Of a stretch of DNA of 40,170 bases, positions 1-40,170 are shown in pieces. The notes under the pieces were generated by a model, which saw only the letters and a list, made by a program, of their open reading frames with translations, was not told where the DNA came from and did no database searches. Position 1 is the first letter of the stretch; every line of letters starts with the position of its first letter. Origin of the DNA: Desulfobacterales bacterium (GTDB taxonomy: Bacteria; Desulfobacterota; Desulfobacteria; Desulfobacterales; JAHEIW01); assembly GCA_050122255.1 (NCBI GenBank), contig JASFJF010000001.1, forward strand, positions 1-40,170, written 5' to 3'. The translations under genes and the position numbers were made by a program.

Positions 1-50
1 CAGATAGCCCCGCTGCTGGCAGCGTCATTCAGTGCGCCAAATAGACAAAT

Positions 51-100
51 GGTTGAATGGCTAAACGCCTATTTCCGGCATAGCGTTTAACGATTCAACC
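51..100. terminator. Imperfect inverted-repeat hairpin 53 nt downstream of yajC; candidate (bidirectional) intrinsic terminator
   Basis: ggttgaatggctaaacgc (51-68) pairs with gcgtttaacgattcaacc (83-100) at 16 of 18 positions, 14-nt loop. On the minus strand the stem is followed by ATTTGTCTATTT. Confidence 0.4.
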
Positions 101-152
101 ATTAAAATTGTCTTCAATCGCATTCGAAATTGATCCACTGCGAATGTTGCTG

Positions 153-491
153 TTATTTTTTTTGCGGTTGCGGCTGGGCAGAAGGCTGAACCATGGCCGA
201 TACATTGGAGCGCGCAACTTTGACCCTGACTTTGTCTGCTATTTCGAGCGTTAATGTCGTATCATCTATTCCGGTGATACGACCGTGCAAACCGCCGCTG
301 GTTATAATACGGTCCCCCTTTTTTAGACTCGATATCATACTTCGGTGCTCTTTTTGTCTTTTTTGCTGGGGGCGGATCAGCAGAAAATAAAAAATAACGA
401 ACATTAGGATGATCGGGATAAACCCGCTAAACCCAGCTACGCCTTCTCCGCCGGCTCCTCCACCACCCATTGCATAAGCGATGTCAATCAA
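153..491 (-). CDS. yajC: Preprotein translocase subunit YajC
   Basis: One TM helix followed by IRPQQKRQKEHRSMISSLKKGDRIITSGGLHGRITGIDD, the conserved YajC core. Start set at TTG 491 (AGGAGG at 499-504, 7-nt spacer). ATG 470 is an alternative. The track start at 524 has no SD. Confidence 0.85.
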   Translation of the reverse strand: MIDIAYAMGGGGAGGEGVAGFSGFIPIILMFVIFYFLLIRPQQKRQKEHRSMISSLKKGDRIITSGGLHGRITGIDDTTLTLEIADKVRVKVARSNVSAMVQPSAQPQPQKK

Positions 492-722
492 AATAATACC
501 TCCTCTAAATGAGATACAACTCACTCAACTGGATTGATGTCTTCGACCCATACCCTGCGATTTTCTGGCGCTCACAAAGTCAGTGGCTCGAATACTATCA
601 AAATTAGCGCACTTTTTAAGGATTGCAAGTTTACGTGCGAAATAACAACAAGTCTTGCGATAAATTGAGCCACCAGATACAGCAATATAATGGGACTGTC
701 AATATCGAATTCATATATTGGT

Positions 723-2198
723 CTAGTGTTTTTTCTGATCCTGATAGATGATGTTGCTGTCTCCCGGGGTCATGGACAGATCACCTTCGATTTTGACACT
801 CAGGTTGCGGCGCTCCTCCAACTCTGCAATATCTTTACGTTTCATATTTAAAAGATAGTCGGCTACATCCACCGGTACGATACCGATCACAGTGGTGATT
901 CCCGGCTTAAGAGTTTCCAAACTGAGCTTTCGAAGAAATCCAACGGCCAGCGTTTCTGTCGATGCCACCAGGCCTTTGCCTTTGCAGTAGCGGCAGGGAT
1001 GGTAACTGCCAAATTCAATCGAGGGCCGAATCCGCTGGCGGGACATTTCCAGCAATCCGAATCTTGAAATCTTGCCGACTTTCGTTTTAGCTTTGTCTTC
1101 AGCGACGAAACGCCGCAGGTGGCGTTCCACTTCTGAACGGTGCTTGGGTTCGCGCATGTCTATAAAATCAATGACAATCAGCCCACCTAGATCTCTCAGG
1201 CGCAATTGGCGGGCAGCTTCTTCTGCTGCCTCACGATTGGTCAGTAAAGCGGTTTTTTCAATCGACCGTTCATGCTTGCTCTTGCCGCTATTCACGTCGA
1301 TAGATACCAGCGCTTCGGTTTGTTCAATCACAATAGATCCGCCAGATTTTAAATTGATGCGGCTCTCAAAAATAGGTGCGATCTGGTCCTCAATTCCAAA
1401 TTGAGTAAATATCGGTTTGGCCCCTTTATACAATCGAACGATTTTATGGTGTTTACGCGAAATAATTTTGATAAAGTCCTTGACCTCCTGAAACACCGAG
1501 GGGTCATCGACTAAAATTTCGGTCACCTCCGGCGTGAAGTAATCGCGGATGGACCGCAAAACGAGATGCCTTTCGCGATAGAGCAAAGCCGGCGCTGTTT
1601 CCTGCATGACACTTTTTTTAATTGTTTTCCATAGGCGCAGTAAATATTTCAAATCGCGCACCAATAGGGTTTTGGTGCAATTCATCCCAACCGTGCGGAC
1701 GATCAGGCCAAAGCCTTCTGGAATTTTTAAATTATCAATCAGGTTCTTTAGGCGGCTGCGTTCATCTTCATCGTCGATCTTACGGGAGATACCATGTTTG
1801 TCGTTTCCCGGCATGAGCACCAGATAACGGCCTGCCAGAGACACATAAGTTGTCAGCATGGCGCCCTTTTTCATAAAGGGTTCTTTGGTGACCTGAACCA
1901 TGACCTCCTGTCCGCGCCTGACAAGCTTTTCGATCGAGTGGTCGCCGCCCTCACTCTCATGGAAATAATCGCTGTGAATTTCGTGCCGCTGCAAAAACCC
2001 ATGCCGTTCGGCACCATAATCCACAAACACGGCTTGAAGGCTGGGTTCGATTCTGGTTATGATTCCCTTGTAAATGTTGCCCTGGGTAATTTCCCGGGCA
2101 GCACTTTCAATATAAAATTCTTCCAGTTTGTTTGCTTTTACTGCTGCAACCCGGCACTCTTCCGGATCAATGGCATTAATGAGGATCTTAATTCCCAT
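723..2198 (-). CDS. rng: Ribonuclease G (RNase E/G family endoribonuclease)
   Basis: S1 domain ([26 protein letters not shown]), catalytic core and Zn-link-like CRYCKGKG. About 490 aa, which is RNase G size. Start moved to ATG 2198 (MGIKILINA...) to match RNase E/G N-termini. Confidence 0.85.
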
Positions 2199-2371
2199 GC
2201 AGAGATAACCTTTATTTCTTTTTCCCAACATTCCAAATCAAGCAAAGCTTGGTAATGGCGTATTGCCTCAATATGCAATTGTCAATAACAAGTCAAACGA
2301 TTTCTGGCTGTTCGATCTATTTGGATCAGCGCAACAAACGCCCGTCCTCTGATGCCGGTGGTATCGATGAG

Positions 2372-2400
2372 TTGACGGACTATCTTGCTATTGTTATGAT
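2372..2400 (+). promoter_or_regulatory. Sigma70-like promoter for leuS
   Basis: TTGACG (2372-2377), 17-nt spacer, TATGAT (2395-2400), about 68 nt upstream of the leuS ATG. Confidence 0.4.
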
Positions 2401-2467
2401 TTTGTGGCAAGGAAGACGTCGACATGTTTGCGGAAAAATAGAAACCCGGCAGGCAGAGGTGGAGGTT

Positions 2468-5059
2468 ATGGGCTCAAGATACGATCCAAAAAAAATTGAA
2501 CCGAAATGGCAGGATTTCTGGGAGTCCACCCAGCTTTTTAAAGTCAAGGAGGATCCGGATAAGGAGAAATATTATCTTCTGGAAATGTTTCCATATCCCT
2601 CCGGGCAAATTCATATAGGGCATGTTCGCAACTATACTATCGGCGATGTTGTTGCCCGCTACAAAAGAATGCGCGGCTTTAACGTTTTACATCCCATGGG
2701 GTGGGACGCATTTGGCATGCCGGCTGAAAATGCGGCAATTGCCAACAAATCCCATCCTGCCAAATGGACATATGCCAACATCGATGCGATGCGCGCGCAA
2801 TTAAAAAAGCTTGGTTTCTCTTATGACTGGGACCGGGAAATTGCAACCTGCTGCCCGGATTACTACCGGTGGGAGCAGTGGCTCTTTCTTAAAATGTATG
2901 CCACAGGTATGGCTTACCGAAAAGAATCCTTTGTCAATTGGTGTCAATCCTGCCAGACGGTTCTGGCCAACGAACAGGTTGAAGCGGGTATGTGCTGGCG
3001 GTGCGGAGAGCCGGTGCGGCAGAAAAAACTGGCACAATGGTTTTTTAGAACGACCGATTACGCTGATGATTTATTGACCCACTCCGATCAACTGCCCGGC
3101 TGGCCGGAAAAAGTGATTACGATGCAGAAAAACTGGATCGGGAAAAGCTACGGTGCTGAGATTCGTTTCCCGGTTGACAATCAGGATATTGCCATTCCGG
3201 TATTTACCACCCGCCATGATACCGTTTTCGGTGCGACCTTCATGTGCCTGGCACCGGAGCATCCGTTAACCCTGCAGCTGTCGGGCGGAACGCCACAGGA
3301 AAAACCCGTGCGGGAATTTGTCGAACGAATGTCAATGCAGGACCGATCTGACAAAGCCATAGAAGAATATGAAAAAGAAGGCGTATTTGTCGGGGCCCAC
3401 TGCATCAACCCTTTAAATGGTGCTCGTATGCCGATTTACACGGCTAATTTTGCATTGATGGAATACGGAACCGGTGCCGTCATGGCGGTGCCTGCACATG
3501 ATCAACGCGATTTTGATTTTGCCAAAAAATACGATTTGGACATTGTGGTTGTGGTCAAACCGCCGGACAAAGATTTAGATGGTGCCAGCATGCCGGAAGC
3601 CTATACCGACGACGGCATCATGGACAATTCAGGTGAATTTGACGGCCTGGATAACCGGGCGGCAATGGATGCGATTGCGGCCTTTTTGGAAGAAAAAAAC
3701 CTAGGGCAAAAAGAAGTCAGTTTTCGATTGCGCGATTGGGGCATTTCCAGGCAACGTTACTGGGGCGCGCCAATTCCGATCATACATTGCGACAGCTGTG
3801 GCGTGGTGCCGGTACCGGAATCCGATTTACCCGTCGTCCTGCCAGAAGATGTTGAATTGCTCGAAGGCGGTAAATCGCCGCTGCCCCAGCTGGATGCATT
3901 CGTAAAGGTCCAGTGTCCCCAGTGCGGTGATCCTAATGCCCACCGCGAAACCGACACCATGGATACCTTCGTTGAATCGTCTTGGTATTTCGACCGCTAT
4001 TGCAGTCCGAACTTTGACAATGGAATGTTCGATCAAAAGGCGGTGGATTACTGGATGCCGGTGGATCAGTATATTGGCGGTGTTGAACATGCGATTTTGC
4101 ATTTGCTTTACTCCCGGTATTACACGCGGGTATTATACGATCAGGGGCTGGTCACATTTAAAGAGCCTTTCACGCGTTTGCTGACACAGGGGATGGTTTG
4201 TAAAGAAACGGTTTCCTGCCCCCGGCATGGATACCTTTTGCCGGAGGAGGTCAAAGAAGAAAAGGACCAGCTGTTCTGTAGCCATTGCGAACAGCCAGTG
4301 GTTGTGGGCCGCGTCGAAAAGATGTCCAAGTCTAAAAAGAATGTCATTGATCCGAATATCCTTTTGGAAAAATACGGTGCTGACACTACCCGGTTTTTTT
4401 GCCTGTTTGCGGCCCCGCCGGAGCGGGATCTGGAATGGAGTGAACAGGGCGTCGAGGGCGGGTACCGGTTTTTGAACCGCGTCTGGCGCCTGTCGGATGA
4501 GTGGATGGCCCGGGTGAAATCCGCAGTCGCATTCGAGGGCGACGCGGACAACTTAGAAAGTGCTGTCAGGGAACTGTACAAAAAATCGCATCAAACCATC
4601 ATGAAGGTCACACGCGACATTGAAGATCGCTACCATTTTAACACGGCCATCAGCGCCGTTATGGAGTTATTTAATACAATGTCTGCGATAGACAAAACCG
4701 ATGAAGAACCCCAGACGGCATCTGTTATGCGATTGGCGGTTGAGTCTCTGACGCTTCTGCTGGCCCCCATTGTTCCTCATTTTGCCGAAGAATTGTGGGA
4801 ATCTCTTGGCTATACCTCCAGCGTTCTGCTCGCGCCATGGCCTTCTTACCTGGAAGCAGCTCTGGAAGAAGATGATATGCTGATTGTCATTCAGGTAAAC
4901 GGCAAGCTGCGAAGTAAATTCTCGGTGGCCACCAACACGCCTGAAGAAATCATCAAACAGCAGGCCCTTGAAGATACGCGCATTATGAAATTTACCGATG
5001 GCAAGACAGTCAAAAAGGTGATTTACGTCAAAGATAAATTGGTCAATATTGTCATCTAA
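2468..5059 (+). CDS. leuS: Leucyl-tRNA synthetase
   Basis: HIGH motif ([11 protein letters not shown]), KMSKS motif (EKMSKSKKN), CP1 editing and Zn-binding Cys regions. N-terminus [18 protein letters not shown] parallels known LeuS starts. The track extension 2249-2467 is non-coding leader that contains the promoter. Confidence 0.95.
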
Positions 5060-5229
5060 GGTTCAGGGTTCAAAGGTTCAGAGGTTCAGGGTTTTTTAGG
5101 TTCAAAGTTTGGCCGCTGGTCTTTTACAGCTGGTTGCTGGCCAAGTGCTTACGAAGGTTGACTGACTGCCGGCGATACCTAGCCCTTTATCGTAACCTTT
5201 TAACGCGCAACCGTTGAACCTCTGAACCT
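5060..5229 (+). repeat. GGTTCA octamer-period tandem repeats plus a distal inverted copy (leuS-lptE spacer element)
   Basis: GGTTCA at 5060, 5067, 5075, 5083 and 5099. TGAACC at 5215 and 5223. Perfect 15-bp complement between aggttcagaggttca (5074-5088) and tgaacctctgaacct (5215-5229). Confidence 0.8.
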
Positions 5230-5245
5230 ATACTGGGAGCTGTTC

Positions 5246-5761
5246 TTGAGAATAAACTCGATTAGCCTACTCATTTTTGCAGTAGCAATACTGTTCGGTG
5301 GTTGCGGATACCGGTTCGCCGATCAGGGCGGATTTCCGGGTGATAACCAGCGTCTTTTCGTAAACGTTCTGGAAAATAAAACTCAGGAAACCGGCGTGGA
5401 AAACATCATCACTGCCGCACTGCTCTCTGAATTAACCCTTCGCAAAACGAATCGTCTGGCAGCCGGGTTGGCAGAAGCCGATGTGGTCTTGAGCGGTGTC
5501 ATCAAACACGTTAACTTTGAGACCATTTCGGTCAGTGAACCGACAGTCGCCGATGAGCGGCGCGTAAGCGTAACGGTTGCCTTGACACTGAGGGAAACCG
5601 ACGGCAGCAAGGTCTGGACAGGAGGGGACTTTTCAGATTATGAAGCCTACCTGGTAAACCTAAATCCGGAAATAACGGATGCAAACCGCCGGAATGCGAT
5701 ACGGATATTGTCAAAACGCATCGCCGAGCGAGTCATTAACCGCTTCAGTGATGATTTCTAA
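5246..5761 (+). CDS. lptE: LPS-assembly lipoprotein LptE-like
   Basis: Lipoprotein signal with lipobox (ILFGGC). About 170 aa. Sits in the conserved position immediately downstream of leuS. TTG start 6 nt after GGGAG (5235-5239). Confidence 0.65.
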   Translation: MRINSISLLIFAVAILFGGCGYRFADQGGFPGDNQRLFVNVLENKTQETGVENIITAALLSELTLRKTNRLAAGLAEADVVLSGVIKHVNFETISVSEPTVADERRVSVTVALTLRETDGSKVWTGGDFSDYEAYLVNLNPEITDANRRNAIRILSKRIAERVINRFSDDF

Positions 5762-5785
5762 CGGTGGGCCATAAAAAGCCGATCG

Positions 5786-6055
5786 CTAATAAACAACAAT
5801 CGTATTCATTAGCTTGGACAGGCGGGATATTTTACGGGCAGCTGTTTTTTTGTGAATGACACCTTTTTTGACAGCTTTGTCAATTAAGGATTGCGCCACA
5901 TCCATTTTGGTCCTTGCCTCTTCTTTTGCGGCTTCAGCTATAGCCTGGTGGACATCTTTGGTTATATGCTTGATTCGAGTTTTGACCGCTTTATTACGAA
6001 GCCGCCGTTTTTCGTTCTGGCGCGCACGTTTTTCAGCTGATTTGTGATTTGCCAA
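5786..6055 (-). CDS. rpsT: 30S ribosomal protein S20
   Basis: (M)ANHKSAEKRARQNEKRRLRNKAVKTRIK matches the S20 N-terminus. Start set at TTG 6055 with AAGGAG 7 nt upstream. The track start at 6085 adds 10 unlikely residues. Confidence 0.9.
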   Translation of the reverse strand: MANHKSAEKRARQNEKRRLRNKAVKTRIKHITKDVHQAIAEAAKEEARTKMDVAQSLIDKAVKKGVIHKKTAARKISRLSKLMNTIVVY

Positions 6056-6173
6056 AGTTATACTCCTTTGATGGCAGATGGTCATAGTGTAAACACACGC
6101 ATTTAATTACATTAAACTATCATAATTATATAACAGAAATCCGAATGTCAAGCTATTTTCTTCGAATTCAGCT

Positions 6174-7742
6174 ATGTCTGAAAAATCCCGGGTGATTCAG
6201 GCAGCAGGCGTTGTCGGAGCTGCAACATTACTGAGCCGAATCCTGGGATTTCTTCGCGATGCGGTGATTGCCTGGTATTTTGGTGCCGGGCACTATTCAG
6301 ACGCGTTTATTGCTGCCTTTAGAATACCGAATTTGCTACGAAAACTATTGGGCGAAGGTTCCATCAGCAATGCCTTTGTACCGGTATTGACCGACTATCT
6401 GGCGACCGACGGCCGGGAAGAAGCATTCCATCTGGCACGTTCTGCTCTGTGGGTTTTGTCGATTGTTCTGGTGGTAATTTCTTTTATTGGAATCATCCTG
6501 TCGCCTCTGATCGTCAAAATCATAGCGCCCGGCTTTATTAACGCTCCGGATAAATTAGCGCTTACCGTTACGCTGACCCGTATCATGTTCCCCTATATTT
6601 TCTTTATTGGTCTTGTGGCCCTGTGCATGGGGATTCTGAACGTGTTCGGGCACTTTTCTACACCTGCGCTAGCGCCGGTGCTGTTGAATCTGGCCATCAT
6701 CTTTTCGGTTTTTTTTATTTGCCCGTACCTAAATACACCGGTTCTGGGACTGGCCATTGGCGTGATGATCGGCGGCATCCTCCAACTGTTTCTCCAATTG
6801 CCGGTCATGTCACGTCATGGCTTTACATTTTGGCAAAACACCAAAATGTGGCATCCTGGCTTGACGAAAATGAGCCGGCTGATGCCACCGGTCATACTCG
6901 GTGGGGCCGTTTACCAGATCAATGTGCTGGTTGGGACCCTGCTGGGATCTTTTCTGCCCGAAGGCAGTGTGGCCGTATTATATTTTGCGGACCGATTGGT
7001 TCAATTTCCACTGGGCATATTTGCGATTGCGGCTGCAACTGCGGTTCTGCCAAGTCTTTCGCGACAGGCAGCCCTGAACGACCTCAATGCCTTAAAAGAC
7101 ACTTTTGGTTATGCGATTCGATTGACGTTATTTTTGACGATTCCTTCCATGATGGGACTCATTGTCCTACGGGTCCCGATCATCACCGTGCTGTTTCAAA
7201 GAGGTGAATTCAGTCCGCAAGCCACGCTGTTGACTGCCCAGGCACTTTTATACTATGCTATAGGTCTGTGGGCCTTTTCGGCGGTGCGAATCGTAGCGGC
7301 GACCTTTTTTGCCCTGAAAGATACCCGTACGCCGATGGTGATGGCAACCGTTTCCATTCTGGCCAATATCGGACTCGGGATCGTATTAATGAAACCGCTG
7401 GCGCACGCCGGGCTTGCGCTGGCAACATCGCTGGCTAGCGTATTAAATCTTGCCCTCCTGGTGCTCACACTGCGTAAAAAACTCGGATCTCTGGGATGGC
7501 GCGGTATTGCACTATCGACGTTGAAAACGCTGGGCAGCGCTGTCGTAATGGGCGCCGCTGTTTGGGTGGCAGCGAAGGTTCTCATTCCGAATCAAGGCAC
7601 TTCTTTCATCGCCTTACTGGCGGGATTGATGGCCTGCGTGGCTGCCGGCCTGGTGGTTTTCGGGGGTTGCTCATATGGCATCAAGAGCCCGGAATTGGGT
7701 AGCATGCTTGCTGAAATAAACACAAGCCTAAAGAGAAAATGA
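6174..7742 (+). CDS. murJ: Lipid II flippase MurJ (MviN family)
   Basis: 522-aa polytopic membrane protein. N-terminus RILGFLRDAVIAWYFGAG...DAFIAAFRIPNLLRKLLGEGSISNAFVPVL is typical of MurJ. Confidence 0.9.
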   Translation: MSEKSRVIQAAGVVGAATLLSRILGFLRDAVIAWYFGAGHYSDAFIAAFRIPNLLRKLLGEGSISNAFVPVLTDYLATDGREEAFHLARSALWVLSIVLVVISFIGIILSPLIVKIIAPGFINAPDKLALTVTLTRIMFPYIFFIGLVALCMGILNVFGHFSTPALAPVLLNLAIIFSVFFICPYLNTPVLGLAIGVMIGGILQLFLQLPVMSRHGFTFWQNTKMWHPGLTKMSRLMPPVILGGAVYQINVLVGTLLGSFLPEGSVAVLYFADRLVQFPLGIFAIAAATAVLPSLSRQAALNDLNALKDTFGYAIRLTLFLTIPSMMGLIVLRVPIITVLFQRGEFSPQATLLTAQALLYYAIGLWAFSAVRIVAATFFALKDTRTPMVMATVSILANIGLGIVLMKPLAHAGLALATSLASVLNLALLVLTLRKKLGSLGWRGIALSTLKTLGSAVVMGAAVWVAAKVLIPNQGTSFIALLAGLMACVAAGLVVFGGCSYGIKSPELGSMLAEINTSLKRK

Positions 7743-8032
7743 CAAAAAAACAAAGCATCTTTTTATCATTCGCAGTTGCCCTGATGCTATCGCTGCTGTT
7801 TTTTATCATCTTCGGCGAGCATGGCCTCATCGATTTAAATTCCTTAAAGGCCGAACAACACCGTCTGGCTAAGGAAAATGAACAGCTCACTCAAATGAAT
7901 CTGACCCTTAGTGTCGAAATCGACCGGCTAAAGCACGATCCGCATTACATTGAAAGTGTGGCGCGTCAGGAACTGGGGATGGTTGGCAAAAATGAACTGA
8001 TATTAAAACCCCGGCACATGCCAAAGCCCTGA
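7739..8032 (+). CDS. ftsB: Cell division protein FtsB / septum formation initiator family
   Basis: N-terminal TM, coiled coil (LKAEQHRLAKENEQLTQMNLTLSVEIDRLK), then DPHYIESVARQELGMV. ATGA overlap with the murJ stop. Confidence 0.8.
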   Translation: MTKKQSIFLSFAVALMLSLLFFIIFGEHGLIDLNSLKAEQHRLAKENEQLTQMNLTLSVEIDRLKHDPHYIESVARQELGMVGKNELILKPRHMPKP

Positions 8033-8088
8033 CGCTGTGAAGATGGATAATACTGCTGTTCAGTGATCATCAGAAAAAATGGAAAAAT

Positions 8089-8364
8089 TTGGAAATGGAA
8101 AAAGAAACCGATTTTTATACGGCGACAATGGCTAAAGTATATTCTGAACAAGGGCACTGGAACAAGGCTGCTAAAATTTATCGCCATTTGTTGGCCCGGG
8201 AACCCGAACGGGACGATTATCTTGAGGCGCTGGCAGAAGTGGAAAGAAAGGCAACCCAAAAGCGCCAGAAATCACTTGAAGATTTGGATGGGTTGTTTCA
8301 CCAATGGTTTGACCTGATGTTCAAATATAAAAACCTGTTGAAACTGCGCGATTTGAACCGCTAA
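8089..8364 (+). CDS. Small TPR-like hypothetical protein
   Basis: 91-aa ORF with one TPR-like helix pair (ATMAKVYSEQGHWNKAAKIYRHLLAREPERDDYLEALAEV). TTG 8089 or ATG 8095 start. Followed by a hairpin. Confidence 0.5.
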   Translation: MEMEKETDFYTATMAKVYSEQGHWNKAAKIYRHLLAREPERDDYLEALAEVERKATQKRQKSLEDLDGLFHQWFDLMFKYKNLLKLRDLNR

Positions 8365-8377
8365 CATTTCTCTTACC

Positions 8378-8403
8378 GCAGGGACTGAATCTCGTGTCCC
8401 TGC
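8378..8403. terminator. Hairpin between convergent genes (candidate bidirectional terminator, no clear U-tract)
   Basis: gcagggac (8378-8385) and gtccctgc (8396-8403) form a perfect 8-bp GC-rich stem with a 10-nt loop. Confidence 0.4.
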
Positions 8404-8452
8404 AAAGTAATCGATGCGATGAATGACTTACCGAAAAGAATAGATTCGACGC

Positions 8453-9049
8453 TCACTCCTTGTCTTTCTCCTTGTCTTTGCTGCTTTCATCTGGATAGAA
8501 AACGGCCTTGACGCGTTCTTGCGGGTCGCTTTCGACGCGCATTTGCCCGGTTTTGCGATCAACGATAATTTTTGAACCGGTCAGTATGTTCCGATCACTT
8601 TTCAATACCGAGTTTTCACCGCTGAGAACAAGGACCTCGGTTTTCAGATCGTATTCAGCGCGAGCGGCTTCGGCTGTAAATTTTCCAATTGATATCATAA
8701 CATTGCCGGTGGCAATAATGCGTTTTATGGAACCTCGTGCGGTGGCCCGCTGAGCGGCACGACCGGGTGCCGCTTGGTGATGAATTCTTAAATGGTCGGC
8801 GTTAATAACGAAGGCCCCCTGACGGGCGCTTACATTTCCGCTAAACTCCGCAAATTTTTCCGCTTGGTTGGTGACTAATTTATCTGCCACAATTTCAATC
8901 TGATCGTCACTGGTGCTTGTCGGGATGTCCAATGACGACTCCTCGGCCGGCGCCGTCGGGGATAACAGCATGAGGATATATGTAAAGAGCGCCGCTTTGA
9001 TTGGTAAAACCCATTCCTTTGAAGACTTTAGTTGTCGACGTATCTTCAC
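8453..9049 (-). CDS. LptA/OstA-family periplasmic LPS-transport protein
   Basis: Signal peptide followed by OstA-like beta-jellyroll repeats (ADKLVTNQAEKFAEFSGNVSARQG..., ATGNVMISIGKFTAEAARAEYDLKTEVLVLSG). GTG start with AAGGAGG upstream. No lptC or lptB adjacent. Confidence 0.7.
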   Translation of the reverse strand: MKIRRQLKSSKEWVLPIKAALFTYILMLLSPTAPAEESSLDIPTSTSDDQIEIVADKLVTNQAEKFAEFSGNVSARQGAFVINADHLRIHHQAAPGRAAQRATARGSIKRIIATGNVMISIGKFTAEAARAEYDLKTEVLVLSGENSVLKSDRNILTGSKIIVDRKTGQMRVESDPQERVKAVFYPDESSKDKEKDKE

Positions 9050-9105
9050 GCTTCCTCCTTTTTTTTACGGGTATAACGGCAAACCGGCTGACCGGCCCAA
9101 CCGTA

Positions 9106-9924
9106 TTATTTAATAATTCGGAGTCGGTGCGTTTGCCTTAACTGATGCCACAGTTCTTTAATGATTACGGCAGCGGCATCATCTTCGTTGTGCAAGGGGT
9201 CGTCGGCAATGGCTAAACAAGATTCAACGAGCTCTTCATTGCCGGACCACAAGCCAAATTTATCCAAAATGTACCGTCCCAAAAATGCATGCAGATTTAT
9301 CAATTCATCTTCGAACATGTTGGCGATTGTAATCTTTTCTTTCAAAGGCAGCGCGTTCTTCAGATTCTGTATAGCCTCGTCAACGCTTTTGGGCGGCTGG
9401 TCCAGAGTGCTGCGATGGCGTTCCTCATAACCCGCTACGTGGGGCTGGTCCGTATTCATCATTTCCAAATAATAGACGCTTTGAATTAGTTTGAGAACGG
9501 CGTTGTATATATTCGTATCTTTACTGGCCCGTGGCCCGGCGACGTTTAAAATTTCTATCTGATTTTCGTCCAACCAGGAATGGATTATGTTCGCGGCTTT
9601 AAAGGCGGGAGTTTTGTTTAAATCAATGTGCAACCAGGGGCGCTGGTGTTTAATAGCCATCTTGCGTGTATAGTCAGAGCCTTCGCTTAGAAGGCCGTGA
9701 CTGATAATTAAGGTGCCGCTTGAATCAATGACATTTTGTTCGGTTCTTAAGGGGTAACTGCTGCTGGGCATTTCCGTCAAGTTATATTCATCCGACAAGG
9801 GGCCCGCTTCTGTTAATCGACCGCTGGGAATCCAACCGCCATGTGGAATGCTCAGTTTGATGGCAGCGTCCAGAGCCGCGCGGTCCGCTCCGGTCTGGCC
9901 GCCTGATATAATTTTCCGAATCAT
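9106..9924 (-). CDS. SLOG-fold (YpsA / MoCo-carrier-like) domain fused to a C-terminal helical domain of unknown function
   Basis: N-terminus MIRKIISGGQTGADRAALDAAIKLSIPHGGWIPSGR carries the GGQTGADRAALD loop, which I recognise from the YpsA/putative molybdenum-carrier SLOG family. The C-terminal ~120 aa are unrelated and helical. Confidence 0.6.
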   Translation of the reverse strand: MIRKIISGGQTGADRAALDAAIKLSIPHGGWIPSGRLTEAGPLSDEYNLTEMPSSSYPLRTEQNVIDSSGTLIISHGLLSEGSDYTRKMAIKHQRPWLHIDLNKTPAFKAANIIHSWLDENQIEILNVAGPRASKDTNIYNAVLKLIQSVYYLEMMNTDQPHVAGYEERHRSTLDQPPKSVDEAIQNLKNALPLKEKITIANMFEDELINLHAFLGRYILDKFGLWSGNEELVESCLAIADDPLHNEDDAAAVIIKELWHQLRQTHRLRIIK

Positions 9925-9930
9925 GTTGAT

Positions 9931-10263
9931 TTAATCTTCAATATTGCCCGTTTTTTGGTATTCCCGCTGAATGCGTTTGAGCATATTGAAGAGCTCATCT
10001 TTGGAAAAGATTCCCTTTTCGATCAATAGCTGGGCAATAGCGTCCAGCTGCATGGAATTGGCCATTAGCAGGTCCTGTATGGTTGAAATTTCACCTGTGT
10101 TACTTTCGTCTGTCGCAACAAGACGGCCTTCTTCCAATGCTTTTCTACGATCTTTGCCACTTCGCCTTTCGGGGCCATCGTGCGGCGCAATAATCCATCT
10201 GCGGTCTAATCCAGATCGCCTGTTTTTATCGTCTTCCAAACTTGGTTTTTTGGTATTGGCCAT
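9931..10263 (-). CDS. Small hypothetical protein with duplicated Arg-rich RRSGxDRR motif
   Basis: 110 aa. RRSGLDRRW and ERRSGKDRRK repeats lie in the N-terminal half and the C-terminal half is helical. AAGGA SD upstream. Its stop is 6 nt before the SLOG gene start. Confidence 0.6.
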   Translation of the reverse strand: MANTKKPSLEDDKNRRSGLDRRWIIAPHDGPERRSGKDRRKALEEGRLVATDESNTGEISTIQDLLMANSMQLDAIAQLLIEKGIFSKDELFNMLKRIQREYQKTGNIED

Positions 10264-10364
10264 AAGATGCGTTCCTTATGATGATTGAAGTTTTATATAC
10301 TAAATCGATGCACAATCAAAATGTCACGTTTAAAAACAAGATTCAGCGGTTAAAAGATGAATGC

Positions 10365-10393
10365 TATATAGTATAATTGTCGAGAGGGGTCAA
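10365..10393 (-). promoter_or_regulatory. Sigma70-like promoter for the 9931-10263 / SLOG operon
   Basis: Minus strand reads TTGACC (10393-10388), 17-nt spacer, TATATA (10370-10365). Lies just downstream of the tRNA terminator. Confidence 0.4.
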
Positions 10394-10469
10394 AGAAATA
10401 AAGCGGCTTATAGAATTTCAGAAAACCAGGATCTATTTTAGGAACTGAAAGGTTTGATGAAACCCATAA

Positions 10470-10501
10470 AAAAAGGTTTAAACCGCAGTCTAAACCTTTT
10501 T
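10470..10501 (-). terminator. Rho-independent terminator after tRNA-fMet (symmetric, could act on both strands)
   Basis: aaaaaggttta (10470-10480) and taaaccttttt (10491-10501) flank a 10-nt loop. On the minus strand the stem is followed by a T-run. Confidence 0.7.
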
Positions 10502-10507
10502 GCAGAT

Positions 10508-10584
<77 letters not shown>

Positions 10585-10590
10585 TCAAGA

Positions 10591-10617
10591 GACTATTTAG
10601 AACAAAACTAAATAGTC
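10591..10617. repeat. Perfect 10-bp palindromic hairpin between the DUF167 gene and the tRNA
   Basis: gactatttag (10591-10600), loop aacaaaa, ctaaatagtc (10608-10617). AT-rich with no U-tract, so function is unclear (weak terminator or operator). Confidence 0.5.
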
Positions 10618-10662
10618 ATTTCCGCTGGATTAGTCAAGGGCTTTCTTTGATCATTGCATGAA

Positions 10663-10980
10663 TCATCTAAATAAATGCTTAATTTGTCGTTTGAGATCAG
10701 CAATCTCTGTTGCGCTGGGTGGTGCTGCTTTGGATTTAAAGAGAATCGATTTTGTCCGGCTATTATGGCCGGCTGTGATTTCGAGGGAAGATGCTGAAAC
10801 CGAAAGGCATTTGGCCAGCAATTTAATGCACGCCTTATTGGCTGCGCCTTCAACCGGCGGCGCAGTCACCTTTACTTTAAGACAGTCGCCATGCAGACCC
10901 ACAATCAGATTGATGGACGAACGCGGTTGCACATAGACTTTAAAGAGGATGCCCCGAGGATTTTCGCGGATAGACACCAT
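10663..10980 (-). CDS. DUF167 (YggU) family protein
   Basis: ILFKVYVQPRSSINLIVGLHGDCLKVKVTAPPVEGAANKACIKLLAKCL parallels E. coli YggU ([36 protein letters not shown]). Start placed at ATG 10980. Confidence 0.8.
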   Translation of the reverse strand: MVSIRENPRGILFKVYVQPRSSINLIVGLHGDCLKVKVTAPPVEGAANKACIKLLAKCLSVSASSLEITAGHNSRTKSILFKSKAAPPSATEIADLKRQIKHLFR

Positions 10981-11016
10981 CAGTTCAAGATAATATTGCA
11001 ATGAAAATGACCGACG

Positions 11017-12492
11017 CTATGATTTGCCTTGCTGGGGTTTTTTAACCCCGGTATTTTTAATGGCGCTGATGATCCGGCTGGCAGAAATGTTTTCAGTAAC
11101 CGGAATAATTTCGACCCGTCCGCCGAAGCGCTCAACGATTTCACGCCCCTGCACCATAGCCGTCCCATAATTGCTGCCCTTCGTCAGCACCGCGGGACGC
11201 AGGGTTTGAATAAGGTCATTTAATTGGTGTGATGAAAAGACGACCACGAAGTCTACACTGTCCAAAGCGCTGATGATGCGGACGCGCTCCTCTGCTCTAA
11301 TAACCGGGCGTCCGGCACCTTTGAGCTTGCGAACCGAATCATCGTCATCAAGAGCGACAATCAGTTTATCGCCCAGCTGCTTTGAGGCAGACAATAGCAT
11401 GATGTGGCCCACATGCAGCAGGTCAAAGCATCCGTTGGTCAGGACGATGCGTTTACCGCCCTTTTGAAGCTTTTGCACAACGGCTGATAGCTCCGCCACC
11501 GTTTTTTGCTTATTCAGGGCGGGATCCGGAATCAGATTAAGGCTTGCGGCCAGTTCGGTTTGAGAAACGGTAGCGGTTCCCACCTTCCCGACCACGATAC
11601 CGGCGGCACGGTTTGCCAGTGCAACCGCCTCTTTGGTGGAATATCCGGCGGAAATTCCCAAACCAAGAACGGCCAAAACGGTATCGCCGGCACCGGATAC
11701 ATCGAAAACCTGGCGGGCCCTGGTTCCGATTCGATAGGGTTGCGAATTGCGTTCAAATAAAACCATGCCATCTTTGCCGCAGGTGACCAGGATCTTATCA
11801 ATACCGGTCTTTTTGATAAGGTTTTGTGCTGCCTCGGAAAGTGTCTGATCATCAACAACCTCAATCCCCGCGGCCAATGCCGTTTCTTTCCGGTTGGGTG
11901 TTATGATGGCTGCGCCTGCATATTTGGTAAAGTCTAAACCCTTGGGATCCACAATAAGTAGTTTGCCATGTTTACGGGCAGCGGCGCTCAGTTTTTTCAT
12001 CAGCTGCACGGTAATCAGGCCCTTGCCGTAATCTGAGATCAAGGTCAAATCCGTATCGGCTATCAATTTTACGGCAGCCTGTGAAACCTGGTGGATAATT
12101 TGTCGATCAATTGCCGTGTCCGCCTCACGGTCATATCGAAGTACATGTTGATGATTGGCTATGATACGGGTTTTACGGGTTGTCGGCCGCTGCGGGTCCT
12201 GAACGATTCCTGTGGTATCGACACCGAGTGCACTTAGCTGGTTGCGGATCAGCTGCGCATCCGGTCCCGAGCCGATCACGCCGACCGCAGAGACATGAGC
12301 CCCCAAGGCAATTAGATTGTTGATCACGTTTCCGGCGCCGCCCAGGGTATGCTCTTCGCTGCTGACCAATACCACCTGAACGGGAGCTTCCGGCGAAATG
12401 CGTTCGGCATGGCCCCACAGATATGCATCGAGCATTAAATCTCCGACCACCAGGATACGACATCCCGCCAATTTTTCGATATCAAATGTCAT
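11017..12492 (-). CDS. hldE: Bifunctional D-beta-D-heptose 7-phosphate kinase / heptose 1-phosphate adenylyltransferase
   Basis: N-terminal PfkB/ribokinase-like domain (GGAGNV..., DVSGAGDT) plus C-terminal cytidylyltransferase (TNGCFDLLHVGHI). Confidence 0.9.
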   Translation of the reverse strand: MTFDIEKLAGCRILVVGDLMLDAYLWGHAERISPEAPVQVVLVSSEEHTLGGAGNVINNLIALGAHVSAVGVIGSGPDAQLIRNQLSALGVDTTGIVQDPQRPTTRKTRIIANHQHVLRYDREADTAIDRQIIHQVSQAAVKLIADTDLTLISDYGKGLITVQLMKKLSAAARKHGKLLIVDPKGLDFTKYAGAAIITPNRKETALAAGIEVVDDQTLSEAAQNLIKKTGIDKILVTCGKDGMVLFERNSQPYRIGTRARQVFDVSGAGDTVLAVLGLGISAGYSTKEAVALANRAAGIVVGKVGTATVSQTELAASLNLIPDPALNKQKTVAELSAVVQKLQKGGKRIVLTNGCFDLLHVGHIMLLSASKQLGDKLIVALDDDDSVRKLKGAGRPVIRAEERVRIISALDSVDFVVVFSSHQLNDLIQTLRPAVLTKGSNYGTAMVQGREIVERFGGRVEIIPVTENISASRIISAIKNTGVKKPQQGKS

Positions 12493-12601
12493 TGAATCCT
12501 TCTTGCGATTTGAAGATGAATCCCTGTTATGAGTTCGTCCTGGTCGCTTAAACTTATTTTAGGTTTTTTGGTTACTTTTCTCAATAATTTCTTTGAGAAA
12601 C

Positions 12602-12629
12602 CGAGGGGGCGAATTGCTTTGCCCTCTCG
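12602..12629 (-). terminator. Candidate terminator hairpin after thrH
   Basis: cgagggggc (12602-12610) and gccctctcg (12621-12629) form 9 bp including one G-U. On the minus strand the stem is followed by GTTTCTC. Lies 33 nt after the thrH stop. Confidence 0.35.
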
Positions 12630-12661
12630 ATTTAAGCAAGTATATTTGGTTTTGAATCGGT

Positions 12662-13267
12662 CTATCGGTTTATCATATTGAGAATTTCACGCTTTAGTGC
12701 CGCAAAAGTGGTTGATACCGGGAATTGCGGGAATTCCGCTATAACATTGTCGGGCGGGCGGAATAAAATGGCCTCATTGGCGACCCTGAGCATAGTGATA
12801 TCATTATATGAATCTCCAATAGCAATAACATTATAATTTAGCTGTTGAAGCGCAATGGCCACCTTCTTTTTACCATCTTTTTGACGCAGATTATATCCGG
12901 AAATGGACCCGTTGTCGGCAACCGACAGGGTGTTGCAAAAAAGGGTCGGCCAGCCCATTTTTTCAAGCAGAGGGCCGGCGAATTCCACATAGGTGTCCGA
13001 TACGATAATAAGCTGAAGCCTATAACGAAGCCAGCTGAGAAAGTCAAGGGCACCCTCCAGCGGCTCCATTTCAGAAATGACAGCCTGAATATCTTGCAGT
13101 TTCAATCCATGCTTATCTAAAATGCTCAGTCGCTTTTTCATTAAGACGTCATAATCGGAAATATCACGCGTCGTTAGCCTGAGTTCTTCGATGCCGGTTC
13201 TTTCAGCCACATTGATCCAGATTTCCGGCGTAAAAATGCCTTCCATATCAGCGCAAACAATGTACAT
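12662..13267 (-). CDS. thrH: ThrH-type HAD phosphatase (phosphoserine phosphatase / homoserine phosphotransferase)
   Basis: Collinear with P. aeruginosa ThrH as I recall it (EGIFTPEIWINVAERTGIEELRLTTRDISDYDVLMKKRLSILDKHGLKLQDIQ...GDSYNDITML). Lies directly downstream of hom. Confidence 0.75.
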   Translation of the reverse strand: MYIVCADMEGIFTPEIWINVAERTGIEELRLTTRDISDYDVLMKKRLSILDKHGLKLQDIQAVISEMEPLEGALDFLSWLRYRLQLIIVSDTYVEFAGPLLEKMGWPTLFCNTLSVADNGSISGYNLRQKDGKKKVAIALQQLNYNVIAIGDSYNDITMLRVANEAILFRPPDNVIAEFPQFPVSTTFAALKREILNMINR

Positions 13268-13307
13268 AAGGTTCTTTCCCGCCTAAACAAAGCGTTTCAA
13301 TTAAGTC

Positions 13308-14624
13308 TTAATCTAAATTTTCATCTTCAATTCGAATCAACATAGTGGGTTGGCCGACCACATCCAAACGGTCGATTTCTGCCAATGCTTTTTGCACATC
13401 GGCCTCATTGGCCATATGACTGATCATTACGACCGGCACGGAACCGTTGGTTTTACGTCCCTTTTGCTGCATCGACTGAATGCTGATTGCGTGGCGGCCC
13501 AAAATTCCAGATATAGCCGACAGCACTCCTGGTTTGTCAAGGGCTGCAAAGCGGAAATAATAATGCGTTTCAATTTCGTCCATCGGCATGATGTTGATAT
13601 TTTGGATATGTTCTGTTTGCACGCAAAGCGCTGGAATTCGCCGCGATGTGCCGGCCATCAGATTGCGGGCCAGATCTACGGCGTCACTGATGACCGAGCT
13701 GGCGGTGGGCATCATTCCGGCGCCGCGCCCATACAGCATGATATCACCGACCGCATCACCGGACACCATGATCGCATTGACCGTGCCGTTGACGCTTGAC
13801 AACAGGTTGTCAAACGGGATCATCGTCGGGTGGACCCGGGCCTCTACTTGGTTGCCTTTGTTTTTGCTGATGGCCAGCAGTTTGATCCGATAGCCAAAAT
13901 GCGCTGCAAAGGCCACGTCCAGGGGCGTAATTTTTGAAATACCTTCAATATATACATCCGGAAAATTAATGTTCATTCCGTAGGCCAAGGCGGTTAAAAT
14001 CGCAATTTTATGGGCAGTATCGACACCATCGACATCAAGAGAAGGATCTGCTTCGGCATAACCTTTTTGCTGTGCTTCCGACAGGGCTTCTTCAAACGGC
14101 ATTCTTTCGTCGGTGATTTTCGTTAAAATATAATTGCAGGTTCCGTTTAAAATGCCGGTCATCGAATTAATCCGATTAGCAACCAATGATTCGCGCATGG
14201 ATTTAATAATCGGCATGCATCCGCCCACTGCGGCTTCAAATGCCAGATCGACACCGTTTTCTGCAGCCGCCTGAAACAGCACGTTGCCCTGACTGGCCAG
14301 GAGGGCTTTGTTGGCGGTGATGACTTGTTTGCCGTTTTCAATGGCTTTTAAAATGAGTTCCCTGGCAATTCCTTCGCCCCCGATCATTTCTACGATAATA
14401 TCAATATCGGGATCATCGACGACCATATGCGCATCGGTGGTCAGCACGCCCGGTGGAAATCGGATGCCTCTGTCTTTTTCAATGTCGATATCGGCAACCC
14501 GTTTCAGATTCAACATTGCGCCCAGTCGGTTGCTTATCACCGTGCTGCTTTCGAACAGCAGTCTGGCCACCCCGGTACCTACGGTGCCGCACCCCAGAAG
14601 GCCTACCTGGATCTCTTTCATCAC
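13308..14624 (-). CDS. hom: Homoserine dehydrogenase
   Basis: NAD-binding LGCGTVGTG, homoserine dehydrogenase catalytic domain, C-terminal ACT domain. The second codon (ATG 14621) is an equally good start, 8 nt from AAGGAG. Confidence 0.9.
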   Translation of the reverse strand: MMKEIQVGLLGCGTVGTGVARLLFESSTVISNRLGAMLNLKRVADIDIEKDRGIRFPPGVLTTDAHMVVDDPDIDIIVEMIGGEGIARELILKAIENGKQVITANKALLASQGNVLFQAAAENGVDLAFEAAVGGCMPIIKSMRESLVANRINSMTGILNGTCNYILTKITDERMPFEEALSEAQQKGYAEADPSLDVDGVDTAHKIAILTALAYGMNINFPDVYIEGISKITPLDVAFAAHFGYRIKLLAISKNKGNQVEARVHPTMIPFDNLLSSVNGTVNAIMVSGDAVGDIMLYGRGAGMMPTASSVISDAVDLARNLMAGTSRRIPALCVQTEHIQNINIMPMDEIETHYYFRFAALDKPGVLSAISGILGRHAISIQSMQQKGRKTNGSVPVVMISHMANEADVQKALAEIDRLDVVGQPTMLIRIEDENLD

Positions 14625-14720
14625 TCATTCTCCTTTTGATCATTCGATTTTGGGATTTTGAATTTGTTTCGAATTTCAAATTTACCATTCCCAAACCGCT
14701 GGCAAGAAATCCAATGAATC

Positions 14721-15890
14721 TTATGACATGATTTTGCGGATTCCTCTGATAGCCTGATTAATCCGCATGGGATTTTCAATCAGCGCAAATCGAACATAGG
14801 CATCTCCATATTCACCAAACCCCAAACCCGGTGATACCGCAACCTGCGCTTCTTCTATTAAAAATTTTGCAAATTCTACTGATCCCAATTTCAGGAATTT
14901 ATCAGGGATTTTGGCCCACACAAACATGGTGCCTTGGGGGCTTTGAATATGCCAACCGATGCGGTTGAGCCCGCTGACCAGGGCATCCCGTCTTTCCTTG
15001 TATGTGTCACGTATGTTTTCGACACAATCATAAGGCCCGTTCAGGGCAATGATCGAGGCGATCTGGATCGGCTGAAAAATGCCATAGTCAAGGTAACTTT
15101 TAATGCGGCCTAAGGCGCTTATAACTTGGGGATTGCCCACACAAAAACCAACGCGCCAGCCCGGCATACTGTAGCTTTTGGAAAGCGAGAAAAATTCAAC
15201 ACCAACGTCCTTGGCGCCTTTGGCTTGCAAAAAGCTCGGAGCCGTGTATCCGTCAAATACCAGATCGGCATAGGCAAAGTCATGAATAACCATGATGTTG
15301 TGTTCTTTGGCATAATCGACGATTTTTTGGAAAAAAGCCAGGTCAACAACTTCGGTGGTGGGGTTGTGGGGATAGCTGATGATCAGTACTTTGGGTCGTG
15401 GCCAGGTGGTTTTGGTGGCCGATAGCAAATTTTCAAAAAAATCGGCCTCAGGTCCCAGCGGTATACCCCTGACATCTCCACCGGAAATGATGGCAGAATA
15501 CGGATGGATGGGGTAGGTCGGATTGGGTGTAAAAACGACATCGCCGGGGCGAATCGTGACCAGAATCAAGTGCGACATTCCCTCCTTGACACCGATCGTA
15601 GCGATCGCCTCTGTGTTCGGGTCGATCGCAACATCGAATCTGCGTTCGTACCAGTCGGCAATGGCCATTCGCAGTTTGGTGATCCCCATTGATGCTGAAT
15701 ACCGGTGATTATGCGGTTTCTGAGCAGATTCGATCAGTTTATCAACGATATGTTGCGGGGTGCCTAAATCGGGATTCCCCATGCCCAGGTCAATAATGTC
15801 TTCGCCTGCCCGCCGGGCGTTCATTTTTATTTCATTAACGGTAGCGAATACATATGGCGGCAGGCGATCCAGTCTGGCAAAAGTAAACAT
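14721..15890 (-). CDS. Class I/II PLP-dependent aminotransferase (aspartate/alanine type)
   Basis: [11 protein letters not shown]...GMGNPD N-terminus, PHNPT, and the PLP-lysine motif [15 protein letters not shown]. Confidence 0.85.
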
Positions 15891-16078
15891 GGGCGACTCC
15901 TGTTTAGCATTTGCAATGCCATATTTCGGTTGATCTATGCATTCGGGTCTTTTTACGCTGATGTTGATTTCGATCTCGACCCGAACGGTAAAAAATTGCT
16001 TTGACTTTTATGCTGGATCAGATTAAATTTCAAGGGTTTTTCGCTTTTCAGATGTCCATCTTCGCAATATTTGTTTAA

Positions 16079-16149
16079 CACGAAAACACGAAATCGGTAA
16101 AACACGAGAAAAATTAATCTCGGGCTTTCTTTTTTTTCGCGTTTTCGTG
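16079..16149. repeat. Inverted repeat in the divergent aminotransferase/purM control region
   Basis: cacgaaaacacgaaa (16079-16093) against tttcgcgttttcgtg (16135-16149) matches at 14/15 positions. An inner hairpin cgaga/tctcg (16105-16122) is followed by a T-run. ACACGA(A/G)AA occurs as a direct triplicate. Confidence 0.6.
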
Positions 16150-16231
16150 GTTAGGTTTTACGCTGTGAATGTAAGGCAATCAAGAACAGATTGTTAAAGG
16201 CCGAATCCAGCGCGATATCCAGGAGATCCCC

Positions 16232-17275
16232 ATGAAAGAATCCTTAACCTATGCCGATGCCGGTGTTGATATTGATAAGGCCAATAAACTGGTCGATGCC
16301 ATTGGTGAGATTGCAAAAGAAACCGCCCGTGTCGGTGTGATGAGCGATATTGGTGGATTTGGCGGCCTTTTTTCGCTCAATTTGGCAAATCTGGAAAGAC
16401 CGGTATTGGTCAGCTCGACCGATGGGGTTGGAACCAAGCTCAAGATCGCATTCATGCTGGATAAACACGATACGGTCGGCATTGATCTGGTGGCCATGTG
16501 CGTCAACGATATCATCGTTCAGGGCGCAAAGCCACTCTTCTTTCTCGATTATCTATCAATGGGTGAACTCGATAATCAGCGAGCGACCGATATCATTCGG
16601 GGAATTGCTCAGGGATGCCGGCTATCGCAATGTGCCCTCTTAGGGGGCGAAACCGCAGAAATGCCCGGCTTCTATCCGGCCAATGAATACGATCTGGCCG
16701 GTTTTGCAGTGGGTGTGGTGGATAACAGTAAAATCATCGACGGAACCGAAATACGGGTCGGGCATAAACTGATCGGAATTGCTTCCAGCGGTCTGCACAG
16801 CAACGGATATTCCCTGGTGCGCAAAGTGTGTTTTGAGACCCTTAACTTAAAAATTGACGAGCGCATACCGGAACTGGGAAAAAGCATTGGTGAAGAGTTA
16901 TTGACGCCCACCAAGATTTACGCAGCTACGATCGCAGCACTGATAAAGGACCTGCCGATTCATGGAATTGCGCACATCACCGGTGGCGGTATATCGGAGA
17001 ATATCGTCCGGATCGTCCCAAAGGCGTGCAGCATTTTAATTCACGACGAAAGCTGGGATGTTCCGGCCATTTTTCCCTTTTTACAAAAAGGCGGCAACAT
17101 CAATACCATCGAAATGGCGCGCGCCTTTAACATGGGCATTGGTATGATCGTTGTCGTCCCCGATTATGCTGTCCCGGATGTGATGCAACGCATCGAAGCT
17201 GTTGACGAACAAGCCTATGTCATTGGTGAAATTCTTGATTGCAGGGAAGCTGGCCGACGTCTGATATGGGATTAA
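16232..17275 (+). CDS. purM: Phosphoribosylformylglycinamidine cyclo-ligase (AIR synthetase)
   Basis: YADAGVDID, STDGVGTKLKIA, GIDLVAMCVNDIIVQGAKPLFFLDY. AGGAG SD upstream. Confidence 0.95.
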   Translation: MKESLTYADAGVDIDKANKLVDAIGEIAKETARVGVMSDIGGFGGLFSLNLANLERPVLVSSTDGVGTKLKIAFMLDKHDTVGIDLVAMCVNDIIVQGAKPLFFLDYLSMGELDNQRATDIIRGIAQGCRLSQCALLGGETAEMPGFYPANEYDLAGFAVGVVDNSKIIDGTEIRVGHKLIGIASSGLHSNGYSLVRKVCFETLNLKIDERIPELGKSIGEELLTPTKIYAATIAALIKDLPIHGIAHITGGGISENIVRIVPKACSILIHDESWDVPAIFPFLQKGGNINTIEMARAFNMGIGMIVVVPDYAVPDVMQRIEAVDEQAYVIGEILDCREAGRRLIWD

Positions 17276-17592
17276 AGCTGAGAATGACCCAAAAAACGCG
17301 AAACCAACCCCCCGCCAGACGGCTGAATTGGCTGGGCAGCATAGGCCGTATTTTTAAATGGATCGCCGAGGGGCAGTCTGCCGGTGGCGTTTGCAGAGGA
17401 TGAATCGGCGGTAAGGTGGATACTCGGAGAGTATCGAGTCGAAAGCGAAAAGTCCAAAAGTCTGTCGGGCAATAACCACCCGATACCCAATACGGCACCC
17501 GCGGCGATCAGCAGGATGGAATTGAATCGAGTCGCCTGCTTTAAAAGCCAGCAGGCCACTGTCAGAAAACCAGACCAACCCAGGCGAGCCCC

Positions 17593-18588
17593 ATGTATAT
17601 CCTCGGTATCGAAACATCCTGCGATGAGACCGCTGCTGCCATCGTGCGAGATGGAGCCGCTGTCTTATCCTCAAAGATTTCCTCGCAAATTAGCGTTCAC
17701 CATCAATACGGCGGCGTCGTTCCGGAGTTGGCTTCCAGAAAACATATTGAATCCATTGTGGCGGTCGTAGACGAAGCCATCAGCGAATCAGGCCTGAAAA
17801 AGCATCAGATTGACGCCCTGGCCGCCACCCGGGGACCGGGCCTGGTCGGTGCCTTACTGGTGGGTTTCTCTTTTGCCAAGGCTTACGCATATGCTCTGGG
17901 CGTACCGCTGGTCGGGGTCAATCATCTCGAAAGCCATATCAACTCTGTTTTTCTTGAACTGCAGCCGCCTCCGTTTCCTTTTGTTGCCTTGCTGGCATCC
18001 GGCGGACATACCGGCATTTACTATGTTACCTCACACACGCTTGTCGAATTGATGGGGCAGACCCGCGACGACGCCGCCGGGGAAGCATTTGACAAAGTCG
18101 CCAAGTTACTCGGCCTGGGATATCCGGGAGGCGGGGTTATCGACCGCTTAGCCCAGGAGGGCAACCCGGAAAAAATTGTATTTACGCGTCCCTATCTGAA
18201 CAAATCTGATTTTGATTTCAGTTTCAGCGGTATCAAGACGGCTGTCCGGCACTATGTGGCCAAGCATCCATCAGATTATACCAGCCGGATCGCTGACATA
18301 GCGGCCGGTTTTCAGGCCGCGGTTGTAGAGGTTCTGACCTATAAGCTTATCCACGCGGCTCAAATCAAGGAATGTGAGCATATTGCGGTCGTTGGTGGTG
18401 TCGCCGCCAACAGCGGCTTAAGGAACAGCGTCAGGCGGGATGCTCAAGGCCGGGGCCTGAAAGTTCACATTCCGTCTATAAAACTGTGCGGTGACAATGC
18501 CGCGATGGTCGCCGCTGCGGGGTTTCACTATTTAAAGGCGGGTATCCGCGCCCGGCTAAGCGATGATGTCTTCAGCCGTTCAAAATGA
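17593..18588 (+). CDS. tsaD: tRNA N6-adenosine threonylcarbamoyltransferase
   Basis: MYILGIETSCDETAAAIV..., HLESHI, GLGYPGG, VVGGVAAN. Canonical Kae1/TsaD family. Confidence 0.95.
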   Translation: MYILGIETSCDETAAAIVRDGAAVLSSKISSQISVHHQYGGVVPELASRKHIESIVAVVDEAISESGLKKHQIDALAATRGPGLVGALLVGFSFAKAYAYALGVPLVGVNHLESHINSVFLELQPPPFPFVALLASGGHTGIYYVTSHTLVELMGQTRDDAAGEAFDKVAKLLGLGYPGGGVIDRLAQEGNPEKIVFTRPYLNKSDFDFSFSGIKTAVRHYVAKHPSDYTSRIADIAAGFQAAVVEVLTYKLIHAAQIKECEHIAVVGGVAANSGLRNSVRRDAQGRGLKVHIPSIKLCGDNAAMVAAAGFHYLKAGIRARLSDDVFSRSK

Positions 18589-18612
18589 AATTAATCCCAG
18601 ATTTCTGAATTC

Positions 18613-19617
18613 CTAACTTTTGATATATTTTTTTTTGAGTGCCAGAATCCGCTTCACCGATTCCGTGCCCATGGCCTGTATATCCTGCGAATAGCGCAGC
18701 CCGTCTAAAACTTCTCGATAGGCTATTTCAATACTGGGGCCCTTGTGGCAGACAAGGGCCATGTCGATGTCGGCCCGCAGGATTTGACGGACAGCGGTCC
18801 TGATATCATAGTGATGGGTGATGGCGCCCATGTCCAGATCATCCGTCATCGATACGCCTGAAAAGCCCATCTGTTTCCGCAAAAGCCGATGAGCAATTTG
18901 TTCAGAAAGGCTGGCCGGCCAATTTGGATCAATTTGCGGGTACATCACGTGGGAAAGCATGATGCCGGCGACATTCTGCGCGATGCTATCGGCAAAGGGT
19001 ATCAGGTCGTATGATTTCAGATCGGACAGGCTGAATTCACAGGTGGGAAGCTCGATATGGGAATCGGCTACAGTCCGGCCGATACCGGGAAAATGTTTTG
19101 CTACGGCCATTATTTGATGCTGCTGCAAATGTGAAATAACCGTTAATCCCAGTCTCGAAACCCATTCGGGATCATGCCCGAAAGCTCTTTCAGACATGAT
19201 ACTGGTCATGTCCTGTGGGGCGACGTCCATAACAGGGGCCAGGTTCATATTAATACCGGCCAGGGTCAATTCAGCGGCAGTTGTCTCTGCAAAATAAATG
19301 GCATCATTGACATCTTTCATGGCTGGATTGCCCGGAAATTCTGAAAAAGGTTTTTTCAGTCGTGCGACCTGCCCGCCTTCCTGGTCAATGGCGATCATCA
19401 GCGGTGGTTGGTTGTTGGCACGGGCATATTCTTGAATAGCCTCACACAGTTTTTTTACCTGCTCGGGGTTTTCGATATTTTGTGAGAAAAGGATCACACC
19501 GCCAACCCTGAGGCCGCCGATGAGAAACTTTAAATCCGCGTTAAACCGCTTGCCTTCAAAGCCGACCATTACACGTTGACCGGCCTGTTGCTCGATTGAT
19601 AGGTCCTTGTGATACAT
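18613..19617 (-). CDS. nagZ: Beta-N-acetylhexosaminidase (GH3, NagZ-like)
   Basis: GH3 N-terminal domain only (334 aa). Motifs IAIDQEGGQVARL and KHFPGIGRTVADSHIELP. Confidence 0.8.
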   Translation of the reverse strand: MYHKDLSIEQQAGQRVMVGFEGKRFNADLKFLIGGLRVGGVILFSQNIENPEQVKKLCEAIQEYARANNQPPLMIAIDQEGGQVARLKKPFSEFPGNPAMKDVNDAIYFAETTAAELTLAGINMNLAPVMDVAPQDMTSIMSERAFGHDPEWVSRLGLTVISHLQQHQIMAVAKHFPGIGRTVADSHIELPTCEFSLSDLKSYDLIPFADSIAQNVAGIMLSHVMYPQIDPNWPASLSEQIAHRLLRKQMGFSGVSMTDDLDMGAITHHYDIRTAVRQILRADIDMALVCHKGPSIEIAYREVLDGLRYSQDIQAMGTESVKRILALKKKYIKS

Positions 19618-19793
19618 CAGGTCTGCATCTTAAAAATTTTTACAAAAGATTGCAATTTGATTGGAGTATTGGATAGGAGTAGCGCCCTGAAATTGATGGA
19701 TTCATTTATCACATTACTCCATTACGCCAGAAAGAGCCATTCGTCAATAATTGGTATGATTATAACATAAATGGGCTAATTCGATAAGCTGGG

Positions 19794-21794
19794 TTAATTT
19801 GACAGCATCGCCGGCAGTGCAAATTGGGTGCCTGGGCGCTCCTGTGCAAGTTGAAGGATGTTTTCAATCAGTACGTCGATCTCCGGTTTGTCGAGCGGTT
19901 TTGAGAAAAGATAACCCTGCCCGAATTGGCAGTCCATTTCCAGCAATATTGCAAATTGCTCTTCGGTCTCCACCCCTTCAGCCACCACGAACATTTTCAA
20001 GCGATGGGCCAGCGAAATAATGGCTTCGACGATATTGCGGTTGCCATCCGGTTCAGATTGGATTCTTGAGACGAAACTGCGATCGACCTTCAAGGTGTCA
20101 ATGGGCAGGCGCTGCAGATAGCTAAGTGAGGAGTAGCCGGTTCCGAAGTCGTCGATGACCAGGTGCAATCCAAGGTCTTTTAAGCGGTGCACCAACCGAA
20201 TGGTTTCATCCGCATCTTCCATCAGGGCGGTCTCTGTGATCTCCAATTTGAGCTGATCGGACGGCATGCCGGTTTGTTTTAAAATCTCTTTGATATCATC
20301 CAGCAGGGTGGGGGACATAAAGTGTTTGCTGGAGATATTGATATTCATAGTGAGTTCGAGTTCGTCTTTGAGCCGGTCCTGCCAGCGACACAAATCCTCA
20401 CAGGCCTGCTGGGCAATCAACTGCGTGATTGAGATGATCAATCCGGTTTCTTCAGCGATTGAAATGAAGGATCCCGGATAAATAAGGCCCAGTTGTGGAT
20501 GGTTCCAGCGAATGAGGGCTTCGAAACCCACTAGGGATGATGTTTGCAAATCCACTATGGGCTGGTAGTGATTTTTAAATTCGTTCCTGTTGACGGCTTT
20601 GCGCAAATCCGTTTCTCTTTCCAGCAGGTGCAATGCTTTTTTGTGAAGCGTTTTATCGAATATTTTGTATTGGGCCTTGCCGTTTTCTTTAGCATGGTAC
20701 ATTGCCGCGTCGGCATCCCGGATGATGTCCTCTGGATCATTGTAGTCCTGGGTATTCAATACCACTCCAAAACTGGCCGGTGCAAAAACCTCTTTGTTTT
20801 CAACCATAAAGGGCCGTTTGAGTTCCTGCTGCAGTCGATCGGCCACACCACTGGCATATTCGCTGTTTTCGATGTCCTCGAGCAAAATGACGAATTCATC
20901 ACCGCCAAAACGAGCCAGAATATCAAGATCGCGCAGGGATTCCTGGATGCGGCTGGCGAAAGCTCTGATCAATTGGTCACCGACGCTATGGCCCAAGCTG
21001 TCGTTTACCAGTTTGAAGCGATCGATATCTAGATATAACACGGCAAAATAATAATCATCCCGGCGCTTGGCGCGTTTGAGGGCCATGTTTAAGTGTTCCA
21101 TGAAAAGGGCGCGATTGGGCAAGCCGGTCAGTGTGTCATGAAATGCCTGGTGATAGATCTGGCGCTCTGCTTCTTTAAGGTCGGTAATGTCAGCCAGCGA
21201 AACAACACTTTTTTCAGAACCCGGAATGTCAGCCAGCGAGCACAGCATATCTTTTTGTGCTCCCCCTTTGTCGGTAAACGTACCTGCGAAATGAGGTAGC
21301 ATCCGGTTGTATTCCGAATGGTTCGACACTATTTCACCGTTTTGGATCTTGCGCTGCGTTTTTTCATCCATAAAGTGCAGCCATGATTTTTGATTTTCAA
21401 TTTCGATTTTTTCGTATCCGGCCATGTTGGCAAACTCTGAATTTGCCAGAGAGATGGTTGTGTCCTCCTCTACGATGACAGTTGCCGTACCCGTATTTTC
21501 AAAAATGGTTCGATATTTCATCTCAGATTCACGCAGCTCGGCCGTGCGCTCTCTGACTTTGGTTTCTAATGTTTCATTGGCCTCGCGCAGCGCTTCTTTG
21601 GATCGATTTATGCTATTGACCAGCAACTGGGTACACAGACTGATGAGCAGAATGATGCCGGCTGTTATGACGATGGTCAGGGTTTCACTGGCCAAAATGC
21701 TCTTTTCAAAGTAATAGTAGAATAGTGCGACCCCGGCACCGATGATGATCAGACCCATGTTGTCCAGATTGATAAAGCGCTTTTTTTGATTCAT
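19794..21794 (-). CDS. Membrane-anchored PAS-GGDEF-EAL c-di-GMP turnover protein
   Basis: Two N-terminal TM helices, coiled coil, PAS, intact GGDEF (RFGGDEFV) and EAL (EALIRW, DDFGTGYSSL) motifs. Confidence 0.9.
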   Translation of the reverse strand: MNQKKRFINLDNMGLIIIGAGVALFYYYFEKSILASETLTIVITAGIILLISLCTQLLVNSINRSKEALREANETLETKVRERTAELRESEMKYRTIFENTGTATVIVEEDTTISLANSEFANMAGYEKIEIENQKSWLHFMDEKTQRKIQNGEIVSNHSEYNRMLPHFAGTFTDKGGAQKDMLCSLADIPGSEKSVVSLADITDLKEAERQIYHQAFHDTLTGLPNRALFMEHLNMALKRAKRRDDYYFAVLYLDIDRFKLVNDSLGHSVGDQLIRAFASRIQESLRDLDILARFGGDEFVILLEDIENSEYASGVADRLQQELKRPFMVENKEVFAPASFGVVLNTQDYNDPEDIIRDADAAMYHAKENGKAQYKIFDKTLHKKALHLLERETDLRKAVNRNEFKNHYQPIVDLQTSSLVGFEALIRWNHPQLGLIYPGSFISIAEETGLIISITQLIAQQACEDLCRWQDRLKDELELTMNINISSKHFMSPTLLDDIKEILKQTGMPSDQLKLEITETALMEDADETIRLVHRLKDLGLHLVIDDFGTGYSSLSYLQRLPIDTLKVDRSFVSRIQSEPDGNRNIVEAIISLAHRLKMFVVAEGVETEEQFAILLEMDCQFGQGYLFSKPLDKPEIDVLIENILQLAQERPGTQFALPAMLSN

Positions 21795-22092
21795 CCCCGG
21801 CCTCTTTATGTTTTAACTGTCTGTAATTGTTTTCAATAGAGCATTAATCGCTGAGCCTTTCATCTTTGAAAAGCCTCTTGAGACCACTGGCTGAGTTCAC
21901 AGATATACTCGTTTTATATCGGCACGTAGTGCGAAAAACTTAAGATGTGACCGGCAGCAATAACCTGCCCGGGACAATGCTCATGTCATCAATAGGTTGC
22001 AGTTTGGGGAGATCGGACGGATGGTCGAATGGATTGGTTGCGCTGTGATGGTTCCCGTTTTTTTTCAGCGAACGGGGAGTGGTCGCCGTTGG

Positions 22093-22329
22093 CTATCCCT
22101 TGCGAGACGCGTAGCAACGATTCTCGATGTAGGTTGACGTGGCGGCATCGAAAGTGGCTTCATTTTCATGAACGTATTTGGGCTCGCCTTCCCATGCGCC
22201 GCAAGCCAGAACAACCGGCTCTCCTAATGTAAATTTTCGACCGCAGGCCGGACATCCTTCCGCATTGAACCGGTTTAGCTTTTCAAGATCAATGATGGTC
22301 TTAAAACGGTCTCTGTCTGCTTGCGTCAT
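22093..22329 (-). CDS. Small hypothetical Cys-containing protein (78 aa)
   Basis: Strong AGGAGG 5 nt upstream of ATG 22329. Contains CPACGRKF...LACG. No recognisable family. Confidence 0.55.
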   Translation of the reverse strand: MTQADRDRFKTIIDLEKLNRFNAEGCPACGRKFTLGEPVVLACGAWEGEPKYVHENEATFDAATSTYIENRCYASRKG

Positions 22330-22505
22330 GTCACCCTCCTGCGCTTTGGTATTATCGGATGAGGTCGTATTGATACATCTGTTATAGTCTAGCTTCTGAC
22401 GGGCTCAATGTCAAGCCGTTGGATGGTATGCCATTTTGGGATCGGTCAGATGGGTAAATGCACATGCGGCTGTAAGCAAGATTTTCAATGTTTGGATGCA
22501 TTCAG

Positions 22506-23513
22506 CTAACGACGCCGTAACTGATATTTTTGGACGGCGCGCTGATGGTCTTTGAAATTTGTGGAAAACTGATGGGTATGGTCTTTTTTAGATACGAAAT
22601 AAATGAATTTTGTGTCGGCCGGATACAGGGCGGCTTCCAGGGATTCTTTGCCGGGGTTGGCGATGGGGCCGGCCGGCAGGCCGCTGCGTTTGTACGTATT
22701 GTACGGCGTGGGGGCTTCAAGGTGTTTGCGTTTTAAGTTGCCGTCAAAATTGTCTAATCCATATATGACCGTTGGATCTGATTCCAGGCGCATCTTCCTG
22801 TTTAAGCGGTTATGAAATACCGATGAAATTAAAGGGCGCTCGAAAGGCGCACCGGTTTCTTTCTCGATGATTGATGCCAGAATGACAATTTGATGGTTTG
22901 AAAAACCCAGTTGTGCGGCTCTTTTTTGCCAGCCTGGGCCAAATATCTCCCAGAAGCGGTTTGCCATGGTCGATATGATCGCTTTGACGGCTGTATTTTT
23001 TGGGAAAAAATAGGTTTCCGGAAACAGGTACCCCTCGAAGGTGTCGGCATTCAAACCTCGCTGATGCGCAAATTCGGCGCTGGTTGCCGCCGCCACAAAA
23101 TTGCTTTTGGATGCCAAACCGGCCTCATCCACCAGTTCAGCAATCTGGTGGATATTGAGGCCCTCCGGGACCGTCAGCCGGTATAGCCTGACTTCGCCGT
23201 TCACCATTTTTTGCAGAATTTGTACCGGAGACAGGGTCGCCGACAGTGTGTATTCGCCGGCCTGGAGTTTTTTATCATAACCCTTCAGGCGGGCAACGAT
23301 CTTGAATTTATTGGGGTGATCGATAATACCGGCTTTGGCAAGTGTTGCAGCCGTCTGGCTGAATGATTGACCGGCGGGTATGGAGATAACCCTATCTGCG
23401 CCTTCCGGGCTGGCAGGTGTTTGCGCATAATGCTGTAGATGCAAAAAAAAAGCTGCTATGCCAGCAACGATCAGCACCGCGATGACAGTCGCTCGTAACA
23501 GGATTGTTTTCAA
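22506..23513 (-). CDS. mltG: Endolytic murein transglycosylase MltG (YceG-like)
   Basis: N-terminal TM anchor, YceG domain with ASIIEKETG and LESDPTVIYG motifs. TTG start. Confidence 0.9.
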   Translation of the reverse strand: MKTILLRATVIAVLIVAGIAAFFLHLQHYAQTPASPEGADRVISIPAGQSFSQTAATLAKAGIIDHPNKFKIVARLKGYDKKLQAGEYTLSATLSPVQILQKMVNGEVRLYRLTVPEGLNIHQIAELVDEAGLASKSNFVAAATSAEFAHQRGLNADTFEGYLFPETYFFPKNTAVKAIISTMANRFWEIFGPGWQKRAAQLGFSNHQIVILASIIEKETGAPFERPLISSVFHNRLNRKMRLESDPTVIYGLDNFDGNLKRKHLEAPTPYNTYKRSGLPAGPIANPGKESLEAALYPADTKFIYFVSKKDHTHQFSTNFKDHQRAVQKYQLRRR

Positions 23514-23672
23514 TATGACGTTCCCTCCGCTTCGTGGGATCTGATTCGCTCGGTGAATTCAATCAGCCGGGTGTAGCCCTGACCCATACAAAGCATATTA
23601 AAAATAACCCGTTTTTGTCAAAGACGGATGTCATAAAAGCAATAGCCAAAGCCTGTCTGTTTGCAAAGAGCA

Positions 23673-23701
23673 ATGACATTTAAACACAATTGTGGTATAA
23701 A
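23673..23701 (+). promoter_or_regulatory. Sigma70-like extended -10 promoter ahead of the OFOR-Hdr operon
   Basis: ATGACA (23673-23678), 17-nt spacer ending in TGG, then TATAAA (23696-23701). About 115 nt upstream of ATG 23816. Confidence 0.4.
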
Positions 23702-23815
23702 GTCATCCTAGCGGTCGCCCGATTACCGACTTTTAATACAGAATTCTGGCCAGAAGGGCAACCGGGCGATACCGACAAACCCTCAGACGCTCACATCAAA
23801 ATTTCAGGAGCGATC

Positions 23816-24106
23816 ATGAAATTTTGGCGCCAACCCTTAGACCAGGATCAAATTCAGATTCCCCGTGGTATTATCTATATCATTGATGAGCGCTGCAAAG
23901 GCTGTGGTTTTTGCGTTGAGTTTTGCCCGCGCGCTGTCTTGGTGATGTCCAAAGAGACCAATTCCAAAGGCTATCACCCGCCCACAGTCGTTGATAGTGA
24001 AGCCTGCTCAGACTGCGGCCTGTGCACGTTGCTTTGCCCGGACTTTGCCATATATGTCGAAAGCAGCATGACATCCGCAAGCAACAAGGAAGAGAAAGAT
24101 CCGTAG
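23816..24106 (+). CDS. 2-oxoacid:ferredoxin oxidoreductase delta subunit (2x[4Fe-4S] ferredoxin)
   Basis: Two CxxCxxCxxxCP motifs (CKGCGFCVEFCP, CSDCGLCTLLCP). AGGAG SD upstream of ATG 23816. The track ORF start 23690 is upstream leader. Confidence 0.85.
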   Translation: MKFWRQPLDQDQIQIPRGIIYIIDERCKGCGFCVEFCPRAVLVMSKETNSKGYHPPTVVDSEACSDCGLCTLLCPDFAIYVESSMTSASNKEEKDP

Positions 24107-24111
24107 ATCAA

Positions 24112-25326
24112 ATGCAATCCAAGCGTTCACATGAAGGACTGTTAATCGGCGAACATTTTCTATTGGGGGATTATGCTGCGGCCGAAGGAGCGATTATGGC
24201 CGGATGTCGATTTTTTGCCGGTTATCCCATCACTCCCGCCACCGAGGTCGCCGAACGGATGTCTACGCGACTCCCGCAGGTTGGCGGAATTTACATTCAA
24301 ATGGAAGATGAATTGGCCTCAATGAACGCCATATTGGGCGCTTCATGGTCAGGCGCTAAATCAATGACCTCCACCAGTGGGCCCGGATTTTCTTTAATGA
24401 TGGAGAATCTTGGATTAGGGATTATGCTGGAAACTCCGTGTGTACTGGTCAATGTGCAGCGAGGAGGACCTTCCACCGGATTGCCTACCTTAGTGGGGCA
24501 GCAAGATATGATGCAGGCCCGTTGGGGCTCCCATGGCGACTATGAAATCATCGCCTTGTCACCCAGCTCCTCCCAGGAGCTTTTCGATCTGACCATTCGG
24601 GCCTTCAATTTGGCCGAGAAGTTTCGAACGCCGGTTCTGGTCATGACCGACGCAGAAGTGGGCCACATGACCGAAAGGGTCATCATACCGCCACCGGAAG
24701 AAATTGAGCTCGTCCGGCGGCCTCTGGTTCGGAAAGGTGACCTGGAGCCCGATCATTTTCGAATCTATCGCGATCCTGAGGCCGGCAACGATGGGGAAGT
24801 CGCACCCATGGCGATTGCCGGTGAGGGATTTCGTTTTCATATCACGGGCTTGACGCATGACGAGCGCGGATACCCGGCGATGAATGCCGAGGCCAGTGAA
24901 TGGAACATCAAACGACTGGTTCAAAAAATTCGCTTGCATCGAGATGAAATTATCCAGGTAGAAGAACGCCATCTGGAAGACGCCGAGATAGTTGTTGTAT
25001 CCTATGGTATATCGGCGCGCACCTCCCTGTGGCCGATCGAACAGGCTCGCAAGGAAGGTATCCGTATCGGCTGCATGCGGCTCGTCACCGTATGGCCATT
25101 TCCAGAGGAACGAATTCGGACCCTGGCCAAAAAAATCCGAGCGTTTGTGGTGCCGGAAATTAACGAAGGTCAAATTTTGCGTGAAGTCGAAAGATGTGCG
25201 GCCGGCCGCGCAAAAGTGATCGGAGTCAATCGATTGGGAGGAGACATTTTAGAACCGCAGCAGGTTCTGAGCGCTCTGCGTGCGGCTGCCGGTAAACCGG
25301 ATACAGCCAAAGCCGATAAGCGCTAA
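24112..25326 (+). CDS. 2-oxoacid:ferredoxin oxidoreductase alpha subunit
   Basis: FFAGYPITPATE, TSTSGPGFSLM, NVQRGGPSTGLPT. A hand alignment gives 60/90 identical residues to the korA-like gene at 37385 over this block. Starts 5 nt after the delta stop. Confidence 0.9.
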   Translation: MQSKRSHEGLLIGEHFLLGDYAAAEGAIMAGCRFFAGYPITPATEVAERMSTRLPQVGGIYIQMEDELASMNAILGASWSGAKSMTSTSGPGFSLMMENLGLGIMLETPCVLVNVQRGGPSTGLPTLVGQQDMMQARWGSHGDYEIIALSPSSSQELFDLTIRAFNLAEKFRTPVLVMTDAEVGHMTERVIIPPPEEIELVRRPLVRKGDLEPDHFRIYRDPEAGNDGEVAPMAIAGEGFRFHITGLTHDERGYPAMNAEASEWNIKRLVQKIRLHRDEIIQVEERHLEDAEIVVVSYGISARTSLWPIEQARKEGIRIGCMRLVTVWPFPEERIRTLAKKIRAFVVPEINEGQILREVERCAAGRAKVIGVNRLGGDILEPQQVLSALRAAAGKPDTAKADKR

Positions 25327-25350
25327 GCCATTCGAAAGAGAGACAACAGC

Positions 25351-26940
25351 ATGGCTGATTTTGAAATAAGCGATGCGGGTCAATCCGAACTATCCGGAAC
25401 CGAATCTGCTGGTGACAGCGACTGGATTACCGGGTTGCATCCCATGGATGTGCTTTTAAGAGGCGAACGGTTACCGCATATTTGGTGTCAGGGCTGTGGG
25501 CTTGGTACGGCTCTGACGACTTTTATTGGCGCTCTCCAATGGCTCGAAGCAAATCAGGGCTGGGATCTGGACAAGGTGTCCGTGGTATCGGGAATCGGCT
25601 GTACCGGTCGTATTGCCGGCTACGTTCGCCTGGATTCCTTTCATACCACCCATGGGCGGGCCATTCCGTTTGCAACCGGTCTTAAACTTGCCAATCCCGA
25701 GTTGAAAGTGATCGTTATCTCCGGAGATGGCGATATTGCTGGTATCGGCGGCAATCATTTCATTCATGCCGCTCGACGAAACCTGGACATTACCGTGATA
25801 TGCGTCAACAATTTTAACTATGGCATGACCGGTGGTCAGGTAGGACCGACAACGCCGCACGGTGCCAGGGCTGTTACCACCCAGTATGGCAATTTTGAGT
25901 ATCCCTTTAATCTGCCCTATCTGGCGGCCGCCAGTGGGGCTTCTTTTTTAGCCCGTTGGACTGTCGTCCATGCCCGGCGGCTGGAGTGGACGTTGCGCGA
26001 AGCGATGATGTATCCTGGATATAGCTTTGTTGAAGTGATTGCCCCGTGTTCAACGTCTTATGCCCGCTGGAATCCGGAAGGTCGCGGACTGGATCCCGAG
26101 AAACTGAGGCGACGGGGCTTGGAGCTCATGAAACATTACCAGAAGATCGGGAAGGTTGCCCATGGCACCCACCCCAAAGATGCCGCCATCAAAGTGGATA
26201 AAGATGGCGCCATTGTCGAGATCGTTGAAGGTGTTTTTAGTGACGAACGCAAACCGGATTTTCAGACCGCCATTGACGAACAAGGGCAGATTGCCAGGGA
26301 GCGCTGGCTATCAACAAAAAAAAAGCTGAATGAACGATGCCCAATACCGACACGGACCGGCCGTATTCGCCGAACCGAAGTTCAGCTGGGCGGGTTTGGG
26401 GGTCAGGGTATCGTCAGTGCCGGTCGAATTATCGGCCAGGCGGCAACGATTTATGACAAGTTAGAGGCCTGCTTTACGCAGAGCTATGGCCCGGAGGCAA
26501 GGGGTGGTGCAGCCGGCTCTCAAGTTGTCATCGCCAGCGATCCAATTCATCATCCGCATCTGATTGAACCCACAAATGCGATCATCATGTCCCAGGAGGC
26601 TTATACCAAGTATGCTCCCAACTTGGCTAGCGGCGCAACCCTGTTAATTGACGATGGACTGGTGACACTATCCCCGGATCACCGCCAGGATCTAAAAACG
26701 TATGGGATTCCGGCCACCCGGATTGCTGAAGAATTGGGCAATTCACGGGTGGCCAATACTGTGATGCTGGGGCTCTGGACCGCCATCATCGCAGCGGTCA
26801 GCAAAGCGGCCATGCAGCGATCTGTGGCTGACGCCGTGCCCCCCAAGACCATAGCGGTCAATCTAAACGCTTTTGAGGCCGGTTTCAAAAAAGGTTCGCG
26901 CTATTTAGGCGGCCACGCGTTACAGATCTGGAAGCCATGA
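25351..26940 (+). CDS. 2-oxoacid:ferredoxin oxidoreductase fused beta (TPP-binding) and gamma subunit
   Basis: Beta part has IWCQGCGLG and the TPP motif GDGDIAGIGGNHFIHAARRNLDITVICVNNFNYGMTGGQ. From about aa 341 (nt ~26371) the gamma part has QLGGFGGQGIVSAG...SYGPEARGG. One uninterrupted ORF. Confidence 0.85.
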   Translation: MADFEISDAGQSELSGTESAGDSDWITGLHPMDVLLRGERLPHIWCQGCGLGTALTTFIGALQWLEANQGWDLDKVSVVSGIGCTGRIAGYVRLDSFHTTHGRAIPFATGLKLANPELKVIVISGDGDIAGIGGNHFIHAARRNLDITVICVNNFNYGMTGGQVGPTTPHGARAVTTQYGNFEYPFNLPYLAAASGASFLARWTVVHARRLEWTLREAMMYPGYSFVEVIAPCSTSYARWNPEGRGLDPEKLRRRGLELMKHYQKIGKVAHGTHPKDAAIKVDKDGAIVEIVEGVFSDERKPDFQTAIDEQGQIARERWLSTKKKLNERCPIPTRTGRIRRTEVQLGGFGGQGIVSAGRIIGQAATIYDKLEACFTQSYGPEARGGAAGSQVVIASDPIHHPHLIEPTNAIIMSQEAYTKYAPNLASGATLLIDDGLVTLSPDHRQDLKTYGIPATRIAEELGNSRVANTVMLGLWTAIIAAVSKAAMQRSVADAVPPKTIAVNLNAFEAGFKKGSRYLGGHALQIWKP

Positions 26941-26958
26941 CCAAGGAGGAACGCTTCT

Positions 26959-29900
26959 GTGAACCCGGGCATCCTTATTATTGGTGCAAGCCCAGCAGGG
27001 CTCCAAGCAGCCCTGGATCTGGCCGCAGTCGGTATCGAAGTCTTTTTGACAGAAATTTCACCTTTCATAGGAGACGAACCAGGCTCCGAATTCCCCAGCG
27101 ATATGTCGAGTGCACACGCTCTGGAGGCCGCCAAGCATCCCCGTGTTTATTTGCTAACCCGTACAGCGCTAAAAAGTGCTGAGAAAATCAGAGATGTTTT
27201 CAAGGTTCGTCTTCAGATGCGGCCGCGTTATGTCGATTTAGACCGATGCACGAGCTGCGGGGATTGCCTTGAGGTATGTCCGGTGCAGGTGCCCGGCATA
27301 GATCACAAAGCCATTTACCTCGGTGATGGCCATCAGCCCCAGTCTGCTGCAATTGATAAAATGGGCCTTGCGCCCTGCTCGCATAGCTGCCCGGCGGGTA
27401 TCCATGTTCAGGGCTATGTGGCGCTCATCGCCCAGGGCCGATTTCAGGAAGCACTGGATCTGGTGCGGGAAGCCATCCCTTTTCCCGGCATCTGCGGCCG
27501 GATATGCACCCATCCCTGCGAAATCAACTGCCGTCGTAACGAAATCGACGAGCCGGTGGCCATTCGGCAGCTTAAACGGTTTGTTGCCGATTGGGAACTC
27601 AAAAAGAACGACCCGTCAAATCGCAAAAAATTAAGATTAGCGTTGCCGGCTGCTGGTGCCAAACAGGTAGCGATTGTTGGCGCCGGCCCGTCCGGGCTGA
27701 CGGCCGCACATGACCTGGCACTTAAAAATTATAAGGTGACGGTTTTTGAAAAGCTTCCTGTTGCGGGCGGCATGATGGCGGTGGGCATTCCAGCCTATCG
27801 TCTTCCCAGAGATATCTTAGAAGCGGAAATTGGTGCCATCGAGGAAATGGGCGTTGAAATCAAGACCGGCATCACTTTTGGAAAAGACCTCAATCTAAAG
27901 ACACTCAGATCGGATGGATATTCAGCCCTTTTTCTGGCGACCGGTTTACACGGCAGCCGTAGACTTGGCATCGTTGGCGAAAACCTATCCGGTGTCTTTG
28001 ACGGAGTCTCTTTTCTGCATGATGTTGCGCTCGGGAAAAAGGTGTCACCAGCCGAAAAGCTTATCGTTGTTGGCGGGGGTAATGTGGCCATCGATGTAGC
28101 GCTGACCGCCAGACGACTGGGATCAAGATCGGTTACCATCGTTTGTCTTGAAACCCGCGAAGAAATGCCGGCGCGCGATGAAGAAATGAAGGAGGCCCTG
28201 GCGGCCGGTGTGGAAATTGTGAATTGTTTTGGGCCGAATCGATTCCTGAGCAAAAACAACCAATTTACAGGAATTGAATTCAAGCGTTGCACCTGCGTTT
28301 TCGATGATCAGTGCAATTTCAATCCCCAGTACGATGAAAATGAACTCAGTACCCTGGAAGCGGAAGCTGTCATGATTGCCATCGGCCAATGCGCTGATAT
28401 GGACTTTTTAAAACCCGGGAACACGATGCGGCCACCCCAGGGCGGCATCCGGGCCGACCCGCATACGTTGCAAACGAACATACCGTGGGTATTTGCAGGC
28501 GGAGATGCGCTTTACGGCCCCAAAACCGTCATAGAGGCCATCGCCAGCGGGAAACGGGCTGCGGAAAGTATCGATCGGTATCTTAACCGGCTCGATTCAA
28601 AAGGGAATCGGGTAAGCCAACGGCCCGATGCTGTCAAGGCCGAAGATCATATCAATGGCCATCCGTTCAGGGGCCACTTGCAACAAAGGGTTCAGCTGTC
28701 AATCTCTGAGCGGCCCCTGACAGAAGTGGAACGGATGCCCAAACCTCGGATATCCATGCCGGTTCTATCAAAGGAGAAAAGTTTATGCAGTTTTTCCGAG
28801 GTGGAGCTGGGTTTTTCAGAAGAACAGGCCATCGCCGAAGCCCAACGCTGTCTAGCGTGCGGTCCCTGCAGTGAATGTATGGCCTGTGTCGAGGCTTGCA
28901 AGGCCGGTGCCGTCAACCATGCTGAGCGTGAAAAAGTTGTCGATTTCGAAATGGGTGCCATTATATTGGCCGATGGTCTGACAACATTCGCGCAATTCAA
29001 GTTGCAAGCCGGACCTGGCCTTTATCGGATATCGCCCCGGGAGACGTTTGCGGGTTCTGTTGCGGCCGCCCGCGCCATGCGTCACACAAGGGTCGAATGG
29101 TATTTTACGGCTCCATCCACCGGGATGGGAGCGTATCTGGAGGGCCCTGCGCGCACGGGTGTGTTCCTTTGCCAGTGTGGCGATCACATTGCTCGCGTCG
29201 TCGATACGGATGCGCTGCGCCAGCAATCAACCGATCTGCCCGGTGTTATCCATGCTGATGTAATTCCCCAGGCCTGCCTGCCCGAAGCGGCTGAACATAT
29301 TGACAATGCGGTGTTGAACCACGGTCTGAACCGGGTGCTTTTGGCTGCCTGCAGCTGTTGTTCGCTGGATCAGGTTTGCTCAAGCTGCACACAGCAGCGG
29401 GTTCGCTGTAAAGCTAACCTGGGGCTGTTCACAGCTGGCCTCAACGGCTCACGCTGTAAAACAGATCATCTGTCAGCTGGGAATTGGTCCAATCTGATCT
29501 GGGAATTTGTAAATATCCGCGAGCAGTGCGCCTGGGTACATGCTGACGATCCGGCGGCCGCGACCGCAAAGGCAGATCGGTTAATTGCGGCCGCTGCCGT
29601 CAAGTTGAAGATGGCGTCCCCCCCACAGGCCCCATGGACGGAGGCGGAACGGTCCGTGCTGGTTGTGGGTAACGGCTCGGCAGCAAGGATGTGTCAGGAT
29701 TTACTCGATGATCGACAGATTGTCACCCGGGTTGTTGAGCAGTTGCCCCATCAAATCAGGCGCGTCGATGGGCAATATGCGGTTTCGAATCCGTTGACTG
29801 TCCAGAAGGCAACTGCCGTCGTACTGGCACCGCAGGACGCGGTCGAGGCGCAGCTGTTGTGCAATGCATTTGCGGCCTCTGGCCAAGTCGAGCGAATCAT

Positions 29901-30678
29901 GCCGATGCCACCGGATGTTGAAACCCTGCTGCCGGGCGTTTTTTTCTGTGACCCGCTAAATGGCCGATCGAGCGGGGCGGCTGCTGCTGTCAAGGTGAGT
30001 GGTTGGCTGCATCAACTGACCGAACAGACCAAACCCGTAGCGGCCTCGGTCGATCCGCATCGCTGTCGGGCCTGCAAAACGTGTATCGATATTTGTCAAT
30101 TGAGTGCGCCGCAACTGGTTGGTGAAGATCCACAGCGCCACTGCTGGATTGATCCGATGATCTGTTCGGGATGTGCCAGTTGTGCTGCGCGATGTCCTTC
30201 CGGTGCCATAACAGCGGGCTATGCTACAGATGAACAGCTGCAGGCCATGTTGGCAGCTGTCCTGAAGGCAGACGACATAAATGCAAGGCCCAAAGCGGTG
30301 GTTTTTACATGTAACTGGAATGCCTACCGGGGGCTTGAATCCGCGGGCCGCCGGCATGCGTCCTATCCATCATGGCTTTATCCCTTAAAGGTCATGTGCC
30401 TGGGCCGCTTGAGCCCGGGGATCCTTCTTAACGCCTTTCATTTGAATGCTGACGGGATTTTGCTACTGGGGTGCGCACCGGATGAATGCCATTATTCATT
30501 TGGCAACCAGCGTGTCCGAGAAACATTTGATTTGACCCGCCGGTTAATGCAGCTATTGGGATATTCAGATAGATGTCTTGTCATGGATCGCATTGCGGCT
30601 GGCGATGCAGATTCCGGAGTATCAAAAATACAACTCTTTGTGGATGGTCTGAATGGAGGCCGACAAAAGCATGGGTAA
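26959..30678 (+). CDS. Giant HdrL-like mosaic flavo-FeS protein: HdrA-like units + GltD/NfnB-like NAD(P)H module + MvhD-like C-terminus
   Basis: - aa 1-125: HdrA-type Rossmann (IIGASPAGLQAALDLA) plus CTSCGDCLEVCP.
- aa ~138-545: GltD-like (CPAGIHVQGY..., ICTHPCEINC, VAIVGAGPSGLTAAHDLA, VVGGGNVAID, VFAGGDA).
- aa 631-680: second half of the HdrA Fd insert and FAD domain (CLACGPCSECMACVEAC, VDFEMGAIILADG).
- aa 733-885: HdrA N-domain-like (GVFLCQCGDHIA...IREQCAWV).
- aa 1035-1080: 2x[4Fe-4S].
- aa 1112-1215: MvhD-like (VVFTCNWNAY...LLLGCAPDECHY).
GTG start 8 nt after AAGGAGG. Confidence 0.85.
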   Translation: MNPGILIIGASPAGLQAALDLAAVGIEVFLTEISPFIGDEPGSEFPSDMSSAHALEAAKHPRVYLLTRTALKSAEKIRDVFKVRLQMRPRYVDLDRCTSCGDCLEVCPVQVPGIDHKAIYLGDGHQPQSAAIDKMGLAPCSHSCPAGIHVQGYVALIAQGRFQEALDLVREAIPFPGICGRICTHPCEINCRRNEIDEPVAIRQLKRFVADWELKKNDPSNRKKLRLALPAAGAKQVAIVGAGPSGLTAAHDLALKNYKVTVFEKLPVAGGMMAVGIPAYRLPRDILEAEIGAIEEMGVEIKTGITFGKDLNLKTLRSDGYSALFLATGLHGSRRLGIVGENLSGVFDGVSFLHDVALGKKVSPAEKLIVVGGGNVAIDVALTARRLGSRSVTIVCLETREEMPARDEEMKEALAAGVEIVNCFGPNRFLSKNNQFTGIEFKRCTCVFDDQCNFNPQYDENELSTLEAEAVMIAIGQCADMDFLKPGNTMRPPQGGIRADPHTLQTNIPWVFAGGDALYGPKTVIEAIASGKRAAESIDRYLNRLDSKGNRVSQRPDAVKAEDHINGHPFRGHLQQRVQLSISERPLTEVERMPKPRISMPVLSKEKSLCSFSEVELGFSEEQAIAEAQRCLACGPCSECMACVEACKAGAVNHAEREKVVDFEMGAIILADGLTTFAQFKLQAGPGLYRISPRETFAGSVAAARAMRHTRVEWYFTAPSTGMGAYLEGPARTGVFLCQCGDHIARVVDTDALRQQSTDLPGVIHADVIPQACLPEAAEHIDNAVLNHGLNRVLLAACSCCSLDQVCSSCTQQRVRCKANLGLFTAGLNGSRCKTDHLSAGNWSNLIWEFVNIREQCAWVHADDPAAATAKADRLIAAAAVKLKMASPPQAPWTEAERSVLVVGNGSAARMCQDLLDDRQIVTRVVEQLPHQIRRVDGQYAVSNPLTVQKATAVVLAPQDAVEAQLLCNAFAASGQVERIMPMPPDVETLLPGVFFCDPLNGRSSGAAAAVKVSGWLHQLTEQTKPVAASVDPHRCRACKTCIDICQLSAPQLVGEDPQRHCWIDPMICSGCASCAARCPSGAITAGYATDEQLQAMLAAVLKADDINARPKAVVFTCNWNAYRGLESAGRRHASYPSWLYPLKVMCLGRLSPGILLNAFHLNADGILLLGCAPDECHYSFGNQRVRETFDLTRRLMQLLGYSDRCLVMDRIAAGDADSGVSKIQLFVDGLNGGRQKHG

Positions 30679-31816
30679 CATGAAAGACATTATCCAACAC
30701 TGTCGAGCATGGTATTGCCAGGAATGTGGCAAGTGCAGTGCGGTATGCCCGATCACCCGTTGGGAGACCCGTTCCTACAGTAGCCCCCGGCTGCTGGTGG
30801 AGAAGGCCGTCGATGGCCAGCCCGAGAAGGTCATGCAGGATCCATTATTTTGGTCCTGCCTGACCTGCCAGCGCTGTAGTCTATTGTGTCCATCGGATGT
30901 CCATTTTTCTGATTTCATGCAGCAGGCCAGAACCCTGGCCACGAGTTGCGGGCACACCGGTGAATGCACCCATGGAGCGGCAATTCAAAATTGGGGTAAA
31001 ATGATGACCGAACCGGGCCTGGCCCAAAATCGCCTGGACTGGATTACACCGGAGCTTCAGGTATCTGATAATTCTGAGATCGTGTATTTTACGGGTTGTT
31101 TACCCTACTATGATGCCTTCTTTAAGCATTTGGATATAGAGGGCATCGACATTGCCAGGGCAGCGCTGAAAATCTTGAACCACCTGGAGGTCACGCCCCA
31201 GGTCATGGCCGACGAGCGATGCTGCGGTCATGATCAGCTATGGGAAGGCGATATGCAGACATTTCAGGCATTGGCCGAACGCAACCTTGAGGCCCTCAGC
31301 GCTACCGGTGCGAAAACCATTGTCACCACCTGTCCGGAATGTGCCTTTATGCTGACTCGCGAATACCCCAAACGGGTCGCAGACCATGGCATGGCGGTAT
31401 TTCACCTGGCTCAGTATTTGGCGCAGGCCGTTGGCGATGGGAATCTCGTGCTGCAGGCCAAATACGAGCAGCGCGTCACCTACCATGATCCCTGCCGTTT
31501 GGGCCGCTATCTTAATATCTACGATGAGCCGCGATCGTTAATGGCAGCTATGGGATTGGATTTACGGGAAATGGAACGGGTCCGCAGTGCCAGCCTGTGT
31601 TGCGGCACCACCGGGTGGACGTCCTGTGGACAGGTCAGCAAGAATATTCAAACTGAGCGGTTGCAGGAAGCGTCTCAAACAGGTGTCAGCCGAATGATTA
31701 CGGCCTGCGTTAAATGCCAGATTCATTTTCGTTGTGCCCAGCAGGATCAACAGCTGGAGGATAAACTCAACCTCGAGATTCAAGATCTAACGACATTAAT
31801 CGCGAATCATCTCTGA
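30671..31816 (+). CDS. HdrD-type protein (HdrC-like 2x[4Fe-4S] + HdrB-like double CCG domain), soluble
   Basis: CQECGKCSAVCP and CLTCQRCSLLCP, then CCG-domain signatures (YFTGC, CCGHD, TTCPEC, YHDPC, CCGTTG, TACVKC). No TM segment. ATG 30671 overlaps the upstream stop by 8 nt. ATG 30653 and 30680 are alternatives. Confidence 0.8.
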   Translation: MGNMKDIIQHCRAWYCQECGKCSAVCPITRWETRSYSSPRLLVEKAVDGQPEKVMQDPLFWSCLTCQRCSLLCPSDVHFSDFMQQARTLATSCGHTGECTHGAAIQNWGKMMTEPGLAQNRLDWITPELQVSDNSEIVYFTGCLPYYDAFFKHLDIEGIDIARAALKILNHLEVTPQVMADERCCGHDQLWEGDMQTFQALAERNLEALSATGAKTIVTTCPECAFMLTREYPKRVADHGMAVFHLAQYLAQAVGDGNLVLQAKYEQRVTYHDPCRLGRYLNIYDEPRSLMAAMGLDLREMERVRSASLCCGTTGWTSCGQVSKNIQTERLQEASQTGVSRMITACVKCQIHFRCAQQDQQLEDKLNLEIQDLTTLIANHL

Positions 31817-31854
31817 TCGCCGGCGGCCAAAAAGATCCGGCTTGCGAGTGTGTT

Positions 31855-33531
31855 TTGGATAAAGCAAAAAGTGCTTTCAATATGATGCAACCAAATATCG
31901 CCACAACCGACATACTGGATCCGAATCTGCTCCAAAGCGTTGTCCGACAGGCGACGTTTCAATGCCGTGCGCAAGGCAGCGGTTTTTACCTGTTTGATCC
32001 GGCGGGCGGCCACAGGATCTTGCTGGCCACTCAGAACCTGCCCAAAGAACCCTGGGATGACGTGCTTCTAAAAGAAATGATCAACTCCGGTCAGGCGGTC
32101 ATTAAAACGCTTCCGGATCAATCTGTTTTGATGGCGGCGCCACTGGTCTGGCAGGAAGCCGTTCGCGGGCTGCTGATTGTTTTCGATAATAAGCCCGGAC
32201 GAACCTTCAGTGAGCGAGATATGGCCCTGATCCAATCTCTGGCAGACCTGACAGCATCGGTTGCCCAGCAAAACGAGCGACTGGCCCGCATGACCGCTCA
32301 ATTTCGCACTTTACACACCATTGATGTTGCGCTGACATCGAGCCTTGAATTGGATCGCGTCCTGAACCTCATCCTTGAAAAAGCCGCTGAGCTGGTCAAT
32401 GCCGAGCACGGCTCGTTGCGACATCTGGAACCAGAGACCGGTAATCTTGTCCTCAAGGCGCACTACGGAAAAGGGTGGACAAAAGAAAAAATGGCGTATA
32501 CCCCGCGCATCGGGCAGGGGATTGCCCGCTGGGTGGCCGAAAAGCAACGGCCTTATCTTTGCCCTGACGTTCGCAAGGATCCTTTAAACGTCGTACTTTT
32601 TGAAGATATGCGTTCCAGCATTTCGGTACCCTTGTTGTACAGCTCGGACAAACAGCACCCAAAAGGAAAATTCATCGGGGTTTTGCTTTTAGAAAGCTCG
32701 CGCCCGGTTGCCTTTGATCAGCAGGATGTTGAACTTCTGGAAGCATTGGCCCAGGAGGCGGTCATTGCCATCCAAAACGCCACTCAGCTTCAAAAACTCA
32801 AGGCGGAGCAAGAACGGCGTCTGGCTGCCGAAAAGTGGGCCGTCATGGGCCAGGCAGCGACTGCCCTGGCGCATCGAATTAATAACCTCTTAGGGGTAGT
32901 GCCGGTTAGCGCCAGTGAAGTGTTACGAATGGTAGCGAAAATGAACCTATCGGATGCAGACCGCCGTTGGGCCCAGTCTAATCTGGAGCGTATCAATCGA
33001 AATGCGCAGTTTATTCTTAAGCTCAGCGAAGCATTATTCAGACCGTTTAAGGAATCCGGTCCAGCCACTCGATTTGACGTCAACCAATTACTCAATGAAG
33101 CGTTAGACTCTGCCGATATAGCCGATGATGTTGAGGTCGTTTGTGACTATGATAACCAGCTGCCCCGGGTGAGTGGCAGTTTGCTTCTGCTGGACATATT
33201 CCTTGAACTCATTATCAATGCTTGCAATGCCATGGAGCGTTGCAAGACCAGACGGCTTGAGATCAGCAGCCGATCGGAAAAAATTGATGGTCTTCCCTGG
33301 ATCCGGGTAAACATCAGTGATACGGGCAAAGGGATGTCTTCCCATCATTTGGAGCATTTATGGAATTTATTTCAACCCAGTGATGACGGGCTTGGATTTG
33401 GGTTGTGGTGGATGCGAACTTTTATCGAACGCCAGGGTGGAACCATTGACTGCCGCAGCCAGCCGGATCATGGCGCTACGTTTATCATCCGGTTACCGGC
33501 TGCCAATGATGTGGAGCAAGTCTATGCCTAA
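31855..33531 (+). CDS. Cytoplasmic GAF-GAF sensor histidine kinase
   Basis: Two GAF-like regions, H-box ATALAHRINNLLG, and ATPase N, G1 and G2 boxes (INACNAM, DTGKGM, GFGLWW). No TM helices. Start is TTG 31855 or ATG 31882. Confidence 0.85.
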   Translation: MDKAKSAFNMMQPNIATTDILDPNLLQSVVRQATFQCRAQGSGFYLFDPAGGHRILLATQNLPKEPWDDVLLKEMINSGQAVIKTLPDQSVLMAAPLVWQEAVRGLLIVFDNKPGRTFSERDMALIQSLADLTASVAQQNERLARMTAQFRTLHTIDVALTSSLELDRVLNLILEKAAELVNAEHGSLRHLEPETGNLVLKAHYGKGWTKEKMAYTPRIGQGIARWVAEKQRPYLCPDVRKDPLNVVLFEDMRSSISVPLLYSSDKQHPKGKFIGVLLLESSRPVAFDQQDVELLEALAQEAVIAIQNATQLQKLKAEQERRLAAEKWAVMGQAATALAHRINNLLGVVPVSASEVLRMVAKMNLSDADRRWAQSNLERINRNAQFILKLSEALFRPFKESGPATRFDVNQLLNEALDSADIADDVEVVCDYDNQLPRVSGSLLLLDIFLELIINACNAMERCKTRRLEISSRSEKIDGLPWIRVNISDTGKGMSSHHLEHLWNLFQPSDDGLGFGLWWMRTFIERQGGTIDCRSQPDHGATFIIRLPAANDVEQVYA

Positions 33532-33535
33532 ATTC

Positions 33536-33724
33536 GGTTAGGTGTTCAAGTGTGTCGGATATTTTTAGGGTAGATAGGTTCAGTCCTCTGGCCCAGTGGG
33601 TCCACAGCTGCTTTTAAGCCGGTGAATCGGGTACAGTCTCAGAGAAATTTCAGATTTTGTTGAGGCATGTAGTGCGCTGACACCCGACACCTGAAACCTA
33701 ACGAGCGGAAGGCTGAACCTTATC
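33536..33724. repeat. Interleaved inverted repeats in the kinase-regulator spacer
   Basis: ggttaggtgttcaagtgtgtcgg (33536-33558) against ccgacacctgaaacctaac (33684-33702) gives about 18 bp with bulges. gataggttcag (33573-33583) pairs against ctgaaccttatc (33713-33724). The two pairs cross one another. Confidence 0.7.
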
Positions 33725-33749
33725 CGATCAACCATATGAGGAGCCAAAA

Positions 33750-34217
33750 ATGCGCGGAAAAGTCCTAATTGTAGATGATTATGCCGATTGGCGAGGACTG
33801 CTCAGCGGGCTGCTGGAACGCGAAGGGCATTTGGTCCAGGCCGCAGCGACCAAAGAAGAAGCCCTTGCATTTATAAATGAAAACAATGATCTGGATCTCT
33901 CTGTTTTAGATATTCGTTTAGTGGACGTGGATGAAAGCAACGAGGACGGTATTCATTTGCTGGCCGAAATCCGCGAACGACTTCCGTTTACCCGCGTGAT
34001 CATGGTCACCGGCTACGGTACCATGGAAACGCAACGCAAAGCGTTCAAGCAGTATCAGGCTTTTGATTTTTTCAGCAAGGCCCAGTTTGATTCCGAGGAA
34101 TTTAAAAATGCGTTTCAGGAGGCCATCGAGCAAGCAGCCCGGGAGCGGCAGTTCTGGAAGGATAAAGAAATTGCGCACGAACACCAATATCAGACCTGGC
34201 AGCGGGAAAAAGGTTGA
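33750..34217 (+). CDS. Receiver-only (CheY-like) response regulator
   Basis: REC residues are present (VDDYAD, phospho-acceptor in VLDIRL, VTGYG, FFSK). 155 aa with only a short helical tail and no output domain. GAGGAG SD upstream. Confidence 0.85.
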   Translation: MRGKVLIVDDYADWRGLLSGLLEREGHLVQAAATKEEALAFINENNDLDLSVLDIRLVDVDESNEDGIHLLAEIRERLPFTRVIMVTGYGTMETQRKAFKQYQAFDFFSKAQFDSEEFKNAFQEAIEQAARERQFWKDKEIAHEHQYQTWQREKG

Positions 34218-34227
34218 TCCGGCCGTT

Positions 34228-34243
34228 TGGCAGGAATTGAGCA
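34228..34243 (+). promoter_or_regulatory. Weak sigma54-like -24/-12 element upstream of hdrA
   Basis: TGGCAGGAATTGAGCA. GG and GC are at the canonical 12-nt register and TGGCA matches, but the -12 TTGC is degenerate (GAGC). Lies about 90 nt before TTG 34334. Confidence 0.25.
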
Positions 34244-34333
34244 ATACCCTCTTTCCGGGCCGCTTCAAAAGGATAATGAACCGGAATTTAATCCAAAACG
34301 GAAAACGTTCTGATTGCGCAAAGGAGGCTGAAT

Positions 34334-36895
34334 TTGACCAAAGAAGAATTGCGGATAGGCGTTTTTGTATGTGATTGCGGCTCCAATATTGCCGGAGTTA
34401 TCAGTGTCGATGAGGTCCAGCGGTTCGCCGAGGCATTGCCGCATGTGGTCGTGGCGGTCCGGAACAAATACACGTGTTCCGATCCGGGCCAGCAAGAAAT
34501 TCAACAAACCATTTTCGATCACAAGCTCAACCGTGTGGTGGTCGCATCCTGTTCTCCGGCTTCTTACGAACCTATTTTTCGGCATTGCATCCAGGCAGCC
34601 GGGTTAAACCCCTATCTGCTGGAAATGGCGAATATTCGCGAACACTGTTCCTGGGTGACGCAGGATCGTGAAGCAGCCACCCAAAAAGCGCTGGGTATCG
34701 TTCGGGTTGCCGTTGCCCGCGCCAAATGGCTCTACCCGCAGGATGAGGAGCACATTCCGGTCACGGATGCGGCCCTGGTGATTGGTGGCGGAGTGGCCGG
34801 CATGCAGTCAGCCCTGGATCTGGCAGATGCCGGGCATCCGGTTTATTTGGTAGAAAAAAAGCCTTCCATTGGCGGCATTATGGCCCAGCTCGACAAAGTC
34901 TATCCAGACATTGAGTGCAGCATCTGAATCCTCGGGCCCAAGATGATGGATGTCGGTCGGCATCCCCGAATAGAGCTCATGACCAACGCTGTTATAGAAG
35001 ATGTCAGCGGATATGTGGGCAACTTTAAAGCGCGCATTCGAAAAAAGCCCCGCTATGTCGATGAGGACCAATGCACGACCTGTGGGGATTGTGTGGCGGT
35101 CTGTCCGGTGGTTGTGCCCGACGAATTTCAAATGGGACTCAGCAGCCGCCGGGCGATTTATATCCCATTTCCCCAGGCCGTGCCTTCGGCTTATGTGGTT
35201 TCAGCCGAAGATTGTTTGGGTCGCAACCCGATCGCCTGTGGCAAGTGCATTGAATCCTGTGAGAAAAATTGTATCGATTTTGATCAGGAAGACGAGCTTG
35301 TCGATATTGATATCGGCGCTATCATTGTTGCCACCGGCATGGACGTATACGATCCGACCGCGCTGGACGAATACGGGTATACGCGTTTTGTCAATGTTGT
35401 CACCAGCCTTGAATTTGAACGGCTGATCTCTACCGGAGGCGCACTGGCCGGAAATCTGGGCCGTCCCAGCGACAAGAAGCGACCTTTGCGTATCGGCTAT
35501 ATTCAATGCGTCGGCTCTCGAACTCAAGACCCCAGCCGCGGCAACCCTTATTGTTCCAACATTTGCTGTATGAACAGCATCAAAGGCGCCCAATACCTGG
35601 TCGATAACTACCCGGATACGGATATTACGATTTTTTATACCGATATTCGCGCTTATGGCAAAGGGTTTGAGGAGCTTTTGATGCGCACCCGCGGTCATGG
35701 GGTTCGATATTTACGCGGATTGCCCGGTGAAGTTCGGGAAGACCCGCACAGCAAAAATTTGTGGGTGACCGTTGAAAATACAACGGAAAAGCGCCTCGAA
35801 ACATTAGAATTTGAAATGCTGGTGCTGGCTGTTGGTGCTGTGCCGGCCGTTGATACAGAGTTTGTGCGTCAGATGGTCAGCCTGTCAAAATCTCCCGGCG
35901 GATTTTTAAAAGAAGCCCATGCCAAGCTGAGGCCGGTGGATACGCCCACAAAGGGGGTTTTTATAGCCGGCGCGGCTGAAAGCCCCAAAGATGTCCGTGA
36001 AAGTGTCACCCAGGCCAGCGCCGCCAGCGCACGGGCCACCATTTTATTGCAAAAGAACCACTTTGCCATTGAGGCGATTACCGCGGTTGTATATGAAGAG
36101 CCTTGCACCCGCTGCGGTCAATGCGCGCAAGTCTGTCCTTTTGGTGCCATAACCTGGGAAAAGAAGCGGGTGCCTCAGATCATCAGTGCGGCCTGTGCCG
36201 GATGCGGGACCTGTGCAGCTGAGTGCAAATTCGGGGCCATTGAAATGCGCCATTTTTCAGACCAGGCGATCTATGCCCAAATTGACGCTATTCTAGTAGA
36301 AAACAGTCTGGAAAAAATCGTAACCTTTGCCTGTAATTGGTGTTCCTATGCTGGCGCTGACACAGCCGGACTGAGCCGTATGGCTTACCCGCCGCACGCC
36401 CTTATTATCCGCACGATGTGCTCGGGGCGGGTGCATCCTGAATTTGTGTGGTATGCATTTCAAAAGGGCGCGCCCGTTGTGCTGGTTTCTGGCTGTCACT
36501 ACGTTGACTGTCATTACATGGATGCTAATCGAAGCACAGTTCGTCGCATTGACGGCTTGTGGGATAAATTGATAAAAACGGGTATCCGACCTGAGCGGCT
36601 GATGTTGGAATGGTGTTCGGCCGCTGAAGGTGGCCGCTGGCAGACCATCATGCTGGACGCTGAGAAAAAGCGCCAGTCGGTAACACCCGAGGAAATAGAG
36701 TTGACCCGTTCTGAGCTGTCAAAGGTTCGGGTGCCCCGTCCCCGGAATCCCAAACCGGCTGACGAAAACAGCGCCGCACAATTTCATTGCCACCGCTGCG
36801 GTCACCGATGGGACGGTCGCTTCAAAGTGGATTGGGAGCGTATTTGTCCCAACTGTCGCTCCAACAGCGTGCACTGGTTGCGACAAAATCATTGA
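34334..36895 (+). CDS. hdrA: Selenocysteine-containing HdrA fused to an MvhD-like domain and a C-terminal zinc ribbon (single gene, UGA-Sec at 34925-34927)
   Basis: Track ORFs 34334-34927 and 34943-36895 share a frame and are separated only by TGA. Read through, the sequence gives LDKVYPDIECSI-U-ILGPKMMDVGRHPRIEL, the HdrA CSxC(I/L)LxPKM motif with Sec replacing the second Cys. Other parts are the N-domain (GVFVCDCGSNIAG), Fd insert, C-terminal 2x[4Fe-4S], MvhD-like FACNWCSYAG...VSGCHYVDCHY (nt ~36314-36637), and CHRCG...CPNC (nt ~36815-36886). TTG start 6 nt after AAGGAGG. Confidence 0.85.
34932..34969 (+). other. Candidate bacterial SECIS hairpin
   Basis: Upper stem ggatg (34948-34952) with catcc (34961-34965) and apical loop ucggucgg containing GGUC. 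Possible lower stem ucgg (34932-34935) with ccga (34966-34969). The upper stem begins 21 nt after the UGA. Confidence 0.5.
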
Positions 36896-36915
36896 CATTC
36901 ACCTCTATAATTACT

Positions 36916-37112
36916 AGAACCTATCTCAAAAATGCGTCTAACGCCCATTGGTTGAGCCAGTTGCCCGTTTGCCCGTTCACCGGTTAAAAAATGAAATTAG
37001 GCCGGTCTTTCGCTTTTTCGGGCTCAACGGGCTAATCCCGTTTCACGAGGACCTTCGGCCGGCACAACTGGCCAATCGGAAAGCGTGATCCACTATTTTT
37101 GAGATAGGTTCT
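36916..37112. repeat. Perfect 18-bp inverted repeats bracketing a 161-nt structured core (hdrA-korD spacer element)
   Basis: agaacctatctcaaaaat (36916-36933) is the exact reverse complement of atttttgagataggttct (37095-37112). The interior has further complementary blocks (attgg/ccaat, ccagttg/caactgg, gttgagcc/ggctcaac). Confidence 0.85.
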
Positions 37113-37168
37113 CATGAGCCAATTTACACGTTTTTCAAACCCTTTCGATGAATAGTGAGTCCATTTAA

Positions 37169-37375
37169 ATGGCCAAGCCAAAATTAGAAAAACATCATAT
37201 CAATTCGGATTGGTGCAAGGGATGCGGTATATGTGTTGCGCTTTGTCCGAAAAAGGTCCTGGAATTAGACGATCATGAAAAGGTCTCGGCGTTGCGACCG
37301 CAGGACTGCATTTGCTGCAAGCTTTGTGAGCTTCGCTGCCCGGATCTGGCCATCGAGATCGAAACTAAAGAATAG
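37169..37375 (+). CDS. korD: 2-oxoacid (2-oxoglutarate-type):ferredoxin oxidoreductase delta subunit
   Basis: 68 aa with two CxxCxxCxxxCP motifs (CKGCGICVALCP, CICCKLCELRCP). First gene of a delta-alpha-beta-gamma cluster. Substrate is not determinable by eye. Confidence 0.8.
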   Translation: MAKPKLEKHHINSDWCKGCGICVALCPKKVLELDDHEKVSALRPQDCICCKLCELRCPDLAIEIETKE

Positions 37376-37384
37376 GCGTTTGAT

Positions 37385-38533
37385 ATGAGTGAAAACATAA
37401 AATTTGTCCAAGGCAACGAAGCCTGTGCGGAAGCGGCCGTGTATGCCGGGCTCAATTTTTATGCCGGCTATCCGATTACGCCCTCTTCGGAAATCACTGA
37501 ATTTTTGGCCTCACGACTGCCACAAATTGGCGCCAAGTTTATGCAGATGGAAGATGAAATTTCATCGCTGTGTGCCATCATCGGTGCTTCTCTGACCGGT
37601 TGCAAGGTGATGACCGCCACCAGTGGGCCTGGTTTTTCGCTTATGCAGGAAGCTCTGGGATATGCCATCATGGCTGAAATTCCGTGTGTGATTGTCAACG
37701 TGCAGCGTGGTGGACCGTCCACCGGGCTGCCAACCCACGGCAGCCAGGGTGATGTGAATCAAGCCCGCTGGGGAACTCACGGCGACCATGCCATCATTGC
37801 GCTTACGGCTTCCAACCACCAGGATATATTTGCGCTGACCGTCGAGGCGTTTAATCTGGCCGAGATTTACCGCACGCCGGTTATTTTGCTGCTCGACGAG
37901 GTGGTTGCCCATATGCGGGAGCGACTCGTCATTCCGCAATCCGGTGAAATGGCTCTTGTCGAGCGGCTGAAAACCGGCGTCAAAGAAGGCGTCGACTATC
38001 ATCCCTATCTGCCGCGTGAAGATGGCCGTTTGCCGATGTCCGATTTTGGTGGCGTTCATCGATTCAACGTGACCGGGCTTTTTCACGATATGTGGGGATT
38101 TCCGTCCAGCGATTCCAGAGCCGTGCATGGTTTGCTGCGGCATCTGGTCGATAAAATTGAAAATCGGGTGAATCAACTTGCGCGCTACAAGGAGTATTAT
38201 ATCGAGGATGCCAAGCACCTGCTATTGTCTTACGGCTCGTCGGCCCGTTCGGCCCGCCATGTCGTCGAAAAAAGAAGATCGCGGGGCGAACGGCTGGGCC
38301 TGCTGGAATTGCAAACCCTCTGGCCGTTTCCTTTTGAAATCGTCCGCGAAAAATGCGCTGCGGCCCAATCAGTGATCGTGGTTGAGCAGAACATGGGGCA
38401 GGTTCTTCAATCTGTGAAACTGGCAATGGATGAACCCGATAAGGTGTTTCTAGCCAATCGCATTGACGGTGTTTTTATTATGCCGTCTGATATTATGAAT
38501 ATCCTGCGGTTGATCCAGGGTAAGGGGGTATAA
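37385..38533 (+). CDS. korA: 2-oxoacid:ferredoxin oxidoreductase alpha subunit
   Basis: FYAGYPITPSSE, TATSGPGFSLM, NVQRGGPSTGLPT. 382 aa. Confidence 0.9.
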   Translation: MSENIKFVQGNEACAEAAVYAGLNFYAGYPITPSSEITEFLASRLPQIGAKFMQMEDEISSLCAIIGASLTGCKVMTATSGPGFSLMQEALGYAIMAEIPCVIVNVQRGGPSTGLPTHGSQGDVNQARWGTHGDHAIIALTASNHQDIFALTVEAFNLAEIYRTPVILLLDEVVAHMRERLVIPQSGEMALVERLKTGVKEGVDYHPYLPREDGRLPMSDFGGVHRFNVTGLFHDMWGFPSSDSRAVHGLLRHLVDKIENRVNQLARYKEYYIEDAKHLLLSYGSSARSARHVVEKRRSRGERLGLLELQTLWPFPFEIVREKCAAAQSVIVVEQNMGQVLQSVKLAMDEPDKVFLANRIDGVFIMPSDIMNILRLIQGKGV

Positions 38534-38537
38534 GGCG

Positions 38538-39341
38538 ATGGCGCTAAAGGCATATTTGCGAGAACGATTTTTTCCACATCTCTGGTGTCCGGGTTGCGGC
38601 CATGGCATGGTTTTAAACGGCCTGCTGCAAGCCATTGAAAAAATGGGACTCAGTCGCAACGAGATCGTCATGGTCTCGGGTATCGGCTGTTCGTCGCGCA
38701 TCACCGGTTATGTGGACTTTCACACCCTGCATACGATTCATGGTCGGGCGCTGGCTTTTGCAACTGGCGTTAAAATGGCTCGCCCGGAACTCAATTTAAT
38801 TGTGCCCATGGGTGATGGTGATGCCCTGGCCATCGGGGGCAATCATTTTATTCATGCGGCGCGCCGCAACATCGACATTACTGCCATTGTCATGAACAAC
38901 CGGATCTATGGTATGACGGGCGGCCAGTTTTCCCCGCTTTCGGGTGAAAATGTCAACGCAACGACGGCACCTTATTTGACCATTGACCCCGCCTTCGACG
39001 TTGTGGAGCTGTCCAAAGCAGCCGGTGCCACATTTGTGGCGCGGACCACAACCTATCACATCAAACAGATGACCGATATAATACGGCAGGCCATTTTGCA
39101 CGAGGGCTTTTCAGTGGTCGAAATTTTCTCGCAGTGCCCCACTTATTTCGGCCGTAAAAACAAGGCCGGTGATGCCGTCGATATGATTGACTACTACAGG
39201 AAAAACACGACCCCGATCGGCTCAAAAGCCAAAAAAGAAAACCCGAATCTGATCGAACGCGGAATTTTTGTCCAGCAAGAGAAGCCGGAATATTGCAACC
39301 AATATGAGCAGCTGGTGCAAAAGACAATGAAAGGTCGCTAA
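38538..39341 (+). CDS. korB: 2-oxoacid:ferredoxin oxidoreductase beta (TPP-binding) subunit
   Basis: LWCPGCGHG and GDGDALAIGGNHFIHAARRNIDITAIVMNNRIYGMTGGQ. Confidence 0.9.
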   Translation: MALKAYLRERFFPHLWCPGCGHGMVLNGLLQAIEKMGLSRNEIVMVSGIGCSSRITGYVDFHTLHTIHGRALAFATGVKMARPELNLIVPMGDGDALAIGGNHFIHAARRNIDITAIVMNNRIYGMTGGQFSPLSGENVNATTAPYLTIDPAFDVVELSKAAGATFVARTTTYHIKQMTDIIRQAILHEGFSVVEIFSQCPTYFGRKNKAGDAVDMIDYYRKNTTPIGSKAKKENPNLIERGIFVQQEKPEYCNQYEQLVQKTMKGR

Positions 39342-39343
39342 TC

Positions 39344-39883
39344 ATGGAAAGATGCAGAATGGTATTTTCAGGCTCGGGCGGGCAGGGGGTCATCACGGCA
39401 GCCATCATTCTGGCCGAAGCAGCCGTGATTTACAACGGGCTAAATGCCGTCCAATCTCAATCCTATGGGGCCGAGGCCCGCGGGGGGGCAACCCGTTCCG
39501 ATATCATTATCTCCGACACGGTCATCCACTATCCAAAAGTCATTCAACCCAATGTGCTCGTCTGCCTGACTCAGGAAGCCTACAATAAATTTTATTCGAT
39601 TATTCGGCCGGGAGGTCTGTTGATCAGCGATACGCGCTACGTCCAAACCGAAAAAAAAGTTGATGCCCAGCAGAAAGAAATTGCCATGTATGATTCTGTC
39701 ATTGACAAAATCGGCAAACCGATTGTTTTCAATATTTGCATGCTCGGGGCCGTCATTGCCATCACCGAATTGATCGATCCCGAATCCATTATGAAAGCGC
39801 TGGAAAATCGGATTCCACCAGATTTTTTAGAAATGAATCGGCAGGCGCTGGATATTGGGATGGCGCTGGGGAAAGCCACCTAA
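39344..39883 (+). CDS. korC: 2-oxoacid:ferredoxin oxidoreductase gamma subunit
   Basis: FSGSGGQGVITAA...SYGAEARGGATRSD, the gamma/catalytic-domain family. Starts 2 nt after the korB stop. ATG 39359 is an alternative start. Confidence 0.85.
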   Translation: MERCRMVFSGSGGQGVITAAIILAEAAVIYNGLNAVQSQSYGAEARGGATRSDIIISDTVIHYPKVIQPNVLVCLTQEAYNKFYSIIRPGGLLISDTRYVQTEKKVDAQQKEIAMYDSVIDKIGKPIVFNICMLGAVIAITELIDPESIMKALENRIPPDFLEMNRQALDIGMALGKAT

Positions 39884-39920
39884 AATCGGCTTTAGGCCAT
39901 TATTTTATAAAGATGAGATC

Positions 39921-40170
39921 TTACCAGAGTCGTTGTGCAAGTTTTTGCGGCAGACCGGCCGCCTTCATTTTTTCAACTACCGCCGCGATGTCATAGTCCA
40001 CAAACTTGACGTCAACCGTTTCTGCGACTGAGTCCCAGATCAGATACTTGGCTTTGTTGTTTCCGTCCCGGGGCTGTCCGACGCTGCCGGCACTGATGAT
40101 ATATTTGCGACCACTGTCCAACCTGTTGAGGCCTTCTTTGAGCCTGGCGCTAACCAGGCCCTGACGGCCA
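39921..40170 (-). CDS. Metallophosphoesterase family protein, C-terminal part (gene runs off the window end)
   Basis: The frame stays open from 40121 to 40170 (GRQGLVSARLKEGLNR precedes the track start). The motif AGSVGQPRDGNNKA is typical of YfcE/MJ0936-type phosphoesterases. Confidence 0.6.
   Translation of the reverse strand, partial: GRQGLVSARLKEGLNRLDSGRKYIISAGSVGQPRDGNNKAKYLIWDSVAETVDVKFVDYDIAAVVEKMKAAGLPQKLAQRLW

What the first reader, a model, noticed from the sequence alone, without database searches (positions are those of the whole stretch)
23673..31816. OFOR genes packed into one operon with an HdrL-type giant flavo-FeS protein and a soluble HdrD-type protein: candidate undescribed OFOR-Hdr bifurcating or confurcating complex
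Five same-strand genes lie behind one promoter-like element. The gaps are 5, 24 and 18 nt, followed by an 8-nt overlap.

The genes, in order:
1. OFOR delta subunit
2. OFOR alpha subunit
3. Fused OFOR beta-gamma subunit
4. A 1239-aa protein combining HdrA-like, GltD/NfnB-like NAD(P)H-FAD and MvhD-like modules
5. An HdrC+HdrB-type double-CCG protein

No hydrogenase, formate dehydrogenase, FlxABCD-type or membrane (HdrE-like) partner is present. The usual electron-input modules of HdrA-family complexes therefore appear to be replaced by a TPP-dependent 2-oxoacid oxidoreductase.

Established roles of the parts:
- OFOR handles ferredoxin-level electrons.
- The GltD/NfnB module handles NAD(P)(H).
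- CCG domains act on a disulfide or another two-electron acceptor.
- MvhD acts as an electron wire or docking unit to HdrA.

The inference is a soluble complex that couples 2-oxoacid oxidation (or reductive carboxylation) to NAD(P) and a thiol/disulfide couple by flavin-based bifurcation or confurcation. I am not aware of a biochemically characterised OFOR-Hdr complex.
Basis: partly seen in the sequence, partly recalled or inferred. Interest (0 to 1): 0.8.

Follow-up and report, generated by a model that had tools for sequence, protein, structure and literature searches.

The report
OFOR genes wired to Hdr-type modules
A 2-oxoacid:ferredoxin oxidoreductase is encoded in one tightly packed, widely conserved gene cluster with NAD(P)H-binding and heterodisulfide-reductase-like iron-sulfur flavoproteins, which suggests an untested enzyme system that links 2-oxoacid/CO2 chemistry to NAD(P)H by splitting electron pairs.

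Summary
Five + strand genes (OFOR delta, alpha, fused beta-gamma, a 1239-aa HdrL-type protein, a soluble double-CCG HdrD-type protein) lie at 23816-31816. The gaps are 5, 24 and 18 nt, then an 8-nt overlap, and all predicted domains are present.

The linkage is not confined to this genome. Among related loci from Desulfobacterales and Chloroflexota MAGs:
- the OFOR beta-gamma gene lies upstream of HdrL in 26 of 27 evaluable loci;
- HdrD lies downstream in 23 of 23.

The finding needs three corrections:
1. It stops too early. A canonical full-length, selenocysteine-containing HdrA-MvhD gene (34334-36895) is co-conserved in 21 of 23 loci. It is directly adjacent to HdrD wherever the GAF-kinase/regulator pair is absent. 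A second OFOR follows it.
2. HdrL's own HdrA-like parts are degenerate. Its intact redox module is NfnB-like, with a CLE motif where characterised NADPH enzymes have YRR.
3. The idea is not new. An "HdrAL/POR" locus is named in Syntrophobacter fumaroxidans, and KorABCD embedded in Flx-Hdr clusters has been proposed to form a bifurcating complex. Neither has been characterised biochemically.

Best reading: HdrL feeds in NAD(P)H electrons, HdrA splits them, HdrD takes the high-potential branch, and the OFOR takes the place of ferredoxin. I rate it a new variant of a known kind.

The parts
23673..23701 (+). Promoter-like element: ATGACA, 17-nt spacer, TATAAA, with a TGn extended -10. It lies 114 nt upstream of the delta start codon.
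   Evidence: Read from the sequence. The scan did not list it because of its rule for position 6 of the -10 hexamer. This is a consensus match only.
23816..24106 (+). OFOR1 delta subunit (96 aa), a 2x[4Fe-4S] ferredoxin-like protein.
   Evidence: Two Fer4 motifs and 8 Cys. The best NCBIfam hits are OGOR_delta and OorD, both below cutoff.
24112..25326 (+). OFOR1 alpha subunit (404 aa).
   Evidence: POR_N plus PFOR_II. NF006412 scores 558.7 bits, above its cutoff of 411. Closest solved structures: 1yd7 (1.7e-123), OGOR 8ys5 and OGOR 6n2n.
25351..26940 (+). OFOR1 fused beta-gamma subunit (529 aa).
   Evidence: TPP_enzyme_C at 91-229 and POR at 350-512. Matches OGOR beta 8ys5_C at 1.8e-62 and gamma 3on3. 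All 120 listed homologues are 515-538 aa and carry both domains, at 73-90% identity.
26959..30678 (+). HdrL-type protein (1239 aa). It contains a reduced HdrA-like Rossmann segment, an NfnB/GltD-like NAD(P)H-FAD-2x[4Fe-4S] module nested in the inserted-ferredoxin motifs, a Cys-rich domain like the HdrA N-terminal domain, a second reduced Rossmann segment, a 2x[4Fe-4S] ferredoxin domain and an MvhD domain.
   Evidence: Domain calls. Solved-structure matches. Motif reading and conservation. AF2 models and Foldseek. NADPH-site motif.
30671..31816 (+). Soluble HdrD-type protein (381 aa): an HdrC-like dicluster plus two complete CCG motifs. Its start overlaps the end of HdrL by 8 nt.
   Evidence: Two CCG stretches and Fer4_8. 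Motif positions and absence of TM segments. HdrC matches at 1e-10 and 9ojn_A at 1.4e-32.
31855..33531 (+). GAF-domain histidine kinase. The true start is probably near 31882. Present in about half of the related loci.
   Evidence: GAF and HATPase_c. Synteny.
33750..34217 (+). Stand-alone receiver-domain response regulator (155 aa).
   Evidence: Receiver-domain hits to NtrX, AtoC and ActR. Response_reg is annotated at the same position in L030.
34334..36895 (+). Canonical HdrA-MvhD fusion (HdrA2-like, 853 codons). It has one in-frame TGA at 34925-34927, at the second Cys of the HdrA DCSxC motif, so it is a probable selenoprotein. It ends in a short Cys-rich tail.
   Evidence: Both ORFs are in one frame. 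TGA and its context. NF040770 HdrA2 scores 1078 bits over the full length. E 1e-218 to solved HdrA, plus MvhD matches. Co-conserved in 21 of 23 loci.
37169..37375 (+). OFOR2 delta subunit (68 aa).
   Evidence: An ORF with two CxxCxxCxxxCP motifs. A Fer4 gene sits at the same position in L030.
37385..38533 (+). OFOR2 alpha subunit (382 aa).
   Evidence: NF006412 scores 504.5 bits, above its cutoff of 411.
38538..39341 (+). OFOR2 beta subunit (267 aa).
   Evidence: NF007207 (286 bits) and TIGR02177, both below cutoff.
39344..39883 (+). OFOR2 gamma subunit (179 aa).
   Evidence: NF006323 (172 bits), below cutoff.
39947..39972 (+). Terminator-like hairpin with a T-rich tail after the last gene of the same-strand cluster.
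   Evidence: This is a consensus match only.

Best explanation
The locus encodes a soluble, multi-subunit electron-bifurcating (reversibly confurcating) system built around a Kor/Oor-type 2-oxoacid:ferredoxin oxidoreductase.

Proposed mechanism (inferred):
1. NAD(P)H is oxidised at the NfnB/GltD-like FAD of HdrL. In this lineage the donor is probably NADH, because the NADPH-phosphate motif YRR is replaced by CLE.
2. Electrons pass along HdrL's iron-sulfur chain and its C-terminal MvhD domain to the canonical HdrA-MvhD flavoprotein encoded a little further downstream.
3. The FAD of that HdrA splits the electron pair.
4. The high-potential electron goes to the double-CCG HdrD, which reduces a disulfide or another two-electron acceptor of unknown identity.
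5. The low-potential electron goes through ferredoxin-type clusters into the delta subunit of the OFOR instead of free ferredoxin. This drives reductive carboxylation of an acyl-CoA, probably succinyl-CoA to 2-oxoglutarate.
6. In reverse, 2-oxoacid oxidation plus a dithiol would reduce NAD(P)+.

Shown here: the genes, their domains and cofactor motifs, the tight spacing, and the conservation of the gene set across phyla.

Inferred: physical complex formation, the site of bifurcation, the direction of electron flow, and the substrates.
For: Spacing. The gaps are 5, 24 and 18 nt with an 8-nt HdrL/HdrD overlap. In L031 both the beta-gamma/HdrL and the HdrL/HdrD junctions overlap by 4 nt.

Conserved synteny:
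- OFOR beta-gamma lies upstream of HdrL in 26 of 27 evaluable loci.
- HdrD lies downstream in 23 of 23.
- The HdrA-MvhD gene lies after HdrD in 21 of 23. It is adjacent (gaps of 15-395 nt) in 11 loci. It sits about 2.2-2.7 kb further on in 10 loci, and in each of those the kinase gene fills the gap.
- The loci come from Desulfobacterales and Anaerolineae/Chloroflexota MAGs, with HdrL identity as low as 41-47%.

Cofactor modules:
- HdrL's NfnB-like module is complete. The Fer4_20 cysteines, GAGPSG and GGGN are invariant. Foldseek gives TMt 0.78 to NfnI-L, and the top hits are Nfn-ABC and Stn.
- The MvhD domain matches at TMt 0.82-0.87, rmsd 1.6 A.
- The downstream HdrA is full length, with E 1e-218.
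- HdrD has both CCG motifs.

Context:
- No hydrogenase, formate dehydrogenase or Flx gene, and no ferredoxin gene outside the two OFOR clusters, is in the window.
- SucCD lies directly upstream of the cluster in L031/L032, and the closest solved OFORs are OGORs.
- Published precedent exists for the same logic with a different input module (PMC6315080, PMC11636981).
Against: - There is no expression, co-purification or activity evidence.
- The only cultured-organism locus named in the literature (S. fumaroxidans HdrAL/POR) was not detected in proteomes (PMC5947623).
- In this window a kinase/regulator pair and 2.5 kb separate HdrD from the HdrA gene.
- L029 has no HdrA gene within 7.5 kb.
- Free ferredoxin could mediate between separate enzymes.
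- The thiol/disulfide partner is unknown, and Anaerolineae are not known sulfate reducers, so DsrC cannot be the general partner.
- CCG proteins also serve non-thiol substrates: the best NCBIfam hits for HdrD are TfrB, LdhH and GlpC.
- The AF2 models are only moderate (pLDDT 69-71), and no multimer modelling was possible.
Confidence: 0.45

Rival explanations
1. Only the five products (OFOR delta, alpha, beta-gamma, HdrL and HdrD) form the complex. Bifurcation occurs within HdrL itself, at its NfnB-like FAD as in NfnAB, or at a residual HdrA-like flavin. The downstream HdrA-MvhD protein is not involved.
For: - The five genes form the tightest block.
- In NfnAB the GltD/NfnB-type FAD is itself the bifurcating flavin (established knowledge), and HdrL matches NfnI-L at TMt 0.78.
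- L029 keeps OFOR, HdrL, MvhD and HdrD but has no HdrA gene nearby.
- In this window a two-component system separates the block from the HdrA gene.
Against: - The HdrA-MvhD gene is co-conserved in 21 of 23 loci, and it is directly adjacent to HdrD in every locus that lacks the kinase/regulator pair.
- Its sequence (70-95% identity) is far better conserved than HdrL's (38-82%).
- HdrL's HdrA-like segments lack DCSxC and the CVGSR...CSxxCC domain.
- In the Stn and Nfn-ABC enzymes, the closest structural matches, the GltD-like module serves as an NADPH port (from memory).
Confidence: 0.15
2. There is no physical OFOR-Hdr complex. HdrL, HdrD and HdrA form a stand-alone NAD(P)H:ferredoxin/disulfide bifurcating enzyme, a functional analogue of FlxABCD-HdrABC. 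The OFORs are ordinary ferredoxin-dependent enzymes. They are co-located and co-regulated with it because they consume or produce the same ferredoxin pool.
For: - OFOR1 carries its own standard delta ferredoxin subunit, the usual exit to soluble ferredoxin.
- A second ordinary four-subunit OFOR sits in the same cluster.
- HdrL-type proteins occur with quite different partners (FdhAB, DsrABC, HdrABC) in other genomes (PMC2702500, PMC5947623, PMC12142623). This suggests a general NAD(P)H/ferredoxin module.
Against: - No stand-alone ferredoxin gene is in the cluster, and nothing else in the window encodes an electron carrier or redox enzyme.
- The gene order is strictly conserved, with overlapping or near-overlapping junctions between the OFOR beta-gamma gene and HdrL in distant lineages. 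Such junctions are typical of subunits of one complex (inference).
- Every HdrL-linked OFOR1 retrieved has the beta-gamma fusion, whereas OFOR2 in the same window does not.
Confidence: 0.25
3. The system is an NAD(P)+-dependent 2-oxoacid dehydrogenase with no bifurcation. HdrL simply passes OFOR electrons to NAD(P)+, as the extra flavoprotein subunit does in phenylglyoxylate:NAD+ oxidoreductase (PadEFGHI) or in the NADP+-reducing 2-oxoglutarate oxidoreductase of Azoarcus. HdrD and HdrA have a side role or a separate one.
For: - 2-Oxoacid oxidation (about -500 mV) to NAD(P)+ (-320 mV) is exergonic and needs no coupling (established thermodynamics).
- OFORs with an added GltD-like NAD-binding subunit are known (from memory). 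PadG, PadI and PadE appear among the weak NCBIfam hits.
Against: - It does not explain the universal co-conservation of a complete double-CCG HdrD (23 of 23) and a canonical HdrA-MvhD (21 of 23).
- It does not explain the MvhD domain on HdrL.
Confidence: 0.1

Closest known systems
MvhAGD-HdrABC, FdhAB-MvhD-HdrABC and Elp-Hdr complexes of methanogens (solved: 5odc, 7bkb, 8rvu)
   Same: - A canonical HdrA with all domains (E 1e-218).
- MvhD as the connector (TMt 0.82-0.87).
- An HdrC-like dicluster plus two CCG motifs, equivalent to HdrBC.
- All components are soluble.
   Different: - The input module is an NfnB-like NAD(P)H flavoprotein (HdrL), not a hydrogenase or formate dehydrogenase.
- HdrB and HdrC are fused into one HdrD-type protein.
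- A TPP-dependent OFOR is encoded in the operon where no ferredoxin-consuming enzyme normally is, except Fwd in the 7bkb supercomplex.
- The organisms are bacteria without CoM/CoB.
korABCD embedded in flxABCD-hdrABC within rTCA gene clusters of tubeworm symbionts and Chromatiaceae (PMC6315080, PMC11636981)
   Same: - A four-domain OGOR-type OFOR is interleaved with HdrA and HdrBC genes and an NADH-oxidising module.
- The authors propose direct electron delivery to the OFOR by flavin-based bifurcation.
- Neither system has been characterised biochemically.
   Different: - There the input is FlxABCD, HdrB and HdrC are separate, and the cluster sits among aclAB, tfrAB and pntAB genes in Gammaproteobacteria.
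- Here the input is a single 1239-aa HdrL, the CCG protein is HdrD-type, beta and gamma of the OFOR are fused, and the hosts are Desulfobacterales and Anaerolineae.
'HdrAL/POR' locus Sfum_0012-0018 of Syntrophobacter fumaroxidans (PMC5947623)
   Same: It is described as an HdrA/HdrL-type protein associated with a pyruvate:ferredoxin oxidoreductase. This is the only published naming of such a linkage that I found.
   Different: I could not retrieve the S. fumaroxidans sequence, so orthology is untested. The products were not detected in any proteome condition, and no function was assigned.
HdrL proteins of Desulfobacterium autotrophicum and relatives (PMC2702500; HdrABC/HdrL in PMC5947623; HdrL-FdhAB in PMC12142623)
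   Same: A large HdrA/GltD fusion with an NAD(P)H-binding site, associated with MvhD. It is proposed to link NAD(P)H to other redox modules.
   Different: Those HdrL genes are linked to dsrABC, hdrABC or fdhAB, not to an OFOR. In this window MvhD is fused to HdrL.
NfnAB, Nfn-ABC and StnABC transhydrogenases (5jca, 4ylf, 9bov, 9n5u, 8oh5)
   Same: HdrL residues 137-643 match their GltD-like NADPH-FAD-2x[4Fe-4S] subunit or domain (E 1e-70 to 4e-106; Foldseek).
   Different: - There is no NfnA/PyrK-like partner and no HydBC-like partner.
- The YRR NADPH motif of all five characterised homologues is CLE here.
- The module is nested inside an HdrA-derived scaffold.
NAD(P)+-dependent OFORs: phenylglyoxylate:NAD+ oxidoreductase PadEFGHI and Azoarcus 2-oxoglutarate:NADP+ oxidoreductase (from memory)
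   Same: An OFOR core combined with an added flavoprotein that binds a pyridine nucleotide.
   Different: Those enzymes have no CCG protein, no HdrA and no MvhD, and they are not thought to bifurcate.

Membership tests
2-oxoacid:ferredoxin oxidoreductase (Kor/Oor-type, delta-alpha-beta-gamma) | Alpha subunit with POR_N and PFOR_II domains | tested here: met
   Pfam 234.7 and 76.1 bits. NF006412 scores 558.7, above its cutoff of 411.
2-oxoacid:ferredoxin oxidoreductase (Kor/Oor-type, delta-alpha-beta-gamma) | Beta subunit with a TPP-binding domain (GDG...NN motif) and cluster cysteines | tested here: met
   TPP_enzyme_C scores 115 bits. The sequence reads 'ISGDGDIAGIGGNHF...VNNFNYGMTGGQ', with Cys in 'WCQGCG', 'GIGCTG' and 'APCSTS'.
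2-oxoacid:ferredoxin oxidoreductase (Kor/Oor-type, delta-alpha-beta-gamma) | Gamma (POR) domain and a delta 2x[4Fe-4S] ferredoxin subunit | tested here: met
   POR scores 103.9 bits, fused to beta. Delta has two Fer4 motifs and 8 Cys.
2-oxoacid:ferredoxin oxidoreductase (Kor/Oor-type, delta-alpha-beta-gamma) | Substrate is 2-oxoglutarate, making it a true KOR/OGOR | tested here: inconclusive
   All OGOR-specific NCBIfam models score below cutoff. The closest solved relatives are 1yd7 (a generic 2-keto acid OFOR), then OGORs 8ys5 and 6n2n. SucCD is adjacent in L031/L032. No activity data exist.
HdrA (bifurcating subunit of heterodisulfide reductase), applied to the 1239-aa HdrL protein | Thioredoxin-reductase-like FAD domain with GGGxAG and the conserved DCSxC motif near the flavin | tested here: not met
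   The N-terminus reads GASPAG, and GGSxAG in most of the aligned homologues. The stretch that should hold DCSxC is variable and has no conserved Cys.
HdrA (bifurcating subunit of heterodisulfide reductase), applied to the 1239-aa HdrL protein | [4Fe-4S] cluster motif CVGSR...CSxxCC in the NADH-domain-like insertion | tested here: not met
   No such motif or domain is present. The only Cys between 860 and 1030 are 912, 968 and 997, and none of them is invariant.
HdrA (bifurcating subunit of heterodisulfide reductase), applied to the 1239-aa HdrL protein | Cys-rich N-terminal-type domain, C-terminal 2x[4Fe-4S] ferredoxin domain, and overall fold | tested here: inconclusive
   Residues 733-865 carry CxCG...AACSCC...NIREQCAWVH with invariant cysteines, and the dicluster at 1036-1079 is invariant. 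Foldseek to HdrA gives probability 1.0, but TM is only 0.24-0.30 at 15% identity.
HdrA (bifurcating subunit), applied to the downstream gene 34334-36895 | Full-length match including the N-terminal domain, FAD domain, DCSxC/U, CVGSR...CSxxCC, and inserted and C-terminal ferredoxin domains | tested here: met
   E 1e-218 over residues 2-656 against 8rvu_a, and 1e-216 against 5odc_A. NF040770 HdrA2 scores 1078 bits, just under its cutoff of 1100. A TGA sits at the second Cys of DCSxC.
NfnB/GltD-like NAD(P)H:FAD iron-sulfur flavoprotein | Fer4_20 two-cluster domain plus two Rossmann motifs (FAD and NAD(P)H) | tested here: met
   Fer4_20 scores 73.9 bits and Pyr_redox_2 scores 126.4 bits. C140, C144, C183, C187, C191, G241/G243/G246 and G372-N375 are invariant. 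TMt is 0.78 to 5jca_L.
NfnB/GltD-like NAD(P)H:FAD iron-sulfur flavoprotein | YRR(T/S) motif after beta-2 of the NADPH Rossmann fold (binds the 2'-phosphate) | tested here: not met
   The window has VTIVCLETREEMPA. 4ylf_B, 5jca_L, 8oh5_C, 9bov_A and 9n5u_A all have YRR. Among the aligned HdrL homologues, those at 44-50% identity keep YRR, except P0091 and P0046, which have CLE like the window's clade. This suggests NADH preference (inference).
MvhD / FlpD | FlpD domain with the MvhD fold | tested here: met
   PF02662 scores 102.2 bits over 1114-1231. Foldseek gives TMt 0.82-0.87 and rmsd 1.6 A to 5odc_D, 8rvu_F and 7bkb_F.
HdrD / HdrBC-type CCG protein | HdrC-like 2x[4Fe-4S] motifs plus two complete CCG motifs (CXnCCGXmCXXC) | tested here: met
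   Motif positions. CCG Pfam scores 99.3 bits in 2 stretches. HdrC matches at 1.5e-10.
HdrDE (membrane-bound heterodisulfide reductase) | A cytochrome b membrane partner (HdrE) or transmembrane helices | tested here: not met
   The maximum 19-residue hydropathy in HdrD is 0.88. No membrane cytochrome gene is in the window.
HdrL (as defined for D. autotrophicum, PMC2702500) | A large soluble HdrA/glutamate-synthase-small-subunit fusion with an NAD(P)H site, associated with MvhD | tested here: met
   MvhD is fused here and is a separate gene in L029.
Flavin-based electron-bifurcating enzyme complex (functional class) | Coupled endergonic and exergonic electron transfer from one two-electron donor, in a stable complex | not testable with these tools
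   This needs purification and coupled activity assays.

The most novel reading that the evidence does not exclude
A six-protein soluble supercomplex in which HdrA's bifurcating flavin injects low-potential electrons directly into the TPP/iron-sulfur chain of an OFOR, without free ferredoxin. NADH (via HdrL) plus an exergonic disulfide reduction (via HdrD) would then drive reductive carboxylation of succinyl-CoA or acetyl-CoA. That would be an NADH-powered 2-oxoacid synthase used by abundant sediment Desulfobacterales and Anaerolineae.
Probability: 0.25. Interest if true: 0.8.

Novelty: new variant of a known kind. Interest (0 to 1): 0.6.

Why it matters
OFORs are the CO2-fixing or CO2-releasing steps of several anaerobic pathways, and running them in the reductive direction needs electrons near -500 mV. 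If bifurcation machinery is wired directly to an OFOR, NADH could pay for reductive carboxylation without a ferredoxin pool. This would change energy and carbon budgets for very abundant uncultured sediment bacteria: the fused beta-gamma subunit alone has thousands of metagenomic homologues.

The locus also offers a compact alternative, with a single-polypeptide input module, to the Flx-Hdr-Kor clusters proposed in sulfur-oxidising symbionts. Two independent architectures would then point to the same untested biochemistry. The CLE versus YRR difference gives a ready-made natural test of NADH versus NADPH specificity.

Tried and rejected
- Automated promoter and terminator scans. Counts were no higher than in shuffled sequence, and there was no convincing internal terminator or promoter. 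They do not resolve the transcript structure.
- Rfam scan of 22000-40170. Nothing reached the gathering score.
- SECIS check downstream of the TGA. A small hairpin with a GGUC loop lies about 23 nt downstream, but its folding energy is no better than shuffles (z = +1.15). Selenocysteine is therefore inferred from the motif position and from the same split HdrA gene calls in L030, L031 and L032, not from a SECIS element.
- AF2 of HdrL 1-1104 and 655-1239. Quality is only moderate (pLDDT 70.6 and 68.7), and the iron-sulfur regions are disordered. The models identify domains but cannot show whether the reduced Rossmann segments bind FAD.
- Literature. Pereira et al. 2011 and Appel et al. 2021, the two reviews most likely to list OFOR-HdrA neighbourhoods, are not in the library. 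My statement that nothing has been characterised rests on the searchable literature only.
- I considered class II benzoyl-CoA reductase (BamB-I) as a relative. I rejected it as a family assignment: there is no BamB-type tungsten enzyme and no NuoEFG-like gene. It shares only the general use of HdrA, MvhD and CCG modules.

Full report
OBSERVATION

The five genes exist as described:
- delta, 23816-24106
- alpha, 24112-25326
- fused beta-gamma, 25351-26940
- a 1239-aa protein, 26959-30678
- a 381-aa protein, 30671-31816

All lie on the + strand. The gaps are 5, 24 and 18 nt, followed by an 8-nt overlap. This is a reasonable sigma-70-like match. However, the automated scans found no more promoter-like or terminator-like sites in the region than in shuffled sequence. 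'One promoter' is therefore a plausible reading, not a result.

- delta: two Fer4 motifs.
- alpha: POR_N and PFOR_II.
- beta-gamma: TPP_enzyme_C and POR.
- the large protein: Fer4, Fer4_20, Pyr_redox_2, a second dicluster ferredoxin domain and FlpD/MvhD.
- the last protein: an HdrC-like dicluster plus two CCG domains.

Both CCG motifs are complete, and none of the five proteins has a predicted transmembrane segment. The rest of the window encodes housekeeping functions: RNase G, LeuRS, LptE, MurJ, homoserine dehydrogenase, TsaD, a GGDEF-EAL protein, YceG and others. There is no hydrogenase, formate dehydrogenase, Flx or HdrE-like gene. The window is a whole 40,170-bp contig of a Desulfobacterales MAG.

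IS THE LINKAGE MORE THAN CHANCE?

Yes. A scan of one genome per GTDB species with peptides from the large protein returned 28 loci. Four more came from exact look-ups of more distant homologues. I located all window proteins in these loci with tblastn:
- An OFOR beta-gamma gene lies upstream of the HdrL-type gene in 26 of 27 loci where the upstream DNA is on the contig. The gap is under 400 nt in 24 of them. The exception is an Actinomycetota contig with only 38% identity.
- An HdrD-type gene follows HdrL in 23 of 23 loci.

The loci come from Desulfobacterales and from Anaerolineae and other Chloroflexota MAGs. In the latter, HdrL is only 41-47% identical to the window protein. In L031 both junctions are 4-nt overlaps.

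One caveat applies. The loci were ascertained through HdrL itself, so the figures describe this HdrL clade, not all HdrL proteins. In the literature, other HdrL genes sit next to dsrABC, hdrABC or fdhAB (PMC2702500, PMC5947623, PMC12142623).

THE UNIT IS LARGER THAN THE FINDING

Downstream of HdrD the same strand continues with these genes:
- a GAF histidine kinase (31855-33531);
- a receiver-only response regulator (33750-34217);
- two ORFs in one frame (34334-34927 and 34943-36895), separated by a single TGA;
- a second four-subunit OFOR (delta 37169-37375, alpha 37385-38533, beta 38538-39341, gamma 39344-39883);
- a terminator-like hairpin at 39947.

The TGA lies in '...DIECSI-TGA-ILGPK'. 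This is the second cysteine of HdrA's DCSxC motif, a position where selenocysteine is known in HdrA proteins. Read through, the gene encodes an 853-residue HdrA-MvhD fusion. It aligns over residues 2-656 with solved HdrA subunits at E 1e-218, and over 661-787 with MvhD. It also scores 1078 bits against the HdrA2 model.

This gene is present after HdrD in 21 of 23 evaluable loci. It is directly adjacent (gaps of 15-395 nt) in the 11 loci that lack the kinase/regulator pair. It lies about 2.2-2.7 kb further on in the 10 loci where the pair, or at least the kinase, is found in between. Its sequence is much better conserved (70-95%) than HdrL's (38-82%). The conserved core is therefore OFOR1 (delta, alpha, beta-gamma), HdrL, HdrD and HdrA-MvhD. 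The two-component pair looks like a lineage-specific insertion.

ANATOMY OF THE 1239-aa PROTEIN

It fits the published definition of HdrL: an HdrA/GltD fusion with an NAD(P)H site, associated with MvhD (PMC2702500). Its parts are unequal.

The NfnB/GltD-like module (about 137-643) is intact:
- It matches the NADPH-binding subunits of Nfn-ABC, Stn and NfnI at E 1e-70 to 4e-106.
- The AF2 model superposes on NfnI-L at TMt 0.78.
- The cluster cysteines and both Rossmann glycine motifs are invariant in 32 homologues.

This module is nested between the two CxxCxxCxxxC motifs (97-107 and 631-647) of what corresponds to HdrA's inserted ferredoxin domain.

The flanking HdrA-like pieces are reduced:
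- The N-terminal Rossmann motif is GASPAG, and GGSxAG in most of the aligned homologues, instead of GGGxAG.
- The DCSxC stretch is variable and has no conserved Cys.
- The NADH-domain-like insertion with the CVGSR...CSxxCC cluster is absent.
- A second short Rossmann segment (896-1015) is poorly conserved.

Residues 733-865 resemble HdrA's N-terminal cluster domain and carry extra invariant cysteines. The C-terminal dicluster ferredoxin domain and the MvhD domain are well preserved: MvhD matches at TMt 0.82-0.87 and rmsd 1.6 A. The whole C-terminal half matches HdrA only loosely, at TM 0.24-0.30 and 15% identity. I therefore do not file HdrL as a functional HdrA. It looks like an HdrA-derived scaffold that carries an NfnB-type NAD(P)H port and an MvhD plug.

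One detail is directly testable. All five characterised structural homologues have YRR(T/S) after beta-2 of the NADPH Rossmann fold. The window protein and its close relatives have CLE(T). Among the aligned homologues at 44-50% identity, all keep YRR except P0091 and P0046, which have CLE. An acidic residue at this position usually favours NADH (inference).

THE OFOR

OFOR1 alpha passes the curated threshold for a 2-oxoacid:acceptor oxidoreductase alpha subunit. The OGOR-specific models score high but below threshold. The nearest solved structures are a Pyrococcus 2-keto acid OFOR and then the OGORs 8ys5 and 6n2n. They are not PFOR, VOR or IOR enzymes.

In L031/L032 succinyl-CoA synthetase genes lie directly upstream of the delta gene. 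In L029 an IclR regulator and a DctPQM TRAP transporter lie upstream. These are hints, not proof, that the substrate pair is 2-oxoglutarate/succinyl-CoA.

The beta-gamma fusion is a hallmark of this OFOR1. All 120 best database homologues are 515-538 aa and carry both domains, at 73-90% identity, and thousands more exist in metagenomes. OFOR2 in the same window has separate beta and gamma subunits.

MECHANISM

Shown: the components and their co-inheritance. Inferred: everything about electron flow.

The arrangement maps onto the canonical Mvh/Fdh-Hdr logic:
- an input module ending in MvhD (here HdrL with NAD(P)H);
- a canonical HdrA whose FAD bifurcates;
- a CCG protein for the high-potential branch (HdrD);
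- a low-potential branch leaving through ferredoxin-type clusters.

The only low-potential redox enzyme encoded in the conserved unit is the OFOR. Its delta subunit is itself a dicluster ferredoxin. So the simplest model is that the OFOR replaces free ferredoxin as the acceptor. This would give NAD(P)H-driven reductive carboxylation paid for by disulfide reduction, or the reverse confurcation.

A donor at about -500 mV has no need of bifurcation to reduce NAD(P)+ or a disulfide. I give this model 0.45.

The rivals are:
- separate enzymes that communicate through free ferredoxin (0.25);
- a non-bifurcating NAD(P)+-dependent OFOR like PadEFGHI (0.10).

COMPARISON WITH THE LITERATURE

I found no biochemical characterisation, but the idea has precedents:
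- In tubeworm symbionts and some Chromatiaceae, korABCD lies between hdrA and hdrBC of a flxABCD-hdrABC cluster inside rTCA gene clusters. [quoted passage not shown] Later work shows co-expression (PMC11636981).

The present locus is a second, architecturally distinct solution: HdrL instead of Flx, HdrD instead of HdrBC, and a fused beta-gamma subunit, in different phyla.

VERDICT

- It is a new variant of a known kind. It is of real interest to anaerobe bioenergetics because it is abundant, compact and testable, but it is not categorically new.

Noticed in passing
window 34334-36895 (TGA at 34925-34927): A canonical HdrA-MvhD fusion gene is interrupted by one in-frame TGA at the second Cys of the DCSxC motif, so it is a probable selenoprotein. 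Gene callers split it into 197 + 650 aa here, and likewise in L030, L031 and L032. The downstream hairpin with a GGUC loop is not energetically significant.
   Followed up: partly
window 37169-39883: A second complete four-subunit OFOR (delta, alpha, beta, gamma, with beta and gamma unfused) of the same NCBIfam family follows the HdrA gene. It is conserved at 72-97% in the Desulfobacterales relatives (L005-L007, L019, L030). Its substrate and its relation to OFOR1 are unknown.
   Followed up: partly
window 31855-34217: A GAF histidine kinase and a receiver-only response regulator are inserted between HdrD and the HdrA gene, here and in about half of the related loci. The GAF region weakly resembles the NifA GAF region (TIGR01817, 1.1e-06), a domain known to bind 2-oxoglutarate. 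This may hint at the signal it senses.
   Followed up: no
window 26959-30678 versus L030 9001-12711: L030 shares the window's flanking genes (GGDEF-EAL 84%, GH3 73%, YceG 69%). Its other cluster genes are also similar: OFOR1 alpha 82% and beta-gamma 78%, HdrA 79%, OFOR2 79-89%. Its HdrL, however, is only 47% identical and carries the YRR (NADPH-type) motif instead of CLE. HdrL either evolves much faster than its partners or has been exchanged as a cassette.
   Followed up: partly
L011, L014-L018 (Anaerolineales/Chloroflexia MAGs); probably L009: These loci carry two tandem HdrL-type genes between the OFOR and HdrD. The first copy lacks the MvhD part, and in several loci MvhD is a separate small gene.
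   Followed up: no
L031 3520-5592, L032; L029 2444-6515: Succinyl-CoA synthetase genes (SucC/SucD-like) lie directly upstream of the OFOR delta gene in one lineage. An IclR regulator plus a DctPQM TRAP transporter lie upstream in another. In L029 the alpha gene appears truncated, with only a 128-aa PFOR_II fragment called.
   Followed up: partly
L009-L027 versus window 24112-26940: OFOR1 alpha and beta-gamma are 69-80% identical between the window and the loci in which HdrL is only 41-47% identical (Anaerolineae/Chloroflexota MAGs and some Desulfobacterales MAGs). Identity this high across phyla suggests horizontal transfer of the cluster, or mis-binned contigs.
   Followed up: no
window 9106-9924 (- strand): A protein that combines a circularly permuted YpsA SLOG domain with DUF6794. 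It is unrelated to the finding.
   Followed up: no
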